This document shows, piece by piece, positions 1 through 64,000 of a DNA stretch of 64,000 bases. The notes below the pieces were generated by a model. That model was not told the origin of the DNA. It saw only the letters and a list, made by a program, of their open reading frames with translations, and did not search any database. The stretch lies in NCBI GenBank assembly GCA_964291265.2, contig OZ219747.1, positions 448,001 to 512,000 on the forward strand. Direction: 5' to 3'. The position numbers and the translations under genes are program-made. Position 1 is the stretch's first letter. Every line of letters starts with the position of its first letter. This DNA comes from Alphaproteobacteria bacterium. GTDB lineage: Bacteria; Pseudomonadota; Alphaproteobacteria; SP197.

Positions 1-305
1 CAGCGTGAACCGGTAGTCGAACCCCTTGCCGCAGACGCCCGATGCAGGGCTGGAGACAGCATCGTCGGCCGAGACCGGCGAGGCGTGTCGCAGCCTCGAT
101 GGCCACGGCCGGGTCGGCCTGAAGGATGAGGGCGGTTCGTTCCGGCGCATGGCGCGGGCGCACTTGAGCGTCGTTTCCACGTGGAAGACCTGGAACAGGG
201 AATCGAAGTCGCTTACCGATCGGCCGCGCCATGGCCTGCGGCGCACGGGAAGAGTCCTGCAACGGCGCGGCGCTCAACGTCAGAACCGGAGGGTCCTTCG
301 CCGTC

Positions 306-1067
306 ATGTCCCTTTCTCGACAGGTCTTCGCCGCAATCGTCATGACGTGCGCCCTCGTGGCGTGCCGGCACGACGACAGCGTCCGCATCGCACTCATCAA
401 CGCCACCCATGCCGACATGCGCTGCGTCGCCGTGCTGGCACACTTCGTGACCGTGGATCTTCCTGTCATCCCCGCCGGCGACACCTACCGGTTCACCCTC
501 GTCGACACGGCAGATGGCGGTCTCGCGATGGCCCATGATGTCATGGGGCCGATGATGCTGGAGAACCTGCTCTGCGGCCTGGACGAGGACTGGAGCCGGA
601 GTGTCGTCACGACCGACCTTGCCGCGGCCGCAGGCCAAGACCGGACGTTCAGCTGCTTGACCGACGGGGACCGCCTCGCCTGCCGTGCTCCGCGACGGGG
701 AGGGGAGCTTCTTCCTGCCAACGCGTCATGCCGGCGTCCGCGGCGATATCGCATGGAAGGTCCGGCCCGGCTCCTCGTCCGATCTGGCAGTGGGACCACC
801 GCCGCCGATGTCCGAAGCGGCCGTGGAGACCCCCTCGTCGGCAAGCCTGGAGGCACAGGCAGCACCGATTCCGCCTGCCGCTCCGGTCACGATCGTGACA
901 GGTCCCTCGAATCGTCCCACCGTTCCACCGTCCTCGTCTCGATCACCGTTGCATGCGCCATTCGATGCTGCGTCGTCAGACACCCTCCAGACGTCCTGAC
1001 CATGACATTCCGGGATGTGCTCGATGCACCCGCTGTCGACATGGAGCGAAGAGGAATGACCGCCTGA
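306..1067 (+). CDS. Hypothetical lipoprotein; the 3' end is uncertain and the credible protein may end near 700
   Basis: Signal peptide with lipobox-like LVAC and Cys-containing globular sequence to about residue 130. The rest of the ORF looks like read-through. Confidence 0.45.
   Translation: MSLSRQVFAAIVMTCALVACRHDDSVRIALINATHADMRCVAVLAHFVTVDLPVIPAGDTYRFTLVDTADGGLAMAHDVMGPMMLENLLCGLDEDWSRSVVTTDLAAAAGQDRTFSCLTDGDRLACRAPRRGGELLPANASCRRPRRYRMEGPARLLVRSGSGTTAADVRSGRGDPLVGKPGGTGSTDSACRSGHDRDRSLESSHRSTVLVSITVACAIRCCVVRHPPDVLTMTFRDVLDAPAVDMERRGMTA
780..921 (-). pseudogene. N-terminal fragment of a short-chain dehydrogenase/reductase
   Basis: Reads GRFEGPVTIVTGAAGGIGAACASRLADEG (TGxxxGIG Rossmann motif), then similarity is lost. 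Confidence 0.6.
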
Positions 1068-1134
1068 ACCGGCACCCGGCAGGCGAGCATGCCGGAGAGG
1101 GTTGCTGGTACATTCCTCCGGGGAGAGCGGGCCG

Positions 1135-1902
1135 CTACGGTCGCTGTTGGTCCCGCAGCGCCTGACCGAATGCTTCGAAGAGAGCCCGGTTGACGGGATT
1201 GGTCTGCGGGTCGTACTCGGCATGCCACTGCACTCCCAGCGCAAACGCCGGGGCATTGGCAATGCGAATAGCCTCGATGGTGTCGTCCTCCGCCACGCCC
1301 TCGACGATCACCCGCTCCCCTGGCTCCACGATGCACTGACCATGGAGCGAATTGACACGCACGGTCCGCCTGCCAAGGATCTCCTCGAATACACCTCCCG
1401 GTGTGAAGCGAACTTCGTGCCTGTCCGCAAACACGACCCCCGGGTCGGGGTGGACTTCTCCGTTTTCCAGCCGGGGAGCCCGGTGGTTCAACCGCCCGGG
1501 CAGATCACCGGTTTCGGGGTGAAGAACGCTCCCGAAGGCCACGCCGAGCTCCTGGATGCCACGGCACAGGCCGAAAATCGGCACGCCCCTTGCGACACAG
1601 GCCTTCGCCACGGACAACGCCACCGCATCCCGTTCCCGGTCGTAGGGTTCGTGGCTCGGGTGAGGATCGACATTGAAACAGGAAGGATGAACGTTGGCGC
1701 GCGCTCCGGTGAGCAGAATGCCGTCAACGGCGTCAACCAGAGAGGCCACATCGGTGATGCCAGGCGTTCCGGCGAACATCAACGGCAGGGCGCCGGTGAC
1801 TTCCGCCACGGCAGCAAGATTCTTCTCCCCGGTCATCTGTGTCACATAGCTGTCGCCGAAGAGATGCCTGGAGCCGATGACGCCAACGAGGGGTTTCATC
1901 AT
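1135..1902 (-). CDS. Gamma-glutamyl-gamma-aminobutyrate hydrolase family (PuuD-like, peptidase C26) glutamine amidotransferase
   Basis: Motifs GILLTGARANVHP, GLCRGIQE (catalytic Cys), VNSLH and GVQWHAE (His-Glu). Start placed at MMKPLVGV. Confidence 0.88.
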   Translation of the reverse strand: MMKPLVGVIGSRHLFGDSYVTQMTGEKNLAAVAEVTGALPLMFAGTPGITDVASLVDAVDGILLTGARANVHPSCFNVDPHPSHEPYDRERDAVALSVAKACVARGVPIFGLCRGIQELGVAFGSVLHPETGDLPGRLNHRAPRLENGEVHPDPGVVFADRHEVRFTPGGVFEEILGRRTVRVNSLHGQCIVEPGERVIVEGVAEDDTIEAIRIANAPAFALGVQWHAEYDPQTNPVNRALFEAFGQALRDQQRP

Positions 1903-2764
1903 CGTTGGATCTGGTTCCTCCCTGCCGCACCATCGATCCGCCGGAGACGCAGGGGATTCGTAGGGCGGGAACGGGCGCGTGTCCACCCGATCTTCAGAGA
2001 ATTGCCGTCAGCCCCCGGGGAGGATCGCCCGAAAGACGCAGGGGATGAGCCGTTCGGGCCCGGATTCGTGGAGTATCAGGGGATTGTGCGAGTGAAGCGG
2101 CTCTCTGTCTCGACGGGGCTCTCGTCGATGATCGAGATGATGGCATCGATCTTGTTCCTGGTGATGATCGGCGGTGGGATGGAATTCAAGGGGACGCAGG
2201 CCCTCCATGAGGCAGACGCCGCTCCAAGCGCTGCCGTCGAAAGGGATTCTCGTCCTCGAAGATCCGGATGTTCCGCGGAGCAGCAGCGGACGCCACATCC
2301 GAACAGGTGCTCGACGGGCTCCATCACGCCACCGATCGACGCTCAGCCGCCGGGAAACCCCTTGGCGATGGTCATCATGCCGGGCACGACGCCGCAGGGA
2401 CCGGCGGCAAGCACCGTTGATCGCCGTCCATGATCAGAGAAGGCGCCGGTTCGCTGGCAGGTGTCGCGTAATCTCCACCAACGGCAGAGCGGCGGATCCT
2501 CGCCCCGATGCGGGATTTTCTTCTCCACATGGCGGGCGCAGATGAAATCCCCCGTCTTCGCCCGGGAGACCGAAGCGGTCGTGTGCAGGCACGTGGCTGA
2601 CGGTCTGCATGAGGAATCAGGGTGCCGCCCGAAGTTCAAGCGGCGCGGGAGTGACGGCTCAGGAGGCCATCCGCATCCCGCGTGATCGGCCACCTCAACC
2701 GGGTTCCGGCTTTCACGCCTCGCCGTCTCGGGATCGGCACACAGCGGCTCGAACTCGCCCGCAA

Positions 2765-2967
2765 GGGGCGATGACACCATCTTGGACTTCGCTGCGGGGG
2801 ACACCATCGCGTTGAGGAACATTGATGGGGTCAACGCGTTCGGCGACATGACCGTTGATTCCACGGAAGGCGGTTTCACGATCTCCTTCGGTGACGGCAG
2901 CGCCGACACCCTGACCGTCACGTCCAGCCTGAAGGCACTCGAAGCCGAACACTTCGACTTCCTGTGA
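2765..2967 (+). pseudogene. C-terminal remnant of an RTX/hemolysin-type Ca-binding secreted protein
   Basis: GDDTILDFAAGDTIAL...LEAEHFDFL resembles a type I secretion C-terminus. No intact upstream frame. Confidence 0.5.
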
Positions 2968-2977
2968 TGCGTTTCGC

Positions 2978-3004
2978 GCGCAGGGCCGCCACCGCGGCCC
3001 TGCG
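2978..3004 (+). terminator. GC-rich hairpin after the RTX remnant; its 3' arm is the IS target
   Basis: cgcagggccgc-cacc-gcggccctgcg inverted repeat. Confidence 0.55.
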
Positions 3005-3005
3005 T

Positions 3006-4672
3006 GGGTGTGAGTCTAGTATGGCAGTTCTGTTATGGTCTTAAGTTATGGACTTAGTTCCATTGTTTCATCTCATGCGGCCAGCGCCGGGGTGTGATGT
3101 GGGCTGATGTTGTCGTTGGCTGGTGCGTTGTCGCCCTCGATCATGGCGGTCCACGCGCTTTCGAAGCGGCCTGATTTGAGCAGGGCGCGGAAGGTGAGAA
3201 CGGCTTGTCCGCCGACGATGCGCCAGCGCATGCCGGAGCGCTTCATGCGCTGTGTGACGAGGGTCTTGTTGGCTGCCTCGACAAGTCCCGAGCCGATGGC
3301 GATCCCCTGTTGCTTCAGCGCGTGGTAGCGCATGCGGTGGCGATGCTTGCGGAAGAAGGCCAGTTCCCTGTCGATGTCGGCTCGGCCCGCCGGCTTGGCG
3401 GTGTCGCGAAGGTGGCGCAGCGCCCGGATCACCCTGTCGATGCCGCGGGGGTCGTGACGCAGGATCTCGCGGTACTTCTCGAACCAGTGGGGCGCCGCTG
3501 CATGGTCGGCCACCACGCGCAGATGCTCGCAGGCATGCCAGAAGTCGATCACCTCGGTTTCGGGTTCAAGACCAGAGAGGAAGGTCCAGTTGTCGGCGGC
3601 GGCGTCGGCGATGGCGCTGATCCTGATCTCGGGACGCTCGCGCCTGATATGCGCGACCTCGCTTGCCAGCTGCACCTTCAGCGTGCACTTGCCGCGCTCG
3701 GGCATGCGGCCGAGATAGACGGTCTTCAGGCGCTCACCGTCGGCATCGTGGAAGGAGACTGTGCCACAGGCCGCCTCGCGCCAGCAGGCCTCGCTACGGC
3801 CGTCCTCGCCGGCCCGCAGCGCCACCATGACGCCGTCGAGCGAGACCGAGGCGGTGACCGCGTCCTGCGGGATGTCCTCGGCTTCCCGGATGCCATCCAG
3901 GGCCTGCGGACCGAGACGTTCCCAACGCTCCTGCATGGTCAGGCTCAAGCGCTGCAAGGTGCTCACAGACGGCGTCATGGCGCCGAGCTTGCCGAAGAAC
4001 GCCTCCGCTTCCCGCGCCGTGCAGTGGACCATCATCATCAGCCCAAGCTGAGCCGCCGGCCGTGTCAGGTCGTCGTCGACGAGGCCCAGGCTTTCGTCCA
4101 CCGGCATCAGCGACCGGCAGTGCCCGCCGGTGCGATAGCGCGCACGCCGAAAGGTCACCGGGCCGAGCGAGGTCATGATCGTCTTCGGCGTCGGCGCCAC
4201 ACGGAACCAGTTCTGCCCGTCCCGTTCGATCCGGGGCGCACCGTCGTCCCGGGCCTCGGCACAGGCACCCAGGATCTCGCAACCAAGCGCGTGCACGCTC
4301 TCAAGCACCCGCCGCTCCGCTTCCTCGAAGGCCTCGGCAGAGCGCTCTGAACCAAGCTGTCGATGACACACCGCGGTCACTTGCGTGACCGCTTCGACAA
4401 CCCGAGGCGGCAAGCCGAGAAGATCGATGGACGCGGAAGGCCGAAGCTGTGACACTGACATGGGAGCGCTCCTGATGTTGTGGTTTCAAGCCAGCATCAT
4501 ATCGCATCTTGCGGTGCGGAGCGTTCCCGCATCCACCGCCAAGCCCTGCTGTCGTGACAAAATCCGGTCCTGAAACGGGCAATTGTCACGAAACCCCGTT
4601 TTCGCCGTTCCATCGCGAACGCACAACCGTGATAAATCAATGACTTGGCTTCGCCATACGAGAACTACACCC
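3006..4672 (-). mobile_element. ISKra4-like (Mutator-type) insertion sequence, copy 1, 1667 bp
   Basis: Imperfect TIRs GGGTGTGAGTCTAGTATGGC / GGGTGTAGTTCTCGTATGGC. 7-bp direct repeat cctgcgt at 2999-3005 and 4673-4679. Near-identical to 6532-8198. Confidence 0.88.
3073..4461 (-). CDS. ISKra4-like DDE transposase, 462 aa
   Basis: Motifs VSLDGVMV, IADAAADNW, IDFWHACEHL (Mutator D-x2-H motif) and GSGLVEAANK...RMKRSGMRW. Confidence 0.85.
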   Translation of the reverse strand: MSVSQLRPSASIDLLGLPPRVVEAVTQVTAVCHRQLGSERSAEAFEEAERRVLESVHALGCEILGACAEARDDGAPRIERDGQNWFRVAPTPKTIMTSLGPVTFRRARYRTGGHCRSLMPVDESLGLVDDDLTRPAAQLGLMMMVHCTAREAEAFFGKLGAMTPSVSTLQRLSLTMQERWERLGPQALDGIREAEDIPQDAVTASVSLDGVMVALRAGEDGRSEACWREAACGTVSFHDADGERLKTVYLGRMPERGKCTLKVQLASEVAHIRRERPEIRISAIADAAADNWTFLSGLEPETEVIDFWHACEHLRVVADHAAAPHWFEKYREILRHDPRGIDRVIRALRHLRDTAKPAGRADIDRELAFFRKHRHRMRYHALKQQGIAIGSGLVEAANKTLVTQRMKRSGMRWRIVGGQAVLTFRALLKSGRFESAWTAMIEGDNAPANDNISPHHTPALAA

Positions 4673-6531
4673 CCTGCGTTGCATCCGGACTGCGTGCGGC
4701 GGGAGGCGTCGACGATGCGGCGCTGGCGCTATGGTGAGCCCGTGAGCAGCGGAGGGCGGACCGTCTGTCGCTAGTCCGAAGTTCCAGAACCGATCAGACG
4801 TATCGTTATGAATGTATTGACGTTTGAAAAAATCGGGTGTGTCGCTACTGGGAACGCTGCAGGCGTATGCCGAGGTAGTCCAGGGCCTTTTTCTGGAGCG
4901 GCGTGGGCCGCGTGGTGACCTGGAAGGGTTGGGCGCCCGCAAGGCGGGGCGCCACGGTGTTGCGGGTGATGGTCGCGAGATCATCGAGGAGGGTGCGGAA
5001 ACTGTGCACCGGATCACCCCCGGGCGTCCTCTTCGTTGCCGCCTTGGCCCGGGCGCTCGCCGAGACTTCTGCCGGCGCCACGACGGACGGCCGCCGGGCC
5101 TCGGCGCCTTCGGCATCCTCGTCGTCGAACAGCATGGGCTTCAGTTTCTGGCGCATGTGCCATTCCACGTAGTAGGCGAGCATGCACAGGAAGACATGGG
5201 CGCGGACCCGGGGTTCGGTGCGGTGGTAGACGGGACGGACCTTCAGATCCACGGTCTTCAGGCTGCGGAAGGCCCGTTCCACCGAACTCAACCGCTTGTA
5301 GGCGCGCACCGTGCCGGGACCGTCGAGTGCGCTTTGCGGCAGGCTGGTGCGGATCACGCAGAGGCCGTCGAGCCTGGCCTCGGCGGCGATGGCAGCCTCA
5401 TCGCGCCCATAGGTGAAGACACCGTCGTCGTCGATGGACCACGTGAAGTGCTTCGCCATCTTGTACTTGCCGATGACCTTGCCGACCCGCTCCCCGATCT
5501 TGTCGGCACCCTTGAGACGGCGCTTGTCGCGCCGTGTCGCTGCTGCGATCGGTTCAAGCAGGGCCTCGGTGGCCTCGAGCAGTTCCTGGCGCTTGCGGGC
5601 CCGGTCCTCGGCCAGCAGGGGGTTGCGGCAGACCATGAGGCGTTCGCCGGGATACGCATCGCTGGTGATCTCCACCAGGTCCCTCTCGTCGAAGAGCGAC
5701 ATCTCGACGTCGCCGGCCTCCACAAGGGCGCGGATGGCCGGTCCCCTCAAGGCGCTGATCCAGTCCAGGCCCGCAGGCTTCACCTCCTCGCGTATGCGCG
5801 CCTCGGTCAGCATCCCCCGGTCTCCCACCAGCACCACCTTCGCCAGGGAGAAGCGCTCCTGCAGCGTGGTGATCTGTGATGCCACCGTCCCGGGGTCCGC
5901 CGTGTTGCCGGGGAACACTTCCACCGACACTGGACAGCCGTCCCGATCGCACAGAAGGCCGAACTCGATCTGCAGCTTGCCCTTCTTGCCATCCCGGGAA
6001 TGACCCCTCCTGGCCAGGGGACACGCTCTCCCCTCCATCCATACCGAGGTCAGGTCATAGAGCACCAGGCAGCCCTCTTCGAGGCGCCGCTTCGCCAGGG
6101 ACCGCTCGATCCTCTCCTGACGCTCCAGGAGCCAGTCCATGGCGCCATAGAGGGCGTCCTCGTCCATCTCCGCATCGAGGACCTCGCCCAGGGTGCTGAC
6201 CGCCGTGGCCTCGGCCAGCCCCCTGGCCGTGGCCAGCTTCGAGGCGGGCTCGAGGATGCGTGCCACGATCATGGCCAGGACCTGATCGCGCTCAGGCGAG
6301 GGCTTCGGGTCGATCAACCTGTCCAGTCCCAGCTTCTTCAGGGTTCCCAGCACTGCGGCGACATGCCCATGGGGTAGGGAGCGGACGATGTCGAAGGCGT
6401 CGTCACGACCGACGAGGGGTTCGTTCTTCAAGAACCGCCGCAGGGTCTCGACCTTTTCCATGGGCCAGGAGGAGAGATTGGCGATGGTGCGCTTCTTGAC
6501 CTTGCCGTTCTCGCGCCATCCCTCTCGCAGG

Positions 6532-8198
6532 GGGTGTGAGTCTAGTATGGCAGTTATGTTATGGTCTTAAGTTATGGACTTAGTTCCATTGTTTTATCTC
6601 ATGCGGCCAGCGCCTGGGTGTGATGTGGGCTGATGTTGTCGTTGGCTGGTGCGTTGTCGCCCTCGATCATGGCGGTCCACGCGCTTTCGAAGCGGCCTGA
6701 TTTGAGCAGGGCGCGGAAGGTGAGAACGGCTTGTCCGCCGACGATGCGCCAGCGCATGCCGGAGCGCTTCATGCGCTGTGTGACGAGGGTCTTGTTGGCT
6801 GCCTCGACAAGTCCCGAGCCGATGGCGATCCCCTGTTGCTTCAGTGCGTGGTAGCGCATGCGGTGGCGATGCTTGCGGAAGAAGGCCAGTTCCCTGTCGA
6901 TGTCGGCTCGGCCCGCCGGCTTGGCGGTGTCGCGAAGGTGGCGCAGCGCCCGGATCACCCTGTCGATGCCGCGGGGGTCGTGACGCAGGATCTCGCGGTA
7001 CTTCTCGAACCAGTGGGGCGCCGCTGCATGGTCGGCCACCACGCGCAGATGCTCGCAGGCATGCCAGAAGTCGATCACCTCGGTTTCGGGTTCAAGACCA
7101 GAGAGGAAGGTCCAGTTGTCGGCGGCGGCGTCGGCGATGGCGCTGATCCTGATCTCGGGACGCTTGCGCCTGATATGCGCGACCTCGCTTGCCAGCTGCG
7201 CCTTCAGCGTGCACTTGCCGCGCTCGGGCATACGGCCGAGATAGACGGTCTTCAGGCGCTCACCGTCGGCATCGTGGAAGGAGACTGTGCCACAGGCCGC
7301 CTCGCGCCAGCAGGCCTCGCTACGGCCGTCCTCGCCGGCCCGCAGCGCCACCATGACGCCGTCGAGCGAGACCGAGGCGGTGACCGCGTCCTGCGGAATG
7401 TCCTCGGCTTCCCGGATGCCATCCAGGGCCTGCGGGCCGAGACGTTCCCAACGCTCCTGCATGGTCAGGCTCAAGCGCTGCAAGGTGCTCACAGACGGCG
7501 TCATGGCGCCGAGCTTGCCGAAGAACGCCTCCGCTTCCCGCGCCGTGCAGTGGACCATCATCATCAGCCCAAGCTGAGCCGCCGGCCGTGTCAGGTAGTC
7601 GTCGACGAGGCCCAGGCTTTCGTCCACCGGCATCAGCGACCGGCAGTGCCCGCCGGTGCGATAGCGCGCACGCCGAAAGGTCACCGGGCCGAGCGAGGTC
7701 ATGATCGTCTTCGGCGTCGGCGCCACACGGAACCAGTTCTGCCCGTCCCGTTCGATCCGCGGCGCACCGTCGTCCCGGGCCTCGGCACAGGCACCCAGGA
7801 TCTCGCAGCCAAGCGCGTGCACGCTCTCAAGCACCCGCCGCTCCGCTTCCTCGAAGGCCTCGGCAGAGCACTCTGAACCGAGCTGTCGATGACACACCGC
7901 GGTCACTTGCGTGACCGCCTCGACAACCCGAGGCGGCAAGCCGGAAAGATCGATGGACGCGGAAGGCCGAAGCTGTGACACTGACATGGGAGCGCTCCTG
8001 ATGTTGTGGTTTCAAGCTAGCATCATATCGCATCTTGCGGTGCGGAGCGTTCCCGCATCCACCGCCAAGCCCTGCTGTCGTGACAAAATCCGGTCCTGAA
8101 ACGGGCAATTGTCACGAAACCCCGTTTTCGCCGTTCCATCGCGAACGCACAACCGTGATAAATCAATGACTTGGCTTCGCCATACGAGAACTACACCC
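6532..8198 (-). mobile_element. ISKra4-like insertion sequence, copy 2, 1667 bp
   Basis: Same TIRs as copy 1. 8-bp target duplication ctcgcagg at 6524-6531 and 8199-8206. The empty site is visible in the intact IS1634 at about 39928. Confidence 0.92.
6599..7987 (-). CDS. ISKra4-like DDE transposase, 462 aa
   Basis: Differs from 3073-4461 by only a few residues. Confidence 0.85.
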   Translation of the reverse strand: MSVSQLRPSASIDLSGLPPRVVEAVTQVTAVCHRQLGSECSAEAFEEAERRVLESVHALGCEILGACAEARDDGAPRIERDGQNWFRVAPTPKTIMTSLGPVTFRRARYRTGGHCRSLMPVDESLGLVDDYLTRPAAQLGLMMMVHCTAREAEAFFGKLGAMTPSVSTLQRLSLTMQERWERLGPQALDGIREAEDIPQDAVTASVSLDGVMVALRAGEDGRSEACWREAACGTVSFHDADGERLKTVYLGRMPERGKCTLKAQLASEVAHIRRKRPEIRISAIADAAADNWTFLSGLEPETEVIDFWHACEHLRVVADHAAAPHWFEKYREILRHDPRGIDRVIRALRHLRDTAKPAGRADIDRELAFFRKHRHRMRYHALKQQGIAIGSGLVEAANKTLVTQRMKRSGMRWRIVGGQAVLTFRALLKSGRFESAWTAMIEGDNAPANDNISPHHTQALAA

Positions 8199-8406
8199 CT
8201 CGCAGGAGGACGGCGGGGGGTGAGTTACGGTTGGGGACGATGTCTACGTACATGGCAACGTATATGGGGGCGTAAGCCCACCGTGTCAAGGGAAAACTTC
8301 GCCGTTACATGGGAACATTCTCGCGCCATCATCGCGCTGTTTTGCCAACACAATCAACCGGTTATCGTGACTCTGCCGCTGAAATCGTCCGGAACTTCGG
8401 GCTAGT

Positions 8407-8793
8407 CCGAAGTTCCAGCACCGTTCAGACGTATCATCATGAATGTATTGACGTTTGATGGAATCGCGTGTGGCGCTACTGGGAACGCTAGAGGCGCACG
8501 CCGAGGTGGTTCAGGGCCCTTTTTATGGAGCGGCGTGGGCCGCGTGGTGACCTGGAAGGGCCGCAGGGTTTCGACGTTCTCCATGGGCCAGGAGGAGAGA
8601 CTGGTGGCGGGGGGCTCATGCGGTTGGGGACGATGTCCACGTACATGGCAACGTACATGGGGGCAAAAGCCTCCTGTGTCAACAGGGTGTTTCACCGTTA
8701 CATGGGAACTTCTGCATGTTGTCTCTGTACGCTTTTATCAGTAAGATCAACTAGTTGATGTGGTTATAGCGCTGAAATCGTCCGGAACTTCGG
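8407..8793 (-). mobile_element. MITE (internally deleted IS1634 relative), 387 bp
   Basis: Both IS1634 TIRs present. Fuses N-terminal WPMENVETLR to C-terminal PFQVTTRPT. Flanked by gctagt at 8401-8406 and 8794-8799. Confidence 0.9.
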
Positions 8794-9009
8794 GCTAGTG
8801 CTCGGGGGCCGGGATGGGGAGTCCGCTTGATGACGGCCGGGACACCGTCACCAAACAGTCATGAACGTCGGCCTGCCTGCTCACCCCGCGCCATGAAGCA
8901 TGAGCCCGTCGTGGCCGTTGGACGAGTGCGTTGTTCCAGCGTGTTGGTACACGATAATGCGATGGTCCTGGAGGGGCCCGTCTCCATGAGGACAGGATCA
9001 GCGCAAACA

Positions 9010-9195
9010 GGTCAAGGTCGCACGTTTCCTTACCCGGGTTCCATGCTGTCCTGCGCCCGTGTCCGGACTTTCCTTGCGAAGGCAGAGTGCCGCCGCCTGG
9101 AGGGATGCAGACAGGGCGGCGGTCGCCTCCACGGCGTGCGGTATCCGCGCAAGCCGCACGCGCCCGGCCTTCGCGACGACGTCCGCCGCTTCACT
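9010..9195 (+). pseudogene. Decayed homolog of the Zn-finger/HTH gene at 17196-17810
   Basis: TFPYPGSMLSCARV...ECRRLEGCRQGGGRLHGVRYPRKPHA...DDVRRF aligns by eye with SFPGPILSCAHV...ERCRLEGCPHCGGRLHSARYPRKPHA...GDNRRF. Confidence 0.8.
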
Positions 9196-9232
9196 GCGCC
9201 TGTGGCAAGCGCCTCCGCAGACCGGTGCGGAT

Positions 9233-10030
9233 TCAGCCGGTCGCGTTCCCGGGGGACGGCACCGGTGTCAGTGGCTGGCGTCGGCCGAAGTAGCGCATGT
9301 GAATCTCGTCGCTGAAGCGTTGACCGGGCTGCGCCTCGTAACTCAGCGTCAACATGCGGCGCGACGGCGCGCGACGGACCGGTGCGACCCGGTGGAGCGC
9401 GCGGTGACCGTTGAAGATCGTCAGCGTACCCGGGAGGACGTCGAGCGTCCGCACGAGTGAAGAGCAGCCGGCCAGCAGATCGTCGATGAGCGACGGGAGA
9501 TCCGTGCGATGACGGATGTCGGGAATGTACTCGAATGCGCCACCGGACCCCGCCCTGCGGAGCATGATGGTGACCGCGCCATCATTGGAATCGAAATGCC
9601 ATCCCAGCTCGTCTCCCGATGCGTATTCGCTCACCATGCACGATGCGATGGCGTCGGCATTGCGGTAGTAGGGACGCCGTTCCAGCACCTCCGATACGAA
9701 CCGCGTGAGAGCGTCCCACAGAAAGAGGCGGTGCGGCGGTGATTCGCGAGGCATCTGGTCAAGGCCCGCGCAGACGAGACTGACCCGGGTCTCCCGGCCC
9801 ATGCCGGGCGGAAAGGCGTTGCGGCGATCCAGCCGCCGGAACCCGTCACGACACAGTCTGTCGGTCTCCTTTTCCACGGCCGCGATGCCCTCGGCGTGAA
9901 GGAAACAGGGCATGGTGAAGACACCGTCTGCGGCGAGGTTTCGGCGTCCCTCGCGCACGATTGCGACCGCTTCGGGACACGCGATGTCCGCGATCGGATA
10001 GCGATCGAGATCGACGAGATCTCCCACCAT
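9233..10030 (-). CDS. Fe(II)/2-oxoglutarate-dependent oxygenase (HalD/BesD-like fold, HxD type)
   Basis: Motifs DLVDLDRYPI, ELGWHFD, GGAFEY, FNGHRALHRV and R-x4-LSY. Confidence 0.75.
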   Translation of the reverse strand: MVGDLVDLDRYPIADIACPEAVAIVREGRRNLAADGVFTMPCFLHAEGIAAVEKETDRLCRDGFRRLDRRNAFPPGMGRETRVSLVCAGLDQMPRESPPHRLFLWDALTRFVSEVLERRPYYRNADAIASCMVSEYASGDELGWHFDSNDGAVTIMLRRAGSGGAFEYIPDIRHRTDLPSLIDDLLAGCSSLVRTLDVLPGTLTIFNGHRALHRVAPVRRAPSRRMLTLSYEAQPGQRFSDEIHMRYFGRRQPLTPVPSPGNATG

Positions 10031-10612
10031 CGCACGATCCGCACTAGACGACGGCACGGCTGCTGCCGATCCTCGGAGACGGACGCATGCCAACCGAAAA
10101 CATCATGACGGCGAGAATCCCCTCCGGACTCGGCGCACCCAAGGACATGATCGTGATCGGTGTCGAGTTCGCTGAACGACCAGATATCATCCTCTACGTC
10201 CCTTCTGTCGAGTTGGCTGACGGCCTCGCTGCGTGCATGTCCGGCCGCACGGCGGCGGGACCAGCCCTTGATACTCCATCGTCGGTCCCAAGTGTTGTCA
10301 GACCGCGCCGAAGCCTGCAACCGACAACGCACCATGCACGGCACGGACGACGGCATGCTTGCGAGCCGGTTCCCCATGACGTCGGCTTCCGGTTCTCGAA
10401 AGCCGCAGCAATCATGGCTCAGCCCTTCATCGATCTCACGCTCCCGGAGGCGGCAGGGCTCTTCTTTTGTCCGGTTTCGTCCGATGAGGGGGCGTTGCAG
10501 GCAGATCTGGAGGTCCATTCGGGACCGGATTTCGTTGTCGATATGCCGGTTTCGACCTCGAGAAAGTGCCACCAACTTCAGACGTCCTGACCTCGGCTAT
10601 GAATTTGTCCAA

Positions 10613-12795
10613 TCAGTTTGATGCTTCTGGGCCGAGTTTGGGTGGGTTGTCTGGCATGTCGTAGATCATGCGCAGGTCGGTTCCTGGGAAGGTCGTGCGC
10701 GTCTGGTTGAGTTCGTCGAGCAGTCCGGCGATATCGGCGTCGCGTGCGTTGCTGGCGGTGCCGAGGAATCGCACCCGCAGGACGCGGTTTTCCTGATCGG
10801 GGATGATGTCGGCGTCCGACTGGAACAGTTCGGCGAGGGGGCGTCGCGGACGCTGTTTTGCGCCCTGGGCCTGGGCGACGGCGGCCATCATCCGGGTTTC
10901 GGCGCGGTAGGCGATCATGCGAACGATGTCGAGCAGCAGCCTCTCGCTGGAGGGCAGGGCGTCGAGCCTGTCGTTCTCGTCGAGCTCGGCCACGGTGACA
11001 TGTTTCGGGATTTCTGCACGCCGGACCTTGAGCGCCTCGTGCTCGGCGTCGAGCGTCACGATCTTGTCCTGCAGCGTCGCGGCGGCCGTGATGGCGGTGT
11101 CGGACGGGGCGCCCTTGAGCAGGTCGGCGACGCGGTTGCGCAGTGTGCCGAGCTTCTGGCGCACCTGGCGGATGCGGCGGTCGCAGCGGCGCCAGTGCGG
11201 ATGGACGACGCGCGCTTCGGGGTCCTGCTCGACAAGGCCGTGCACGGCCAGCGCGTCGAGGCCGAACTCCTGGCGCATGTACTTGAAGAAGTTCTCCTGG
11301 GACCAGCGCGAGAACAGCGCGCCGGCGACCCGCTCCATGGGCGTGTGCATGTCCGTGGTGACAAGCGGCACCTGCCGGCCGCTGTCCAGAAGACGCCGGA
11401 TCTGGCGCACCTGCGGTCCGCCGGACAGCGTGATCCGTCTCTGTGCGAGCCGCACCTCGGCGGTGCGGACGCCACCTGGTGAGTGGAGCGGCGCCCGGAC
11501 CGTGCGGAACTCTCCCTGTGGCCAGGGATCGCTCCGGAACCCCTTGTGCCAGGTGATCACCGCCACCCCGCGTCGGGCGAGGCGGGCGAACAGCGCCGGG
11601 CTCCAGCCCTCGCGGTCGAACACCAGCGTCAGCCCCGGCGCAACCGCCTCTCCCCTGGCGAGGTCCGGCGCCTCCGGCCCCGGCAGGCCGAGCCGCTCCA
11701 GCGCGGGCAGGATGTCGTGCTCCAGCGCGTGCGTCATGGTCGGGTCGAGGTCCTTGTGCAGGCACAGGAGCGGCCGGCCGCCGAGCGCGTTGACCCAATA
11801 GCCTGTCGAGGCCGGCAGACAGAGCTTCTGACGTGACACGAAGTGCTTCGGCAGGCGACCCTTGCGGCCCGAATATACCTTCACGTGCCCGTCCACCGAC
11901 AGTGTCGCGCAGACATCCGGCGCGCCCGCGATCCAGTCCTTCGCCAGCGCGTCCTGCCAGTCCCGGACCCGCTGCGGGTCGCTCGCGAGCGCCCTGATCT
12001 TGCGCCGCAGCGTCTTGACCTCCGGGCAGCGGTCGAGCCCCAGGACCGCGCCCCGTTCTCCGGGCGCCTCGTGGCGCAGCGCCTCGGGGTTGCGGATCCG
12101 GGCCATGAACAGGAAGGCGAGCATGAGAAGCACGCTCGTCAGCCCATAGTACCCTTTCGGCAGCGACAGGAACCTGTCCGCGTGCTCCAGGAGACCCTCC
12201 TTCAGCAGCGCCGGCAGCGCCGCCAGGACGCCGCCGCCGGCGACCGCCGAGAGTGGCTCGTCGAAGCGCGGCGGCGCTTCGTTCATGGCTCCCGTCGAAG
12301 CCGCGACGCGCCCGGCGCTGTCGCGCGCGCCGCGCCCCATCGGCGCGACCCTGTCGCGACGGTCCCGTTCGCCGCGGCCGAGAAGATCGTCCGGGCATCG
12401 CGTGGCCTCGTCGACTTGCGCCGCCTGCGGCCGCTCTCCGCCGCCGATGAAGCCGTTGCTGAGGTTGTAGTACGCCGTCGATCTCGCGATCCCCAGTTCC
12501 CGGGCCAGTGCCGCGGCGTTCATGCCCTCGGCCAGGAGACGGTTCGCCGCGGCTGCCGTCTCGCCTGTGATCACGCTGAGACCACGGCCCTTGCGTGGCT
12601 CGTAGAAGCTCGCTTCGCCCTCGTCCCGGAGCTTCCTCACCGCCCGCTGCACGGTCGCGCGGCTCACGTCGAAGGCCGCCTGCAGGTCTCCTTGAGGAAC
12701 GCCGTGCCTGGCGAACCTCGCGATCCGCAGCAGCATGGCCGGCCGGTCGCCCTCGTCGTGGCAGTCGAAGGGCTCCATGTTCGAGAAGTAGACGG
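10613..12795 (-). pseudogene. Large putative DDE transposase, main part; reconstructs to 754 aa with 17961-18042
   Basis: Two HTH-like segments, motifs SVDGHVKVY, LVFDREGWS and FSRWSQENFFKYM, and a coiled coil. The frame joins the N-terminal piece across the inner element (DGQTV|YFSNMEPF). Confidence 0.8.
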
Positions 12796-12886
12796 TGAGC
12801 GCCTTCAGGCAGATTGATGATGCGTTGATCGGGCAATTTAGTGGACATGAGCTTTCGCGCTGCGCTTGGTTTGCGGTTCTTGAAGG

Positions 12887-13750
12887 CTACTTGGAAGGGA
12901 AGGCTGGTGTTCGTGCCTTGAGGACGTCGTTCCAGTCTTTGTGTCCGTCTGGGGGTCTCATGCGGAGAGCTCTTGGGTCTTGGCTGACGAGGCGCTCGGC
13001 GGCCTGTTCTCCGACGGGATCGGCGTCGAAGGCGACGAGGATGCGCTTTGGCGTCCAGGCTTCGGCCCATGTTGGGAGACGGTAAGCGATGCCGGCGGTT
13101 GACAGGATCACGGTAGCGGATTGCCGACATTCCTTGAGGCACCATGCGGAGAGGGCGTCGATGGCGCTTTCGGTGATGATGATGGTGCGTGGCATGGAGC
13201 GGTCCACGGGGATCCAGAAGCTGCCGGCGGCCTTGCGTGATCCACGCGCCATGGCTCTGTACTGCTTTCCGTCTGCGTTGGGGACGGTACCGACGATCTC
13301 GGCGCCGGAGACGTCTCTTCGTGCGTTGGTGCATGTGAAGACGGCGTTTCTGCGTTCGTCGGCGGCGACGAGGCCGTGCTGTCGGCAAGCGTCCAGGCAA
13401 CGGTCTGGCAGGCGGCGGTCATGGGCGAGGTAGTGGCGTACGGCGTGCCAGGTTTCCTCGCAGTGCGTTGGTGTTCTCGGCCCCTTGCCGCCGGAGCGTG
13501 CGGTGAGGAGTGCGACGGCGTCGTTGAAGCTGCAGCGGTGTGCATGCATGACGAGATCGATGGCGCCGCCACCGCCGGACTGGGTGATGTGGTCGAACCA
13601 GCGTTGTCGGTTGACGCTGATGACGGATCCGTGGCGCTTGAAGCGTCGCGGGTCGCGCGGGTCTCTTCGGTAGCCGAGCCGCAGGGCGAGTGGTTCGAGG
13701 GGCTGGTTGCGGATGTCATCGAGATGCTGATTGTCCCAGGACCGGATCAT
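12887..13750 (-). CDS. DUF3991/Toprim-domain primase-like protein, 287 aa
   Basis: WFDH..GGGGAIDLVMH..CSFNDAV (DnaG N-terminal-like), YL..R.L, IITESAIDALS, VAFDADPVG and KDWNDVL. RBS ggagg upstream. Confidence 0.8.
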   Translation of the reverse strand: MIRSWDNQHLDDIRNQPLEPLALRLGYRRDPRDPRRFKRHGSVISVNRQRWFDHITQSGGGGAIDLVMHAHRCSFNDAVALLTARSGGKGPRTPTHCEETWHAVRHYLAHDRRLPDRCLDACRQHGLVAADERRNAVFTCTNARRDVSGAEIVGTVPNADGKQYRAMARGSRKAAGSFWIPVDRSMPRTIIITESAIDALSAWCLKECRQSATVILSTAGIAYRLPTWAEAWTPKRILVAFDADPVGEQAAERLVSQDPRALRMRPPDGHKDWNDVLKARTPAFPSK

Positions 13751-13785
13751 GGTCTGTCGAGCCTCCTGCGTGGTGGACGGGGGGT

Positions 13786-13850
13786 GGTTCCCGTTGGCGG
13801 TTCCCACCTGAACTCCCAGGGTGAACGGGAACCGGGAACCGGGAACCGCC
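13786..13850. repeat. Cluster of five GGGAACC heptamers (two inverted, three tandem); candidate origin
   Basis: ggttccc at 13786 and 13799; gggaacc at 13827, 13834 and 13841. Perfect 10-bp IR at 13796-13805/13841-13850. Confidence 0.65.
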
Positions 13851-13884
13851 TGGCGTCGGGGCGTTTTGCGCCTGGTTGTTGCGG

Positions 13885-14832
13885 TCAGGCTTTGGCGACG
13901 CGATAGGCACCGGGACCGTCCTGTGCGACACGTCCTTCCTGGACGAGCTTGGCCAGAAGCGTGGCGACGGTCGTGTTCCGTGTTGGGACGCGGTCCCGGA
14001 CCTGGCGCAGCGAGAGCGGGGCATCGGCGTCGGCGAGGACCTGGACGATGCGCTGTTCGGGGGTTGGCGGCTGCGGCCTGGCGCCGTCGGGTTCCTGTTG
14101 CCGCAGCTGCAGGGCGGCTCCGTTGCCGCTGTCGGTGAGTTCGATGTCGAGATCGGCGAGTCCGGGTGCGGCGCGGTGTTCGACGGTCATGAGGATGGTT
14201 TCGTGGCGGCGCCGCAGGTAGAGGTTGCTGTCGCCCCATGCGTGCAGCTCGCTGCTTCCGCGCAAGGCCTGTCCGGGCCGGCTGGCGGCGCTCTTGCGTG
14301 CGTGGTGGACGAGCAGCACGGCGGCGCCGGAGTGTCGCTGCACGTCGCGCAGGAAGCCGAGGATCGGCGCGATCTCGGCGACGGCGTTTTCGTCGACGCC
14401 GTGCAGGCGGACGAGGGGGTCGAGGATGAGCAGGCGGGAGCCGTGACGCTCGACGGTCTCGAGCAGGCTCTGGCGGTCGGTTGGGTGGTCGAGGCGCAGT
14501 GCGGGGACGTCGATGACGGCGATGTCGAGGGTGTCGAAGTCGGCGCCGGCTGCGGCGGCGATGCCCTGGAGGCGGCGTCGCACGATGTGGCCGGCGTCCT
14601 CGGCGGCGAACATGAGCACCGGTCCGGGGTGCATGGCCGGGAAGCGGCGCAGACAGGGGACGCCGGCGGCGACGGCGACGGCGAGATCGAGGGCGAGGAA
14701 GGACTTTCCGCACTTGGGTTCGCCGCCGATGATGCCGACGGCCTCGCGGCCCCACAGGCTGTCGACGAGCCACTGCCCCTCGGTTGGCCGGTCCTCGAGT
14801 TCGGCCGGGCTGCGGGTTGGCAGGCCGATCAT
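13885..14832 (-). CDS. RecA-superfamily AAA_25 (RepA-like) helicase/ATPase with a C-terminal winged-HTH-like region, 315 aa
   Basis: Walker A GGEPKCGKS, FAAED, Walker B LLILDPL, LLVHHARK and LRGSSELHAW. ATGA overlap with the upstream gene. Confidence 0.85.
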   Translation of the reverse strand: MIGLPTRSPAELEDRPTEGQWLVDSLWGREAVGIIGGEPKCGKSFLALDLAVAVAAGVPCLRRFPAMHPGPVLMFAAEDAGHIVRRRLQGIAAAAGADFDTLDIAVIDVPALRLDHPTDRQSLLETVERHGSRLLILDPLVRLHGVDENAVAEIAPILGFLRDVQRHSGAAVLLVHHARKSAASRPGQALRGSSELHAWGDSNLYLRRRHETILMTVEHRAAPGLADLDIELTDSGNGAALQLRQQEPDGARPQPPTPEQRIVQVLADADAPLSLRQVRDRVPTRNTTVATLLAKLVQEGRVAQDGPGAYRVAKA

Positions 14833-15659
14833 CGTGTGCGCCTCGGCGGGATGGGTTCGCCCCAGGTTTCGAGGAAGAGCTTTTCGTCGAGCACCTCGCG
14901 GTCGGTGTCGAGGGCGACAGCGAGGAGGTTGTCGGCGAGGATGGTCAGGGAGCGCGGATTGCCGTCTGCATGGACGACGAGGGTCTCCTTGAGGCCGGGG
15001 GTCATGAGGCCTGGATTGCCGGCGGCGTCGAGCAGGTGGTCGAGCAGGCGGAGCAGTTCGTCGGGTTCGCAGCGCGTCATGACGAGGCGTTGACGGACCC
15101 GCGAGGCGACGGCTTGCAGGTCGGGGCTGTGCAGCTTGGCGAGCAGGCGGCTGTCGCCGGCCAGGACGACGCTGAGGATGGCGCGCGAGTCGAACTCCGT
15201 GGAGGCGAGCAGGCGCAGTTCGGTGAGCACGGCCTGCGGCATCTCCTGGGCCTCGTCGACGAGCAGGACCGGGCGCATGCGGGTGTCCTCGAGATGGGTG
15301 AGCCAGCACTCGCGCAGGGCCTTGAAGCCGGCCCAGAGGTTCCGGCGCAGTGTCGTGATGCCGAAGAGGTCGGTCATCTCGCGGTAGAAGTCTGCGGTGC
15401 TCGACGAGGGATGGGCGAGCACGGCGACGTCGAGGCCCTCCGCGGTCTCGAGACGCTCGTCGAGCAGGCGCAGGGCGACGCTCTTGCCGGTGCCATGCTC
15501 GCCGGCCACCACGGCGAAGCCGCCCTGGCGCACGAGCTGACGCTCGATCCTGCGGCAGAAGCTGTCGATCGCGGGCGTTGCGAGAAGGCCCTCGACCGGC
15601 AGGTCGGCGGCGAAGGGGTTCCACTTGAGGCCGTAATGGGTGAGGTGTTGGCGGTTCAT
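14829..15659 (-). CDS. ExeA/GspA-like AAA+ ATPase (transposition helper), 276 aa
   Basis: YGLKWNPF, Walker A GEHGTGKS, Walker B LLVDEAQ and GNPR sensor. ATGA-coupled to the transposase. Confidence 0.88.
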   Translation of the reverse strand: MNRQHLTHYGLKWNPFAADLPVEGLLATPAIDSFCRRIERQLVRQGGFAVVAGEHGTGKSVALRLLDERLETAEGLDVAVLAHPSSSTADFYREMTDLFGITTLRRNLWAGFKALRECWLTHLEDTRMRPVLLVDEAQEMPQAVLTELRLLASTEFDSRAILSVVLAGDSRLLAKLHSPDLQAVASRVRQRLVMTRCEPDELLRLLDHLLDAAGNPGLMTPGLKETLVVHADGNPRSLTILADNLLAVALDTDREVLDEKLFLETWGEPIPPRRTR

Positions 15660-17173
15660 GACATGTCTCCCTGATCGTTGTTGTCCTTGCCTTCGTCGTT
15701 CGGGCCGGCATCCTTGCCGAAGGGCAACCATGCCGGGGGCAGGCCGGTGGCGTCCTGCTCGTCGCGCAGGCGCTTGAGCAGCGGCGCCGGCCCGGTCTGT
15801 GGCTTCACCTCGTCGTCTTCTCTCCGGCGCCCGGTCCGGCGGCGGAGCCCCTCGGCGTTGCGAGACTTGTCCACCGGACGCAGGGTCGAGATGCGGTCCC
15901 CGGTGCGGCCGTCGACCATGTCGATGCCGGAGAGGTCCCAGCGGGCGACGCGCAGGTCGATCTCGCGCAGGTGGCGCCACGGCGCCGGCAGTTGATAGCG
16001 GACACTCGCCACCGTCACCGTGGCGTCGGAGCGTCGCACCTTGCGACGCACCTTGATGCGGAAGGCGGCCCGGAGTTCGCTGCTGTCCGGGCATGTCCGC
16101 GAGGCGTCCTCGCTGTCGATCACGCGCCTGAGCGGCGTGACCCCCGTCTCGCGGTGTACGCGGCGGTGATACTCGCGCTCGAACCAGATGACGGTGGCGT
16201 CGTTCAGGTCCTGCAGGGTCAGGGTCTCGACGTTCTCGAGCATCGCCATCAGGCGGCCCTCGACCTGGGCGAACAGCACCTCCTGCTTGCCGTTCTGGTA
16301 CGGGCTGCGGACAAGCGTGTGGTGGTGCAGCACGCCGAGGGCGTGCAGTCCCTCCTGCACCTCCCCGGCCGTCATCGCCGATCCGTTGTCGGTCAGAAGG
16401 GACCGCGGCAGCCCTCGCTTCATGAAGGCCTGGCTGATGCCGTGAACGAAGATCTCCGTGGTCTCCCCGAGATACCACTGCATGTGGCAGACGAGACGCG
16501 AGTGGTCGTCGATGAAGCTGAGCAGGATCGGCGTCCTCCACTCCCCGGACGGCGTCAGCACGCGACAGGTCCGCGCATGGTGGAAGTCGGCGTGCCACAG
16601 GGCATGGCTGCGCGAGACCTCGTAGCTCAGCACCTCGCGCCCCTCGACCGCAGGCCGCTCCGCTTCACCACCGAACTTCCGCTGCCGCCGCCGCCGCTCC
16701 AGGCCCGCCGAACGCATGACCCGGGTCAGCGTCGCATAGGACGGCATCGGCCCGAGCGAAGGGTCGGCCTCGACCAGCGCGCAAAGGTTGTCGTGGTGGA
16801 GCTGAACCGACCACGTGGGGTGCGCCCTGTACTGGTCGCGCAAGGCCGCCATCAGCAGGGGCGAGACGCTCCGCGCACGACCGGCGTCGCAGCGCACCCG
16901 ACGGCGCAGCGCCCGCACCGGATCCCGGTCGGCCGACCGCGCCTTGTAGTACCAGCGCTCGATCGTCGACACCGAGAAGCGGATCGTGCCGCCCCTGACG
17001 GGATGCTCCCAGTCCCGCCGCGACAGCCGTTGAAGCTCGGCCCGCAAACCACCCTTCGGCGGCGGCGACGCCAGCAGCGGGCCAACCACCGCAAAGCGCA
17101 GCCGCGTCCAGGCGTCCCCGGCGTCCGCTTCGTCCTTCGTCACCACGACGGCCTTCCTCCCTCGTCGTCCCAT
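15656..17173 (-). CDS. DDE integrase-type (rve/Mu-like) transposase, 505 aa
   Basis: N-terminal HTH, WHADFHH, FIDDHSR, LTDNGS and NGKQE catalytic motifs, Mu-like C-terminus. Confidence 0.9.
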   Translation of the reverse strand: MGRRGRKAVVVTKDEADAGDAWTRLRFAVVGPLLASPPPKGGLRAELQRLSRRDWEHPVRGGTIRFSVSTIERWYYKARSADRDPVRALRRRVRCDAGRARSVSPLLMAALRDQYRAHPTWSVQLHHDNLCALVEADPSLGPMPSYATLTRVMRSAGLERRRRQRKFGGEAERPAVEGREVLSYEVSRSHALWHADFHHARTCRVLTPSGEWRTPILLSFIDDHSRLVCHMQWYLGETTEIFVHGISQAFMKRGLPRSLLTDNGSAMTAGEVQEGLHALGVLHHHTLVRSPYQNGKQEVLFAQVEGRLMAMLENVETLTLQDLNDATVIWFEREYHRRVHRETGVTPLRRVIDSEDASRTCPDSSELRAAFRIKVRRKVRRSDATVTVASVRYQLPAPWRHLREIDLRVARWDLSGIDMVDGRTGDRISTLRPVDKSRNAEGLRRRTGRRREDDEVKPQTGPAPLLKRLRDEQDATGLPPAWLPFGKDAGPNDEGKDNNDQGDMS

Positions 17174-17195
17174 GGGAGGAAGGCCCTATACGGTC

Positions 17196-17810
17196 CTATG
17201 TCATCGCACTACAGGCACTCTCTGCGGGCGGCGACAGACCATCGACGATCCTGCAGAAGCCGGTCCACGGCATGAGCCAGACCAGGCTCCGCAGAAGGCG
17301 CGATCGAAACGATCCGCCGCGCATCAAGCGCACCAGGGCCACAAGCGGAGGCTCGTCCGCCTCCACCGCCAGATCGCCACGTTTCCAGCGCCACGCCGCC
17401 GTCGCCGGGAACCTCTCCCGCCACCATCGACGCCACCGGCCAAGCGTCCTCTCCGGGATGCCAGACATGCGGCTCGCCTTCGCCAGGGGAACACTGCCGC
17501 ACAGAACCAGGAGGCTCGCAGCCAGGTATACCGGCGCCGCACGGAACCTCCGGCCGAAGAAGCGCACCGAGGGCGGAGTCGTCCGGCTCCTGCACTCAGC
17601 ACAGCAGAAGCTGAAACGGCGGTTGTCGCCGCGAAGAGCAGGCGCAAGCGCGTGCGGCTTGCGCGGATACCGCGCGCTGTGAAGACGACCGCCGCAATGC
17701 GGGCATCCCTCCAGGCGGCAGCGCTCCGCCTCGGCCGCATCAATCCTCTCAAGGAGAGGCCAGACATGAGCGCAGGAAAGTATGGGACCCGGGAAGGAAA
17801 CGTGCGACAT
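17196..17810 (-). CDS. Zn-finger plus HTH protein (DUF6431-like position), 204 aa
   Basis: CPHC...CCAEC and an HTH-like LAKASRMSGIPERTLGRWRRWW. RBS ggagg. Confidence 0.7.
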   Translation of the reverse strand: MSHVSFPGPILSCAHVWPLLERIDAAEAERCRLEGCPHCGGRLHSARYPRKPHALAPALRGDNRRFSFCCAECRSRTTPPSVRFFGRRFRAAPVYLAASLLVLCGSVPLAKASRMSGIPERTLGRWRRWWRERFPATAAWRWKRGDLAVEADEPPLVALVRLMRGGSFRSRLLRSLVWLMPWTGFCRIVDGLSPPAESACSAMT

Positions 17811-17960
17811 TGACTGGCCTCCGGTGATCTCACCGTCACGGAGACAAGCCCCTCGGCCGACTTCTTGCAAGTCGGTCGAGGGGCAATCACCCCAGACCAG
17901 CAGACAATTCAAGCAAAACCGACGGAATCCACGTCAAAAATCGCGCAAACGCTTAGACGG

Positions 17961-18042
17961 TCTGTCCGTCGAGGTCGGCAAGGGAGAAGCACGAGGTTCC
18001 AATCTGGACGGCTTCGGGAGGGTGCATTGCGAGCGTGTTCAT
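17961..18042 (-). pseudogene. N-terminal 27 codons of the interrupted large transposase
   Basis: MNTLAMHPPEAVQIGTSCFSLADLDGQ(TV), in frame with 10613-12795 once the inner element is removed. Confidence 0.78.
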
Positions 18043-18272
18043 GGCCTGGACTGCTCCAATATAGGCATCATGTCATATTGGATCACCCCACGGCTATGGT
18101 GTCAAGCAAAAAACTGGGAAACCCGTTCATTGTGTTGGAAAAAAAGAAGGTCCGGACGGATCAAGTCAACTCACGAGGTCAGGACGTCTGAACTTCAAGA
18201 ACGGTCACTCTGAAGCGGTTGTCCACCGCCGATCACGACAACAGAACGGTCCTGCCGGAGGCGGTGACGCCC

Positions 18273-18303
18273 TTGCCATTCGAGATGGAATGTTATAACG
18301 TTC
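18273..18303 (+). promoter_or_regulatory. Zur box overlapping a sigma70-like promoter
   Basis: Near-palindrome GAATGTTATAACGTTC at 18288-18303 resembles the Zur consensus GAAATGTTATAACATTTC. TTGCCA at 18273 and extended -10 TGtTATAAC. Confidence 0.8.
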
Positions 18304-18332
18304 TTCCGCATTCTGCCAGTTGAGAACAGGAG

Positions 18333-18839
18333 ATGACGAAGCCTTCAGTCCGACCCCGACCCTGCATCGATCCGGATTGCCGCGGGCAGCACTCGCAAGG
18401 CGAACGGGTCGCCCTGGCGGAGTCGATTTGCGCAGAGCGCGGCGTGCAGATGACAGAGTGGCGCAGGCGTATCCTGGAGTTGCTCTGGGTCCGCGGTGAG
18501 CCGACAAGCGCCTACCAGCTGATCGAGGCCGTCAGACTCAAGGATTCGCGTCCGATCGGACCGCCGACAGTGTACCGGGCGCTGCACTTCCTGATGGAAC
18601 AGGGTCTCGTTTCCAGGATCGAGAGCCTCAATGCCTACGTCCCATGCATCCATCCCGAGCGTGATCACGATTGCCTCTTCTTCATTTGCAGGGCCTGTGG
18701 AACGTCGGTCGAGCTCGAGGATCCGCGAATCGCGGGACTGCTCGCCGAGGATGCCGCCGTCCTCGGGTTCGTCGCCAAGCGTCGCACGGTTGAAGTCGAG
18801 GGCACGTGCGCCGAGTGCGCAGGAACCGATGCGACATAG
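18333..18839 (+). CDS. zur: Zur/Fur-family zinc uptake regulator
   Basis: PPTVYRALHFL, RIESLNAY and two CxxC motifs. Heads a zinc ABC operon. Confidence 0.85.
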   Translation: MTKPSVRPRPCIDPDCRGQHSQGERVALAESICAERGVQMTEWRRRILELLWVRGEPTSAYQLIEAVRLKDSRPIGPPTVYRALHFLMEQGLVSRIESLNAYVPCIHPERDHDCLFFICRACGTSVELEDPRIAGLLAEDAAVLGFVAKRRTVEVEGTCAECAGTDAT

Positions 18840-18861
18840 GCAGGAGGGAAGTACGGCACCC

Positions 18862-19074
18862 ATGGTGGAGAAGGCCGTGCCAGGATGGACCGTCGCGGCG
18901 ACCGGAGGTGACCGCCGTCACTCGGCAGGAAGCACTGGCAAGAAGACCCGGTACACCCGATCACTTCGGCTGCTGCCGTTGGGCGCCGGCTCTCGGCTCA
19001 TCGGCGCAGGCCTGATCGTTGCTGTGCTCTGGGGCGCCTTCTTCTGGGCAACGTCCACGCCAGGTGGACCGTGA
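18862..19074 (+). CDS. Small membrane protein in the zinc operon
   Basis: Hydrophobic C-terminal helix (LIGAGLIVAVLWGAFFWA). Stop overlaps the next GTG. Confidence 0.55.
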   Translation: MVEKAVPGWTVAATGGDRRHSAGSTGKKTRYTRSLRLLPLGAGSRLIGAGLIVAVLWGAFFWATSTPGGP

Positions 19075-19814
19075 CCTACGCCCTTCAGTTTCAGGATCTG
19101 ACCCTCGGCTACGACCGGCATCCGGCCGTGCATCGCCTGCATGGCGAGATCGCGGAGGGAAGCCTGACTGCTGTCGTCGGACCGAACGGGGCCGGAAAGT
19201 CCACGATGTTGAAGGGAGTCATCGGTGCACTCCGCCCACTGGAGGGACGGATTACCCTTGGTGGGCTCACGCGGAACGAGATCGCCTACCTGCCGCAGCA
19301 GTCGGACGTCGACCGGTCATTCCCCATCACAGTCGCCGACCTCGTGAGCATGGGGCTCTGGCGGGAGATCGGCGGCTTCGCCGGCTTGCGGGCCCGCCAT
19401 CGCACACGCATCGCCGATGCGATTTCCGCGGTCGGACTCGACGGGTTCCAGAAACGTCCGATCGGGTCGCTGTCGGTCGGACAGGTACAGCGCACGCTCT
19501 TTGCGCGGCTTCTCCTCCAGGACGCACGGCTCGTCCTGCTGGACGAGCCCTTCAACGCTGTTGACGCAAGAACGATGGCGGACCTGATCGGTGTGGTGCG
19601 GCGCTGGCACGGCGAGGGCCGCACGGTGCTTGTCGTCCTGCACGACTTCGACACGGTGCGGGCCCACTTCCCTCGCACGCTGATGCTCGCCCGGGAGCTC
19701 GTGGCCCATGGACCCACGGCGCAGGTTCTGACGGCCGAGAACCATTTCCGGGCGCGCCAGATGTGCGAAGCCTGCGTTGGCTTCCCGCATACCTGCGGGC
19801 GGAGCGCGGCGTGA
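19071..19814 (+). CDS. Zinc ABC transporter ATP-binding protein (AztA/ZnuC-like)
   Basis: GPNGAGKS, YLPQQS and LLDEPF. Cys/His C-terminal tail. The signature reads LSVGQ. Confidence 0.9.
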   Translation: MTYALQFQDLTLGYDRHPAVHRLHGEIAEGSLTAVVGPNGAGKSTMLKGVIGALRPLEGRITLGGLTRNEIAYLPQQSDVDRSFPITVADLVSMGLWREIGGFAGLRARHRTRIADAISAVGLDGFQKRPIGSLSVGQVQRTLFARLLLQDARLVLLDEPFNAVDARTMADLIGVVRRWHGEGRTVLVVLHDFDTVRAHFPRTLMLARELVAHGPTAQVLTAENHFRARQMCEACVGFPHTCGRSAA

Positions 19815-20680
19815 TGTGGGAGGCACTTGTCCAGCCCTTTGCCGATTTTGGCTTCATGCGGCGCGCACTCGTCGGCTGCGTGGCGATATCCCTGGGCGCA
19901 ACGCCCGTCGGGGTGTTCCTGATGCTGCGCCGCATGAGTCTGACTGGAGACGCGATGGCCCATGCGATCTTGCCGGGAGCGGCCGTCGGCTTTCTTGTCG
20001 CAGGCCTCTCGCTTGGAGCGATGACCGTGGGCGGGCTGATCGCGGGCATGACCGTGGCGCTTCTTGCGGGGTTCGTGACCCGAGCCACCGCTCTGCAAGA
20101 GGACGCGAGCCTCGCGGCCTTCTACCTGATCTCGCTGGCGACCGGCGTGCTGATCGTGTCCACTCGAGGCAGCAACGTCGACCTGATGCATGTGCTGTTC
20201 GGTACCGTGTTGGCACTCGACAACGCTGCCCTGATCCTGCTCGGCACCATCGCGAGCGTTACGTTGTTCACGCTTGCGGTGCTGTTCCGGCCGCTCGTGC
20301 TCGAATGCGCGGACCCGCAGTTCCTGCGTTCGGTCAGCAAGCTCAGCGCCGTTGCGCACTTTGCTCTTCTCGTCCTCGTCGTGCTCAACCTCGTGGGCGG
20401 ATTCCAGGCGCTCGGCACGCTGATGGCGGTCGGCATCATGATCCTTCCCGCCGCCGCGGCGCGGTTCTGGACGGTGAGCGTCGGTGCATTGATCGCCGTC
20501 GCGACAGCCATCGGGATGCTCTCAAGCGTGAGCGGACTTCTTCTCTCCTATCATTTCAGCCTGCCCTCCGGTCCGGCGATCATCCTTGTCGCCGGTCTCG
20601 CCTATGGGTTCTCCCTGGTCCTTGGCCCGGTCAGCGGCCTTGCCGCGCGAGCCTTCTGGGGCCGCTACCTCGAAGCCTGA
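19814..20680 (+). CDS. Zinc ABC transporter permease (AztB/ZnuB-like)
   Basis: LRRMSLTGDAMAHAILPG, DLMHVLFG and PSGPAIIL motifs. Confidence 0.92.
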   Translation: MWEALVQPFADFGFMRRALVGCVAISLGATPVGVFLMLRRMSLTGDAMAHAILPGAAVGFLVAGLSLGAMTVGGLIAGMTVALLAGFVTRATALQEDASLAAFYLISLATGVLIVSTRGSNVDLMHVLFGTVLALDNAALILLGTIASVTLFTLAVLFRPLVLECADPQFLRSVSKLSAVAHFALLVLVVLNLVGGFQALGTLMAVGIMILPAAAARFWTVSVGALIAVATAIGMLSSVSGLLLSYHFSLPSGPAIILVAGLAYGFSLVLGPVSGLAARAFWGRYLEA

Positions 20681-20692
20681 AGGATGCTTGCC

Positions 20693-21751
20693 ATGCCCAC
20701 TCGCAGAAACTTCTTGAGCTCTGTTGCCGCTGTTCCCCTTCTGTCGCTCGCCTCTCCGGTCGCCGCGCAGTCCAGCAATCCGATCAAGGTGGTCGCCACC
20801 TTCTCGATCCTCGGCGACATGACAAGGCGAATCGGAGGCGAGCATGTCGATGTCACGACCCTCGTCGGTCCTGACGGGGATACGCATGTTTACCGGCCAA
20901 CACCCGCAGATGCCCGGGCCGTCAGCGAAGCGGAAATCGTTGTCGTCAACGGACTGGAGTTCGAAGGTTGGCTGGACCGTCTGATCGACGCTTCGGAATT
21001 CAGCGGTGTCCGGGTGGCGGCGACCGACGGCATCGAGCCGATCGCCTACGAGCGCGACGACCACGATGATCATGACGATCACGATGATCACGACGACCAT
21101 GACGATCACGACGACCATGACGACCATGACGATCACGAAGACCACGATGATCACGACGACCATGATGATCACGACGATCACGACGACCATGACGACCACG
21201 ATGATCATGACCATCACCATGGCGCCTTCGACCCCCACGCCTGGCAGAGCCTCCGCAATGCCATCGTGTACGTGAACAACATTGCTGCGGCGCTGTCCGA
21301 GGCCGACGCGGACAATGCCGGCACGTTCTACCGGAATCGCGAGGCTTATGTGGACGAACTCGAGGCCCTCGATTCGGAATTCCGCGACACCTTTGCCCAG
21401 CTTCCCGAGGGCAGCCGAACCGTCGTCACCTCACACGACGCGTTCCAGTACTTCGGTCGCGACTACGGGCTGATCTTCCTGTCGCCGCAAGGGCTCAGCA
21501 CCGAATCGGAGGCATCCGCACAGGAAGTCGCTCGGCTCGTCAAGCAGATACGCGATCAGGACATTCAGGCCGTCTTCGTCGAGAACATCGCGGACCACCG
21601 CCTCCTGGAACGCATTGCCGACGAGACAGGAGCCGCCATCGGCGGCACGCTCTATCCAGGCGCGTTGTCCGACTCCGACGGTCCGGCACCGACCTATCTC
21701 GACATGATGCGGCACAACGCGACAACGATCATGCAGGCGCTGACCCCATAG
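20693..21751 (+). CDS. Zinc ABC transporter substrate-binding protein (AztC/ZnuA-like) with a long Asp/His loop
   Basis: Tat-like TRRNFL signal, VVATFSIL, DTHVY, DPHAW and SHDAF. Confidence 0.92.
   Translation: MPTRRNFLSSVAAVPLLSLASPVAAQSSNPIKVVATFSILGDMTRRIGGEHVDVTTLVGPDGDTHVYRPTPADARAVSEAEIVVVNGLEFEGWLDRLIDASEFSGVRVAATDGIEPIAYERDDHDDHDDHDDHDDHDDHDDHDDHDDHEDHDDHDDHDDHDDHDDHDDHDDHDHHHGAFDPHAWQSLRNAIVYVNNIAAALSEADADNAGTFYRNREAYVDELEALDSEFRDTFAQLPEGSRTVVTSHDAFQYFGRDYGLIFLSPQGLSTESEASAQEVARLVKQIRDQDIQAVFVENIADHRLLERIADETGAAIGGTLYPGALSDSDGPAPTYLDMMRHNATTIMQALTP
21056..21220 (+). repeat. Coding 9-bp repeat, (D/E)DH x17 followed by DHHH
   Basis: GAY-GAY-CAY units with shuffled synonymous positions. 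Confidence 0.95.
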
Positions 21752-22135
21752 AGGCGGGAGCGCGGTATCAGGAAGGGACCATCCTTCGATGGGTTGAACG
21801 GCGCGATACTGCCGTTGTTCCCGCCACGCGACGCGCGGCCAGCGAAGCGGGCCGCGTGGCTTGGGACCGGTTCGACGCGGACACTGACCACATGGCTGAA
21901 GAGCCTGCTTCAGGTTGACGGGGGCAGCGGTCGGGATTGTCCGAGATAAGCGAACGCGGTTGCGAACAGGGCTTCGCAGCGAGGTCCGCGGAACATCCGG
22001 ACAACGGTTCGAGGGTGCCATCGCAGCCCCGAACCGGTCCTTCGTCCCGCCTGCCCGGTCGGCAGCCCCGAAGGTGCGGTTGTCCGATCCGGTCGCGGGA
22101 CTGTAGTGTTGCTGCACAATCTCGGAGGAGGAACC

Positions 22136-23017
22136 GTGCAGCACACGACACGTCCGCGGCGCAGCGTTCTCTACATGCCGGGATCCAACCCCCGGACGCT
22201 CGAGAAGGCGAAGACACTTGCCGCCGACGGGCTCATCTTCGACCTCGAGGACGCCGTCGCTCCCGATGCGAAGGACGAGGCGCGCAGCCTTGTCTGCGCG
22301 GCGGTGACGCAGGGCGGTTACGCGAAACGCGAGATCATCATCCGCGTCAACGGGCTGGCTACGCCATGGGGGCGTGACGACATCATGCGCGCAGCATGCT
22401 CCGGCGCCCATGCCCTGCTGTTGCCCAAGGTCGAGGGCGCCGAAGACATTCGCGAGGCACTGTCCCTGATGGACGCCGCCGGGGCGCCGCAGTCGATGTC
22501 GGTGTGGTGCATGATGGAAACACCGCTCGGCATCCTCCATGCGGAACGGATCGCCTCGGCCAGCCCGCGGATCGGTGCCCTGATCATGGGGACGTCGGAT
22601 CTCACCAAGGATCTGGGAGCGAGGCACACGCCCGATCGCATCGCCATGTCGACGAGTCTCGGCACATGCGTGCTGGCGGCGCGGGCCTTCGGCATCTCGA
22701 TTCTCGATGGCGTGTTCCTCGATCTTCGCGATGACAGCGGATTCGAGGCCGCCTGCATCCAGGGCCGCGACATGGGATTCGATGGAAAGACCGTCATCCA
22801 TCCACGCCAGGTCGCGCCTGCCAACAACGTGTTTGGACCGACCGCCGAGGACGTTGCCTTGGCGCGGCGCATCATCGATGCCCACACCGAGGCCTCGGCC
22901 AGGGGACGGGGCGTGGTCGTGGTCGATGGCAGGCTGATCGAAAACCTCCACGTGGCGGAAGCACGGCGTACCCTTGCCCTTGCCGACGCCATCGAACAGA
23001 TGACCGCCGGTTCATGA
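22136..23017 (+). CDS. CitE-family CoA ester lyase (malyl-CoA lyase/thioesterase-like)
   Basis: RPRRSVLYMPG, FDLEDAV, MMETP and GFDGKTVIHPRQ. Confidence 0.88.
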   Translation: MQHTTRPRRSVLYMPGSNPRTLEKAKTLAADGLIFDLEDAVAPDAKDEARSLVCAAVTQGGYAKREIIIRVNGLATPWGRDDIMRAACSGAHALLLPKVEGAEDIREALSLMDAAGAPQSMSVWCMMETPLGILHAERIASASPRIGALIMGTSDLTKDLGARHTPDRIAMSTSLGTCVLAARAFGISILDGVFLDLRDDSGFEAACIQGRDMGFDGKTVIHPRQVAPANNVFGPTAEDVALARRIIDAHTEASARGRGVVVVDGRLIENLHVAEARRTLALADAIEQMTAGS

Positions 23018-24063
23018 GGCCCTGCAGCGGCCATTTCCTCGAGGACTTCGACGTCGGAAGGGTCTTCCGCCACGCCACCCCGCGCACCGTCACGGCAGGT
23101 GACCGGGCGCTTCATGTCGCTCTCACGGGATCGCGGTTCGCCATGGCCTCGGCCGATACCTTTGCCGCCTCCTGTGGCTTCGCCAGGGCGCCGGTGGATG
23201 ATGTCCTGGTATTCAACTTGATCTTCGGCAAGACCGTCCCCGACATCTCGGCCAACGCCATCGCCAATCTCGGCTACGCCGCCTGCCGGTTCACCGCACC
23301 GGTTCATGAAGGGGACACGCTCGATGCCGTCTCCGAGGTCATCGGCCGCCGGGAACTCTCCAATGGCCGGTCCGGCATCGTCTGGGTGCGTTCGACCGGC
23401 CGCAACCAGGCCGGGAAGGCCGTGCTCGACTATGTCCGCTGGGTGATGGTGAACAAGCGTGATCCGGCAAGCCCTGCGCCGGAAGCCATCGTGCCGACGC
23501 TTGCCGACGCCGTCGATCCCACTTCGATCGTGATCCCGCAGGCACTCGATCTGTCAGGGTACGACTGGGCGGCGGCCGGCGATGGCGCGGACTGGGATTC
23601 CCTCGTGTGCGGTCAGCGGTTTGACCATGTCGACGGGATGACCGTCGAGGAAGGAGAGCACCAGATGGCAACGCGTCTCTACCAGAACACGGCGCGGGTC
23701 CATTTCGATCAACACCGGTCTTCCACCACCCGCTTCGGCCGGCGAGTCGTCTACGGCGGCCACATCATCAGCCTCGCCCGCGCCCTCTCGTTCAACGGCC
23801 TGTCCCACGCCTGCCTCGTCGCCGCCCTCAACGGCGGCCGGCACACGGCGCCGACCTTCGCCGGAGACACCATCTATGCCTGGTCGAACGTTCTGACAAA
23901 GGCAAAGGTCGATGGCCGCCGGGACATCGGTCTGGCGCGCCTGCGCACCGTGGCGGCGAAGAACCACCCGTGCGACGACTTCCCCGACCGCGATGACCAT
24001 GACCGCGACCATCCCGACAAGGTGCTTGATCTCGACTACTGGGTGGTGATGCCACGGCGTTGA
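23014..24063 (+). CDS. mch: Double MaoC-domain dehydratase (mesaconyl-CoA hydratase-like)
   Basis: GHFLEDF, HATPRT, FGKTVPDIS.NAIANLGY, YQNTARVHF and VYGGHIISLARALSFNGL. Confidence 0.8.
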   Translation: MRPCSGHFLEDFDVGRVFRHATPRTVTAGDRALHVALTGSRFAMASADTFAASCGFARAPVDDVLVFNLIFGKTVPDISANAIANLGYAACRFTAPVHEGDTLDAVSEVIGRRELSNGRSGIVWVRSTGRNQAGKAVLDYVRWVMVNKRDPASPAPEAIVPTLADAVDPTSIVIPQALDLSGYDWAAAGDGADWDSLVCGQRFDHVDGMTVEEGEHQMATRLYQNTARVHFDQHRSSTTRFGRRVVYGGHIISLARALSFNGLSHACLVAALNGGRHTAPTFAGDTIYAWSNVLTKAKVDGRRDIGLARLRTVAAKNHPCDDFPDRDDHDRDHPDKVLDLDYWVVMPRR

Positions 24064-24097
24064 CCCGCACCGCGCCGGGACATATAGACTCGTGACC

Positions 24098-24511
24098 ATG
24101 TCGACTGCTCAACCAGATGACGAGGCTGGCGCCGCGCGGCCACTGTCGCCCCACCTCCAGGTCTATCGCCCGCAGATCACCTCCGTCCTTTCCATCACCC
24201 ATCGCCTGACAGGCGCCCTGCTGTCGATCGGCATGGCCGGCCTCGTGGCCTGGCTGGCGGCGGCAGCGGCCGGACCGGAGAGCTTTGCGACGGTGCGTGA
24301 CATCGCCGGCTCGTGGTCGGGGCAAGTCATCCTCTTCATCTGGTCCCTCTGCCTTGTCTACCACCTGCTGAACGGCATCCGGCACCTGGTGTGGGATACG
24401 GGGCGCGGTCTTGAGATGACGTCGGTGCGGGTGTCGGGATGGGCCGTTGTCGGCGGTACGCTCATTCTCACCACCCTTGCCTGGGTGCTTGGCGCCATGG
24501 CGGCCGGATGA
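24098..24511 (+). CDS. sdhC: Succinate dehydrogenase cytochrome b556 subunit
   Basis: RPLSPHLQVY, SITHRLTG and YHLLNGIRHLVWD. Confidence 0.95.
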   Translation: MSTAQPDDEAGAARPLSPHLQVYRPQITSVLSITHRLTGALLSIGMAGLVAWLAAAAAGPESFATVRDIAGSWSGQVILFIWSLCLVYHLLNGIRHLVWDTGRGLEMTSVRVSGWAVVGGTLILTTLAWVLGAMAAG

Positions 24512-24858
24512 TGGCGAATCCGAAGCGAGGCGCGCCGCACTGGCGTCACCAGCGTCTGACAGCGCTGGCGCTCATCCCCCTCACCCTTGTCTTCATCGGC
24601 CTGTTGCCTGTTCTCGCGACCGCAGATCATGGGGCCGTCGTGGGGCTCATGGAGACCGTCATCGTTCCGCTCTTCCTGGTGGTGCTTCTGGGTGTCGGCC
24701 TCTGGCACATGAAACTGGGCCTTGAGACCATCATCGACGACTACGTGGGACGAGGATCCTGCGGTTCCGCGCTCAAGGCCCTCGTCACTGCCGCCGCGGT
24801 GGTCCTGGCGGCCGTCGCCGCTGTCTCCCTCGCCATGCTCATGGCGAGCCAGGCATGA
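24508..24858 (+). CDS. sdhD: Succinate dehydrogenase membrane anchor
   Basis: [14 protein letters not shown] and [13 protein letters not shown]. Confidence 0.93.
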
Positions 24859-26645
24859 AGACCGCCTACACCATCGTCGATCACGCCTACGACGTGATCG
24901 TGGTCGGCGCCGGCGGCGCCGGCCTGCGCGCCACCCTCGGCCTGGCCGAGAGCGGCCTGTCGACCGCCTGCATCACCAAGGTCTTCCCCACCAGAAGCCA
25001 CACCGTCGCCGCCCAGGGAGGGATCTCGGCAGCGCTGGGCAACATGGGTGACGATGACTGGCGCTACCACATGTACGACACCGTCAAGGGCTCCGACTGG
25101 CTCGGCGACCAGGATGCCATCGAGTATATGTGCAAGGAGGCTCCGGCCGCGGTGATCGAACTCGAACACTACGGCGTGCCGTTCTCGCGCACCGCTGAGG
25201 GCACCATCTACCAGCGCGCCTTCGGCGGCATGACCACGGAGTACGGCAAGGGCACGGCCCAGCGAACCTGCGCCGCCGCCGACCGCACCGGCCATGCAAT
25301 CCTGCATACGCTCTATCAGCAGTCCTTGCGTCACGAGGCGCAGTTCTTCATCGAGTATTTCGCCCTCGATCTCATCATGGACGACGACGGCGCATGCCGG
25401 GGCGTGATGGCCTGGTGCCTGGAGGACGGCACCCTGCACCGGTTTTCCGCGTCGCTGACCATTCTCGCGACCGGCGGATACGGCCGCTGCTATCTGTCGT
25501 GTACCTCGGCCCACACCTGCACTGGCGACGGCAACGGCATGGTCCTGCGCGCCGGGTTGCCGCTGCAGGACATGGAATTCGTCCAGTTTCACCCGACCGG
25601 GGTCTACGGCGCCGGTGTCCTCATCACGGAGGGCGTGCGAGGAGAGGGCGGCTACCTCGTCAACGGCGAGGGCGAACGGTTCATGGAGCGCTACGCCCCC
25701 TCGGCCAAGGACCTGGCGAGTCGCGACGTCGTATCGCGCTCCATGACGATCGAGATTCGCGAGGGCCGTGGCGCCGGCGAGGACAAGGACCACATCCTGC
25801 TCAAGCTTGACCATCTCGATCCCGACGTCATCGCCGCGCGTCTCCCCGGAATCTCGGAGAGCGCGAGGATCTTCGCCGGCGTCGACGTGACGCGCGAGCC
25901 GGTTCCGGTGCTGCCGACGGTCCATTACAACATGGGAGGGATCCCGACCAACCATCACGGCGAAGTGGTGGTGCCACGGGACGGCGATCCCGATTCCGTC
26001 GTGCCGGGTCTCATGGCGTCCGGGGAGGCGGCTTGCGTTTCGGTGCACGGCGCCAACCGCCTGGGGTCCAACTCCCTGCTCGATCTCGTCGTGTTCGGCC
26101 GGGCCGCAGCCCTGCGTGCCGCCAGCCTGGTTGCGCCCGGCGGGACGCGCGAGGACCTGCCCCCCGGCGCCGGTGAAGCGACGGTTGAACGCTTCGACCG
26201 GTTGCGTCATGCCGCCGGCGGCACGCCGACGGCCCGGTTGCGCGAGATGATGCAGCGCACCATGCAGAATGACGCCGCGGTGTTCCGCACCGAATCGTCA
26301 CTCCGGGAAGGATGCCGCCGGATGGCGCAGGTCCATGCCGGATTCTCCGACATCCAGGTCAGCGACCGCTCCCTGGTGTGGAACACCGACCTCATGGAAA
26401 CATGGGAACTCGACAACATGCTGCGTCAGGCCGTGGTCACCATCGTCTGCGCCGAACACCGCAAGGAGAGTCGCGGCGCCCACGCCCGGGAGGACTACAC
26501 GGAACGCGACGACGAGAACTGGATGAAGCATACCGTCGCCTGGCTCGACGATGACGGCCGCCACAGGATCGATTATCGGCCCGTGCATCTCGACACGCTG
26601 ACCAACGAGGTGGAGAGCATTCCTCCCCGGTCCAGGGTGTACTGA
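24855..26645 (+). CDS. sdhA: Succinate dehydrogenase flavoprotein
   Basis: [22 protein letters not shown] and [11 protein letters not shown]. Confidence 0.97.
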
Positions 26646-26675
26646 CCATGCCGGGTTTACTGACCATGCCGGGTT
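26640..26675 (+). repeat. 18-bp tandem duplication spanning the sdhA stop codon
   Basis: tactgaccatgccgggtt occurs twice in tandem. Confidence 0.85.
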
Positions 26676-26705
26676 TCCGTCCGCCACGCTCCGGAGCGAT
26701 TCACC

Positions 26706-27488
26706 ATGGCTGAGTTCAGACTGACAGGGAGTTCGAGAGTGCGGGTCGGCAAGGCCCACCCCGTGCCGCAGGGCAGCACCCGGCGCACCCGCTTCAAGAT
26801 CTACCGCCATGATCCCGACAGCGGCGCCGGCCCGCGCCTCGACACCTTCGAGGTCGACCGCGACACCTGTGGTCAGATGGTCCTCGACGCCCTCATCACC
26901 ATCAAGAACGAGCTGGATTCGACGCTCGTTTTCCGCCGTTCGTGCCGCGAGGGCGTGTGCGGTTCCTGCGCCATGAACATCGATGGCGTCAACACCCTAG
27001 CCTGCACCAAGCCTCTCGATGACATCTCCGGGGACGTCCGGGTCTACCCCCTGCCCCATATGCGGGTCATCCGGGATCTCGTCACCGACGTCTCGCATGT
27101 CTACGGGCAGCTCGCCTCGGTGAAGCCGTGGCTTCGCTCGCAAAGCGCCGCGCCGGAGGCCAGGGAACGCCTGCAGTCACCTCGCGAGCGCGAGAAACTC
27201 GACGGCCTCTACGAGTGCATCCTGTGTTTCTGCTGCCAGACGGCCTGTCCGAGCTACTGGTGGAACGGCGAGACATTTCCAGGTCCCGCCGTTCTCCTGC
27301 AGGCCTACCGCTGGGTTGTCGACAGCCGCGACGAGACAGGCGATGAACGGATCGCGGAACTCGATGGCGCCGACGAACTCTTCCGCTGCCGCACCATCGT
27401 CAACTGCACCAATGCCTGCCCCAAGGGCCTCAATCCGGCTCGCGCCATCGCCGAGGCCAAGAAGCGCGCGGCACAGTCACATCGCTAG
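26706..27488 (+). CDS. sdhB: Succinate dehydrogenase iron-sulfur subunit
   Basis: [31 protein letters not shown] and [12 protein letters not shown]. Confidence 0.96.
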
Positions 27489-27628
27489 TTCCTGCAAAGA
27501 CCACTAAAACAGTGATAATGCGGGATCATTCGCGCCATTAACGGGTTGGGATTTCGCTTGTATGGCGATTGTCGGGTTGAATCGGGCATGTTCAGGTCGA
27601 TGTCGGGGAGTCTTCGCGAGGTGATGCC

Positions 27629-28590
27629 ATGAGACATGTACGCCATCCCCGGATGGAGCTGAGCGAGGTGCGGATCGAGGACATCCAGATCAACCGGAGG
27701 TCCCGGTACGCCATTCCGGCGTTGTTGCTGGGTCTTCAGCATCTCTATGGCGATGGGGAGACCCGCGCCCGTCTGTTCGCGCTTCTCGACGAGCATATGC
27801 ATGTCGGCGTCGACCGCACAGTAGGGCGACCGGGCATGGAGATGTGGCGGATCCTTGTGATGGGCGTGGTGATGCAGGGGCTGGGCTGCGGTGTCGAACA
27901 CCTTCACGAACTGGTGAACGAGCACAGGACACTTCGCCGGTTTCTCGGTCACGAGGCGTTTTCGGATGAGAGGTACGAGTACCAGACGGTGGTGGACAAC
28001 GTCTGTCTGATGCGCCCCGAGTTGTTGGCGCGGGTGGGACAGATGATGGTGGAGAGCGGCCATGTTGTGGCGAGAAAGAAAGCCTGGCGAGCTGTTGCGC
28101 GGGCGCGGTGATTCCTTCGTGGTGGAGACGGACGTTCACGATCCCACGGATGTGAACCTTCTCATGGACGCGAGGCGCTTGCCTGCTCCGGGAGACGGGC
28201 CGTGCGGCGCATGAGCATGATGTGAAGGGTTGGCGCCGGTGGAGCCATCTGACGATGTCGATGAAGGGTCAGTTCAACCAGGTGCGCTCGACCCGCCGCG
28301 CCCGTGCGGACCATGTCGAGGCGTATCGTTGAGACCTGCCGCGGTCTTGTGGAGCTGGCGCAGGTGACGCATCGGGACCTGGCCTTGCGTGGTGCGCCGT
28401 CCTGCAAGCTGGTGACTACCTGATCCCTGTCTGGGTCATGCGAGGCGTCGGATCGACCAAGTGGAGTGCCGCCCTCTCAACGGCGAGACGATCCCGCATG
28501 ACGAGAAGGTGTTCCCGATCTTCGAGAGCCACACGCATTGGATCTCGAAGGGCAAGGCGGGGACGCAAGTGGAACTCGAGGTTCCCAGGC
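27629..28590 (+). pseudogene. Degraded IS5-like transposase
   Basis: GRPGMEMWRILVMGV and HRTLRRFLGH, then frameshifted DSFVVETDVHDP and GETIPHDEKVFPIFESHTHWISKGKAG..VEL segments. Confidence 0.75.
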
Positions 28591-28963
28591 GCTCTTTCCC
28601 GACCTGCGCTGGTGCAGCTTCGACCGCGGCTTCCGCAGCCCTGACAACAGGCCTCGTCTCGACGCGCTTCTCGAACACAACGTGCTGCCACCTCGACACG
28701 TGTCATCGCTGGAAGGGGTGTTTCCCGGCAGGCCCTGGTTCATGGTCGCAAACCACGCGCGAGACGGACAGGAACACCCGCCGACAGTCGTCATCGCGGG
28801 CCGAACGCATGGGCCGTGGTGTTCGGGCGGACCTTGACTCGCGACGAGCGAGCCCCTAAGGGATGTCCGCTCGCAGTATGGGAGGACATGCTTCGGGGCC
28901 ACGCTCTGCCGCGTCCTCCTGTCCTGTGATCAGCAGAGAAATCACTCAAGGAGATGTGCTGTC

Positions 28964-30493
28964 ATGTTTGCCATGCCCAGGAAGGCAGTGTTCAGGCCCG
29001 TTGATCGCCGCAGGTTTCTGGAACTCGGCGGTGGTGTTGCGACGACGCTCGGCGCCGGATCGATTGCGGTCGGAATGAACTCCATGATCACACGACGCCC
29101 GGTCTACGCGTCGTCCTCGGAAGAGGCCAAGTGGCGCCAGTACGAGGGTTCGAAGCTTGTGTTCATGTCGGAGAACACGCCTCCTTCCTTCGCCATCCGT
29201 GACAACATCAAGGCATTCTACGACCTCACCGGCATCGAGGTGGAGATCCTCACCGACGGATTGCCGACCGTGCAGCAGAAGGTCGGCATCGATCTCAGGA
29301 GCGGCCAGGCCGACTATCACCTGAACTACGTGCAGGACAAGCCGATCGGGTCGCCCTTCGCCGATTTCTACGCCGACCTCAACGAATTCACGGTTGACGA
29401 CACCCTGCCGCTCGATCCCCAGGGCTACGGCAGCGAGGTCTGGTTCGAGAACTATCTCGATGCCTGCGGCGTCTACTACGAACGCGGGCCGATCCGGGCC
29501 TTCCCCTACGACTGCGCGGTCTCATGCACCTTCTACAGGCAGGATCTCTTCGAGAAGCTGTCCAAGGATTTCGAGGCCGACTACGGTTACCGTCTCGAGT
29601 TCACGGACGACACGACCTACGCGAACATGGTCGATTTCGCCGCGTTCTTCAAGATGATGCACGAGCGCGATGCATCCGTTCCCTACGGTTACGCGCAGCA
29701 TCACGGCTCATTCAGCTGGACGACGCAGCTCGATATCCAGCGACATATGTACGCGCAGAACCAGTGGCTCGACTTCGCGGTCGACGACACCCTGGGCTCG
29801 AAGGAACCCGGCCCGACGAACTGGGGTGACGCGCAGTCGGTCAGGTCCATGGAAGGCTACAAGGCGCTTGCCGATGTCAGCCACCCGGACAACCTGACCA
29901 ACGGGACACTGGAGCTGAACACCGTCTACGCCGCCGGCGGCATCGCGATGCAGATCCAGTATCACGAGTTTGCCGCCTCGATCGAGGATCCCGAGCAGTC
30001 CGTCGCCGCTGGCGGCAGGACGGCCTACGCCATGGGGCCGAAGGGTGATCCATCGTGGAACACCGATGGCAGCAGCAATGTGGTCAACGCCACCAACTGC
30101 GGCATCGGCGGCATCGGCATCAACGCCGGCGCATCGATGGACCTGCAGCGTGCGGCGTTCATCTTCGCCAGCTGGGCGTGCAGCCACGACACGCAGCTCA
30201 TGGTGCTGCAGGGCGTCGGCGGCACGCCGACCCGCAGGTCCGTTCTGGACGTGCCCGAGGTCCGGCAGGCCCGCAACCGGCCCACCAGCATGCCGAATGC
30301 CCTGACCTTCGAGGCGGTCTACGACAAGGGCATCCGCTCGCCGAACATGGTGCTCGGACCCAAGTTGCCAAAGGCGAACGAGTACCACGAGATCGTCCGC
30401 ATCGGTACGCAGCAGTGCATCTCGGGCGAGCTTTCGGCCCAGGAAGCCTGTGAGTCCATCAGGGACGAACTCGATTCAATTCACGGAGTCTGA
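28964..30493 (+). CDS. Carbohydrate-type ABC transporter substrate-binding protein, Tat-exported
   Basis: DRRRFLELG twin-arginine signal, SBP_bac-like size, located upstream of two permeases. Confidence 0.85.
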   Translation: MFAMPRKAVFRPVDRRRFLELGGGVATTLGAGSIAVGMNSMITRRPVYASSSEEAKWRQYEGSKLVFMSENTPPSFAIRDNIKAFYDLTGIEVEILTDGLPTVQQKVGIDLRSGQADYHLNYVQDKPIGSPFADFYADLNEFTVDDTLPLDPQGYGSEVWFENYLDACGVYYERGPIRAFPYDCAVSCTFYRQDLFEKLSKDFEADYGYRLEFTDDTTYANMVDFAAFFKMMHERDASVPYGYAQHHGSFSWTTQLDIQRHMYAQNQWLDFAVDDTLGSKEPGPTNWGDAQSVRSMEGYKALADVSHPDNLTNGTLELNTVYAAGGIAMQIQYHEFAASIEDPEQSVAAGGRTAYAMGPKGDPSWNTDGSSNVVNATNCGIGGIGINAGASMDLQRAAFIFASWACSHDTQLMVLQGVGGTPTRRSVLDVPEVRQARNRPTSMPNALTFEAVYDKGIRSPNMVLGPKLPKANEYHEIVRIGTQQCISGELSAQEACESIRDELDSIHGV

Positions 30494-30503
30494 GTGACGT
30501 TCC

Positions 30504-30565
30504 GCACCGACCGCGGTCGGTGCGGCCCGGTGCGTGGTCCCCGGCAGTGCCGCGGGGGACCACGC
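30504..30565 (+). terminator. Two GC-rich intercistronic hairpins after the SBP gene
   Basis: gcaccgaccg/cggtcggtgc and gcgtggtcccc...ggggaccacgc. No U-tract, so more likely mRNA-stabilising. Confidence 0.5.
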
Positions 30566-30584
30566 GCCGTCACCATGGCGAGAC

Positions 30585-31556
30585 ATGCAGATCGACACCT
30601 TGAAGAGTGACGCCGCAGCGGTCCGCGGTGCGCGCACGGTCGAGCGCGTGCCGGAGAGCTTCAACCCGCGTCCGCTGCGCCTTTACCTGCTGTGGCTGAT
30701 GCTGCCGGCGATCCTGTTGCTCGCGGCCATCACGCTCTATCCCTTCTTCTGGCTCATCTTCATGACCCTGCACGAGGTTCAGCTTGCGCCCGGCAAGCCG
30801 GACCTGTGGGTCGGCCTGGACAATTTCGCGCGACTTATCCACGACAAGCAGTTCCTGAACGGGTGGCTCACGCTGTTCAGGTACAGCGCTCTTTGCCTCT
30901 CGGTGGAGATCTGCCTCGGCGTGCTCGTCGCCGTCCTTCTGCACAACAGCCGTTTCGAGAAGATCCTCGTCACCGTTTTCCTGATGCCGATGATGATGGC
31001 ACCGGTGATCGCCGGATTTCTCTACCTGTTCCTCTACAACGGGACGTTCGGCTGGTATTTCTGGCTGTTGCAGAGCATCGGCCTCCTCGAAGGGGGGTCG
31101 ATCCTCGGCAACAAGTCATGGGCCATGTTCGCCATCGTTGCGACCGATGTCTGGCAATGGACGCCGTTGATTGCGCTCATCACGCTTGCCGGCCTCAAGC
31201 GCGTTCCTCAGGACCAGCTCGAGGCCCACATGGTGGACGGCGCCGGCGCCCTGCGCAATTTTGTCAGCGTGGCCCTGCCCAACCTCTACCCTTTCCTGCT
31301 GATCGCGATCCTGCTTCGTTTCATGGACAACTTCAGGTTCATTGACGCCATCCTGATCATGACCGGTGGCGGCCCGGCCAATGCCACCAAGATCCTGCCG
31401 ACGTATCTCTTCGACGTCTCCTTCAAGTACTTCGAGCTCGGACGCGGCGCCGCCGTTGCCTTCACCCTTCTGCTGCTGACGATCATCCTGGGTCTCGTGC
31501 TCACCAAGGTGTTCGAGAGTCCGGGCAGCAAGATTACCTCCGGACAGGGAGACTAG
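30585..31556 (+). CDS. Sugar ABC transporter permease
   Basis: VGLDNF, DVWQWTP and EAA-loop variant EAHMVDGA. Confidence 0.9.
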   Translation: MQIDTLKSDAAAVRGARTVERVPESFNPRPLRLYLLWLMLPAILLLAAITLYPFFWLIFMTLHEVQLAPGKPDLWVGLDNFARLIHDKQFLNGWLTLFRYSALCLSVEICLGVLVAVLLHNSRFEKILVTVFLMPMMMAPVIAGFLYLFLYNGTFGWYFWLLQSIGLLEGGSILGNKSWAMFAIVATDVWQWTPLIALITLAGLKRVPQDQLEAHMVDGAGALRNFVSVALPNLYPFLLIAILLRFMDNFRFIDAILIMTGGGPANATKILPTYLFDVSFKYFELGRGAAVAFTLLLLTIILGLVLTKVFESPGSKITSGQGD

Positions 31557-31560
31557 GCCC

Positions 31561-32439
31561 GTGTCGTCGCGCGAGATCGTCCGCTATCGTTCGCCGATGC
31601 GCAGCGTGGGCCAGGGACTTTCGACCCTGTTCCTGATCGTGTTCCTTGCATGGACCGTGTTGCCGCTCTTCATCATGGTGGTGTCGTCCTTCAAGGATCT
31701 GCTGGATGCGTTCCAGCTGCCCGCGGTCGGCGACTGGGGCGGCGTCGGTGTCATGTTCGATTTCGAACCGACGGGCCGGCACTACGTCGAACTGTTCACC
31801 GAGAAGAGTTTCGGCACCTATCTGCGGAACAGCCTGATCGCATCGCTGGGTTCGGCGGCGGTTTCGGTCGCACTGGGCTCGATGGCGGCCTACGCGCTGT
31901 CTCGGGCCGAGTTCCGGGGCAGGAAAGACCTTCTGTTCTGGATCATCTCGACGCGGATGGCGCCCGTGGTAGCGGTCATGGTGCCGCTCTACGTGATCTT
32001 TCGCTCATCGGGGCTCGTGGGCACGCTGCCCGGTCTCATTCTCGCCTACACCACCTTCAATCTTCCCTTCGCCATCTGGATCCTCAAGGGCTTCTTCGAC
32101 AATGTGCCCTATGCGATCGAGGAGGCTGCTCAGTGTGACGGTTGCAACCGCTGGCAGGCGTTCGGGCTGATCATTCCTCTGGTGGCGCCGGGCATCGGCG
32201 CCTTCATCGTGCTCTGCGTCCTGTTCGGCTGGAACGATTTCCTGTTCGCCTCGATCATCGGATCGGGCGGCGCCAAGACCCTGCCGGTGGCGACCGCCGA
32301 ACTGGTGCAGCCGGTCAAGATCCAGTGGGGCATGATCATGGCCGCCGGAGTCGTCACCACAGTGCCGATGATGTTCCTGGGCCTGTTGATCCGGCGCTAC
32401 CTGGTGGCCGGGCTGACCATGGGCGCGGTCAGGGAGTAG
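31561..32439 (+). CDS. Sugar ABC transporter permease
   Basis: NLPFAIWILKGFF, IEEAAQCDG and GLTMGAVR. Confidence 0.9.
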   Translation: MSSREIVRYRSPMRSVGQGLSTLFLIVFLAWTVLPLFIMVVSSFKDLLDAFQLPAVGDWGGVGVMFDFEPTGRHYVELFTEKSFGTYLRNSLIASLGSAAVSVALGSMAAYALSRAEFRGRKDLLFWIISTRMAPVVAVMVPLYVIFRSSGLVGTLPGLILAYTTFNLPFAIWILKGFFDNVPYAIEEAAQCDGCNRWQAFGLIIPLVAPGIGAFIVLCVLFGWNDFLFASIIGSGGAKTLPVATAELVQPVKIQWGMIMAAGVVTTVPMMFLGLLIRRYLVAGLTMGAVRE

Positions 32440-32480
32440 AAGGCCAGGGGTGTTGTACACATGCCGATCCGGGGGGATTG

Positions 32481-33572
32481 ATGGCTGCAGTGACGATCGC
32501 TGACGTGTGGAAGTACTACGGCAAGACCGTTGCCGTGAAGGAGCTCGATCTCGAGATCCGGGACAACGAGTTCATGTGCATTCTCGGCCCTTCCGGTTGC
32601 GGCAAGTCATCGACGCTGCGCATGCTTGCGGGCCTGGAGTTCATCTCCGCCGGAGACATCTTCTTTGACGACGTCCGCGTGAACGACCTGCCGCCGCGGG
32701 ACCGCGACATCGCGATGGTGTTCGAGAACTACGCCCTCTATCCTCACAAGACGGTGTTCGAGAACATGGCGAACCCGCTGAAACTGAGGCGCACGCCGTC
32801 GGACGAGATCCATCGCCGGGTTCATCGTGCGGCCGAGATCCTCGAGATCACTCCCCTGCTTCAGCGCAAGCCGATGGAGTTGAGCGGCGGGCAGAAACAG
32901 CGCACCGCGATAGGCCGCGCGATCGTGCGCGAACCCAAGGTCTTCCTGTTCGACGAGCCGATTGCGCATCTCGACGCGAAGCTGAGATCCCACATGCGCG
33001 GCGAGCTCAAGCACCTTCAGCGCGACCTCGAGACCACGACCATCTATGTCACCCACGACCAGCTCGAGGGGATGTCGATGGCCGACCGGATTGCCGTGAT
33101 GCACGACGGCGTCCTGCAACAGCTCGGCACGCCCTCGGAGATCTACGACAGTCCATGCAACGAATTCGTCGCGGGCTTTGTCGGCGAACCGCCGATGAAC
33201 TTCCTCGACTGCAGCCTGGAACGGACATCGGATGGACTCTGCGTGGTGCACCGGGGGTTCAGGCTTGTCCTTGGCGAGCACCAGGCGGCGAAGCTCGGCT
33301 CAGTCAGCGACGCCGGCGTGCGCATCGGTATCCGTCCCGACAACATCGCCATCGAACCTGGCGATCAGGGCGCGTTCGACATACCGGGTGTCATCTATGT
33401 CGTCGAGCCGCTCGGTGGCGACATGATCGTCGAGGTCACGGTTGGCGGCGACCGGGTGATGGTGAAGAGCAGGATCGGTCCCATGGGGGGCTCCGGGGAG
33501 CCGTGCCGCATCAGCCTCGCTGTGGACAAGCTGCACATCTTCGACAAGGATACGGGAACCGCCTACCTCTAA
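32481..33572 (+). CDS. MalK/UgpC-like ABC ATP-binding protein
   Basis: GPSGCGKS, LSGGQKQR, FDEP, YVTHDQ and a TOBE-like C-terminus. Confidence 0.93.
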   Translation: MAAVTIADVWKYYGKTVAVKELDLEIRDNEFMCILGPSGCGKSSTLRMLAGLEFISAGDIFFDDVRVNDLPPRDRDIAMVFENYALYPHKTVFENMANPLKLRRTPSDEIHRRVHRAAEILEITPLLQRKPMELSGGQKQRTAIGRAIVREPKVFLFDEPIAHLDAKLRSHMRGELKHLQRDLETTTIYVTHDQLEGMSMADRIAVMHDGVLQQLGTPSEIYDSPCNEFVAGFVGEPPMNFLDCSLERTSDGLCVVHRGFRLVLGEHQAAKLGSVSDAGVRIGIRPDNIAIEPGDQGAFDIPGVIYVVEPLGGDMIVEVTVGGDRVMVKSRIGPMGGSGEPCRISLAVDKLHIFDKDTGTAYL

Positions 33573-33615
33573 ACGACAGGCACCGCATTTCAGGATACGA
33601 CAGGGGAGTCGAATA

Positions 33616-34584
33616 ATGCAGATGAGCAGGGACAGTTTGTTGGCGGCCTACCGCACCATGACCATGATTCGGGCGTTCGAGGAACGCCTTCACGTGGAGT
33701 TCGCGACGGGCGCCATTCCGGGTTTCGTTCATCTCTATGCCGGTGAGGAGGCAAGCGGTGTCGGCGTGTGCATGCATCTCGACGACCGCGACCGCATCGC
33801 CAGCACCCATCGCGGGCACGGGCACTGCATTGCCAAGGGCTGTGACGTGGATGGCATGATGGCGGAGATCTTCGGGCGCCGGGAGGGCCTGTGCGCCGGC
33901 AAAGGAGGCTCCATGCACATCGCCGACCTCGACAAGGGCATGATGGGCGCGAACGGCATCGTCGGCGGTGGCCCGCCGCTTGTCTGCGGCGCGGGGCTGG
34001 CGGCCAAGCAGCTCGGCACGGGCGGCGTCGCTGTCGCCTTTGTCGGCGATGGCGGTTCCAACCAAGGGACGACGTTCGAGAGTCTCAATCTGGCTTCGAT
34101 CTGGAACCTGCCCTGCGTTTTCGTCGTCGAGAACAACGGCTATGCGGAATCGACGTCATCGAAGTGGTCGATTGCCTGCGAGGACGCAGCCGACCGCGCT
34201 GCCGGCTTCAACATGCCGGGCGTGGTGATCGACGGGCATGACTTCTTCGCCGTTCACGAAGCTGCCGGCGAGGCGATCGAACGGGCGCGCAAGGGTGACG
34301 GACCGAGCCTGCTGGAGTGCAAGCTCAATCGCTACTACGGACATTTCGAGGGTGACGCGCAGACGTACCGCGGCCCGGACGAGGTCAAGAGACTGCGCGA
34401 AACGCGGGACTGTCTGCAGCTCTTCAAGGACAGGGTGAATGCCGCGGGACTGCTTGAGCGCGAGGCGCTCGAGGCGCTCGAGGAAGAAGCAAGAACCGCG
34501 GTCGACGGGGCAGTGACGAAGGCCAAGGCAGCGCCCTCGCCAACAGTCGCTGATCTCCTGACCGATGTCTATGTGTCGTACTGA
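33616..34584 (+). CDS. acoA: Acetoin dehydrogenase E1 alpha (TPP-dependent)
   Basis: PGFVHLYAGEEA, STHRGHGH, GDG...ENN TPP motif and YYGHFEGD. Confidence 0.9.
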   Translation: MQMSRDSLLAAYRTMTMIRAFEERLHVEFATGAIPGFVHLYAGEEASGVGVCMHLDDRDRIASTHRGHGHCIAKGCDVDGMMAEIFGRREGLCAGKGGSMHIADLDKGMMGANGIVGGGPPLVCGAGLAAKQLGTGGVAVAFVGDGGSNQGTTFESLNLASIWNLPCVFVVENNGYAESTSSKWSIACEDAADRAAGFNMPGVVIDGHDFFAVHEAAGEAIERARKGDGPSLLECKLNRYYGHFEGDAQTYRGPDEVKRLRETRDCLQLFKDRVNAAGLLEREALEALEEEARTAVDGAVTKAKAAPSPTVADLLTDVYVSY

Positions 34585-34601
34585 TCAGGGGAGTTCGCAA
34601 G

Positions 34602-35612
34602 ATGGCACGCAAAGCAACGTATCAGCAGGCAATCAATGAGGCCCTCGCCCAGGAGATGGAACGTGACGAGACGGTCATCGTCATGGGCGAGGATGTCGCC
34701 GGCGGCGCCGGCACGGATGGCGAGCGCGATGCCTGGGGAGGACCACTCGGCATCACCAAGGGGCTCTACGCCAGGTTCGGCGAACGCGTCATGGACACGC
34801 CGATCAGCGAGTCGGCCTTCATCGGGGCGGCCGTCGGCGCCGCGACCGCGGGGTTGCGTCCGGTGGCCGAGCTCATGTTCATCGACTTCATGGGAGTCTG
34901 CTTCGACCAGATATTCAATCAGGCCGCCAAGTTCCGTTACATGTTTGGCGGCAAGGCGCAAACGCCGGTGGTCATCCGCACCATGTATGGCGCGGGCCTG
35001 CGGGCGGCCGCTCAGCATTCGCAGTGCCTCTACCCGGTCTTCACGCACATACCCGGGCTGAAGGTCGTGACCCCGTCCACTCCCTATGATGCCAAGGGCC
35101 TTCTGATCCAGGCGATCCGCGACAACGATCCGGTGATCTTCTGCGAGCACAAGGCGCTCTACACACTGGAAGGCGATGTTCCCGAAGAACCCTATGCGCT
35201 TCCCTTCGGTGAAGCCGGTATCGTTCGCGAAGGCGGCGACGTCACCATCGTGACTCTCGGGCGCATGGTTCACGTGGCGGTCGAAGCGGCTGGCGCGCTG
35301 GCGAAGGACGGTATCGAGTGCGAGATTGTCGACCTGCGCACGACCTCGCCGCTCGACGAGGACAGCGTCATCGAATCAGTCGAGAACACGGGCCGTCTCG
35401 TGGTCCTCGACGAGGCAACTCCTCGCTGCAACATGGCCACCGACATTGCGGCCCTGGTGAGCGAGCAGGCTTTCGGCGCCCTCAAGGGACCGATCAGGAG
35501 GGTGACGGCGCCACATACGCCGGTGCCCTTTGCCAGCACCCTGGAAGACCTCTACATCCCTGATTCCGCAGCGGTGCAGAAGGCTGTGAAAGCAGCCGTG
35601 GGTGCCTCCTGA
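34602..35612 (+). CDS. acoB: Acetoin dehydrogenase E1 beta
   Basis: DAWGG, DTPISESA, ELMFIDF and AAQHSQ. Confidence 0.9.
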   Translation: MARKATYQQAINEALAQEMERDETVIVMGEDVAGGAGTDGERDAWGGPLGITKGLYARFGERVMDTPISESAFIGAAVGAATAGLRPVAELMFIDFMGVCFDQIFNQAAKFRYMFGGKAQTPVVIRTMYGAGLRAAAQHSQCLYPVFTHIPGLKVVTPSTPYDAKGLLIQAIRDNDPVIFCEHKALYTLEGDVPEEPYALPFGEAGIVREGGDVTIVTLGRMVHVAVEAAGALAKDGIECEIVDLRTTSPLDEDSVIESVENTGRLVVLDEATPRCNMATDIAALVSEQAFGALKGPIRRVTAPHTPVPFASTLEDLYIPDSAAVQKAVKAAVGAS

Positions 35613-36727
35613 TGAGTGAAGGCATACGCTCCATCTGCATGCCCAAGTGGGGCCTTTCCATGAAGGAGGGGAAAGTGGCGGCATGGCTCGTGGAAGAAGG
35701 CCATGCCGTCGCGCCCGGCGACGAGGTCATCGACATCGAGACCGAGAAGATCGCCAGTGCGGTGGAGGCGGTCGACGGCGGCCTATTGCGGCGCCGCGTG
35801 GCGGACGTGGGCGAAGTCCTGCCGGTCGGCGCCCTTCTCGGGATCGTTGCCGACGACAGTGTCGACGATACCGACATTGAGTCCTTCGTCGCCGACTTTC
35901 AGGCGAACTTCGTGCCGCCCGATGATGACGACGAAGAAGAAAGCGGTCCGGCAACCGAGACCGTGGAGGTGGCGGGGCGCACGATCCGCTACCTGACGAG
36001 GGGTGACGGCGGCACACCGGTCATCCTCGTTCATGGATTTGGCGGCGATCTCCACAACTGGCTCTTCAATCATGAGGCGCTTGCCGGGTCGCGCACGGTT
36101 CATGCTCTCGACCTGCCGGGTCATGGCAGTTCCAGCAAGGAGGTCGGCGACGGCTCGATCGGTTTCCTTGCCGACATCGTCCTCGGCTTCGCCGATGCCC
36201 TCGGAATCGACAGGGCACATCTTGTCGGCCACTCGATGGGCGGCGCCGTTTCGCTTGCCTGCGCACGGTCGGCGCCGCAGCGTGTGGCATCGCTTACCCT
36301 GATCGCAAGCGCCGGTCTCGGCAGGGAGATCGACGGGGACTACCTCGACGGCTTCATCTCCGCCGAACGCCGCAGGGACCTCAAGCCTCATGTCGAAAAG
36401 CTGTTCAGTGATCCAGCGCTCGTGACGAGGCAGATCGTCGACGATCTGCTTGCCTTCAAGCGGATCGACGGCGTGACCGCGGCGCTCGGCACGATCAGGG
36501 ACGCCCTTGCGCCGGGTGGCGAGCAGGCCGAGATCATGCGCGAGGTGGCAGGCAGCGTGCCGACTCTCGTCATCTGGGGGTCCGAGGACCGGATCATTCC
36601 CGCATCCCACGCGCATGGCCTGGCGAACGGCGTGTCCTCGACAGTGCTCGACGGTCAGGGTCACATGGTGCAGATGGAAGCTGCAACCGACGTCAACCGT
36701 CTGGTCGCGGACCACGTGGGCGCCTGA
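35612..36727 (+). CDS. acoC: AcoC: lipoyl domain fused to an alpha/beta-hydrolase domain
   Basis: MPKWGLSM, ETEKI lipoyl Lys, HGFGGD, GHSMGG and GHMVQME. Confidence 0.88.
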   Translation: MSEGIRSICMPKWGLSMKEGKVAAWLVEEGHAVAPGDEVIDIETEKIASAVEAVDGGLLRRRVADVGEVLPVGALLGIVADDSVDDTDIESFVADFQANFVPPDDDDEEESGPATETVEVAGRTIRYLTRGDGGTPVILVHGFGGDLHNWLFNHEALAGSRTVHALDLPGHGSSSKEVGDGSIGFLADIVLGFADALGIDRAHLVGHSMGGAVSLACARSAPQRVASLTLIASAGLGREIDGDYLDGFISAERRRDLKPHVEKLFSDPALVTRQIVDDLLAFKRIDGVTAALGTIRDALAPGGEQAEIMREVAGSVPTLVIWGSEDRIIPASHAHGLANGVSSTVLDGQGHMVQMEAATDVNRLVADHVGA

Positions 36728-36943
36728 CGCCGGGACAGGCGTATTCCGCACGACGCTGCGGCGCCGGGACCTCTCACCGGCTTAGCACCGGAACACGGTT
36801 GCGCGAGATCGGTTCGTTCGACGACATCGGCCACGCCGGGGCCTTGAGGTTTCGCACGGGGACTGTTCAGGAGGGCGGTCATAAAGGGGTTCGACGATCT
36901 TGCCCGCTGCATTGCGTTGCCGGAGTCGTCCTGCTCGTTCTCC

Positions 36944-38719
36944 GTCGGGTAGGCCACTGGCGCGCGCATCCGTAGGCAGAGGCTTTGTCCGTCACCGCTC
37001 TTTCGATTGCGGGCGGGGTCGCAGTTCTCCCATAGACCACGTTTCCAGCAGTCGGGTAGGCCGCTGGCGCGCGCATCCGTAGGCAGAGGCTTTGTCCGGC
37101 ACCGCTCTTTCGATTGCGGGCGGGGTCGCAGAACTACCATAGACCACGTTTCCAGCAGCCTCCCTAAAATTCCGTACGTCCGGTTTTCCCGGGTACGGCT
37201 TCAAGCATCAGGCACCCACTTGGAGTTCGGTGCGGAGCCTTCCGCCGAACACGCCATGGTCAAGGCTGACCCGACCATACCCACGGCATCTCCGAGCGTT
37301 TGCTCCGTCCTTCGACCTTGCAGTCTGTCGGTCGGTGCCGGTCTCTGAGTACCGACTTGACCTGCCGCATAAGCCACCTGAGCCCTGAGGTCCTCGCTCA
37401 GGACGGGTTGTGTTGTCCCGCCCGTCAACGCTTACTCGACCTCATCCGCCAGTCAGGAGGACTCCGCGTCCTTTCCCAGTCCTGGTTATAGACGCGGTCC
37501 TTGACATTCAAGGGTCACTTCATCCTGTCTGTCCTCCTCACCTTCCGGCCTTTCACTGCTGTACTGTCCCGGATTGCCGTCGTCTCTACCACGGGGAACC
37601 CGATGCGTGCTCCCCAGTTCTTCCGCATCGACTCTGGCCACCAAGCTGGGGGCAGGCCCTTGGCGTTCCCAACACCCCACAAGTCAGCTTCATGTGGGAA
37701 ATTTCATTTTCGAGGCTTCGTACAATCGTTCGCTTTCGCTACGGCCCTCCGGTTCGCTCGCCGCCCTGGCTGACCAGACCAACTGGACACTGCGTTCCAG
37801 CCAGCCCACAGCGGCTTCTACATCCCAGCTCGCTGGCCCAGGGTCACCCCTGTACCAGTGGGATATGCTACGGCGCCAAACTGGGAATTGCGCCGGCGGG
37901 ACTTTCACCCGCAAGTACAGCAGCTAGACTCGCTGCACGCCCCCCTAAAATTCCGTACGTCCGGTTTTCCCGGGTACGGCTTCAAGCATCAGGCACCCAC
38001 TTGGAGTTCGGTGCGGAGCCTTCCGCCGGACACGCCATGGTCAAAGCTGACCCATCCATACCCACGGCATCTCCTTGCGTTTGCTCCGTCCTTCGACCTT
38101 GCAGTCTGTCGGTCGGTGCCGGTCTCTGAGTACCGACTTGACCTGCCGCATAGGCCACCTGAGCCCTGAGGTCCTCGCTCGGGACGGGTTGTGTTGTCCC
38201 GCCCGTCAACGCTTACTCGACCTCATCCGCCAGTCAGGAGGACTCCGCGTCCTTTCCCAATCCTGGTTATAGACGCGGTCCTTGACATTCAAGGGTCACT
38301 TCATCCTGTCTGTCCTCCTCACCTTCCGGCCTTTCACTGCTGTACTGTCCCGGATTGCCGCCGTCTGTACCCTGGGGAACCCGATGCGTGCTCATCAGTT
38401 CTTCCGCATCGACTCTGGCCATCGGGCCGGATCCACGCCCTTGGCATTCCCGACCACCCCACAAATCAGCTTCGTGTGGGAGCATCATTTCGTGGCTTCA
38501 TCCAATCGTTCGCTTTCGCTACGGCCCTCCGGTTTGCTCGCCGCCCTGGCTGACCGAACCGGTTGGGCACTGTGTCCCAGCCAGCCCACAACGGCTTTCT
38601 ACGTCCCAGCTCGCTGGTCCAAGGTCGCCCCTGAACCAGTGGGATATGCTACGGCGCCAAACTGACAATTGCGCCGGCGGGACTTTCACCCGCAAGTACA
38701 GCAGCTAGACTCGCTGCAC
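36944..38719 (-). ncRNA. ORF-less group II intron, outer member of a twintron (888 nt net)
   Basis: 5' GUGCAGCGAG at 38719, DV GAAGCCGUACCCGGGAAAACCGGACGUACGGAAUU at about 37949-37983, DVI at 36944-37050 with bulged A and ...ACCCGAC end. EBS1/EBS2 are complementary to its 5' exon. Confidence 0.9.
37051..37938 (-). ncRNA. ORF-less group II intron, inner member (888 nt), inserted in DVI of the outer intron
   Basis: Complete from GUGCAGCGAG (37938) through DV (about 37168-37202) to ACCCGAC (37051). EBS1 GCCCCC matches the flanking GGGGGC. No RT ORF. Confidence 0.92.
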
Positions 38720-39084
38720 GGATCCCGATGCTTGGCTGTCCGAGGAATTCGCCGCTCTCATCTTCGAAGGCTCGTGGCGCATGGGGTGTGACGGTAGAAC
38801 TCCGAACGGAGTCGGGATCGGGCGAAGTCGCCCTGCACACCCCATCGCCTGATACGTCGGCGTCACAAGGGAATGGAGCCGTCGCGGCGATTGATCGAGA
38901 CCACCGGTCCGCGATCTTCGAGCGCGTTCCGCGTTGTCGGCCGATCACAGAGGTAACAGAACGCGTCGTGGAGTGCAGAATCTTGGACTGTGGCCATCCT
39001 CGTTCTTCCGCAACCGGAACGTTGCGGCGTGGACATCCGTCATACAATCGGTCTACATTGTGGCCCAATCAGGAGGATCGACCC

Positions 39085-39342
39085 GTGCGCACCGTCGTTC
39101 GGGCCCGCATCGACGAAAGCACCAAGCGGGAAGCCGCCGCCGTACTCGACGCGATCGGCCTCACCGTGTCCGATGCCTTCCGCCTGATGATGGTGCGGAT
39201 CGCGGCCGAGAAACGCCTGCCCTTCGAGCCCCTGGTGCCGAACGCGGAGACTATCGCGGCCATGGAGGCCGCGCGGCGGGGCGACTTGGTCACGGTCGGC
39301 GATGTCGACGGCCTGATGGCCGACCTCCATGCGGACGATTAG
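39085..39342 (+). CDS. dinJ: RelB/DinJ-family antitoxin
   Basis: VVRARIDE..K.EAAAVL.AIGLTVSDAFRLMM.RIA.EK.LPFEPLVPNAETIAAM. RBS aggagg. Confidence 0.9.
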   Translation: MRTVVRARIDESTKREAAAVLDAIGLTVSDAFRLMMVRIAAEKRLPFEPLVPNAETIAAMEAARRGDLVTVGDVDGLMADLHADD

Positions 39343-39343
39343 A

Positions 39344-39728
39344 CCGAAGTTCCGGACGATTTCAGCGGTATAACCACACCAAGTAGTTGATCTTGCTGAT
39401 AAAATGGCACAGAGACAGCACGCAAGTGTTCCCATGTAACGGTGAAGAACTCTTGTGACACATAAGGCCTTTTCCCCATATACGTTGCCATGTACGGGGA
39501 CATAGCCCCCAACCGCATGAGGCCCTCGCCAACAATCTCTCCTCCTGGCCCATGGAGAAGGTCGAAACCCTGCGGCCCTTCCAGGTCACCATGCGACCCA
39601 CGACGCTCCGGAAAAAGGCCCTGAACCACCTCGACGTACGCCTGTAGCGTTCCCAGTAACGTCACACCCGATTATCTCAAACATCAATACATTCATAATG
39701 ATACGTCTGATCGGTGCTGGAACTTCGG
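39344..39728 (+). mobile_element. MITE (internally deleted IS1634 relative), 385 bp
   Basis: IS1634 TIRs and the same deletion junction as 8407-8793. Flanked by attaga. Confidence 0.9.
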
Positions 39729-39734
39729 ATTAGA

Positions 39735-41684
39735 CCGAAGTTCCGGACGATTTCAGCGGCAGAGTCACGATAACCGGTTGATTGTGTTGGCAAAATAGCG
39801 CGATGACGGCGCGAGAATGTTCCCATGTAACGGCGAAGTTTTCCCTTGACACGGTGGGCTTACGCCCCCATATACGTTGCCATGTACGTAGACATCGTCC
39901 CCAACCGTAACTCACCCCCCGCCGTCCTCCTGCGAGAGGGATGGCGCGAGAACGGCAAGGTCAAGAAGCGCACCATCGCCAATCTCTCCTCCTGGCCCAT
40001 GGAAAAGGTCGAGACCCTGCGGCGGTTCTTGAAGAACGAACCCCTCGTCGGTCGTGACGACGCCTTCGACATCGTCCGCTCCCTACCCCATGGGCATGTC
40101 GCCGCAGTGCTGGGAACCCTGAAGAAGCTGGGACTGGACAGGCTGATCGACCCGAAGCCCTCGCCTGAGCGCGATCAGGTCCTGGCCATGATCGTGGCAC
40201 GCATCCTCGAGCCCGCCTCGAAGCTGGCCACGGCCAGGGGGCTGGCCGAGGCCACGGCGGTCAGCACCCTGGGCGAGGTCCTCGATGCGGAGATGGACGA
40301 GGACGCCCTCTACGGCGCCATGGACTGGCTCCTGGAGCGTCAGGAGAGGATCGAGCGGTCCCTGGCGAAGCGGCACCTCGAAGAGGGCTGCCTGGTGCTC
40401 TATGACCTGACCTCGGTATGGATGGAGGGGAGAGCGTGTCCCCTGGCAAGGAGGGGTCATTCCCGGGATGGCAAGAAGGGCAAGCTGCAGATCGAGTTCG
40501 GCCTTCTGTGCGATCGGGACGGCTGTCCAGTGTCGGTGGAAGTGTTCCCCGGCAACACGGCGGACCCCGGGACGGTGGCATCACAGATCACCACGCTGCA
40601 GGAGCGCTTCTCCCTGGCGAAGGTGGTGCTGGTGGGAGACCGGGGGATGCTGACCGAGGCGCGCATACGCGAGGAGGTGAAGCCTGCGGGCCTGGACTGG
40701 ATCAGCGCCTTGAGGGGACCGGCCATCCGCGCCCTTGTGGAGGCCGGCGACGTCGAGATGTCGCTCTTCGACGAGAGGGACCTGGTGGAGATCACCAGCG
40801 ATGCGTATCCCGGCGAACGCCTCATGGTCTGCCGCAACCCCCTGCTGGCCGAGGACCGGGCCCGCAAGCGCCAGGAACTGCTCGAGGCCACCGAGGCCCT
40901 GCTTGAACCGATCGCCGCAGCGACACGGCGCGACAAGCGCCGTCTCAAGGGTGCCGACAAGATCGGGGAGCGGGTCGGCAAGGTCATCGGTAAATACAAG
41001 ATGGCGAAGCACTTCACGTGGTCCATCGACGACGAGGGTGTCTTCACCTATGGGCGCGATGAGGTTGCCATCGCCGCCGAGGCCAGGCTCGACGGCCTCT
41101 ACGTGATCCGCACCAGCCTGCCGCAGAGCGAGCTCGACGGTCCCGGCACAGTGCGCGCCTACAAGCGGTTGAGTTCGGTGGAACGGGCCTTCCGCAGCCT
41201 GAAGACCGTGGATCTGAAGGTCCGTCCCGTCTACCACCGCACCGAACCCCGGGTCCGCGCCCATGTCTTCCTGTGCATGCTCGCCTACTACGTGGAATGG
41301 CACATGCGCCAGAAACTGAAGCCCATGCTGTTCGACGACGAGGATGCCGAAGGCGCCGAGGCCCGGCGGCCGTCCGTCGTGGCGCCGGCAGAAGTCTCGG
41401 CGAGCGCCCGGGCCAAGGCGGCAACGAAGAGGACGCCCGGGGGTGATCCGGTGCACAGTTTCCGCACCCTCCTCGATGATCTCGCGACCATCACCCGCAA
41501 CACCGTGGCGCCCCGCCTTGCGGGCGCCAAACCCTTCCAGGTCACCACGCGGCCCACGCCGCTCCGGAAAAAGGCCCTGGACTACCTCGGCATACGCCTG
41601 CAGCATTCCCAGTAGCGACACACCCGATTTTTTCAAACGTCAATACATTCATAACGATACGTCTGATCGGTTCTGGAACTTCGG
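39735..41684 (+). mobile_element. IS1634-family element, intact copy, 1950 bp
   Basis: TIRs CCGAAGTTCC/GGAACTTCGG. attaga at 39729-39734 and 41685-41690. Confidence 0.93.
39882..41615 (+). CDS. IS1634-family transposase, 577 aa
   Basis: LYDLTS, GHSRDGK, VGDRGML, YKRLSSVERAFRSLK and RVRAHVFLCMLAYY. Confidence 0.93.
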   Translation: MYVDIVPNRNSPPAVLLREGWRENGKVKKRTIANLSSWPMEKVETLRRFLKNEPLVGRDDAFDIVRSLPHGHVAAVLGTLKKLGLDRLIDPKPSPERDQVLAMIVARILEPASKLATARGLAEATAVSTLGEVLDAEMDEDALYGAMDWLLERQERIERSLAKRHLEEGCLVLYDLTSVWMEGRACPLARRGHSRDGKKGKLQIEFGLLCDRDGCPVSVEVFPGNTADPGTVASQITTLQERFSLAKVVLVGDRGMLTEARIREEVKPAGLDWISALRGPAIRALVEAGDVEMSLFDERDLVEITSDAYPGERLMVCRNPLLAEDRARKRQELLEATEALLEPIAAATRRDKRRLKGADKIGERVGKVIGKYKMAKHFTWSIDDEGVFTYGRDEVAIAAEARLDGLYVIRTSLPQSELDGPGTVRAYKRLSSVERAFRSLKTVDLKVRPVYHRTEPRVRAHVFLCMLAYYVEWHMRQKLKPMLFDDEDAEGAEARRPSVVAPAEVSASARAKAATKRTPGGDPVHSFRTLLDDLATITRNTVAPRLAGAKPFQVTTRPTPLRKKALDYLGIRLQHSQ

Positions 41685-42089
41685 ATTAGACGGACCGCGG
41701 CTTTCAAGCGGGATTACAGGCGCGAGAAGAAGGGCCGCTTCGCCAAGACCGTCGATGGCGAACTCGCGCATATCGTGGCCGGGCTGGCGGAGGACCGGCC
41801 GCTCCCGCCGCGCCATCGCGACCACGCGCTTGGCAGGCAATGGAAGGACCACCGGGACTGTCACGTCCGCCCCGACCTGATTCTGATCTACCGCCAGCCC
41901 GACTCCGAACATCTCGATCTCGTGCGCCTCGCCTCGCACAATCAACTCGGCCTCTGACCGGCCGCGCTCTCCGGGCCCCCTCGATCCCCACCGTCCAGTA
42001 GTCCGCGGACGTTCCGGTCCACAACCGCGGCACTTCCCCAGGACCAGTCGTGCATAACGGCCGTCCGCCGCCTTGCCGCAACCTGCGCG

Positions 42090-42340
42090 CCGTCTTCCCC
42101 CCGCATCGAGGACCGCCGCCTCGACGAGGCCGAAGACCTGAAGAAGTGCTTCGCCTTCGACGCCATCACCGCGTTCCGCGTCTCACGACCTCTCCCTCCT
42201 GGCCCGCGAGAGGCCGGACGGCCCGGTCGGATGGCATGTCACGAGGGAGGACATCACGGTGCTCTGCGCTCTCGCCGCCCATCACCGCCGGACATGACCA
42301 TCGCGCGCTTAGCCCCTGCCCGGAACACAGAAGCTCTGGG
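42090..42340 (+). pseudogene. IS4 (IS50-like) transposase fragment
   Basis: Reads RIEDRRLDEAEDLKKCFAFDAITAFRV and is frameshifted. Confidence 0.55.
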
Positions 42341-42473
42341 AAGGCATCAGGTTCCTGTCTCAGGCCGTCATCGACATTCAGGCCATGCCGGATTGGCACG
42401 GGACCCAATCACAAGGAGAAGAAGACACCGACTCTAAGTGCGTTAGATTGATAGGTCCGGCCCGTCACATCCC

Positions 42474-42758
42474 TCACACGCCAGCCGGCTCCAGACCCAC
42501 GGTCAGCCGCGTGCCCGTCGCTTCGGCGTAGCGGCGCAATGTCGCGAAGGACGGCGACACCCGGCCACCCTCCAGCCGTGCGACAGCCGACTGCGTCGTG
42601 CCGAGCCGTCGCGCAAGCTCCGCCTGCGTCAACTTCGCCGCCGTGCGGGCGCGCACCAGCGCCTCAATCAGCGCGAACTCGTCGTCGGCCTGCGCATACT
42701 CGACCCGGAACTCCGGGTCCTCCATGAAGCGCTCCTTCAGTTCCTTCAGTTTCGTCAT
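42474..42758 (-). CDS. XRE-family HTH antitoxin (HigA-like)
   Basis: LTQAELARRLGTTQSAVARLEGG.VSPS. Overlaps the upstream toxin stop. Confidence 0.88.
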   Translation of the reverse strand: MTKLKELKERFMEDPEFRVEYAQADDEFALIEALVRARTAAKLTQAELARRLGTTQSAVARLEGGRVSPSFATLRRYAEATGTRLTVGLEPAGV

Positions 42759-43087
42759 CGCGTAACCTGCCTCATCCGCTCCCTTGCCATCACCAACGCA
42801 CGGCGCGGCGTTTTGCGAGACTTCGTCACAAATACGTGCAGCACCACCACCCGCCGTCCGGTCGCGGTCACGTAGATTCCCCGCGCGATTCCCTCCTCGG
42901 CTCTGACCCGCAGCTCCCAGAGCTTGCCCTCAAGATGCTTGACGTGCGGGGCGCGAAGCGCGTCCAGTCCGACATTCTCCACCGCTTCCAGCAACCGGAC
43001 CAGCCGGGCGCGCAACGCCACCGGCAGGCCCTCGATTTCGGCGTCGACGGCCGACACGGTTTCGACCGTCCATCCCATTCCTGTCAT
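42755..43087 (-). CDS. RelE/ParE (HigB/Gp49-like) toxin
   Basis: PHVKHLEGKLWELRV and VVVLHVFVTKSRKTP. Toxin-first gene order. Confidence 0.88.
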   Translation of the reverse strand: MTGMGWTVETVSAVDAEIEGLPVALRARLVRLLEAVENVGLDALRAPHVKHLEGKLWELRVRAEEGIARGIYVTATGRRVVVLHVFVTKSRKTPRRALVMARERMRQVTR

Positions 43088-43299
43088 ATAGCGTATCCGC
43101 TATAAACCTTCAAGCTCCATCCCCCGGCGCCGACGCTGACCCAGGGTGCGCACGCCGGAGAGGCTTCGCTGCCGGGCGGGTCGGGGAATGGGTTCTTCTG
43201 CCGGGTCTCGACCGATGCACGGAGGTCAAGACCCTCAAGGAGGAAGGACTGGGCAGTCGAGGACTTCACGGAATCCTAAGGCGCCACTTCATGGGACGG

Positions 43300-43650
43300 C
43301 GGGGACCACCTCGACACAGGTCCGGCTGGCCGAGAGGAAGGTCGTCCTGACCAGGGGCCGCGAGGTTAAGCCAGATCCGCCGCCTCCTGGACAATGGCCG
43401 CCAGGTGCCGCTCATCATCACCCATCCCGCAGATGGCGATGGAAGAGATCGCCTCAGGGTCCTGTTCTCGCGCTGGGTTCAGGAGCAATTCTTCAGGGAC
43501 ATGCGCGACGCCTGCAACCCGGACGCCCTGCCGGAGCATGGTTTCGAGACGCTCGATGACGACACTCTCGCGGTCATTCCGGCGCATTGAGGACCGTGCG
43601 CGCCTCGATCAGCTGCATGTGCGGATCGCCAGGGCCACCGCAAGGACATG
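43300..43650 (+). pseudogene. Decayed paralog of the large transposase at 10613-12795
   Basis: QVRLAERKVVL, IRRLLDNGRQVPLI and LFSRWVQEQFFRDMR in shifting frames. Confidence 0.75.
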
Positions 43651-43729
43651 ACACTATGGACGATTCATGGTTCAAGCTCTCAGGCATCCGCCAAGGTCGA
43701 ACAGGCCGGAGCAGCGAGAGATTCATATC

Positions 43730-43766
43730 TTGACAAGGAAGAAGGTGATTTTATATTTATAGAATT
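43730..43766 (+). promoter_or_regulatory. Sigma70-like promoter and probable ArsR operator
   Basis: TTGACA at 43730, TATATT at 43752 and an AT-rich stretch up to the ATG. Confidence 0.6.
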
Positions 43767-44093
43767 ATGGAAACGTCACGTGCCATCGAGCTCCTGCGGG
43801 CCCTGGCCCACGACACCAGGCTTGCCGCCTGGCGGTTTCTCGTGAGGGCGGGTCCGGAGGAGACGCCGGCGGGGATCATTGCCCGCCATCTCGGCATGGC
43901 GCCGCCGGTCCTGTCATTCCATCTTTCCTGTCTCGCCCGTTGCGGCCTCGTCGTGTCACGGCGTCAAGGGCGCCATGTGATGTATGCCGCCGACCTCGAC
44001 GTCATGAAGGACCTCACCGACTTCCTCGTCGAGGACTGTTGCCGGGGTTTCGGTGCGGGACCGGATCCCACGATCATCGCCAGGGAGTTCTGA
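43767..44093 (+). CDS. arsR: ArsR/SmtB-family regulator
   Basis: ALAHDTRL, LSFHL and C-terminal FLVEDCC. Confidence 0.85.
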   Translation: METSRAIELLRALAHDTRLAAWRFLVRAGPEETPAGIIARHLGMAPPVLSFHLSCLARCGLVVSRRQGRHVMYAADLDVMKDLTDFLVEDCCRGFGAGPDPTIIAREF

Positions 44094-44096
44094 GCC

Positions 44097-44561
44097 ATGA
44101 AGCGCGTCCATGTCAGTGTCAACGTCGACAATCTCGAGGAAGCCGTCCGCTACTACGCGGCGCTCTTCGGGGCCGAACCCGATGTCCTCAAGGAGGACTA
44201 TGCCAGGTTCCGTCTCGACGAGCCCTCGATCAACTTTTCCATGACGTCAAGGGGACGCAAGACCGGTCTCGATCACCTGGGAATCGATGTCGACAGCGAA
44301 GAGGAACTCGTCGAGGTGACCGGGAGACTCGAGGCCGCCGGCCAGGCGGCAAGCGAGATCTCCGACGGCGTGTGCTGCTATGCCCAGTCCCGGAAATCGT
44401 GGTCGGTCGATCCTGCCGGCGTTCCCTGGGAGACCTTCCATACACGTGCCGGCGCCACGGTCTATGGCACGGACCGGATCGATGACGGCGCCATCGCCGC
44501 CTCGGCAAGAGAGGACGGTCGCACGATCACGTCCGCGGCGCGCGAAGCGTGCTGCGCTTGA
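44097..44561 (+). CDS. ArsI/CadI-family VOC metalloenzyme
   Basis: KRVHVSVNV, GLDHLGI, CCYAQS.KSW..DP.G.PWETF and terminal CC. Confidence 0.85.
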   Translation: MKRVHVSVNVDNLEEAVRYYAALFGAEPDVLKEDYARFRLDEPSINFSMTSRGRKTGLDHLGIDVDSEEELVEVTGRLEAAGQAASEISDGVCCYAQSRKSWSVDPAGVPWETFHTRAGATVYGTDRIDDGAIAASAREDGRTITSAAREACCA

Positions 44562-44785
44562 GTTGGTGGTCGCGGACGTCGCGCCATGACGGCTGCGGAG
44601 ACTGACCCGGCAGTTTCCGGCGCCGCGCTTCGAGGGTGCGCGGCCGCGCCAACGACGCGGCCGTCGCTGGGAACAACCGTCCGGTTCCTCGAGAGACCTG
44701 ACCTGTGCGAGGAAGGAGATTGTCCTTGCGTTTGGCCGGTCGTGCTGCTTGTTTCGTGGTCGTGCCATCCAGCAAGGAGGCTCTG

Positions 44786-46285
44786 ATGCCTGACCTGCTT
44801 CACCATCATGTCGGCGGCCGGCGGGTCGCCGGAAACCCGGATCGTTGTGGTGACGTGACCAACCCGGCAACCGGAGAGATCATTCACCGGGTGCCGTTTG
44901 CCTTGAGCAGCGAGGTCGATGACGCAGTCGCCGCGGCGTCCCGGGCACAGCCCGCCTGGGAAGCGGTGACGCCACAGAATCGCGCCCGCGTGATGTTCCG
45001 GTTCAAGGCGCTCGTCGAGGACCATGTGGACGAACTCGCGGAACTCGTGTCGCGCGAGCACGGCAAGACACTGGCAGATGCGAAGGGTTCGGTGAGCCGC
45101 GGCCTGGAAGTGGTCGAGTACGCCTGCGGTATCGCCCAGCTGCTCAAGGGCGAGTACTCCGGCAGTGTCGGCACCGGTGTCGACAGCTGGTCCATGCGCG
45201 CACCGCTCGGCGTCGTTGCCGGCATCACGCCCTTCAACTTCCCTGCCATGGTGCCGATGTGGATGTTCCCCATGGCCATCGCCTGCGGCAACACCTTCGT
45301 TCTCAAGCCCTCGGAAAAGGTCCCGTCCTGCGCCCTGCGCCTCGTCGAGCTCCTGGAGGAGGCGGGCGCGCCGGAAGGTGTTCTCAATGTCGTCAACGGT
45401 GACCGCGAGGCGGTGGAAGCGCTTCTTGCCTCACCGACGGTACAGGCCGTCAGCTTCGTCGGCTCCACCCCCGTCGCCGAGCACGTCTATCGCACCGGCA
45501 CGGCGTGCGGCAAGCGCGTCCAGGCACTCGGCGGCGCCAAGAACCACATGGTGGTGATGCCGGACGCCGACCTTGAGCAGGCGACCGATGCCCTGATGGG
45601 CGCCGCCTTCGGCTCGGCCGGAGAGCGCTGCATGGCGGTTTCGGTCGCCGTGGCCGTGGGCGACAGGGTCGGCGATGCCCTGATCGAGCGCCTGAAACCG
45701 CGGGTCGAGTCCCTGAGGATCGGCCCCTATACCGACAGCGAAGCGGACATGGGCCCCCTCGTGACGCGGGCGCACCATGCCCGGGTCAGCGGCTACATCG
45801 ACTGCGGCGTCGAGGAAGGCGCCGATCTCGTCCTCGATGGACGCGGGTTCAGCCTGCAGGGATACGAGAACGGTCATTTCATCGGCGGATCGATCTTCGA
45901 TCACGTGACATCCGCCATGCGCATCTACAGGGAGGAAATCTTCGGTCCGGTCCTCTGCGTCGTGCGCTCGGAGGGCTACGAGGACGCACTGCGTCTCGTC
46001 AACGACCACGAGTTCGGCAACGGAACTGCGATCTTTACCCGCGACGGCGATGCGGCACGCGACTTTGTCCAGCGTTCGCGCATCGGCATGGTCGGCGTGA
46101 ACGTCCCCATACCGGTCCCCGTTGCCTATCACAGTTTCGGCGGCTGGAAACGTTCGCTGTTCGGTGATCACCACATGCACGGACCGGAGGGGGTCCGCTT
46201 CTACACCCGCCTCAAGACGGTGACGGAACGCTGGCCTTCGGGCCTCCGCAGGGGCGCCGAGTTCGTCATGCCGGTCCTCCACTAG
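44786..46285 (+). CDS. mmsA: CoA-acylating methylmalonate-semialdehyde dehydrogenase
   Basis: ITPFNFPAMVP, GGAKNH, AGERCMA, EEIFGP and VGVNVPIPVP. Confidence 0.93.
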   Translation: MPDLLHHHVGGRRVAGNPDRCGDVTNPATGEIIHRVPFALSSEVDDAVAAASRAQPAWEAVTPQNRARVMFRFKALVEDHVDELAELVSREHGKTLADAKGSVSRGLEVVEYACGIAQLLKGEYSGSVGTGVDSWSMRAPLGVVAGITPFNFPAMVPMWMFPMAIACGNTFVLKPSEKVPSCALRLVELLEEAGAPEGVLNVVNGDREAVEALLASPTVQAVSFVGSTPVAEHVYRTGTACGKRVQALGGAKNHMVVMPDADLEQATDALMGAAFGSAGERCMAVSVAVAVGDRVGDALIERLKPRVESLRIGPYTDSEADMGPLVTRAHHARVSGYIDCGVEEGADLVLDGRGFSLQGYENGHFIGGSIFDHVTSAMRIYREEIFGPVLCVVRSEGYEDALRLVNDHEFGNGTAIFTRDGDAARDFVQRSRIGMVGVNVPIPVPVAYHSFGGWKRSLFGDHHMHGPEGVRFYTRLKTVTERWPSGLRRGAEFVMPVLH

Positions 46286-46289
46286 ACCG

Positions 46290-46691
46290 ATGGCGCTGAG
46301 GACCTCGGCGAGGCGGATGGTCGAGGAGGCCACCGCCGGCATCGAGAGCGTTCCCGTCGAGGAGGCCCTTCTTTTCGTCGACGATCCGACCGTGCAGTTT
46401 GTCGATATCCGCGACGTGCGCGAACTCGACCGTGAGGGCATGATCCCGGGGGCCTGCCACGCTCCGCGCGGCATGCTGGAGTTCTGGGTCGACCCGGAGA
46501 GTCCCTACCACCGGGATGTCTTCTCCAGCGGCCGGAAGTTCATCCTCTACTGCGCCGCCGCCGCCCGCTCCGCACTGGCGACCAAGACCCTGCAGGACAT
46601 GGGATTCGGACCCGTTGCCCAGCTCACCGGTGGATTCGCCGCCTGGAAGGCGGCGGGCGGAGACGTGGTGAAGCGCCCCCGCAGGCCCTGA
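46290..46691 (+). CDS. Rhodanese-like protein
   Basis: VDIRDVRE, PRGMLEFWVDP, LYCA...RSALA and GGFAAWK. Confidence 0.88.
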   Translation: MALRTSARRMVEEATAGIESVPVEEALLFVDDPTVQFVDIRDVRELDREGMIPGACHAPRGMLEFWVDPESPYHRDVFSSGRKFILYCAAAARSALATKTLQDMGFGPVAQLTGGFAAWKAAGGDVVKRPRRP

Positions 46692-46740
46692 AGAAGCGGG
46701 CGGAGCGGCGCCGTGGCGGCGCCCGCTCGCCCGGAAAACG

Positions 46741-48393
46741 TCAGGCGCGCAGTTCCTGGGCCATGCGGGTGCCGTCGGGCGCATGGGTCTCATCGGGCGC
46801 CGTCACCGCCCCGGGGTCCTCGTGCAGCGACTTCACCACGCCGAAGGCCATCAGCAGCATGATCACGCTGACCGGCAGGGCGGCGGCGATCGATGCCGTC
46901 TGCAGGGCCGCCAGGCCGCCGGCAAGCAGCAGCACGGCTGCCACGAAACCCTCGCCAAGGCCCCAGACGATGCGGAAACGCTGGGGCGGACTGTCCGAGC
47001 CCATGCTCAGCATGGTGGTGATGACCAGCGTTCCCGAATCCGACGAGGTGATGAACCACGTCGCCAGGAGGAACGTCGCCAGTGCGGCCATGATCCAGTT
47101 GAGCCAGTGGACCGCGGTCACCTGTTCGATGGTGCCGTAGAGCGCCGAGGGCAGGTCCCAGCCCCGCACCAGGTCCGCGATTCCGGCGGTGCCCACGCCA
47201 CCTGCGGCGTTGAGTTCCATGTGCATCGCCGTTCCGCCGAAGATGCACAGCCAGAAGAAGGCCAGGGTCGTCGGCACGAACATCACGCCGACCATGAACT
47301 CCCGGATCGTGCGGCCACGGCTGATGCGGGCGATGAACATGCCGACAAACGGCGCCCAGGAGATCCACCAGCCCCAGTAGAAGATCGTCCAGCCGCTCTG
47401 CCAGGCGGCATTGGCTTCGTCGTTGAAGGTCTGGAAGCCCATGGGAATGACATTCCACAGGTAGTCGCCGGTAGTGCTGACGAAGAATCCCAGAAGCCAC
47501 TTCGTGGGGCCGCCGAAGAGGAAGAAGGCGAGAAGAACGACACTGAGCCAGATGTTCCACTCCGAAATGATGCGGATGCCCTTGCCGACCCCGGAGACCG
47601 CCGAAAGCGTGGCGACGATCGAGATGGCGACGATGAGAATGATCTGCGTGACGATTCCCGGATCGACCCCGAACAGGTGGTTGAGGCCGGCCGCCATCTG
47701 ACTGACGCCAAGACCCAGTGACGTGGCGACGCCGAACACGGTGCCGAACACCGCCAGCAGGTCGACGGCATGTCCGATGGGGCCATAGATGCGATCGCCG
47801 ATCACCGGGTAGAGCGCCGAGCGCAACGTCAGCGGCAGTTTCTTGCGAAAACCGAAGTAGGCGAGGCACAGTCCGACGATCACGTACCCTGCCCAGCCAT
47901 GGAAGCCCCAGTGGAAATAGGTGACCCGCATGGCGGCGGCGGCCCGCTGTTCGTTCATGGCGGCCAGTCCCGCCTGGTCGGCAAAGGGGTTGTTGGGATA
48001 GCCCCACGGTTCGGTGTTGTCGAAATAGAACATCGGCTCAGCGATGCCGAAGAACAGGAGTCCGATGCCGACGCCTGCCGAGAACAGCATGGCCAGCCAC
48101 GAGAAGTTGGAGAACTCCGGCCGGGAGTCGTCGTCACCAAGCCTGATCACACCGAAGCGGCTGAACATCAGGTAAAAACAGACAAACAGCATGATCACCA
48201 GCGCCGTGATGTAGTACCAGTTGAGCGCGTACTCGATCCAGCCACGCACCGCCTGGTAGACACCGTTGGCGAAATCGACGTTGATGGCCGTGAAGACGAC
48301 GAAGACCACCACCATCACCTTCGCCGCGATACCCATGCCCGAGTGCAGTCCCTTGAACGGACCACTGCGGGCCACCTGACCTGACCGTGTCAT
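46741..48393 (-). CDS. BCCT-family (betaine/carnitine/choline) transporter
   Basis: SWLAMLFSAGVGIG, FHWGFHGW and WTIFYWGWWISWAPFVGMFIARISRGRT. Confidence 0.93.
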   Translation of the reverse strand: MTRSGQVARSGPFKGLHSGMGIAAKVMVVVFVVFTAINVDFANGVYQAVRGWIEYALNWYYITALVIMLFVCFYLMFSRFGVIRLGDDDSRPEFSNFSWLAMLFSAGVGIGLLFFGIAEPMFYFDNTEPWGYPNNPFADQAGLAAMNEQRAAAAMRVTYFHWGFHGWAGYVIVGLCLAYFGFRKKLPLTLRSALYPVIGDRIYGPIGHAVDLLAVFGTVFGVATSLGLGVSQMAAGLNHLFGVDPGIVTQIILIVAISIVATLSAVSGVGKGIRIISEWNIWLSVVLLAFFLFGGPTKWLLGFFVSTTGDYLWNVIPMGFQTFNDEANAAWQSGWTIFYWGWWISWAPFVGMFIARISRGRTIREFMVGVMFVPTTLAFFWLCIFGGTAMHMELNAAGGVGTAGIADLVRGWDLPSALYGTIEQVTAVHWLNWIMAALATFLLATWFITSSDSGTLVITTMLSMGSDSPPQRFRIVWGLGEGFVAAVLLLAGGLAALQTASIAAALPVSVIMLLMAFGVVKSLHEDPGAVTAPDETHAPDGTRMAQELRA

Positions 48394-48492
48394 CGTGCAA
48401 TTCTCCTGAAGCCTCTGCATGGCACGGATTCGAGACCGTGCCTCGTCATTCAATCACAGAACTCCCCATGAATCACGGCCTGCCGGGAACAC

Positions 48493-48957
48493 TCAGACGT
48501 GATCGTTGCGTCCGGCAAACATGCAGATGATCCCGGCAGCGATCATGGCGGCCCCCGCGACCTGCAGGAACCCGAGCCGTTCCTGGAAAACGAGCACCGA
48601 TACGACGAGCGTGATGACAACGGTCCCGGTCACCACGGTCGGGATCACCACGCTCGCCGGCAAGGTGTCCGAGCCGCCGAAGATGGCAAGGTAGCCGATC
48701 TCGGCGATGCCGATGCACAGCCCGGCGCCAAGGGCCCAGAGATAGCTTGGCAGGGAGAGGCGGAAGGTGTGTCCGCCCTGGATGCCGAGAACCGCAACGA
48801 AGGCCGCGGAGGTGAGCAATGCGCCGGTCTGCAGGCAGATGGCGGCCAGCACGGTCGTGGTGGCTTCGGCCGGTACGTGATCCCCCGAAACCTTGATGAG
48901 CAGGTTGTAGCCCACGTAAGCCAGCGTCACGATCGCCAGCAGCACCATCATCGACAT
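48493..48957 (-). CDS. EamA/DMT-like small membrane protein
   Basis: Five hydrophobic segments and LVFQERL...QVAG. Confidence 0.7.
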   Translation of the reverse strand: MSMMVLLAIVTLAYVGYNLLIKVSGDHVPAEATTTVLAAICLQTGALLTSAAFVAVLGIQGGHTFRLSLPSYLWALGAGLCIGIAEIGYLAIFGGSDTLPASVVIPTVVTGTVVITLVVSVLVFQERLGFLQVAGAAMIAAGIICMFAGRNDHV

Positions 48958-48989
48958 GACCCATTCCCCGAAGCCCTCCGGGAAGTCTG

Positions 48990-49270
48990 GACCCAGGAGC
49001 AGAAAAGACGGCAGTGTCTCACTTTGACTTCCTCAGCCCTCCAGCTGTGCCGGGCTCGGGACCAGGCTTGTTCGATACCGGTTCCCGCGCGTCGATCAGG
49101 TCTACCATCCACTCCATATCGTGAAGCGAGTGGGTGACCCCTGCGGCCATCGCTGGTGTCACGGCGGCGTGTCGTGTGCACTCGCACGATGATGTAGCGG
49201 ACCAAGTAGAGAGACAGCGCGTGAAGGTGGTTCTCGATCTTCTTGGAGAACGCACCATTTTCACCAATTA
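48990..49270 (-). pseudogene. C-terminal fragment of an IS1-like transposase
   Basis: YIIVRVHTT..., VTPAMAAGVTHSLHDMEWMVDLID, frameshifted. Confidence 0.55.
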
Positions 49271-49465
49271 TGGTCGAGAAGGTTCTCTTTGCAAGTCCGG
49301 CTCATCGGCCGTCTGTGGTGCGCAGGTGTCCACGAGAGGCGGAAAAGTTCCACTGTAAATCGGCCACGGCGAGATAGAGAATTCAAGGATCACCAACTCT
49401 CGCTCCGCTTCTGCCCACTTTGCCGCATGTGTCTTGTGTTGGGTTCGTTGAGCATCGCCGACATC

Positions 49466-49635
49466 CTATCTGGGAGAGCGGGCCGCACCGCCCCTGCGAC
49501 CGCCCTTAGCATGGTTCGGCATCTTCAGTGGTTCCTTGGTGTCTTCGGTTTCGCCTGTAACGATCTTTGCGACATGGACTGCATACCCCACCACGTCAGC
49601 CGGACTCTTCTCGCCCCGTAGCCCTTTAGGCACAC
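49466..49635 (-). pseudogene. Truncated small basic protein of the type found beside such transposases
   Basis: PKGLRGEKSPADVVGYAVHVAKIVTGETED...KGGRRGGAAR followed by a premature stop. Confidence 0.5.
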
Positions 49636-49899
49636 TTCGGGTACCTGTGCTACCGATCACGACTTCTCTCCTCTTGATGGCTAGACAGGCTGACCCACTC
49701 TACTTGGCAATGGGTCCGATTGTCTACAAGTAGCAATGCCCCAGAGTTTGCCCAAGCTGGTGCCGGGGGACCTGTGCCATTGTCCCCGTTTCGTTAAGCC
49801 TCACAGTGATCCTTGAACGGCAACCTTGATCGATCGTTGATGACGAAAGATGGGCAGCACGGCAGGAAATCAAACTGGCGTAACAGGACGGTATAGACT

Positions 49900-50045
49900 C
49901 GGGACAACCTCCACGATTGCGCGTCCTCGACAGTGGAACAGTCGATCTGGTCTATCTCGATCCCCCTTCAACTCGGACAAGACCTGCAAACGCGCCATGG
50001 GCTCCAAGGTAGCAGGCGCCTCGTTCAAGGACGCATGGACGCGGG
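49900..50045 (+). pseudogene. Fragment of an N6/N4 DNA methyltransferase
   Basis: One frame reads TVDLVYLDPPFNS-like, followed by ..FKDAW. No full ORF. Confidence 0.55.
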
Positions 50046-50342
50046 ACCGCATCTACCTGGTGCCCGCCAAGTACATTGAAGCCGTCCCCAACCGATCGTC
50101 GTAGGCGTTCGGTCACAGGGTCACGATGATGAGGGTGACAGTGACAACCACGCATGGCTCCGGGACTCGCCTGCGTTCGCTCAGTGCTGTCATCGCCCCA
50201 ATCACCGGGTGAACGAACGCTCACAAGCGGGTTTGGACGGAGGCCGCGCCGCCCCGGTGTCAACATGCGGCAACACCAACAGGTTGACTTCCTGTTGCCA
50301 TGATCATCAGCATCCGGAAGAAGGATCCTGGAGGGTGCCGTC

Positions 50343-52052
50343 ATGATCGAAGGAAGCATGCACGCCGGGCGCAGCGAGGCGCGCGGAAGGAAGGGCGCGG
50401 TCTCGGCCGGACACAGGGATGCCGTCGGAGCCGCCCTGTCGCTCCTGGAGGACGGAGGCAATGCCTTCGATGCCATCACCGGTGCGGCCTTTGCGAGTTT
50501 TGTCGTCGAACCGGCCCAGTGCGGACTCGGTGGCTACGCGCGCCTTGCCGGCTTCGATGCCCGGGCGGGACGCATGGTCTCGGTCGACGGCTACCTGAGG
50601 GCGCCCGCCGCTGCCCGAGAGGACATGTTCGAGATCGACGACTCGCGGGGACTCAAGTACTACGAAACGCCATGGACCAAGGACCTGAAGGGCGAGAAGG
50701 GACATCTCGCGGCAGGCGTTCCGGGTGCCGTTGCCGCGATGTGGGAAGTCCACCGACGCCGGGGGCGCCTCGACTGGGCCCGCGTCCTGGAGCCCTCGAT
50801 CCAGTTGGCCGAACGCGGTCTCACCATGACCTGGAACCAGCTGCTCCACGTCTGCGAGGTCCACCCGCTCGTTCGCCGCCATCCGCCGATGCACCGCCAC
50901 CTCTGCCCCGGCGGCGAGCTGCCCCGTATCAACGGCCAGTTCGGCGGCGCCACGGTCCTCGACCTCTCCGAACTCGCGCGCACCTTGCGCCTTATCGCCG
51001 ATGAAGGTCCTTGCGGCTTCTACGAGGGCCGGGTCGCGGAGCTCATAGACCAGGAAATGAGGCGTGGCGGCGGTATCCTGACCGCCGGGGATCTCGCGTC
51101 CTACCAGCCGAAGGTCCTCGAGGAAACACCCCTTGCCTTCCACGGGCTGGATTGCATCACCGGCTTCTGCCCGACCTCCGCCGAATTCCTGAACCTCCTC
51201 GGAACGTTCGATCTCCGTTCGACCACGGGCGCCGCCGCGCACCACCTGATGGCCGAGTGCATGCTCACGGCCTTCACCGACTCCATCCACTGGTACGGCG
51301 ATCCGGATTTCGAGGATGTTCCTGTCGCCGCCCTTTCGTCAGCCGAGTTCGCCAGGAGGCGCGCCGGGGTGATCGATCCGCTAAGGGCCATGCCGCGACC
51401 GCCGCAACCGGCCACGGCCGGCGACCTTGCGGTCTCCAGCCACGCAGCGCCGCCGCAGTCCCTTGAAACGACTCCGTGGGCGCCGAAACTCGGAGGAACG
51501 ACCCAGGTCGCCGTCACCGACAGGGAGGGGAACATGGCGGCCCTGTGCATCAGCCTTTCGGATGCCCATGGCTCCCTCGTCTACTGCCCCGGTACCGGCG
51601 TGGTGCTCAACAACGGCATGCAGAACTTCGACCCCCGGCCAGGACGGCCGAACTCCATCAAGCCCGGCAAGATGCCGATCTTCGCGGCCCCCGTTCTCGT
51701 CGCCACACACGAGGGCCAGCCCGTCTTCGCAGCCGCCGGTTCCGGCGGCTACCGCATTCTCACCGGCGTCATGCACACCTTTGTCAACTGGGCCGTTCAC
51801 GGCATGGACCTCAAGCGAGCCATCGAGGCGCCCAGGGTGCACTGCCAGAGCCGCGAAACATTCGTCGACGAGCGCCTCCCCGCCGCCGTCATCGACGAGC
51901 TCGCCGCCTTGGGGCACGACATCCGCCTCCAGCGCGACGCCCCCGGACTCAACGCCTTCGCCCGCGTCGCTGCCGTGACGAGGGATCCCGCGGGAGGCCT
52001 CCTCACAGGCGCCGCTTGGCCCCCCTGGATCAACGATACCGCTGTTCTGTGA
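50343..52052 (+). CDS. Gamma-glutamyltransferase family protein
   Basis: GGNAFDA, GLGG, GVPGAV, GTTQVAVTD (Thr nucleophile), LNNGM.NF and GSGG. Confidence 0.9.
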   Translation: MIEGSMHAGRSEARGRKGAVSAGHRDAVGAALSLLEDGGNAFDAITGAAFASFVVEPAQCGLGGYARLAGFDARAGRMVSVDGYLRAPAAAREDMFEIDDSRGLKYYETPWTKDLKGEKGHLAAGVPGAVAAMWEVHRRRGRLDWARVLEPSIQLAERGLTMTWNQLLHVCEVHPLVRRHPPMHRHLCPGGELPRINGQFGGATVLDLSELARTLRLIADEGPCGFYEGRVAELIDQEMRRGGGILTAGDLASYQPKVLEETPLAFHGLDCITGFCPTSAEFLNLLGTFDLRSTTGAAAHHLMAECMLTAFTDSIHWYGDPDFEDVPVAALSSAEFARRRAGVIDPLRAMPRPPQPATAGDLAVSSHAAPPQSLETTPWAPKLGGTTQVAVTDREGNMAALCISLSDAHGSLVYCPGTGVVLNNGMQNFDPRPGRPNSIKPGKMPIFAAPVLVATHEGQPVFAAAGSGGYRILTGVMHTFVNWAVHGMDLKRAIEAPRVHCQSRETFVDERLPAAVIDELAALGHDIRLQRDAPGLNAFARVAAVTRDPAGGLLTGAAWPPWINDTAVL

Positions 52053-52323
52053 TCAGCGTCCGTGGCGGCGTTGAAGACCGCTCTCCTCGGGTCATCAGGA
52101 GCTTCTTCTCCTCGCTGCAGTTCTCCGGATGGCTGCCGATCGTCAGCTCGTCATCGCTCGTGCAAGGTCGACCGGTCCTGGTGCATGCCCTTGCCGATCA
52201 ACTGCCTGACGATCCCGATGATCTAACGGATGGCGCACGAACGGGTGCTCTCCGTGATCCGTGCATCGCCGGAAACCAGGCCCGCCCGCCTTGCTGATCG
52301 CAAGGACGTGCGGGCCGGGAAGA

Positions 52324-53910
52324 TCAGGCTTTCTTGAACAGCTTCCAGAGCATGCGCCCGTCGGGCGTGAGCGCGGGAACGATGGTGTTGCGGTAGATGG
52401 TCGGCTCGAACTCATGGGTGATGAACCGGTAGCAGCCGGACTCTTCCATCATGTCCTGCATGGTCCGGTACATGCCGTCACGCCGGGCGGGATCCATGGT
52501 GACGAGTGCCTCGGCATGAAGGGCGCCGAATTCCGGGTTGTTGAACCGCTCCCAGTTCCACACCCCGACCTGCTGAGGCGTGAACCACATGGTGTACCAT
52601 CCCGGATCGGGCTGGGAGGAGAAACGGGAATAGATGATCTGAAGTGACTTCCAGTCCTCTCCGGAACTCTCGTCCCCCATGGTCCACCAGACACCGGGAT
52701 CGTGGACGTTGATCTCGGTCTCAATGCCGATGTCGGCGAGGTTGGCCTGGATCACCTGACAGGCCGCCGTGTAGGCCGCCTTGTTGAGGGTGTCGATCCG
52801 GCACGAGAACCCGGATCCGAGCCCCGCTTCCTCGAGCTGCTGGCGGGCATACTCCTGATTGCCCTCATAGGGAACGAGCGGTTCGGGGCGGTGGCCGACA
52901 AGGCCCGGCGGGACGATGCCCGTGGCAGGCTCCGCCAGCCCGAAATACGCCGCTTCGAGGATCTGGTTGACATTCACCGCATTCTGGATCGCGCGGCGCA
53001 CCCGGATGTCGCCCATCGCCGCGTTGTCCCGGTTGATTCCCATCCAGACGTACTTGAGCGAGGGATGCTGCACCAGAGAGGCGTCCTCGGGCAGGTCCTC
53101 CAGGAGCGTCGGCACCGAGGTGATCGGCACGCGGGTGATGTCGAGATCACCGGCGAGGAAGCCGACCTCGGCGGCCTGCTCGTCGACGATGGGATAGATC
53201 TCGATGGTGGTGAAGTCCGGATGGGCATGGGGTCCCGCGTAATCCTCCCGCGCCGACAGGGTGAGCTTCTGGGACGGCTGCCAGTCCGTGATCTCGTAGG
53301 CGCCGGACACGGCCGGCGGTTCCGCCTCGTAGCGCTTGCCGTCAAGGGCCTCGACAGCCGCCTTGCAGACGATCAAGCCGCGTCCCGCCGGCATGGTCGT
53401 CGTCCACAGGGGCGCGTAGGGTTCCTTGAGCACGATCGTTCCACTGCGATCGTCGTGGATGTCGACATGGTCAAGGGCACTCCAGTCCTCGGCATAAGGC
53501 GATCCCATCTCGGGATCCGCGATCCTTTCGTAGGAGTACTTGACGTCCTCGGCCGTCATGGCGCCGAAGCCGTTGGTCCAGCCGATGTCATTCCGCAGGG
53601 CAAAGTTGACGTGGGTGTCATCCACCTGCTCGATTTCGGCTGCGGCTTCCTTTTCCCAGCCCCACCGGTCGCCCGCGGATACCGTGACGAGACCGTGGAG
53701 CAGGCAGGAGTTCACGTCCGACTCAGGAGCCGACAGGATGTAGCCGGGGTCGAGGACCTGGATGTCCGAGTAGTTCCTCGTCCTCAGGGTATCGCCCGCT
53801 TCCTGGGCCCGAACGGAAGCGCCGGCCATGGCCAGCGTGCTTCCGGCCACGCCGGCGGCCGATGTTTCCATGAAACGGCGACGGGACAGTTTCAACCGAT
53901 CGTCGGGCAT
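52324..53910 (-). CDS. Peptide/nickel-type (family 5) ABC substrate-binding protein, Tat-exported, orphan
   Basis: LSRRRFM signal, TAEDVKYSYERI, SGAY.I..W and D.RVRRAI. Confidence 0.88.
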   Translation of the reverse strand: MPDDRLKLSRRRFMETSAAGVAGSTLAMAGASVRAQEAGDTLRTRNYSDIQVLDPGYILSAPESDVNSCLLHGLVTVSAGDRWGWEKEAAAEIEQVDDTHVNFALRNDIGWTNGFGAMTAEDVKYSYERIADPEMGSPYAEDWSALDHVDIHDDRSGTIVLKEPYAPLWTTTMPAGRGLIVCKAAVEALDGKRYEAEPPAVSGAYEITDWQPSQKLTLSAREDYAGPHAHPDFTTIEIYPIVDEQAAEVGFLAGDLDITRVPITSVPTLLEDLPEDASLVQHPSLKYVWMGINRDNAAMGDIRVRRAIQNAVNVNQILEAAYFGLAEPATGIVPPGLVGHRPEPLVPYEGNQEYARQQLEEAGLGSGFSCRIDTLNKAAYTAACQVIQANLADIGIETEINVHDPGVWWTMGDESSGEDWKSLQIIYSRFSSQPDPGWYTMWFTPQQVGVWNWERFNNPEFGALHAEALVTMDPARRDGMYRTMQDMMEESGCYRFITHEFEPTIYRNTIVPALTPDGRMLWKLFKKA

Positions 53911-54056
53911 GTCCTCCTCCCTCTCTGAGCGTTGGCAGACAGTGTCCCAGTGTGATGCAGTCCGACAGGCCTTGTCCAGTGTCCATTCCGTTGACGCCGG
54001 CGCCTCCATGGGCTGATAGTTTCCGGCAGGAACGTGATTCCAGGGGAGAAGAGACC

Positions 54057-54500
54057 ATGTTCAACCAGCCGCGCTCTCAAGGGATTCGCCGGTGCAGGCG
54101 CCTCGGCCGTCCTGCTTCCGGGCGCGGTTCGTGCAGAGGAGATGACGGTGCTGCGCGCCCGCACACTGACCGATCTCAAGCGTTCGGTCACGCGGTGATT
54201 GTCACCGGTTGAGGATGCCCCCACGTTGCACCGGGCGCGGAGTCGCGGTGCATGACCGCTTTCATCCCCTGGCCGGGCAATGGGCATCGCCTTCGAGGAT
54301 GGCGATCTCGATTTCCGCGGCACCATCGGGATCGACCGTGGCACGCCCGTGGGATTCAGATCCATTCGCCCGGGCTTCACCCTCGATACGGATGCCGATG
54401 ACGACGCTCTGGACCGCTTGATGAAGCTGACCGTGCGCTTGCGTCATCTTCCAGACCCTGACATCGCTGCCCGCCATCGAGGTCTCGCACGCCTCAAGGC
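54057..54500 (+). pseudogene. OsmC-like protein, frameshifted
   Basis: DLDFRGTIGIDRGTPVGFRSIR..FTLDTDA...LDRLMKLT. Confidence 0.65.
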
Positions 54501-54595
54501 CTGCCGGATGACAGTCCCCCGGTCACGCTCTCCCGCCGGTCGACGTGACGCCGCCGAAGGCTCTCCGCCAGCACGAAAGGGACGATCCCGGCGCG

Positions 54596-55468
54596 TCACG
54601 TCGCGAACGATCGACCGACAACACTTTCCTGATCCTCGAAAATCGAGTCGGAACCGGGGATTCTGGGGACGGGTGATCGCACGGGAAGAGCTTCCTGGCG
54701 AGGCTCGAGAGTCGGTTCGCCCCTGAGGATACGGCTGTCGAATTCGGCGAGATCGAACGGTCCCGCACTGGCCAGCGGCCAGGCATCGACCGCCATGTAG
54801 CACATGAGGAGCAGGCGGCGGTCGCGGCGCAACCGGTTCTCCAGGGACCCGTGCAGCGTGCGCACGTGGTGAATCGTGATCGAACCCGCCCTTCCGGTGA
54901 GGGGCACCGCGTCTTCGCGAAGCGCGCCGAGTTCACCGGCCCTGCAACTTCCCACGAAGAAGCCCTCGTGGTGGTGATCGAGGACCGGCCCCCTGTGGCT
55001 CCCCGGAATCACCATCAACGGTCCGTTCTCCAGGGTGCAGTCCCCGAGATGGAGGCCGACAGCGAGCAGGTCGTCGTTCGTGTGGGGGTAGAAGGCCCAG
55101 TCCTGGTGCCAGTCGATCGCCGCCTGACCACCCCTGGACTTGATGTTCATCTTGGAGTGGTCGAACCGGACGCCCGGGCCGACGAGGCACTCGACGATGT
55201 CGAGCAGACACTCCTTGCGGGCAGCGCGGGCATAGACATCATCGAGGGCAACCGGATTCTTGATGCGCCGCACCACCGGGCGTTCCGCCGTGTGATGCGG
55301 CGCCAGATCGAAGAGGGAATCGCTTGCTGCAATCTCCCGCGAGCGCTCGACGTAGCTGTCCGTCACACGGTTGAGTTCGGCGACTTCGGTCCTGTCGAAG
55401 ACATCCTCGACAAGAAGATAGCCTTCGCGACGATAGAACCGTACCTGTTCGGGCGTCAACACGGGCAT
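54596..55468 (-). CDS. Phytanoyl-CoA dioxygenase (PhyH) family protein
   Basis: FYRREGYL, WHQDWAFYPH, ENGPLMVIPGSH and HVRTLHGS. Confidence 0.9.
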   Translation of the reverse strand: MPVLTPEQVRFYRREGYLLVEDVFDRTEVAELNRVTDSYVERSREIAASDSLFDLAPHHTAERPVVRRIKNPVALDDVYARAARKECLLDIVECLVGPGVRFDHSKMNIKSRGGQAAIDWHQDWAFYPHTNDDLLAVGLHLGDCTLENGPLMVIPGSHRGPVLDHHHEGFFVGSCRAGELGALREDAVPLTGRAGSITIHHVRTLHGSLENRLRRDRRLLLMCYMAVDAWPLASAGPFDLAEFDSRILRGEPTLEPRQEALPVRSPVPRIPGSDSIFEDQESVVGRSFAT

Positions 55469-55715
55469 CCTCCTGCCATCGGCCACGGCCCATGCGCAGG
55501 CGAAGGGCGCCCGCACGCTCGGTGCCGCCGCCCCGGCGGCCGGTTCGCAAGGCAGCCGGACTGGAAGATGTGCGGGGTCGCGATCCCCGGTCCGCAATGC
55601 GCGTTGGCTGGGCGAACTGTCATCTCGCGCCTGTTCCCACTTGCCGCCCCGGCCTCGAACGAAAACGGCCCGGCAGGAGCCGGGCCGTCTGACGTGCACC
55701 CTGGCTCAGCGCCGT

Positions 55716-56486
55716 TCACTCGCTGCGGGCGACACCGAGCAGCTGGATGAGCATGACGAAGAGGTTGATGAAGTCGAGGTAGAGCCTCAGGGCCCCGTGA
55801 ATGGCCGACTTCGTCATCACCGCCCCGCTCATGTGGACGTCATAGCTCTCCTTGATGCGCTGCGTGTCGTAGGCCGTCAGGCCGACGAACACGATGACGC
55901 CGATGGCCGAGATGGCGAACTGGAGGGCGGAACTCTGCAGGAAGATGTTCACCACCATGGCGATGATGACGCCGATCAGGCCCATGAAGAGGAACGAACC
56001 CCATGCCGCCAGGGACCGCTTGGTGGTGTAGCCATAGAGGCTCATGGCGCCGAAGGTCACCGCCGTGATGAAGAAGACACGGGCGATGCTCTCCTGCGTG
56101 AAGGCCATGAATATCGTGGCCAGCGAGAGTCCCATCAGGGCCGCGAAGATCCAGAACACCATCTGAGCGGAGGATGGCGACATCCTGTGAAGACGGAAGG
56201 AGAACAGGAAGACGAGGCCAAGGGGTGCCAGCATGACCACCCACTGGAGAGGCGAGCCGAACAGAAGGGCGCCCAGCGGGGTGAATCCGATGATGGCGCC
56301 CTGCGGGTTGGTGACAACCGACAGCTGCGCCGTGCCAAAGGCGATGATGCCCGTGATGGCAAGCGCCACACCCATGTAGTTGTAGACGCGCAGCATGTAG
56401 CTGCGCAGACCCTCGTCATAGAGGGGCGTTGTCCGGGTGAACGCAGCAGCGCCGGGTCCTGCGTTGCCGAAAGCCATGTTCTTCAT
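55716..56486 (-). CDS. Bax inhibitor-1/YccA family membrane protein
   Basis: DEGLRSYMLRVYNYM, TAYDTQRIK and ALRLYLDFINLF. Confidence 0.93.
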   Translation of the reverse strand: MKNMAFGNAGPGAAAFTRTTPLYDEGLRSYMLRVYNYMGVALAITGIIAFGTAQLSVVTNPQGAIIGFTPLGALLFGSPLQWVVMLAPLGLVFLFSFRLHRMSPSSAQMVFWIFAALMGLSLATIFMAFTQESIARVFFITAVTFGAMSLYGYTTKRSLAAWGSFLFMGLIGVIIAMVVNIFLQSSALQFAISAIGVIVFVGLTAYDTQRIKESYDVHMSGAVMTKSAIHGALRLYLDFINLFVMLIQLLGVARSE

Positions 56487-56593
56487 CCCTGTTTGTGTCG
56501 TTCGGAAGGTATGCCGAGCGTCATGCCCGGTTTCACTGTTACTTATGTGTGATCCGGGGGCGAACCGTCAAGTCCACATGGCAGCGCTCCCGG

Positions 56594-59086
56594 TCAGGCA
56601 TTGCGCAGGACCGGAGCTGCCGGAGCCGAAAGCAGGGTCCATCCCGTCACGATGCCGGCGGCGAGCGATACGCCAAGGGCGAGGAACAGGAGGGCAAGCG
56701 TCGCTGACCACGGCATGATCCAGGCGAGATCAAGCGCAAGGGTCACGATCGCCCAGGATGCCGCGGTACCCACCACCAGCGCCGGAAGGGCGACCGCGAT
56801 TCCGAGAAGCGCGTGTTCGAGGGTGAAGACGGACAGCACCAGCAGCCTCGTGGCGCCCAGGACCTTGAGAATGGCCGCCTCTCCACGGCGGCGCCCCTGT
56901 GCAGCCACGACCGTCTCGGCGATGACGATCAATCCGCTGGCGAAGGCCACGAGGGCGATGACGCGGACGACCGAATCGACGCTTTCCAGAATGGCGCGAA
57001 TGTCCTCGATGACATGGCGCACACTGATGATGGAGATGTTGGGAAACATCCGGACAAGGTCCCGGCGCAGTGGATTCTCGGCCTCGACATCTGCATGAAG
57101 GGTCGCGATGTGGGTGTGCGGGGCCGCTTCGAGCAGGCCGGGCGAGAACACGAGGACAAAGTTCAGTCCGGCGGATGCCCAGTCGATGTGACGCAGGTTT
57201 GCGATCCGCGCCGTGATCTCCCTGCCGAGCACGTTGACGGTCAGGGTATCGCCGACATCGACGTGATAGCCGGCGGCAAGTTCGGCATCGAAGGACAGAA
57301 GCGGCGGCCCGGCATGATCTTCTTCCCACCATTGGCCGGCGACGACGGTGGCGTTCCCCGGCGCTCCCCGGAAGGTGACGCCGACATCGGAACTGATGGA
57401 CCACCGGGCATCGTCCTCAACCCTTGCCTCGGCCACCGGTACGCCGTTGATCGCGGTCACCCGGCCGCGCATGGCGGGGGAGGATTCGACCTCCGTGACA
57501 TCCCGGCGGGCCGTCACCGTGTCGATGAACGGATCGATCTGATCGGACTGGAGGTCGATGACGAAGAAGGCCGGGACCTTGCGGGAGGAGGCGACATCGA
57601 GTTCCCTTGCAAGATTCGCCTCGACACCGGCGATGACCGCGAGAACGGCAAGCCCGGTTCCGAGCGCCACGGACACAGGAACCGTCCCTGCTCCCGGACG
57701 ATGGAGATTGGCCAGCGCCAGACGCAGGACCACGGGGCGCGGCCTGCCAGCGAACCGCGCCAGACGGGACAGTCCCTGACCGACGAGACGGAACAGCACG
57801 AGAACGGCAAGAATGGCGGCACAAAACACGACAGCGAAAAGACGCTCGTTGCCGGCAACGATGGCAATCGCCGCCACGCCTGCAGCCAGAAGAGCGACCG
57901 TCAGCCTGTCGCGCGTGCGCAGCCTCGTGCCGGGAAGCCCGGCGACACGAAACAGGCTGGCCGGGGAGATCTCCCTCGTGCGCAGGAGCGGCGGCAGCGC
58001 GAAGACCAGCGTGACGAGGATGCCGCAGGCCGCGGCAACGAGAAGCGGTCCCGGATGTATGTCCGCAGCGACGGAGACGGGGAGTGCTGCGCCCGCCAGC
58101 CCGGCCGCCAGAATCGGAAGGGTTGCTCCCGCGATCAGTCCGGCGGCGATGCCGAACCCGGCCATGATGGCGATCTCGACGAGATAGCTCGTGAGAACCA
58201 GCCGCTGCGAGGCGCCCAGGGACTTCAGGGTGGCGATGGTCGGCACCTGGCGGGCGAGATAGGTGGTGACGGCGCTGGACATGCCGATACCTCCGATCAG
58301 GAGGGCCGTCAGACCGACCAGGGTGATGAAGAGGGACAGGCGCTCGAGAAACCGGCGCAGCGACGGATTGGCGTCATCGGCACTGCGGATGCGCCAGGTC
58401 GCGTCCGGAAAGGTCCGCTGCAGGTCGGCGATGGCCCCGGTCACATCGCCGGGATCATCGAGCCTGATGCGCACGAGATGGCGCACGAGGCTGCCCGTGC
58501 CGGCGATACCTGCAGAATCCAGCCGGTCCAGTGACAGGATGACTCGCGGACCGAGGCGGAAGGGAGCGCTCGCTCGATCAGGTTCCTCGACAAGAGCCGC
58601 CGCGATGGGAACAACGGCTTCGCCAAGGAAAAACGACGAACCGACGTCGAGACCGGTCGACTCGAGAAAGTCCCTGTCGACGATGGCGCCCTCCGCAAGG
58701 GCATGGTTCAGCGGGATCGGGGGATCGATGAGCGCCTCGCCGTAGAGTGGCCAGCTGTCATCGACGGCCCGCAGGTTCACCAGCAGCGGTTCGCCTTCCG
58801 CCGGTCGCGCCATGGCGAAGAGATCGGCCGACCGCGACAGCGCGCCGTGCGCTTCGAGCCACCGGATCTGCCCGTCGTTCGGCGGTGTGAACGTCGTGCG
58901 CAACGCAATGTCGCCGCCCAGAATGACACGCCCGTTCTCGCGCAGGTTCTCCACGAGACCGGCGCCCAAACTGCCGACGCCCGCGATGGTCGTGACCCCG
59001 AGAGCAAGGGCGAAGACGGCCAGGAGGAACCGCCTCCTGCCGCCCTTCAGATTCCGCCGGGCGATGGTCCAGGCCAGGGTGATCAC
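56594..59086 (-). CDS. YbbP-like FtsX-family ABC permease, 830 aa
   Basis: ILGGDI, EEPDR, IATLKSLGA, FFVIDLQ and NFVLVF. Adjacent to the ATPase and tesA. Confidence 0.88.
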   Translation of the reverse strand: MITLAWTIARRNLKGGRRRFLLAVFALALGVTTIAGVGSLGAGLVENLRENGRVILGGDIALRTTFTPPNDGQIRWLEAHGALSRSADLFAMARPAEGEPLLVNLRAVDDSWPLYGEALIDPPIPLNHALAEGAIVDRDFLESTGLDVGSSFFLGEAVVPIAAALVEEPDRASAPFRLGPRVILSLDRLDSAGIAGTGSLVRHLVRIRLDDPGDVTGAIADLQRTFPDATWRIRSADDANPSLRRFLERLSLFITLVGLTALLIGGIGMSSAVTTYLARQVPTIATLKSLGASQRLVLTSYLVEIAIMAGFGIAAGLIAGATLPILAAGLAGAALPVSVAADIHPGPLLVAAACGILVTLVFALPPLLRTREISPASLFRVAGLPGTRLRTRDRLTVALLAAGVAAIAIVAGNERLFAVVFCAAILAVLVLFRLVGQGLSRLARFAGRPRPVVLRLALANLHRPGAGTVPVSVALGTGLAVLAVIAGVEANLARELDVASSRKVPAFFVIDLQSDQIDPFIDTVTARRDVTEVESSPAMRGRVTAINGVPVAEARVEDDARWSISSDVGVTFRGAPGNATVVAGQWWEEDHAGPPLLSFDAELAAGYHVDVGDTLTVNVLGREITARIANLRHIDWASAGLNFVLVFSPGLLEAAPHTHIATLHADVEAENPLRRDLVRMFPNISIISVRHVIEDIRAILESVDSVVRVIALVAFASGLIVIAETVVAAQGRRRGEAAILKVLGATRLLVLSVFTLEHALLGIAVALPALVVGTAASWAIVTLALDLAWIMPWSATLALLFLALGVSLAAGIVTGWTLLSAPAAPVLRNA

Positions 59087-59760
59087 GCAACCTCCCGGCA
59101 GGTGCCGTTCTCGATGGCGACGGTGCGCCCGCAGCGCCGTGCCATGGCGTGGTCGTGGGTGACCAGCATCACCGTGGCGCCGGCTTGCGCGGCGACGTCG
59201 AACATCAGGTCCGTGACCGCCGCACCGGTCTGGTTGTCGAGATTGCCTGTCGGCTCGTCAGCGAGCAGCAACGGCGGACGGTTGACGAGGGCGCGGGCAA
59301 GGGCCACGCGCTGTTGCTCGCCGCCCGAGAGTTCCACCGGCAGGTGCCCCGACCTCGCCTCCAGCCCGGTCTCTGCAAGCACCCGGCGCGCCTTTCGGTT
59401 GGCATCGGCGTCCGCCGCCAGCTCAAGGGGGAGAGCGACATTCTCGAGAGCCGTCATCGTTGCAATGAGGTGGAAGGACTGGAAGACGATGCCGATCATG
59501 CGTCCGCGGAACGTCGCCAATTCATCCTCGTCGAATGCGGCAAGATTCCGGCCGCTGATCTCGACCGTGCCGGAAGTCGGCCGCTCCAGTCCGGCCGTCA
59601 GCGCCAGGAGAGACGACTTGCCGGACCCCGACGGACCGATGACGGCCACATGGCAGCCCTCCTCGACGACAAGGGAGACATCCCGCAGGATGCTGACGAC
59701 GCCTGCGGCCCCGGTGAGCCTCAGGTGAAGGCTGCTCAGACGGACGACGGGATCGGGCAT
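59083..59760 (-). CDS. YbbA-like ABC ATP-binding protein
   Basis: GPSGSGKS, LSGGEQQRVA and ADEPTGNLD. Confidence 0.9.
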   Translation of the reverse strand: MPDPVVRLSSLHLRLTGAAGVVSILRDVSLVVEEGCHVAVIGPSGSGKSSLLALTAGLERPTSGTVEISGRNLAAFDEDELATFRGRMIGIVFQSFHLIATMTALENVALPLELAADADANRKARRVLAETGLEARSGHLPVELSGGEQQRVALARALVNRPPLLLADEPTGNLDNQTGAAVTDLMFDVAAQAGATVMLVTHDHAMARRCGRTVAIENGTCREVA

Positions 59761-59765
59761 CGCGG

Positions 59766-60407
59766 ATGAGACAGATGAGACAGGTTGGACGCATGGCGGT
59801 CCTGGTCGCGGGACTCCTGGCGAGCGCCCCCGCGGCAAGCGCCGAAGTGCGCATCCTGGCGCTCGGCGACAGTCTGACGGCGGGCTACGGCCTCCCTGCC
59901 GCCGACAGCTTCGTCGCCCGTCTCGGCGTCGCCCTCGAGCGGCTGGACCGCGACGTCAGGATCATCAATGCCGGCGTGTCCGGTGACACCACGACCGGTG
60001 GGCTGGCACGCCTGGAATGGGCCTTTGCCGACGGCGCGGATGCGGCGATCGTGGCCCTGGGTTCCAACGATGCCCTGAGGGGTATCGATCCGGGCATGAG
60101 TCGAGCCAATCTCGACCGGATCCTCTCGCTTCTCGGACAGCGGAACGTACCGGTGCTGCTGGCCGGCATGGCCGCACCACGCAACCTCGGCTCCGATTTC
60201 GTCTCGGCCTTCGATGCCATCTACCCTGAACTCGCCGATCAGCATGGAGCGATTCTCTACCCGTTCTTTCTCGATGGTGTGGCGATGGTCCCGTCACTCA
60301 ACCAGGACGACGGCATCCACCCCAACGCCCGGGGCGTGGAAGTGATTGTCGAGAGAATGGTGCCATATGTGCTCCGGCTTCTCGAACGTGTCATCGCCGG
60401 ACCATGA
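59766..60407 (+). CDS. tesA: Arylesterase/acyl-CoA thioesterase I (SGNH hydrolase)
   Basis: GDSLTAGYG, NAGVSGDTT, GSND and DGIHPN. Divergent from ybbA. Confidence 0.9.
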   Translation: MRQMRQVGRMAVLVAGLLASAPAASAEVRILALGDSLTAGYGLPAADSFVARLGVALERLDRDVRIINAGVSGDTTTGGLARLEWAFADGADAAIVALGSNDALRGIDPGMSRANLDRILSLLGQRNVPVLLAGMAAPRNLGSDFVSAFDAIYPELADQHGAILYPFFLDGVAMVPSLNQDDGIHPNARGVEVIVERMVPYVLRLLERVIAGP

Positions 60408-60946
60408 CGCCGCCTCTCTTCATTGCAGTCGCCGTGCCCTCGACCATTGCCGGGAGACTGGCGGCGCTGGGCGGCGGAATCCCGGGCGGGCGCCAGGTGC
60501 CGGCAGAGAACATGCATATCACGCTGCGCTACCTGGGCGAAATCGACGCCATGCTGGCCGACGAGGTCTGCGAGGCCCTTGTCACGGTCCGCCATTCTCC
60601 CTTCACGCTCAACGTGTCAGGGGTCGGCCTCTTCGGCAAACGGCGCGACCCCCACCTTCTCTATGCCGGAGTCCGTCCGCACGACGACCTGGCGGCGCTG
60701 CGCCACAAGGTGGAGGGCCTGCTGCTTCAGTTGCGCGTTCCGCCGCGGCAACGCAGGTACCATCCGCACATCACCCTCGCCCGTTTCAAGGGCGCCTCGC
60801 CCCGCCGCATGGGCGACTTCGTGGCCGCCAACCACCTGCTTGAATCGCCGCCGTTCGAGATCCGCTCCTTCGCCCTTTTCGAGAGCCATCGGCGCAGCGA
60901 CGGTTCCCGTTACCGCATGATCCGGGACTACTCCCTGGAGCCCTGA
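60404..60946 (+). CDS. thpR: RNA 2',3'-cyclic phosphodiesterase (2H family)
   Basis: Two HxT motifs, HITLRYLG and PHITLAR. Confidence 0.9.
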   Translation: MTPPLFIAVAVPSTIAGRLAALGGGIPGGRQVPAENMHITLRYLGEIDAMLADEVCEALVTVRHSPFTLNVSGVGLFGKRRDPHLLYAGVRPHDDLAALRHKVEGLLLQLRVPPRQRRYHPHITLARFKGASPRRMGDFVAANHLLESPPFEIRSFALFESHRRSDGSRYRMIRDYSLEP

Positions 60947-61184
60947 CCCCGGGGCGGCCGTGCCCGTGACCCGTCGCGACGCGGTTCGGGATAACGCCCC
61001 CCTGTCCGCGGATGCCCCCGGCGATGTTGTCGACGATATGCAAGGCTGGGTCCGACGATCGGTTTTCGGGGTCGGTTTCAGCGCGCGGGCCGCTGCGAGC
61101 GGCGGCAGCCACGGAGGTATCTCCTGAGTGCTTCGTCGATTCCCGGCGCTCGACTGCTCCGCAGTCTGCACGAGGGACCGCAGG

Positions 61185-61271
61185 CAGCCGGCGGAGCTCC
61201 TTGGGCGGAATGACCTGTCCCTTCGCCGAGACGCTAGCGGTGAGCTTGTCGCGCGCAGCCATCGCGGTCAT
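61185..61271 (-). pseudogene. AbrB/MazE-type antitoxin fragment
   Basis: DKLTASVSAKGQVIPPKELRR, then similarity is lost. Confidence 0.55.
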
Positions 61272-61661
61272 GTCGGCTTCCTCGGGACGCTGCCCGGTCG
61301 GTTGAAGGCACGATGCACCATGAGGGTGCATGGGCCAGGCGCGATGGGCTGACGGAGGCAGAGCGGGCCGTACATGGTGCCGTTGACGACCGCAGGCACG
61401 GGGCAGGGTTCGCAAGCCCTTCAGCGAACCCGGCGCAGGCTTCGCGGGTCCTGCGCCGACGGTGACCTTGCCATGCATGACGAACTGTCCGGAGGCCAGG
61501 CGGTTCGCCGTGAACCACTGCCCCGATCATGGCGTTGGCCGTGACATCAACACCGATCCGCTCCACCGCAGCCGCCGGCAAGGCGCCGACATCCGGCACC
61601 GGGGGTTCAATGCGTGCCGGCCCGGCGATACCATGACCGGAACCGGAGACGTGCAAACCCG

Positions 61662-63032
61662 ATGCCCGACATGCCGACCAACTCACCGATCGTTGCCGCC
61701 TGGTTGGAGAAGACAAGGGGGTCGCGCGATCTCGCGGGCGAGGCCGGCGGGATCTTCCCCAGTGGCGTGACCCACGACTCCCGTTATCGGGAGCCTTATG
61801 GACTCTATGTCGATCACGCCCGGGGGAGCCGCAAGTGGGATGTCGACGGCAACGAGTATGTCGACTTCTTTGGTGGCCACGGCTCGCTCATCCTCGGACA
61901 CGGCAATCCGGCAGTCGTCGAGGCGGTGAGGCGGGCTGTTGGCGAGGGCACCCACTTCGGCGCCGGTCACAGGGCGGAAGTGCGCTGGGGCCGCCTGGTC
62001 TGCAACCTCGTGCCTTCGGCGGAACGTGTGCGGTTTGTCTCCTCGGGCACCGAGGCAACCCTGATGTGCCTGCGCCTCGCCCGCGCGTTCACGGGCAGGC
62101 GCAAGATCCTCCGCTTCACCCATCATTTCCATGGCTGGCACGACCACGTCGCCTCGGCCCGGATCTCGAGCGGCGGCGCCCATGCAGCGGGCGTCGTCCC
62201 GGGGATCGAGGAAGACCTCGTCGTTGCCGACTCCGCTGACCGCGCCGCGCTCCGGGAAGCGTTCCGCACCCATGACGACATCGCCGCTGCCATCATCGAA
62301 CCGACAGGGGCCACGTTCGGCCGGCTTCCGGTCGACCCGGACTTCGTCCGGCTCTTGCGCGACGAGACGGAACGTCACGGAGCCCTCCTCATCCTCGACG
62401 AGGTGGTGACCGGATTCCGCGTGTCACCGGGAGGCGCCCAGGAGTCGCTCGGCATCACGCCCGATCTCACGGCCCTGGCAAAGATCCTGGCCGGCGGCTT
62501 TCCCGGCGGCGCGGTGGCCGGGCGCCGGGACGTCATGGAGATGCTCGATTTCGAGGCCACGCGACGGGATGGCCGCACCAAGGTCGACCACTTCGGCACC
62601 TTCAACGCCAATCCCGTTTCGGCCGCCGCAGGCATCGCCGCCCTGGACCAGATTGCCGACGGCGCCATGTGCGAGCGCGCCAGCGACACGGCGGCCGCGC
62701 TCCGGGACGGCATCAACCGCGTCGTCAGCGAGGCCGGCGTCTCCTGGGCCGCCTATGGAACCCACTCGTCCTTCCACATCTTTCTCAATCCCCGGCGCCT
62801 CGACGTGGCGCCGGGATCCTTCGACGGTTCCGGCGTGGCGCCCGATGATCTCCTGTACCTGCCGAAACCACTCGCCACCCGTTTCGATCTCGCCATGATG
62901 CTGGGCGGCGTCACCATGGGCGGATCGCCCGGCGGATACGTGTCGGGCGTCATGGAGGGCGCCGATGTCGACGTGACGGTGGAAGCGGTCCGCGGTGCGA
63001 TCCGCATGCTGCGGGCCGAGGACGCCCTGTGA
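61662..63032 (+). CDS. Class III PLP aminotransferase (GSA-aminomutase-like)
   Basis: WDVDGNEYVD, SSGTEA, FHGWHD, ILDEVVTGFR, LAKILAGG and GTFNANP. Confidence 0.9.
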   Translation: MPDMPTNSPIVAAWLEKTRGSRDLAGEAGGIFPSGVTHDSRYREPYGLYVDHARGSRKWDVDGNEYVDFFGGHGSLILGHGNPAVVEAVRRAVGEGTHFGAGHRAEVRWGRLVCNLVPSAERVRFVSSGTEATLMCLRLARAFTGRRKILRFTHHFHGWHDHVASARISSGGAHAAGVVPGIEEDLVVADSADRAALREAFRTHDDIAAAIIEPTGATFGRLPVDPDFVRLLRDETERHGALLILDEVVTGFRVSPGGAQESLGITPDLTALAKILAGGFPGGAVAGRRDVMEMLDFEATRRDGRTKVDHFGTFNANPVSAAAGIAALDQIADGAMCERASDTAAALRDGINRVVSEAGVSWAAYGTHSSFHIFLNPRRLDVAPGSFDGSGVAPDDLLYLPKPLATRFDLAMMLGGVTMGGSPGGYVSGVMEGADVDVTVEAVRGAIRMLRAEDAL

Positions 63033-63269
63033 ATCGGCCGCGCGCCATGGTCCCCTCGCGAATCGGCAGGGCGGACTTCTCGACGCTCATGGCGACGAAA
63101 CCACCCGGTTGCCCCCGTGTGAGGACCACCGCGCCGGAGCAAGCCGTTGTGTCATCGGCATTCAGCCCGGGCGGCGCTTGAGCGGCAGCGCCCGCCGCGC
63201 ACTTGCCGAGTCAGTCCTGCGAACCGCCGCGCGACTTCCGAGCGGCACGACAGGAAGCGCGAAGCGACG

Positions 63270-63570
63270 ATGCAATGCGCGCAGTCTCGTTCATCGGCAG
63301 CGGCCATTCGCCCGGCCCGTACCGTTGGCGAACGTGCGGGCAGTAGAGCGTCCGCATCTACGGCAACTGGCGCGTGGTGTTCCGCTTCGAGGACGGCGAG
63401 GCCGTGGACCTGAGCGACCCTCGCTGACAGAAAGGGCGATGACCATGAACGATGTTGCAGGTGATCGCGTCGACCCGATGCGGAACCCGTCACATCCGGG
63501 CGAACTCATCCGCGAGAACATGGACGATGCGGGCTGGCACGTGACCGGGACGGCGACGCGTCCTCGGTTG
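63270..63570 (+). pseudogene. Degenerate higB-higA toxin-antitoxin pair
   Basis: GNWRVVFRFEDGEAVDL (HigB C-terminus) followed by MRNPSHPGELIRENM (HigA N-terminus). Both frames are broken. Confidence 0.7.
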
Positions 63571-63816
63571 CCAGCGGGGAACGCTGTCGCGCCTGCCGCC
63601 AGCACCGATCAGGCACGCCGGACCCCGGCAGACGGACAACCCAACGCACCGGAACACGAGACCGCTCGGACCTGGACCACCATCTCTCGCGGCCGAACCG
63701 GAGCCACAGGGCAAATCTTCCGCTTGCATGACGGCGGTGCGACGGTCTATGGTTCTGCATGATCGTTGCGACGGGTAATTTCGGACTTGACTTCCTGCCT
63801 TGATCTTGGTGTAGAA

Positions 63817-63886
63817 TCGCGTCTCGCGTCTCGCGTCTCGCGTCTCGCGTCTCGCGTCTCGCGTCTCGCGTCTCGCGTCTCGCGTC
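63817..63886 (+). repeat. Perfect heptamer microsatellite (TCGCGTC)x10
   Basis: Ten exact units starting at the last base of a TAGAAT -10-like hexamer. Confidence 0.97.
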
Positions 63887-64000
63887 TCTTCTATGCGCCG
63901 GATTTCGGCGTCGATGTGCCTGGTCGCCTTCGGGAGACCCCTCCCCCTTTGATACTGTCTTCCCCGCCCGTGCGTCCTCTGCTGGAGGAGCGCCGGGCGC

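Follow-up and report, generated by a model that had tools for sequence, protein, structure and literature searches.

A Tn6049-type transposon with an exchangeable, putative helicase–origin–primase cassette and its possible role in copy-out transposition

In copy-out transposition, the replication step is assumed to be performed by the host. The locus described here raises the question whether a transposon may supply this step itself. It is located in the window, a 64,000-nucleotide stretch of an Alphaproteobacteria genome (contig OZ219747.1, positions 448,001 to 512,000), and is a 5,160-bp transposon with five co-oriented genes (12796-17955), the last two of which are predicted to encode a helicase and a primase. 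With a putative self-loading helicase, binding array, and primase, such an element makes the question directly testable, and natural elements that carry both genes, only one, or neither provide clean controls. The features are as follows:

10579..18190, minus strand: host insertion sequence, Transposase_29 family, duplication AACTT, transposase gene interrupted; outside the element
12791..12795, plus strand: 5-bp target duplication GACGG, left copy
12796..12830, plus strand: distal (right) end, TGAGCG, with TGATG at positions 20-24, a motif shared by relatives and Tn6049
12887..13750, minus strand: orf5, 287 aa, predicted DnaG/T7-fold primase (zinc-binding-domain-like fold, DUF3991, Toprim)
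13787..13846, minus strand: origin-like array, three GTTCCC, spacer of ~23 bp, two GGGAAC, ~40 bp past the helicase stop
13885..14832, minus strand: orf4, 315 aa, predicted RSF1010-RepA-like SF4 helicase (AAA_25) with C-terminal winged helix
14829..15659, minus strand: orf3, 276 aa, ExeA/MuB-type AAA+ ATPase (AAA_22)
15656..17173, minus strand: orf2, 505 aa, DDE transposase (rve; likely triad D196, D262, E298)
17196..17810, minus strand: orf1, 204 aa, Cys-rich zinc-ribbon and HTH protein, DUF6431-like
17925..17955, minus strand: proximal (left) end, TAAGCG, with TGACG at positions 20-24
17956..17960, plus strand: 5-bp target duplication GACGG, right copy

The element is a recently active transposon

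Six places on contig C2 share both element ends to the base (n = 6 copies, 99.4-99.8% identical), and the matched 5-bp duplication around each copy differs from site to site (gcacc, gacgg in the window, acagg, acgtc, ccgcg, and gatgg). The left end starts with TA in all six copies versus TG in the family. Four uninterrupted copies of 5,160 bp, with 15-30 bases different from the window copy, have all five frames open, and a 5.3-kb IS21 splits two of the six. When the element is removed, the transposase gene of the host insertion sequence reads through; blast analysis revealed eight other copies of this insertion sequence that lack the insertion, and the five printed ones each contain a single GACGG. 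An assembly artefact was ruled out by the six copies with distinct flanks and by relatives in other genomes. The element is a real, recently active transposon, and the preliminary description was correct in its exact 5160-bp boundaries, the split transposase frame restored on removal, the duplicated gacgg, the imperfect ends TGAGCG/TAAGCG, and the five co-oriented genes. The ATGA overlaps that it had reported between transposase and ATPase and between ATPase and helicase are present at orf2/orf3 and orf3/orf4, and its domain assignments agree with Pfam matches that all lie above the cut-off (rve, AAA_22, AAA_25, and DUF3991 with Toprim_2/3).

Among 14 joints in assembled contigs (runs X1, X2, X3, and X5; 12500-18250), which drop rare forms, none was an end-to-end circle junction; the end-spanning ones were empty sites of the host insertion sequence. 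Left-end joints were likewise not found in the assembled contigs of runs X1-X4, where rare forms are also dropped. The depth of element contigs relative to long neighbouring contigs was ~5-6-fold in X1 and ~12-16-fold in X3, a ratio that is not a copy number. A sigma-70 promoter scan gave 0 sites.

The three-gene core is assigned to the Tn6049 group

In a comparison with Tn6049 on pMOL28 and pHS87a, orf1 (46% identity over 137 aa), the transposase (49%), and the ATPase ('gspA', 53%) were homologous with conserved gene order, and orf2 fell into the same transposase branch as its Tn6049 counterpart in quick trees. The ends of the window element show the short imperfect terminal repeats, the matching end motif, and the 5-bp duplications (6/6) of this group. 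Tn6049, known from Cupriavidus metallidurans CH34 and from the Pseudomonas aeruginosa plasmid pHS87a, shares the end design TG(A/T)GC plus TGATG at 20-24, 4-5-bp duplications, and many copies per genome (12 in C. metallidurans as given in PMC2864759). It is only 3.5 kb long, ends with a fourth gene of 90 aa, and lacks helicase, array, and primase, whereas the 5,160-bp window element has all three; no named look-alike was obtained for the small fourth protein of the Tn6049 type (best 0.87). Judged by sequence, the core belongs to the Tn6049 group, which is named but unstudied. The element is therefore not unnamed, and the earlier statement that it represents no named class has to be revised.

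The orf1 start is probably the ATG at 17810 preceded by GGAGG (204 aa) and not that of a 238-aa TTG frame. Only weak HTH matches to orf1 were obtained in Pfam, and a DUF6431/HTH look-alike was found in the ESM Atlas at 0.96-0.97. None of the five gene products matched the Tn7-type selector TniQ in Pfam, a search by sequence profiles only that a remote likeness of orf1 could escape.

Membership in IS21 was rejected, as orf2 gave no match to transpos_IS21 and orf3 none to IS21_help_AAA/IstB at E ≤ 0.1; a control IS21 of the window genome matched both transpos_IS21 and IS21_help_AAA. IS481 was rejected with a transposase score of 108.6 bits versus the NCBIfam cut-off of 224, and IS481 has a single gene versus five. 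No description of the five-gene set was found in searches of the open literature.

The last two genes encode predicted replication enzymes

Orf4 has a RecA fold with Walker A, catalytic Glu, Walker B, and H and R motifs, and residues K43, E78, D138, H176/H177, and R191 were invariant in 33 homologues; it is a predicted RepA-type replicative helicase of superfamily SF4. Its dN/dS values versus the relatives L001 and L003 (0.26-0.36) were similar to those of the transposase (0.26-0.33). Of 20 helicase loci in further genomes of the genus, 19 sit behind a transposase or ATPase gene of the matching type, and the helicase was found in 2 of 400 genomes of the phylum. No match was obtained in 72,556 plasmids at E ≤ 1e-15, and no relative was confirmed among 16 candidate stretches of viral contigs; for the collections searched, a derivation of this helicase clade from plasmids or phages was rejected. 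Distant relatives are phage primase/helicases with ≤35% identity.

The orf5 model (pLDDT 91.9) aligned to T7 primase (Z 13.7, rmsd 3.4, 176 aligned) and Aquifex DnaG (Z 13.0, rmsd 3.5, 184 aligned), and residues 2-87 matched the DnaG zinc-domain fold (1d0q, Z 8.1, rmsd 3.0, 84 aligned); the four zinc ligands were not recovered, with no conserved cysteines in the alignment. Among 53 homologues, E194, D242, D244, and D272 were invariant and D198 was present in ≥90%. These data point to a DnaG/T7-type primase with a Toprim core and acidic metal ligands. The dN/dS values versus L001 and L003 were 0.33-0.38. A primase profile search of 300 other genomes of the class, with up to eight scored candidates per genome, yielded no match at E ≤ 1e-20, metagenome contigs yielded two weak loci only, and one intact homologue (L092/L113) has no transposase of the orf2 type nearby. 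The original assignment of both genes to replication-initiation-type enzymes is in line with motifs that are in place, purifying selection like that on the transposase, and an occurrence nearly always inside such transposons.

An origin-like array follows the helicase gene

Between the helicase and primase genes lies an inverted hexamer array that is absent from the preliminary description.

The strict form of the array occurs six times in the genome, once per element copy. In a unit-blind test, an array was present after 19 of 32 helicase genes (one of the 19 off-place), versus 0/30 helicase-less ATPase genes and 13/3,000 random windows. With a degenerate pattern, the values were 25/32 and 0/30, and the controls gave 0/5,000 random windows and 1/6,400 shuffles; this pattern was devised after seeing the sequences, many of the elements are kin, and the counts are not independent. 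The repeat unit shifts on both arms together (GTTACC/GGTAAC in L108 and L109), and the array with such matched arm changes is conserved across several phyla. With the looser pattern, no array was found in 7/32 helicase elements, including two with both helicase and primase (L160 and L161). The array was absent from all primase-only relatives examined. As in SaPI-type origins, oppositely oriented short repeats lie directly 3' of the helicase gene; the ~23-bp spacer is GC-rich, and the AT-rich centre of such origins is missing.

The replication cassette is optional and exchangeable

Relatives formed 49 clusters, of which six had no usable sequence, leaving 43 informative element types. The slot after the ATPase gene holds a replication-type gene in 32 of these (helicase in 26, DnaG-like primase in 2, RepB' primase in 2, and a primase zinc-binding domain alone in 2), and a small gene of unknown function or nothing in the other 11. 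As the fold of the RepB' primases is unrelated, the function and not only the gene recurs; the two zinc-domain genes (L013 and L014) cannot prime, consisting of this domain only. A six-copy helicase-only relative keeps only primase fragments, and the helicase was transferred between transposon cores that are only 27% identical. The cassette of helicase, array, and primase is optional and exchangeable. Most helicase-bearing relatives lack the primase. The view of the helicase as core machinery is not supported, given Tn6049 without helicase or primase, the 11/43 relatives without the module, and the exchange between cores, so that the ATGA overlap indicates coupled expression rather than core membership.

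Likeness to known systems

SaPIs use an integrase and phage packaging, not a DDE transposase. Their pri-rep-ori module, like SCCmec Cch2/CCPol-MP, resembles the cassette in the winged-helix helicase, the opposed repeats after its gene, and the primase alongside (PMC9371898; PMC7581432); SaPI origins are described as opposed short repeats right after the gene of a helicase with C-terminal winged helix (PMC9371898). SaPI Reps are SF3/SF6 helicases, whereas orf4 is a RecA-fold SF4 member; the SaPI origin is given as ~300 bp with an AT-rich centre, in contrast to a GC-rich array of 60 bp, and the primase gene lies downstream of the helicase gene, unlike in SaPIs. Orf4 also matches RepA of IncQ RSF1010 (E = 2e-13; TM 0.57/0.73), and sister elements hold RepB' primases in the orf4 slot; in contrast to RSF1010, orf4 adds a winged helix, the element has no RepC initiator or relaxase, and its predicted primase is of the DnaG/T7 fold.

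With IS21 (IstA/IstB), the element shares a DDE transposase with an AAA+ ATPase and 5-bp duplications, and one IS21 lineage carries the primase family of orf5; the ATPase of the window element differs in being of the ExeA/MuB type. The pathway proposed for IS21 is copy-out/paste-in (PMC11208146), and lists of families that form circles include IS21 (bioRxiv 2023.06.07.543989; PMC11208146). TnGBS1 and TnGBS2 are DDE-transposase elements whose circular form is reported to be replicated by an element-encoded replicase (PMC3942029), but they are conjugative, with Mutator-type transposases and 8-9-bp duplications, whereas the window element has 5 kb and no transfer genes. The IS excision enhancer IEE is described as a primase-helicase that acts while circle-forming insertion sequences are copied out (bioRxiv 2023.06.07.543989); in this account it is an AEP-primase/DEAD-helicase fusion encoded by a separate gene and promotes loss of the insertion sequence, whereas the folds in the window element differ and are encoded internally.

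A possible self-supplied copy-out pathway and its alternatives

The explanation we tentatively favor, at a little less than an even chance, is that an active Tn6049-group transposon with an exchangeable replication-starter cassette supplies DNA synthesis for its own copy-out/paste-in transposition. In the first step, joining of one strand between the two ends by the transposase would produce a single-strand circle that remains base-paired with the donor. Via its winged helix, the helicase would then dock on the GTTCCC/GGGAAC array, self-load, and unwind the element, comparable to SaPI Rep on iterons. The strand set free in this way would receive primers from the primase, and host polymerase would finish the double-stranded circle and refill the donor. 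Finally, the circle would be inserted by transposase and ATPase, which would create a 5-bp duplication. Elements without one or both genes may borrow the enzymes of the host or of a sister element. If the cassette works in this way, it would link insertion sequences with satellite and plasmid replicons, assign a role to DUF3991-Toprim primases, represent a very small (~2 kb) helicase-origin-primase module, and might explain the spread of the group across at least seven phyla.

The matched flanks of the six copies here and of 6/6 and 2/2 copies of two relatives fit simple insertion and not cointegrate-type replicative transposition; they fit cut-and-paste equally well. In a primase-only relative, flanks matched in 8/15 copies. 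The replication module is dispensable, which counts against the copy-out reading: the 12 copies of Tn6049 and 11/43 types lack it. Copy-out can be host-primed from a free 3' end, and the pathway can thus do without an internal origin. An internal two-armed array would be a better fit for loading onto a circle than for a function at the ends, and it may be a full origin that takes the excised circle through several rounds of replication, in the manner of a mini-plasmid or satellite, so that it persists and is amplified before reinsertion or transfer. This possibility, which we consider unlikely, gains from a helicase-array(-primase) layout that is also seen in SaPIs, which replicate autonomously (PMC9371898), and in the SCCmec module (PMC7581432), and from the combination of a DDE transposase with plasmid-like circle replication in TnGBS (PMC3942029). 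It is at odds with the lack of a primase in most helicase-bearing relatives and of an array in all examined primase-only ones, with the plasmid search, and with the Pfam results for the five genes, none of which encodes a partition, capsid, or relaxase protein. A local bubble formed by origin firing in the integrated element, with one of the two copies then cut out by the transposase so that cut-and-paste gains a copy, is very improbable; it would accommodate matched duplications and an internal origin with no need for a circle, but leaves the array-less primase-only elements unexplained, and unchecked firing would probably amplify the flanks and harm the host.

Hitchhiking, in which a cassette acquired from the replicon of a phage or plasmid brings the transposon no benefit, is improbable, although the cassette was gained, lost, and swapped, the distant helicase relatives are those of phages, and the primase changes among the four genomic copies comprise seven replacement versus three silent ones. 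Against it, purifying selection between elements resembles that on the core; a single slot is occupied by a helicase or by one of three types of primase, and other recognised cargo is absent from it; in three transposon lineages the last gene belongs to the same primase family; and the array is conserved with matched arm changes. We regard it as highly unlikely that the last genes are target selectors steering insertion to replication forks or single-stranded DNA: their position after the ATPase is that of the selectors in the TnsD/TnsE slot of Tn7 (PMC10293859), and some relatives hold the zinc-binding domain alone, yet the catalytic residues of helicase and primase are conserved, the array would be left unexplained, the six target sites have no clear sequence in common, and no replichore orientation bias was observed (element 5/7 copies, p = 0.45; IS21 13/35, p = 0.18).

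Replication modules in other transposon lineages

A broader reading, possible but doubtful, is a class of self-replicating transposons in which at least three DDE/AAA+ lineages (the Tn6049 group, a 27%-identical sister branch, and IS21) repeatedly captured helicase, origin, and primase modules. The complete five-gene form would then be a 5-kb transposon and replicon in one, starting synthesis on its own circle without host DnaA, DnaB, and DnaG. The window genome holds a true IS21 (NCBIfam 222 bits versus a cut-off of 160; 37 istB copies) in which a primase gene directly follows istB, its product being 30% identical to orf5, and IS21 relatives in three further genomes (G004, G009, and G016) also have a primase gene directly after istB.

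Boundaries and copies of the element

The unit proposed in the preliminary description at window 12796–17955, with exact ends and a target duplication, was recovered as such: blast of the region identified five further full-length copies in the same genome (99.4–99.8% identical) and a 743-bp end fragment, and each of the six copies ends exactly and is flanked by a 5-bp duplication, matched within a site and different between sites. The frame of the host insertion sequence (IS) is continuous without the element, as had been proposed, and eight other host IS copies in the genome are unoccupied. Four element copies are uninterrupted (15–30 differences from the window copy, five frames open), and a 5.3-kb IS21 interrupts the other two. 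Of the Pfam assignments suggested, rve (orf2), AAA_22 (orf3), AAA_25 (orf4) and DUF3991 plus Toprim (orf5) scored above cut-off; orf1 gave weak HTH matches only and was placed near DUF6431/HTH clusters in the ESM Atlas.

The core and its variable last position

The three-gene core (zinc-ribbon/HTH protein orf1, DDE transposase orf2, AAA+ ATPase orf3) is of an already known, named kind. The products are 46, 49 and 53% identical, respectively, to those of Tn6049 (pMOL28, pHS87a), with which the element shares its end design; the earlier remark that the element was not recognised as a named class is therefore not supported. Profile tests rejected membership of IS21 and of IS481. In the accessible parts of the sources, Tn6049 is described just as an element 3.5 kb long with 12 copies, a 'gspA' ATPase (PMC2864759) and imperfect 12-bp repeats (PMC4739549). 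It differs in its fourth gene, which encodes a 90-aa protein without assigned function, and it has no helicase–array–primase module. A small helical gene (70–90 aa) matching no named family stands last in Tn6049 and several relatives (L011, L042, L081–L083). The transposase matched 21 plasmid records, 18 of them from Cupriavidus.

The slot after the ATPase gene was surveyed in the best 80 of 141 transposase matches from 185,579 genomes, giving 49 clusters at 90% identity, six of them without usable downstream sequence. In the 43 informative clusters, a sample skewed to close relatives (13 helicase rows of the tree are one clade), the slot held a helicase (26), a DnaG-like primase (2), a RepB' primase (2), a lone zinc-binding domain (2), and a small gene without assigned function or nothing (11). 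Next to the helicase, an orf5-type primase followed in two of the 26 clusters and a zinc-binding domain in one, several of the 26 ending at a contig boundary behind the helicase. As Tn6049 lacks the module and 11/43 clusters (best 80 of 141 matches) lack any replication-type gene, the helicase–array–primase module is optional, contrary to the view of the helicase as core machinery.

Genus loci from other genomes lie inside such transposons in 19/20 cases for the helicase and 12/15 for the primase; the remainder are three fragments or broken genes and one intact primase without a transposase nearby. Two primase homologues (L113:6490-7416, L115:6822-7640; 40–42%) adjoin no transposase of the queried types. 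A helicase-less relative (L080 near 9550) is inserted beside an apparent CRISPR array, judged by a repeated translation pattern.

Helicase, primase and array

Sequence and structure models make both orf4 and orf5 look functional. orf4 matches RSF1010 RepA (E=2e-13), and its model (pLDDT 79) resembles DnaB and RepA. Across 33 homologues there is no variation at K43 (Walker A), E78, D138 (Walker B), H177 and R191. Its tail appears winged-helix-like (weak PDB matches to Z-alpha domains, weak HTH_IclR match). The orf5 model (pLDDT 92) aligns with T7 primase over 176 residues (Z 13.7, rmsd 3.4) and with DnaG over 184 (Z 13.0, rmsd 3.5); none of 53 homologues departs from E194, D242, D244 and D272, D198 is nearly as constant, and the N-terminus has a zinc-domain-like fold without the conserved cysteines. 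Against two five-gene relatives, a simple counting method gave dN/dS values of 0.26–0.36 (helicase), 0.33–0.38 (primase) and 0.26–0.33 (transposase). The primase changes among four copies within the genome (7 replacement, 3 silent; small sample) are less reassuring.

The two genes are separated by an origin-like array:

13787–13846, GTTCCC three times and GGGAAC twice with ~23 bp between the two arms, 40 bases past the helicase stop

In its strict form the array is present six times in the genome, one to each element copy. A unit-blind test detected an array behind 19/32 helicase genes (one off-place), 0/30 ATPase genes from elements lacking the helicase, and in 13/3,000 random windows; a degenerate pattern, devised after the sequences had been seen, gave 25/32, 0/30, 0/5,000 random windows and 1/6,400 shuffles. 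In both sets each distinct element whose downstream sequence was long enough is represented by a single locus, and many of these are related. The arrays of L108 and L109 have both arms altered jointly to GTTACC/GGTAAC. In the accessible text on SaPI helicases, these bind, via a C-terminal winged helix, opposed short repeats directly 3' of the helicase gene (PMC9371898; bioRxiv 2026.10.17.759575), and that on SCCmec Cch2 likewise places a bound site downstream of its own gene (PMC7581432). Unlike in SaPIs, the spacer here is short and not AT-rich. We infer that orf4 binds the array.

Loss and exchange of the cassette

A six-copy relative (L004–L009) has kept helicase and array but retains the primase gene as two collinear fragments, which indicates loss of the primase from an element that continued to transpose. 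Genomes G004 and G005 each hold helicase-only and primase-bearing elements, so that the module enzymes might be supplied in trans. In a decayed relative in the window's genome (G000:C1:266680-267510) the array is deleted behind the helicase, as is most of the primase; contigs of sequencing runs X2 and X3 contain a joint of matching span (12952-13880).

A distant branch (transposase 26–28% identical to orf2) shows three forms of cassette content: primase only (15 full copies in G005), helicase and array only (G004, G005; helicase 67–68% identical) and both genes (L109; helicase 72%, primase 48%). In a quick tree the three distant-branch helicases nest within the orf4 clade (support 100), and grouping the 22 near-branch helicases was rejected (AU p=0.0002, long branches present); on these grounds the cassette has been transferred from one core to another. 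In a third branch (L160, L161) a helicase of 44% identity occurs together with a DnaG-like primase; an array was not found there. A true IS21 in the window's genome carries a full-length orf5 homologue (30% identical) after istB, and the same holds for relatives in three further genomes. The 5.3-kb IS21 at G000:C2:2284347-2289672 (L189) comprises a Cys-rich first gene, istA, istB, directly behind it a Toprim/DUF3991 primase homologue, and then repeated short segments; about 36 more istB copies exist in the genome, with 5–7-bp duplications in 29/36 paired ends. This is the IS21 that interrupts two copies of the element. At L156 (G005:C13:509000-520000) a primase-only element is inserted just past the stop codon of the helicase gene in an element that has the helicase only, and such insertion could be a route for cassette reshuffling.

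Possible roles of the cassette

Mu-type cointegrate transposition within one chromosome tends to leave swapped flanks. Flanks are matched in 6/6 copies here and in 6/6 and 2/2 copies of relatives, which argues against that pathway and fits copy-out/paste-in or cut-and-paste. In the primase-only relative (L162–L176, G005) they are matched in 8/15 copies and unmatched in 7/15, possibly owing to recombination, assembly or a different pathway; two pairs (L164/L168, L174/L175) have seemingly exchanged flanks. Our tentative reading, given slightly less than an even chance, is that the cassette serves copy-out/paste-in transposition by supplying helicase, primase or both. One element strand would be circularised, needing displacement and second-strand synthesis; a self-loading helicase and a primase would provide these two activities, and either alone could help, so that helicase-only, primase-only and double forms and the primase in IS21 would be accounted for. 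The accessible parts of two sources list IS21 among circle-forming families (bioRxiv 2023.06.07.543989; PMC11208146).

Autonomous replication of the excised circle is rather unlikely; a search of 72,556 plasmids gave no helicase match at E<=1e-15. Identity of the helicase to phage proteins reaches 35% at most. The optional occurrence of the cassette would fit a role as cargo, which we regard as improbable. Still less probable are firing of the origin-like array in place, with the element integrated, and, to the same slight degree, target selection by the last genes, to which the orientation of insertions lends no support.

DDE elements with their own replicase (TnGBS, PMC3942029) and a primase-helicase acting on circle-forming IS (IEE, bioRxiv 2023.06.07.543989) are already described in the accessible parts of these sources. 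The literature yielded no description of a compact DDE/AAA+ transposon that carries a helicase, an array and a primase, with ISfinder, TnCentral and subscription journals outside the scope, and the accessible text of PMC10293859, PMC10122671 and PMC13192273 does not mention one.

Other features of the window

Mobile elements are very abundant in the genome. Window 10452-18255 is a triple nesting, in which a Transposase_29-family IS lies inside a ~190-bp miniature element (about 20 blast matches genome-wide) and itself contains the element studied. Further multi-copy insertion sequences, some nested and with up to 46–47 blast matches in the genome, lie at 2765-8799, 36942-38733 and 39335-41694, and 8971-9193 is a decayed orf1-homologue remnant of a related element (51% over 78 aa). 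A zinc-uptake-like operon includes, at 20684-21751, a metal-binding substrate protein of an ABC transporter, which contains a long His/Asp repeat made up of DDH units.

Follow-up and report, generated by a model that had tools for sequence, protein, structure and literature searches.

The 64,000-nt stretch of alphaproteobacterial DNA analysed here (the window; contig OZ219747.1, positions 448,001 to 512,000) contains a true twintron, in which a group II intron (B) without any gene for a reverse transcriptase (RT) is nested in the domain VI (DVI) helix of a closely similar intron (A) that also lacks one. The exon-binding (EBS) loops of B are complementary to the DV/VI stem of A, so it is likely that B is a parasite which retrohomes into its sibling, with nascent lagging strands as the predicted primers and an RT supplied in trans, probably by a third intron, R. 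A preliminary description of this DNA had reported the nested pair; it had not recognised that the genome holds six copies of it, that B behaves as a dedicated parasite of A's DVI, or that no closely related RT intron is present in the genome.

All parts of the twintron lie on the minus strand, at the coordinates first proposed for them. The 5' part of A (nt 1-781, comprising DI to DV and the first strand of the DVI basal stem) occupies 37939-38719 and stops at GGAATTTTAGGGGGGC, where B begins. B is complete at 888 nt (37051-37938), runs from GTGCAGCGAG to CCTACCCGAC and has no RT open reading frame. The remaining 107 nt of A (36944-37050), assigned from sequence and folds, contain the rest of an extended DVI and also end in CCTACCCGAC. 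A complete intron is thus nested precisely in another, which is restored once the inner one is removed: A without B is 888 nt long and 93% identical to B. The two introns differ in 47 of 402 aligned columns in nt 1-400, 10 of 381 in nt 401-781 and 5 of 107 in DVI. Since 47 of the 62 differing columns fall within the first 400 nt, the early impression of very similar copies differing mostly in DI was correct. Both DI halves match the Rfam D1-D4 model RF02003 above its cut-off of 49 bits (66.7 bits at 38514-38695 for A, 68 bits at 37734-37914 for B), and the fold of B has z = -3.99 against 20 shuffles. No RT remnant was found in A or B (best E 0.05), and a promoter scan gave nothing on the intron strand. 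The twintron is intergenic, between an E2/hydrolase gene (35612-36727, plus strand) and a RelB antitoxin gene (about 39085-39342, plus strand). Positions 28964-36727 carry ABC sugar-type transporter genes and, after them, an operon for an acetoin/2-oxoacid dehydrogenase (E1a, E1b, E2-hydrolase).

Domain V folds into a non-canonical hairpin with an AGC triad, an AC bulge, a GAAAA loop of 5 nt and an extra unpaired AA in the lower stem; its sequence is the same in A (37946-37984) and B (37165-37203). In both folds the hairpin is followed by a DVI whose bulged A, the predicted branch point, stands 7 nt from the intron end (36950 in A, 37057 in B). DVI of A is a long helix, and B is inserted 4 base pairs above the bulged A. 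Of the GUGYG...AY rule, the 3' end, AC, fits the AY; the 5' end is GUGCA, or GUACA in some members, and is conserved in the family. The Rfam check proposed in the preliminary description succeeded with RF02003 and failed with the standard domain V model RF00029, which did not match A or B even at E ≤ 5. In a genome search RF00029 gave no match at the twintron loci, and its 16 matches all belong to M-type elements, which are derived from intron R.

The target-recognition loops of each intron fit its own flanks. EBS1 (GGAUCC, 38429-38434) and EBS2 (GAUGCU, 38481-38486) of A pair with IBS1 (38720-38725) and IBS2 (38727-38732) in a 5' flank of the form IBS2-G-IBS1 (38720-38732), and EBS3 (C, 38367) pairs with the first 3'-exon base, G at 36943. 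For B, EBS1 (GCCCCC, 37648-37653) pairs with the strand GGGGGC of A's DVI (37939-37944), the EBS2 loop (37698-37706) pairs with the 3' strand of A's DV (37946-37954) in a run of 7 pairs, and EBS3 (G, 37586) meets U at 37050. All six strings were found where they had been placed earlier, and of the two EBS3 pairs then suggested, that of A is Watson-Crick and that of B holds only as a G-U wobble. It had also been asked whether the proposed strings fall in loops when folded; in the fold of B, EBS1 lies in a terminal loop and EBS2 in a single-stranded loop. A consensus fold of 15 sequences agrees with that of B and has two-sided changes in 72 of 238 pairs. With EBS1, EBS2 and EBS3 complementary to their own flanks, exon recognition is that of subgroup IIB. 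The EBS2a-IBS2a pairing mentioned in PMC8643678 showed no consistent register by eye and is not claimed. EBS1 of B is mismatched to the corresponding GGAGGC of B's own DVI (-6.2 kcal/mol, vs. -12.5 kcal/mol for GGGGGC of A), and this single G-to-A difference likely keeps B out of itself.

Searching the genome for further 888-nt copies, as had been suggested, yielded six A(781)-B(888)-A(107) twintrons on contig C2 (T1, which is that of the window, T2, T3a, T3b, T4 and T5) and a seventh A without B (A7). B is identical in all six, always lies within A's DVI helix, and has no full copy elsewhere. In A7 a 1.96-kb insertion sequence sits 20 nt further into DVI. The DDE transposase insertion sequence found directly 3' of the RelB gene in the window (39345-41640) is the element that splits A7's DVI, where 5-6 nt are duplicated; it is present many times in the genome. 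T1-T4 and A7 share EBS1 GGAUCC, EBS2 GAUGCU and EBS3 C and their flanks fit; the T4 flank is mismatched at one EBS1 position and pairs weakly with EBS2. T5 (C2:1366526-1368300) has a third specificity (EBS1 CGUGAC, EBS2 GACGCU, EBS3 G) matching its own flanks, AGCGTT-CG-GTCACG on the 5' side and C on the 3' side; from its GTAAGCG terminus we take this target to be an IS66-type end. EBS-flank complementarity therefore holds for three specificities within one genome. Compared with T2, T5 differs at 36 of 400 positions in DI and at none of the 488 that follow. This mosaic shows that recombination among A copies is real, and it could also homogenise B.

T3a and T3b (C2:3769211-3772762) are complete twintrons, head to tail and antisense in one ISAs1-like transposase target. 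The upstream flank of T3b is the end of T3a and offers no EBS1 pairing (1 of 6). The EBS3 C of A could equally pair with the G that begins every family member, which would permit head-to-tail stacking, and the T3b flank is consistent with A having homed again, into its own 5' junction. The insertion boundaries are defined by unoccupied alleles of the T3/A7, T4 and T5 targets. A 5'-truncated A 3' end of 68 nt (C2:3544651-3544718) sits exactly at a T5-type target, the pattern expected if reverse transcription was aborted. Further family remnants on C2 lie at 417017-417092, 3580494-3580663, 3261256-3261485, 1767668-1767898 and 710192-710235; together with the 68-nt piece the remnants include two 5'-truncated ends, a 170-nt element that has both its ends, and further fragments.

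The six outer A copies have accumulated 12 difference events outside the DI of T5, and the six B copies none (binomial p = 2e-4). In the tree the A of the window is sister to the B-less A7 (support 99/90). Because B is uniform while A has diverged, and because T1 groups with A7, the spread of A most likely preceded the entry of B into its copies.

The filling of these targets depends on their orientation to replication, with origin and terminus placed from skew only (722 kb and 3.29 Mb by GC skew, 830 kb and 3.27 Mb by KOPS). The B target pattern occurs at 8 sites genome-wide, all in DV-DVI of family members. All six on the predicted lagging-strand template are filled and neither of the two on the other strand, which are A7 and a decayed fragment (Fisher p = 0.036). 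B's own DVI lies on the favoured strand in all six copies and is never filled; one IBS1 base differs there. For the A target pattern, which excludes the T4 site, 3 of 3 favoured sites are filled and 1 of 9 others (p = 0.018); these tests comprise only 8 and 12 sites, with target patterns drawn from filled sites. The eight exact empty alleles of the ISAs1-like transposase target of T3 are all on the disfavoured strand, and of five empty alleles of the T4 target three are disfavoured and two lie near the origin or terminus. Many T5-type targets, on either strand, are unoccupied, so this specificity is not saturating. The same bias is seen for R and M, with 25 of 29 starts on the favoured strand, two not, and two ambiguous near origin or terminus. 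A preference for the lagging-strand template marks retrohoming without endonuclease in RmInt1-type introns (PMC4615759). The filling of B sites has the pattern expected for such retrohoming, in small numbers and with a skew-based origin and terminus. Together with the precise insertions at sites with empty alleles and the 68-nt truncated copy at its exact target, the bias supports the earlier suggestion that both introns arrived by reverse splicing.

The preliminary description had also proposed an RT acting in trans. Neither intron has an RT remnant, so an RT in trans is required for their mobility; the acting RT is a candidate only, with R as its probable source. Intron R is an RT intron of 1919 nt that matches RF02005 and is present in 16 copies (e.g. 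C2:2231020-2232938). Intron M comprises about 16 ORF-less 660-nt derivatives of R (e.g. C2:857514-858173), and most copies of either kind occupy one of two sites in a single repeated IS66-like element. A genome search with PF00078 gave 18 matches: 16 near-identical full-length R RTs, one R fragment and one truncated RT of another type. Fourteen of the RTs in R copies are identical, and R is therefore in a recent burst. Its protein has an RVT_1 match, a weak sub-threshold GIIM match and no endonuclease match. R matches RF02005 and not RF02003, the model matched by A and B, and no DNA similarity between R and A/B was found (best E 0.08).

No intact RT intron related to A/B was found in the genome. 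As a cognate RT the search offered only the truncated other-type RT at C2:1340063-1340563 (46% to an RF02003-type RT), which we rejected. It belongs to a truncated RT intron (C2:1339361-1340570) that interrupts an R fragment in its 5' part, and the RNA of this intron fragment matches neither RF02003 nor A/B. R is thus the only helper candidate on hand, and its help would have to cross intron classes; the trans-acting intron-encoded proteins (IEPs) reported as tested in PMC2882425 came from close relatives. RT introns matching RF02003 are present in the genus, none of them intact in this genome, and A/B resemble one of them at 74% over 70 nt in DV-DVI (E 2e-5). Among 23 family-bearing genomes, intact R-like RTs (at least 63% identity) occur in at least 12 and near-full RF02003-type RTs in at least 9, and one has neither type among the matches listed. 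At 19 of 52 genome loci of the family, a match to an R-like RT (55-82% identity) starts within 400 nt downstream.

The lineage of A and B is widespread, carries no genes and goes undetected by the standard model RF00029. B matches DNA in 8 of 22 other genomes of the genus and in none of 38 further relatives. A DV pattern search found 52 loci in named genome records (Paracoccaceae, Thalassobaculaceae, Rhodospirillaceae, Binatia and others); the DV letters are fixed by the pattern, and their conservation is therefore no independent evidence. Full-length members measure 839-904 nt. No member with an RT gene of its own was found among these 52 genome loci and at least 120 metagenome loci. Where the upstream DNA was long enough, a DIII profile built from family members placed the DIII end at 141-202 nt from DV in all 48 genome loci and at 137-197 nt in 90 of the 98 metagenome loci; the other eight, without a DIII match, contain no open frame longer than 146 aa there. 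At no family locus does an RT match end within 400 nt upstream of DV. The locus L064 carries a 1.4-kb insert with a 344-aa ORF, presumably transposase-like, that has no RT match. The search for an RT-encoding relative suggested earlier was thus negative within the sampled family loci and positive for RF02003-type RT introns in the genus. A distant blastn search of a plasmid collection with B and a search of viral contigs with two DV patterns returned no matches. Zimmerly and Semper (PMC4424553) acknowledged that introns lacking an ORF might have gone unnoticed if their DV was unusual. A later survey (PMC8919778) relied on RF00029 and for this reason probably missed the A/B family.

The co-variation of EBS loops with flanks, first noted for two introns, extends across the family. 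Excluding 13 partial, interrupted or duplicate loci left 48 elements with 35 distinct combinations of EBS and target, from which 15 rows were retained, one per EBS1 type and without T3b. The mean number of EBS1 pairs was 5.87 of 6 (3.22 when shuffled), the mean EBS2 run 5.73 (3.81 shuffled), and EBS3 was Watson-Crick with the 3' flank in 12 of 15 types (5.0 shuffled). None of 5000 shuffles reached the observed EBS1, EBS2 or EBS3 value; as the rows are related by descent, these figures should not be taken as strict probabilities. Among all 35 combinations, EBS1 pairs at 6 of 6 positions in 31 and EBS3 is Watson-Crick in 30.

A second twintron with its inner intron at the same DVI position was found at locus L046 (OZ219893.1). 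Here the inner intron groups with its outer partner (100/99), outside the A/B clade (100/100), so DVI became a target on two separate occasions. The inner EBS2 fits the DV strand of its host, and EBS3 is mismatched. The inner EBS1 pairs slightly better with its own DVI (-10.3) than with that of the host (-9.4). This, and the frequency across the family of the same stem A that distinguishes B's DVI from A's, speaks against self-avoidance as a general rule. The L046 twintron itself lies within a canonical RF02003-type intron, making a triple nest. Kin are also nested in kin at DI (nt 194) and DIV (nt 582) in two genomes (G068 and G072); the sibling nests at these positions are L130 (G068), L131, L139 and L144 (G072), L055 and L080, where remnants are also found in collapsed or repeated form. 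No DV-to-start junction of a DVI twintron turned up in a metagenome scan, and DVI twintrons of this family are thus demonstrated in two genomes only. In one sequencing run (X3), loose ends at window positions 37464, 38245 and 38199 join R/M-start-like and IS66-end-like sequence to family sequence, which suggests that R-type introns also enter A/B in that sample.

We propose that A homes B-free into its targets, namely an ISAs1-like transposase gene (antisense), a repeated gene, IS66 ends and intergenic DNA, and that B would then fill each A on the favourable strand. Nascent lagging strands are predicted to serve as primers, with RT probably supplied in trans by the 16-copy, endonuclease-less R. 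With B in place A's branch helix is divided, and the strand needed to form it is also the pairing partner of B's EBS1; B would therefore have to splice out first, before A. An A released without B would offer B a fresh target.

These steps are read from sequence, and other histories have to be weighed. B may have entered A once, after which the 1776-nt composite moved as a unit with B looped out of DVI, and recombination or gene conversion kept B uniform. Composite mobility is named as a possibility by Mohr et al. (PMC2882425); B is present in every one of the six A copies on the favoured strand, the tandem pair among them, and the body of T5 equals that of T2 over 488 nt in spite of their DI differences. 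The absence of any change in B against 12 events in an equal length of A, and the sister relation of T1 to the B-less A7, nevertheless make this history improbable. EBS1 of B would also compete for A's DVI strand in a composite, and the minimum-energy fold of A DV, B and the A 3' part formed no A branch helix, a weak argument. A DNA duplication or an artefact of repeat assembly is scarcely credible. The 5' parts of A and B are 93% direct repeats, and no public contig spans the whole twintron, including those in four contig sets of one sequencing study. Both junctions, however, are exact intron ends, the EBS loops of B match the site, six copies have distinct flanks, and L046 has the same architecture independently, which answers the worry about misassembly raised earlier. 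Moreover, a 742-nt contig of run X4 (window 37162-37942) joins an A-type DVI strand to the start of B. That contig leads from a B-like body including the B EBS1 region through this strand to the B start, and can be read as a recombinant, as B-in-B nesting or as a collapsed path.

Another account differs from sequential homing driven by R in the helper only: the RT would be of the cognate class, now lost, unassembled or carried by a passing mobile element. The truncated RT on C2 and the resemblance of A/B to RF02003-type introns of the same genus favour it, as does the normal co-evolution of intron RNA and IEP (PMC3753933). It appears rather unlikely given that the B copies are identical and R itself is in a recent burst, that the assembly consists of two contigs and is 100% complete, that the RNA of the truncated fragment matches neither RF02003 nor A/B, and that family members elsewhere often lie within R-like introns. 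Sequential homing of B into A, with R as the probable helper, is the explanation we prefer. More tentatively, A and B may represent an old, widespread class of RT-less introns, missed by reason of an altered DV, that hijacks RTs of other classes and repeatedly buds hyperparasites targeting siblings in DI, DIV and DVI. If so, bacterial retroelements would include a SINE-like layer with its whole specificity in three RNA loops. If the RT of R serves A and B, one protein would act across ribozyme classes, which would bear on the origin of the common splicing apparatus and on the rule of RNA-IEP co-evolution. The genome is a natural test set, in which three specificities share an 888-nt scaffold, targets on either strand occur both filled and empty, and host and self differ by one base.

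In the open-access literature we found no description of a DVI-homing or a non-autonomous, RT-less lineage of bacterial introns; several known systems share single features with A/B. Group IIE/IIF introns (PMC3753933) are IIB-like and have the same DV loop length of 5 nt (GAAAA in A/B). They are quoted at 450-700 nt, while A/B reach 888 nt without an ORF, start with GUGCA, have a DV undetected by RF00029 and lack an IEP for the class. EBS2 is dispensable for splicing in IIE/IIF ribozymes (Nagy et al. 2013, PMC3753933), so its co-variation in the A/B family points to selection on DNA targeting. RmInt1 and RmInt2 of Sinorhizobium (PMC4615759) share the lagging-strand-template bias and the IS targets, and RmInt2 forms head-to-tail copies through EBS3 pairing with the first G of the intron, as in T3a-T3b; they encode their own RT, which A/B do not. 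Inner-first splicing has been demonstrated for the Trichodesmium twintron T.e.I7/I8 (PMC4649490), which consists of two distant RT introns with the inner one in DI, in contrast to siblings nested in DVI. The lycophyte cox1i1149g2, described as 'invading itself' (PMC7049729), is nested kin-in-kin like B in A, but it is organellar and its inner copy is dysfunctional. The nested introns of Methanosarcina acetivorans (Dai and Zimmerly 2003, cited in PMC4424553 and PMC2882425) likewise home repeatedly into related introns as a perpetual target; their targets are the ORFs of these introns, whereas that of B is the DVI of an ORF-less sibling.

The nearest parallel is Thermosynechococcus elongatus, in which Mohr, Ghanem and Lambowitz (2010; PMC2882425) described TeI3 (F3) inside TeI4 (F1) and TeI3h. 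The preliminary description had rated ORF-less paralogues with diverged EBS and an RT in trans too highly as a novelty; these were already described and tested in that work. Both systems have ORF-less introns in EBS-defined families, identical inner copies in diverged outer introns and an RT acting in trans, and T. elongatus includes one ORF-less-in-ORF-less case, TeI3i in TeI3h. A/B thus works like a twintron of the TeI3/TeI4 type without being a member of it. The site in T. elongatus is in DIV at RT start codons and the driving IEP comes from the parent intron, while B enters the branch helix in DVI of a genome with no related RT intron; all six B copies have ORF-less hosts. The branch-helix site, the ORF-less sibling as host and the absence of a related RT from the genome are therefore what the A/B twintron adds to this kind.

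Follow-up and report, generated by a model that had tools for sequence, protein, structure and literature searches.

An insertion target that the invader itself owns poses a problem of self versus sister, and the locus described here offers a natural experiment on it in a single base, GGGGGC against GGAGGC. In the analysed window (64,000 nt, positions 448,001 to 512,000 of contig OZ219747.1, from the alphaproteobacterial genome G000), an ORF-less group II intron (B) is nested on the minus strand in domain VI (DVI) of a sister intron (A) to which it is 93% identical. The original prediction was that an adenine at position -4 of the equivalent site in B had evolved as a device for telling self from non-self. 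At issue are how B reaches its sisters, whether its own copy is a target, and whether the adenine was selected for that effect.

B enters after the seventh base of the 5' strand of domain VI, and excising it in silico restores an intact intron A of 888 nt. On the minus strand the host junction reads ...GGAATTTTAGGGGGGC|GTGCAGCG (37954-37939|37938, with G at 37942), and the corresponding stretch of B reads GGAATTTTAGGGAGGCTGCTGG (37173-37152, with A at 37161); both letters proved exact when the sequence was re-read. The inner intron is complete, precisely inserted and in the same orientation as its host, and an empty host site is found at C2:3659365. A[B] is a group II twintron on every feature that could be tested (Table 1).

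Table 1. Features of the A[B] twintron, with coordinates in the window.
Feature	Position	Strand	Remarks
A 5' exon	38720..38732	-	IBS2 AGCAUC, spacer, IBS1 GGAUCC
Outer intron A, 5' part	37939..38719	-	ORF-less group II intron; DI-DV and 5' strand of DVI basal stem
A EBS2	38481..38486	-	GAUGCU
A EBS1	38429..38434	-	GGAUCC, complement of the end of A's 5' exon
A EBS3	38367	-	C; partner is exon +1 G at 36943
A domain V	37948..37983	-
B target in A	37939..37953	-	IBS2 GAAUUUUA, spacer G, IBS1 GGGGGC (G at 37942); IBS3 is U at 37050
Inner intron B	37051..37938	-	888 nt, ORF-less; six identical genome copies, each in an A-type host at this site
B EBS2	37699..37706	-	UGAAAUUU; 2-nt insertion relative to A
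B EBS1	37648..37653	-	GCCCCC; delta U at 37654
B EBS3	37586	-	G; position placed by covariation with exon +1
B domain V	37167..37202	-	5-nt GAAAA loop; AGC triad
B's own target copy	37158..37172	-	GAAUUUUA-G-GGAGGC, A at 37161; C-A mismatch at -4; A-U pair above branch A (37057)
Outer intron A, 3' part	36944..37050	-	Remaining DVI; branch A at 36950; terminus CCCGAC

By domain I, DV/DVI and EBS criteria the two appear to be group II introns of IIB-like type, and their mobility is read from identical copies. The 5' structure of domain I matches Rfam RF02003 at 68 and 66.7 bits (gathering score 49), folding gives a domain V with an AGC triad, a domain VI with a bulged A and a 3' end of ...GAC (AY), and the DVI stem has undergone compensatory changes across the intron family. 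Neither intron matches the Rfam DV/DVI family at its gathering score, so that the family is easily overlooked. Its members begin with GUGCAG, or the variants GUACAG and GCGCAG, which do not fit the 5' consensus GUGYG; we take this 5' end, the 5-nt loop that domain V forms when folded, and the GAAUU of the lower DV stem to be departures from the group II consensus. In the portion of the source available, a 5-nt DV loop is a feature named for lineages IIE and IIF (PMC3753933); the loop of the A/B family is reminiscent of these lineages, to either of which it may or may not belong, as it carries no IEP by which to place it phylogenetically.

The pairing rules of the family were taken from 57 insertion sites, reduced to 50 by merging those with equal 16-nt flanks and excluding two (a chimera and a tandem junction). 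In these 50 distinct natural sites EBS1 and IBS1 pair at 295 of 300 positions, and just one of the five non-pairs falls at -4. EBS3 covaries with exon position +1 (47 of the 57 sites Watson-Crick, two G-U, three mismatched and five unread), giving pairing in 49 of 52 readable sites. The EBS1 of B occupies the loop register that in other family members is complementary to the 5' exon of each, as the EBS set of A complements A's own 5' exon. All three exon-binding sites of B match the DVI site of A, EBS2 and EBS3 with wobbles; their fit to AAUUUCA-G-GGGGGC|C, the form common in the family, is better still (EBS2 duplex of -4.5 kcal/mol, vs. -2.3 on the site in A). Only nine sites in the genome fit IBS1 and IBS2 of B; seven are A hosts, and six of these are filled. 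The idea that B has been retargeted onto its sisters is supported by the fit of three elements to the DV/DVI junction, by the occupation of six of seven hosts and by identical inner copies in differing hosts. The exon-binding sites would direct B to this junction, and B probably retrohomes into its sisters one copy at a time, with a reverse transcriptase (RT) borrowed in trans.

The six copies of B do not differ at any of their 888 nt, and each interrupts its host at nt 781; the hosts themselves have diverged. Among the five B-bearing hosts of type A1 there are 13 segregating sites, against none in B, which is the pattern that separate insertions of recent date should leave; Mohr et al. took a uniform inner intron in diverged outer ones as a sign of independent insertions (PMC2882425, in the sections available). 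It has also to be considered that B entered A only once or a few times and that the six copies then spread by recombination, gene conversion or a composite A[B] lariat. The branch helix of A is able to form around B, one host looks mosaic, and at one locus two A[B] twintrons lie head to tail (C2:3772762-3769211, in an IS-like site with a single-copy counterpart at C2:3658598), all of which would suit such a history. The variation in the hosts and its absence in B speak against it, as do host polymorphisms as close as ~90-105 nt to the insertion on both sides and the five sites at which the two tandem hosts differ, and we regard it as improbable. In the mosaic host, A_1366, all 34 differences that are fixed relative to the A1 hosts fall in the 5' 402 columns of the alignment, and on this pattern it may have acquired its 3' half and B by recombination. 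As for the tandem pair, the 5' exon of the resident A, together with the first G of A, still matches A's EBS1, EBS2 and EBS3, so that A, with C as its EBS3, can re-insert before itself; this likely accounts for the arrangement. B would not do so, because the G of its EBS3 mismatches the first G of a resident B.

The seventh host (C2:3658598-3661441) is free of B, and an IS of ~1.95 kb, presumably IS1634-like, lies 20 nt downstream of its intact B target. At two further places, a remnant at C2:1767668 and locus L038, DVI is interrupted by IS ends.

A single RT family is present in the genome, as 14 identical ORFs (18 RVT_1 matches in the genome), each with an RVT_1 match, a weak GIIM match and no match to an endonuclease domain. 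The intron that encodes it has no sequence similarity to A or B, so it is no more than a candidate donor for B. It has about 15 ORF-deleted derivatives, mostly in repeated IS-like elements (examples of the RT-encoding intron are at G000 C2 953145-954629 and 857754).

Near-identical repeats invite errors of assembly or polishing, such as a repeat collapsed in tandem, and the short-read contig X4 does collapse these into a loop. Such an origin for A[B] is nevertheless extremely unlikely, given the six identical copies of B at one bond, the exact intron ends, the match of B-specific EBS sequences to the junction, the neighbouring hosts that remain distinct, the same architecture in an unrelated genome (see below), and contigs of 59 nt that cross the junction in three other runs of one study (X1-X3), just under the 31-letter rule for bridging. 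No RNA run was among the 16 runs listed, which is uninformative about splicing.

B's own copy of the site is predicted to be a much weaker partner. With RNA-RNA parameters, the EBS1 duplex of B is worth -12.5 kcal/mol on the site in A and -5.6 kcal/mol on its own, a loss of ~7 kcal/mol from the adenine at -4. Given this loss and the single non-pair at -4 in the 50 natural sites, B's own copy is likely a poor target for B, so that the A-C mismatch first noted in the EBS1 pairing would indeed hamper self-homing, with immunity as a consequence. In RmInt1, as far as the available text goes, changes in IBS1 reduce excision and block homing, and homing requires IBS3 (PMC3123198). B was found neither in a GGAGGC site nor in another B, all six copies lying at the GGGGGC bond. 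No A-state junction leading into an intron occurs in the genome, and none was listed in the three runs that contain the G-state junction, where contigs show presence and not absence. Two candidates were set aside. A contig in X4 that resembles B in B (joint 37942 to 37162) is a collapsed repeat, a near-complete loop of 781 nt with mixed A and B letters at a depth of 8.7; and a 13-mer like the A-state junction at C2:1305960 does not belong to an intron.

The effect on the helix is slight. DVI of A and of B folds to the same helix with the branch adenosine bulged, and a G-U pair in A is replaced by A-U in B just above it. The change had been described as structurally neutral, which agrees with the preserved fold and is compatible with the success of a lineage of 25 copies (lineage F, below), from which an A-U pair above the branch adenosine appears workable. 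Of the positions in IBS1, only -4 can change while its partner stays as it is. A G-U pair at the branch site can favour branching, according to work on aI5gamma.

The basal DVI stem of A consists of three pairs, the bulged A and four pairs. Since B enters after the seventh base, the stem can still close on the tail, and all seven pairs are formable around B; in a fold of 1044 nt, forcing them costs +1.3 kcal/mol, the unconstrained fold preferring other partners. On these models A may be able to splice whether or not B has left first. The strict order of the original prediction, in which A depends on B splicing before it, is plausible by analogy with the Trichodesmium twintron, for which sequential splicing was demonstrated (PMC4649490, in the part available). 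With its branch helix still formable, the locus bears on whether a host intron can splice and move with a passenger of 888 nt in DVI.

Relatives were sought as stretches with the exact domain V (53 from GTDB and 13 from metagenomes) and by whole-genome searches; because a search by exact domain V passes over variants, lineage F among them, this is not a complete sample. Among the 53 GTDB and 13 metagenome stretches a DVI junction was seen at one further locus only (L031/L032). By genome, one of 401 in the family of G061 has such a junction (G061 itself), as does one of 33 in the order of the window's own genome (G000 itself) and one of five in another genome set (again G061), with none in viral contigs. 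The invader at this locus, D (L032, genome G061), is a second and independent one. It uses the same bond as B and groups with its own host, C (99/94), not with B. A[B] appears to be a recently mobile, sister-targeting twintron, and one DVI bond has been used convergently. Host C (G061 C18) lies in turn inside another ORF-less group II intron, making a three-level nest, and its tail has a G-G mismatch at +1 that may be a conversion footprint from the adjacent 46-nt repeat of D.

Whether the adenine was selected is a separate matter. DVI invaders might have been selected, at the level of the element or of the host, to break their own target while keeping the helix, the G/A flips and the U in the EBS1 of D being traces of an arms race. 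Like B, D carries A at -4 (two of two DVI invaders); a chance flip on B's own branch, where the letter arose, has a probability of ~3-6%; and all seven DVI junctions found are in G-state sites, so that among full copies in G000 and G061 seven of nine in the G state are invaded and none of ten in the A state. These figures favour selection or lineage sorting, and the missing A-state junction in the three runs points the same way. For G000 alone (six of seven G-state vs. none of six A-state copies invaded) Fisher's test gives p 0.005, which is not taken as proof because the copies are not independent and because an invader without a mismatch shows the same pattern.

This invader, E in genome G063, homes into a domain IV site of its sisters and keeps its own 46-nt site unchanged. 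In 20 regions fetched, of 49 matches, five of 12 sister sites are invaded and none of 12 E copies. An absence of self-nests therefore needs no mismatch, and the youth of an invader or recombination between identical repeats can produce it as well. The same genome has dense same-family nests (L127-L146) at two more conserved sites, in DI near nt 194 and in DIV near nt 582; locus L129 retains two tails, a trace of deeper nesting, and L130 and L135 are chimeras collapsed by recombination.

D itself fits selection poorly at face value. Its EBS1, CCCUCC, pairs at six of six positions with its own A-state site and is slightly stronger there than on its host (-10.3 vs. -9.4 kcal/mol). It does have a compensated flip from U-G to G-U at +1, which mismatches its EBS3 (G-G), and it is the only tabulated type with a +1 G paired to U, which would count for selection if homing depends on IBS3 as in RmInt1; its host, however, likewise has G at +1, so the flip is ambiguous and D appears not to discriminate. 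The fullest form of this view is that gene-less introns preying on their own family not only came twice to one DVI bond but each broke its own target by a change that keeps the helix (B at -4 through EBS1, D at +1 through EBS3), the G/A flips and the matching U of D being the record of an arms race. It is possible but rather unlikely, and would mean target immunity by a single base in a retroelement.

Nor is the A state confined to DVI invaders, or always a mismatch in them. It is also found in L105, L107, L112b, L118, the inner intron of L040 and lineage F, with unrelated EBS1 sequences wherever these are readable (that of the L040 inner intron is not). Lineage F has 25 matches in genome G467; ten were examined, at varied sites with none at DVI, and the genome has no DVI junction. 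On the family tree the letter changes at least five times and is unclustered (150 of 500 shuffles were as low); L100 and L105 were unparsed and left out of the groups, L105 being in the A state all the same, and the truncated L040 inner intron is absent from the tree. The expected tie between letter and EBS type stands for B, with all its copies at GGGGGC, and fails in part across the family, where A accompanies unrelated EBS1 sequences and is paired by that of D.

In Methanosarcina, moreover, self-targeting has been described as supplying a homing site that is perpetual (PMC4424553, in the part available), and what B would gain by breaking its target is not obvious. All considered, selection for self-avoidance is possible but rather unlikely, and the claim that the adenine evolved for self/non-self discrimination is not upheld, in view of unrelated lineages with A, of D pairing with its own A, and of the pattern in E. 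On the account that we favour as a whole and hold to be probable, the adenine is a recurrent, near-neutral flip from wobble to Watson-Crick pair, rather than a letter demonstrably selected. If it is neutral, the locus adds one more neat example of twintron biology of a known sort, in an ORF-less family that has been little described; if it was selected, a group II intron would have target immunity that is guided by RNA, which would account for why some intron nests stay shallow and others deepen.

Lineage F (L157-L166) is 827 nt long and starts with GCGCAG. Its near-identical copies differ in EBS1, of which there are two or more variants, and several of its 3' flanks resemble coding sequence.

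Introns that home into introns are known, and the comparisons that follow go as far as the available parts of the sources. The closest parallel is in Thermosynechococcus elongatus, where the ORF-less TeI3 (F3) lies in TeI4 (F1) in twintrons and an RT acting in trans was shown (Mohr et al., 2010, PMC2882425). There too an ORF-less inner intron uses one conserved site of related introns, and identical inner copies occupy diverged outer ones. The host there, however, encodes an RT, and the target lies in its DIV, where the ORF starts, whereas A and B are both ORF-less, the target is the basal stem of DVI, which the invader also owns, and the trans-acting RT is only proposed for B, the candidate RT intron being unrelated in sequence. 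The nests of Methanosarcina acetivorans (Dai and Zimmerly, 2003, via PMC4424553 and PMC2882425) resemble B in repeated, site-specific homing into group II introns, with recombination removing copies; they are deep, in contrast to A[B], where B's own site is broken and no B-in-B nest was found. The Trichodesmium introns T.e.I7/I8 (Pfreundt and Hess, 2015, PMC4649490) are likewise a bacterial case of one group II intron within the ribozyme of a second, but are distantly related and RT-encoding, with the inner one in domain I, and in A[B] the order of splicing is perhaps not obligatory. In the self-invading and "zombie" twintrons of plant mitochondria (cox1i1149g2; Zumkeller et al., 2020, PMC7049729) an intron also lies inside a near copy of itself, but the inner copy is degenerate and is not spliced first, whereas B, with its branch A retained and its EBS/IBS pairs well matched, looks recently mobile. 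A search of the open-licence literature for self-insertion, domain VI twintrons and target immunity in group II introns gave only the reviews and cases cited here, and a target at the catalytic 3' end that the invader owns was not found in print within it.

Several other lineages of the family are also found inside group II introns (L033, L041, L046, L048, L049, L050, and L058). Some are in DI of RT-encoding introns, at two sites a few bases apart that are both occupied in L050, and some in introns of a different ORF-less family, in their DI or DIII/DIV; the L041 type is inserted in RT ORFs. Elsewhere in the window, at 39085-41958, the toxin gene of a toxin-antitoxin pair is, by eye, split by an IS element together with a short non-autonomous copy; we take the pair to be DinJ/YafQ-like and the splitting element to be IS1634-like.
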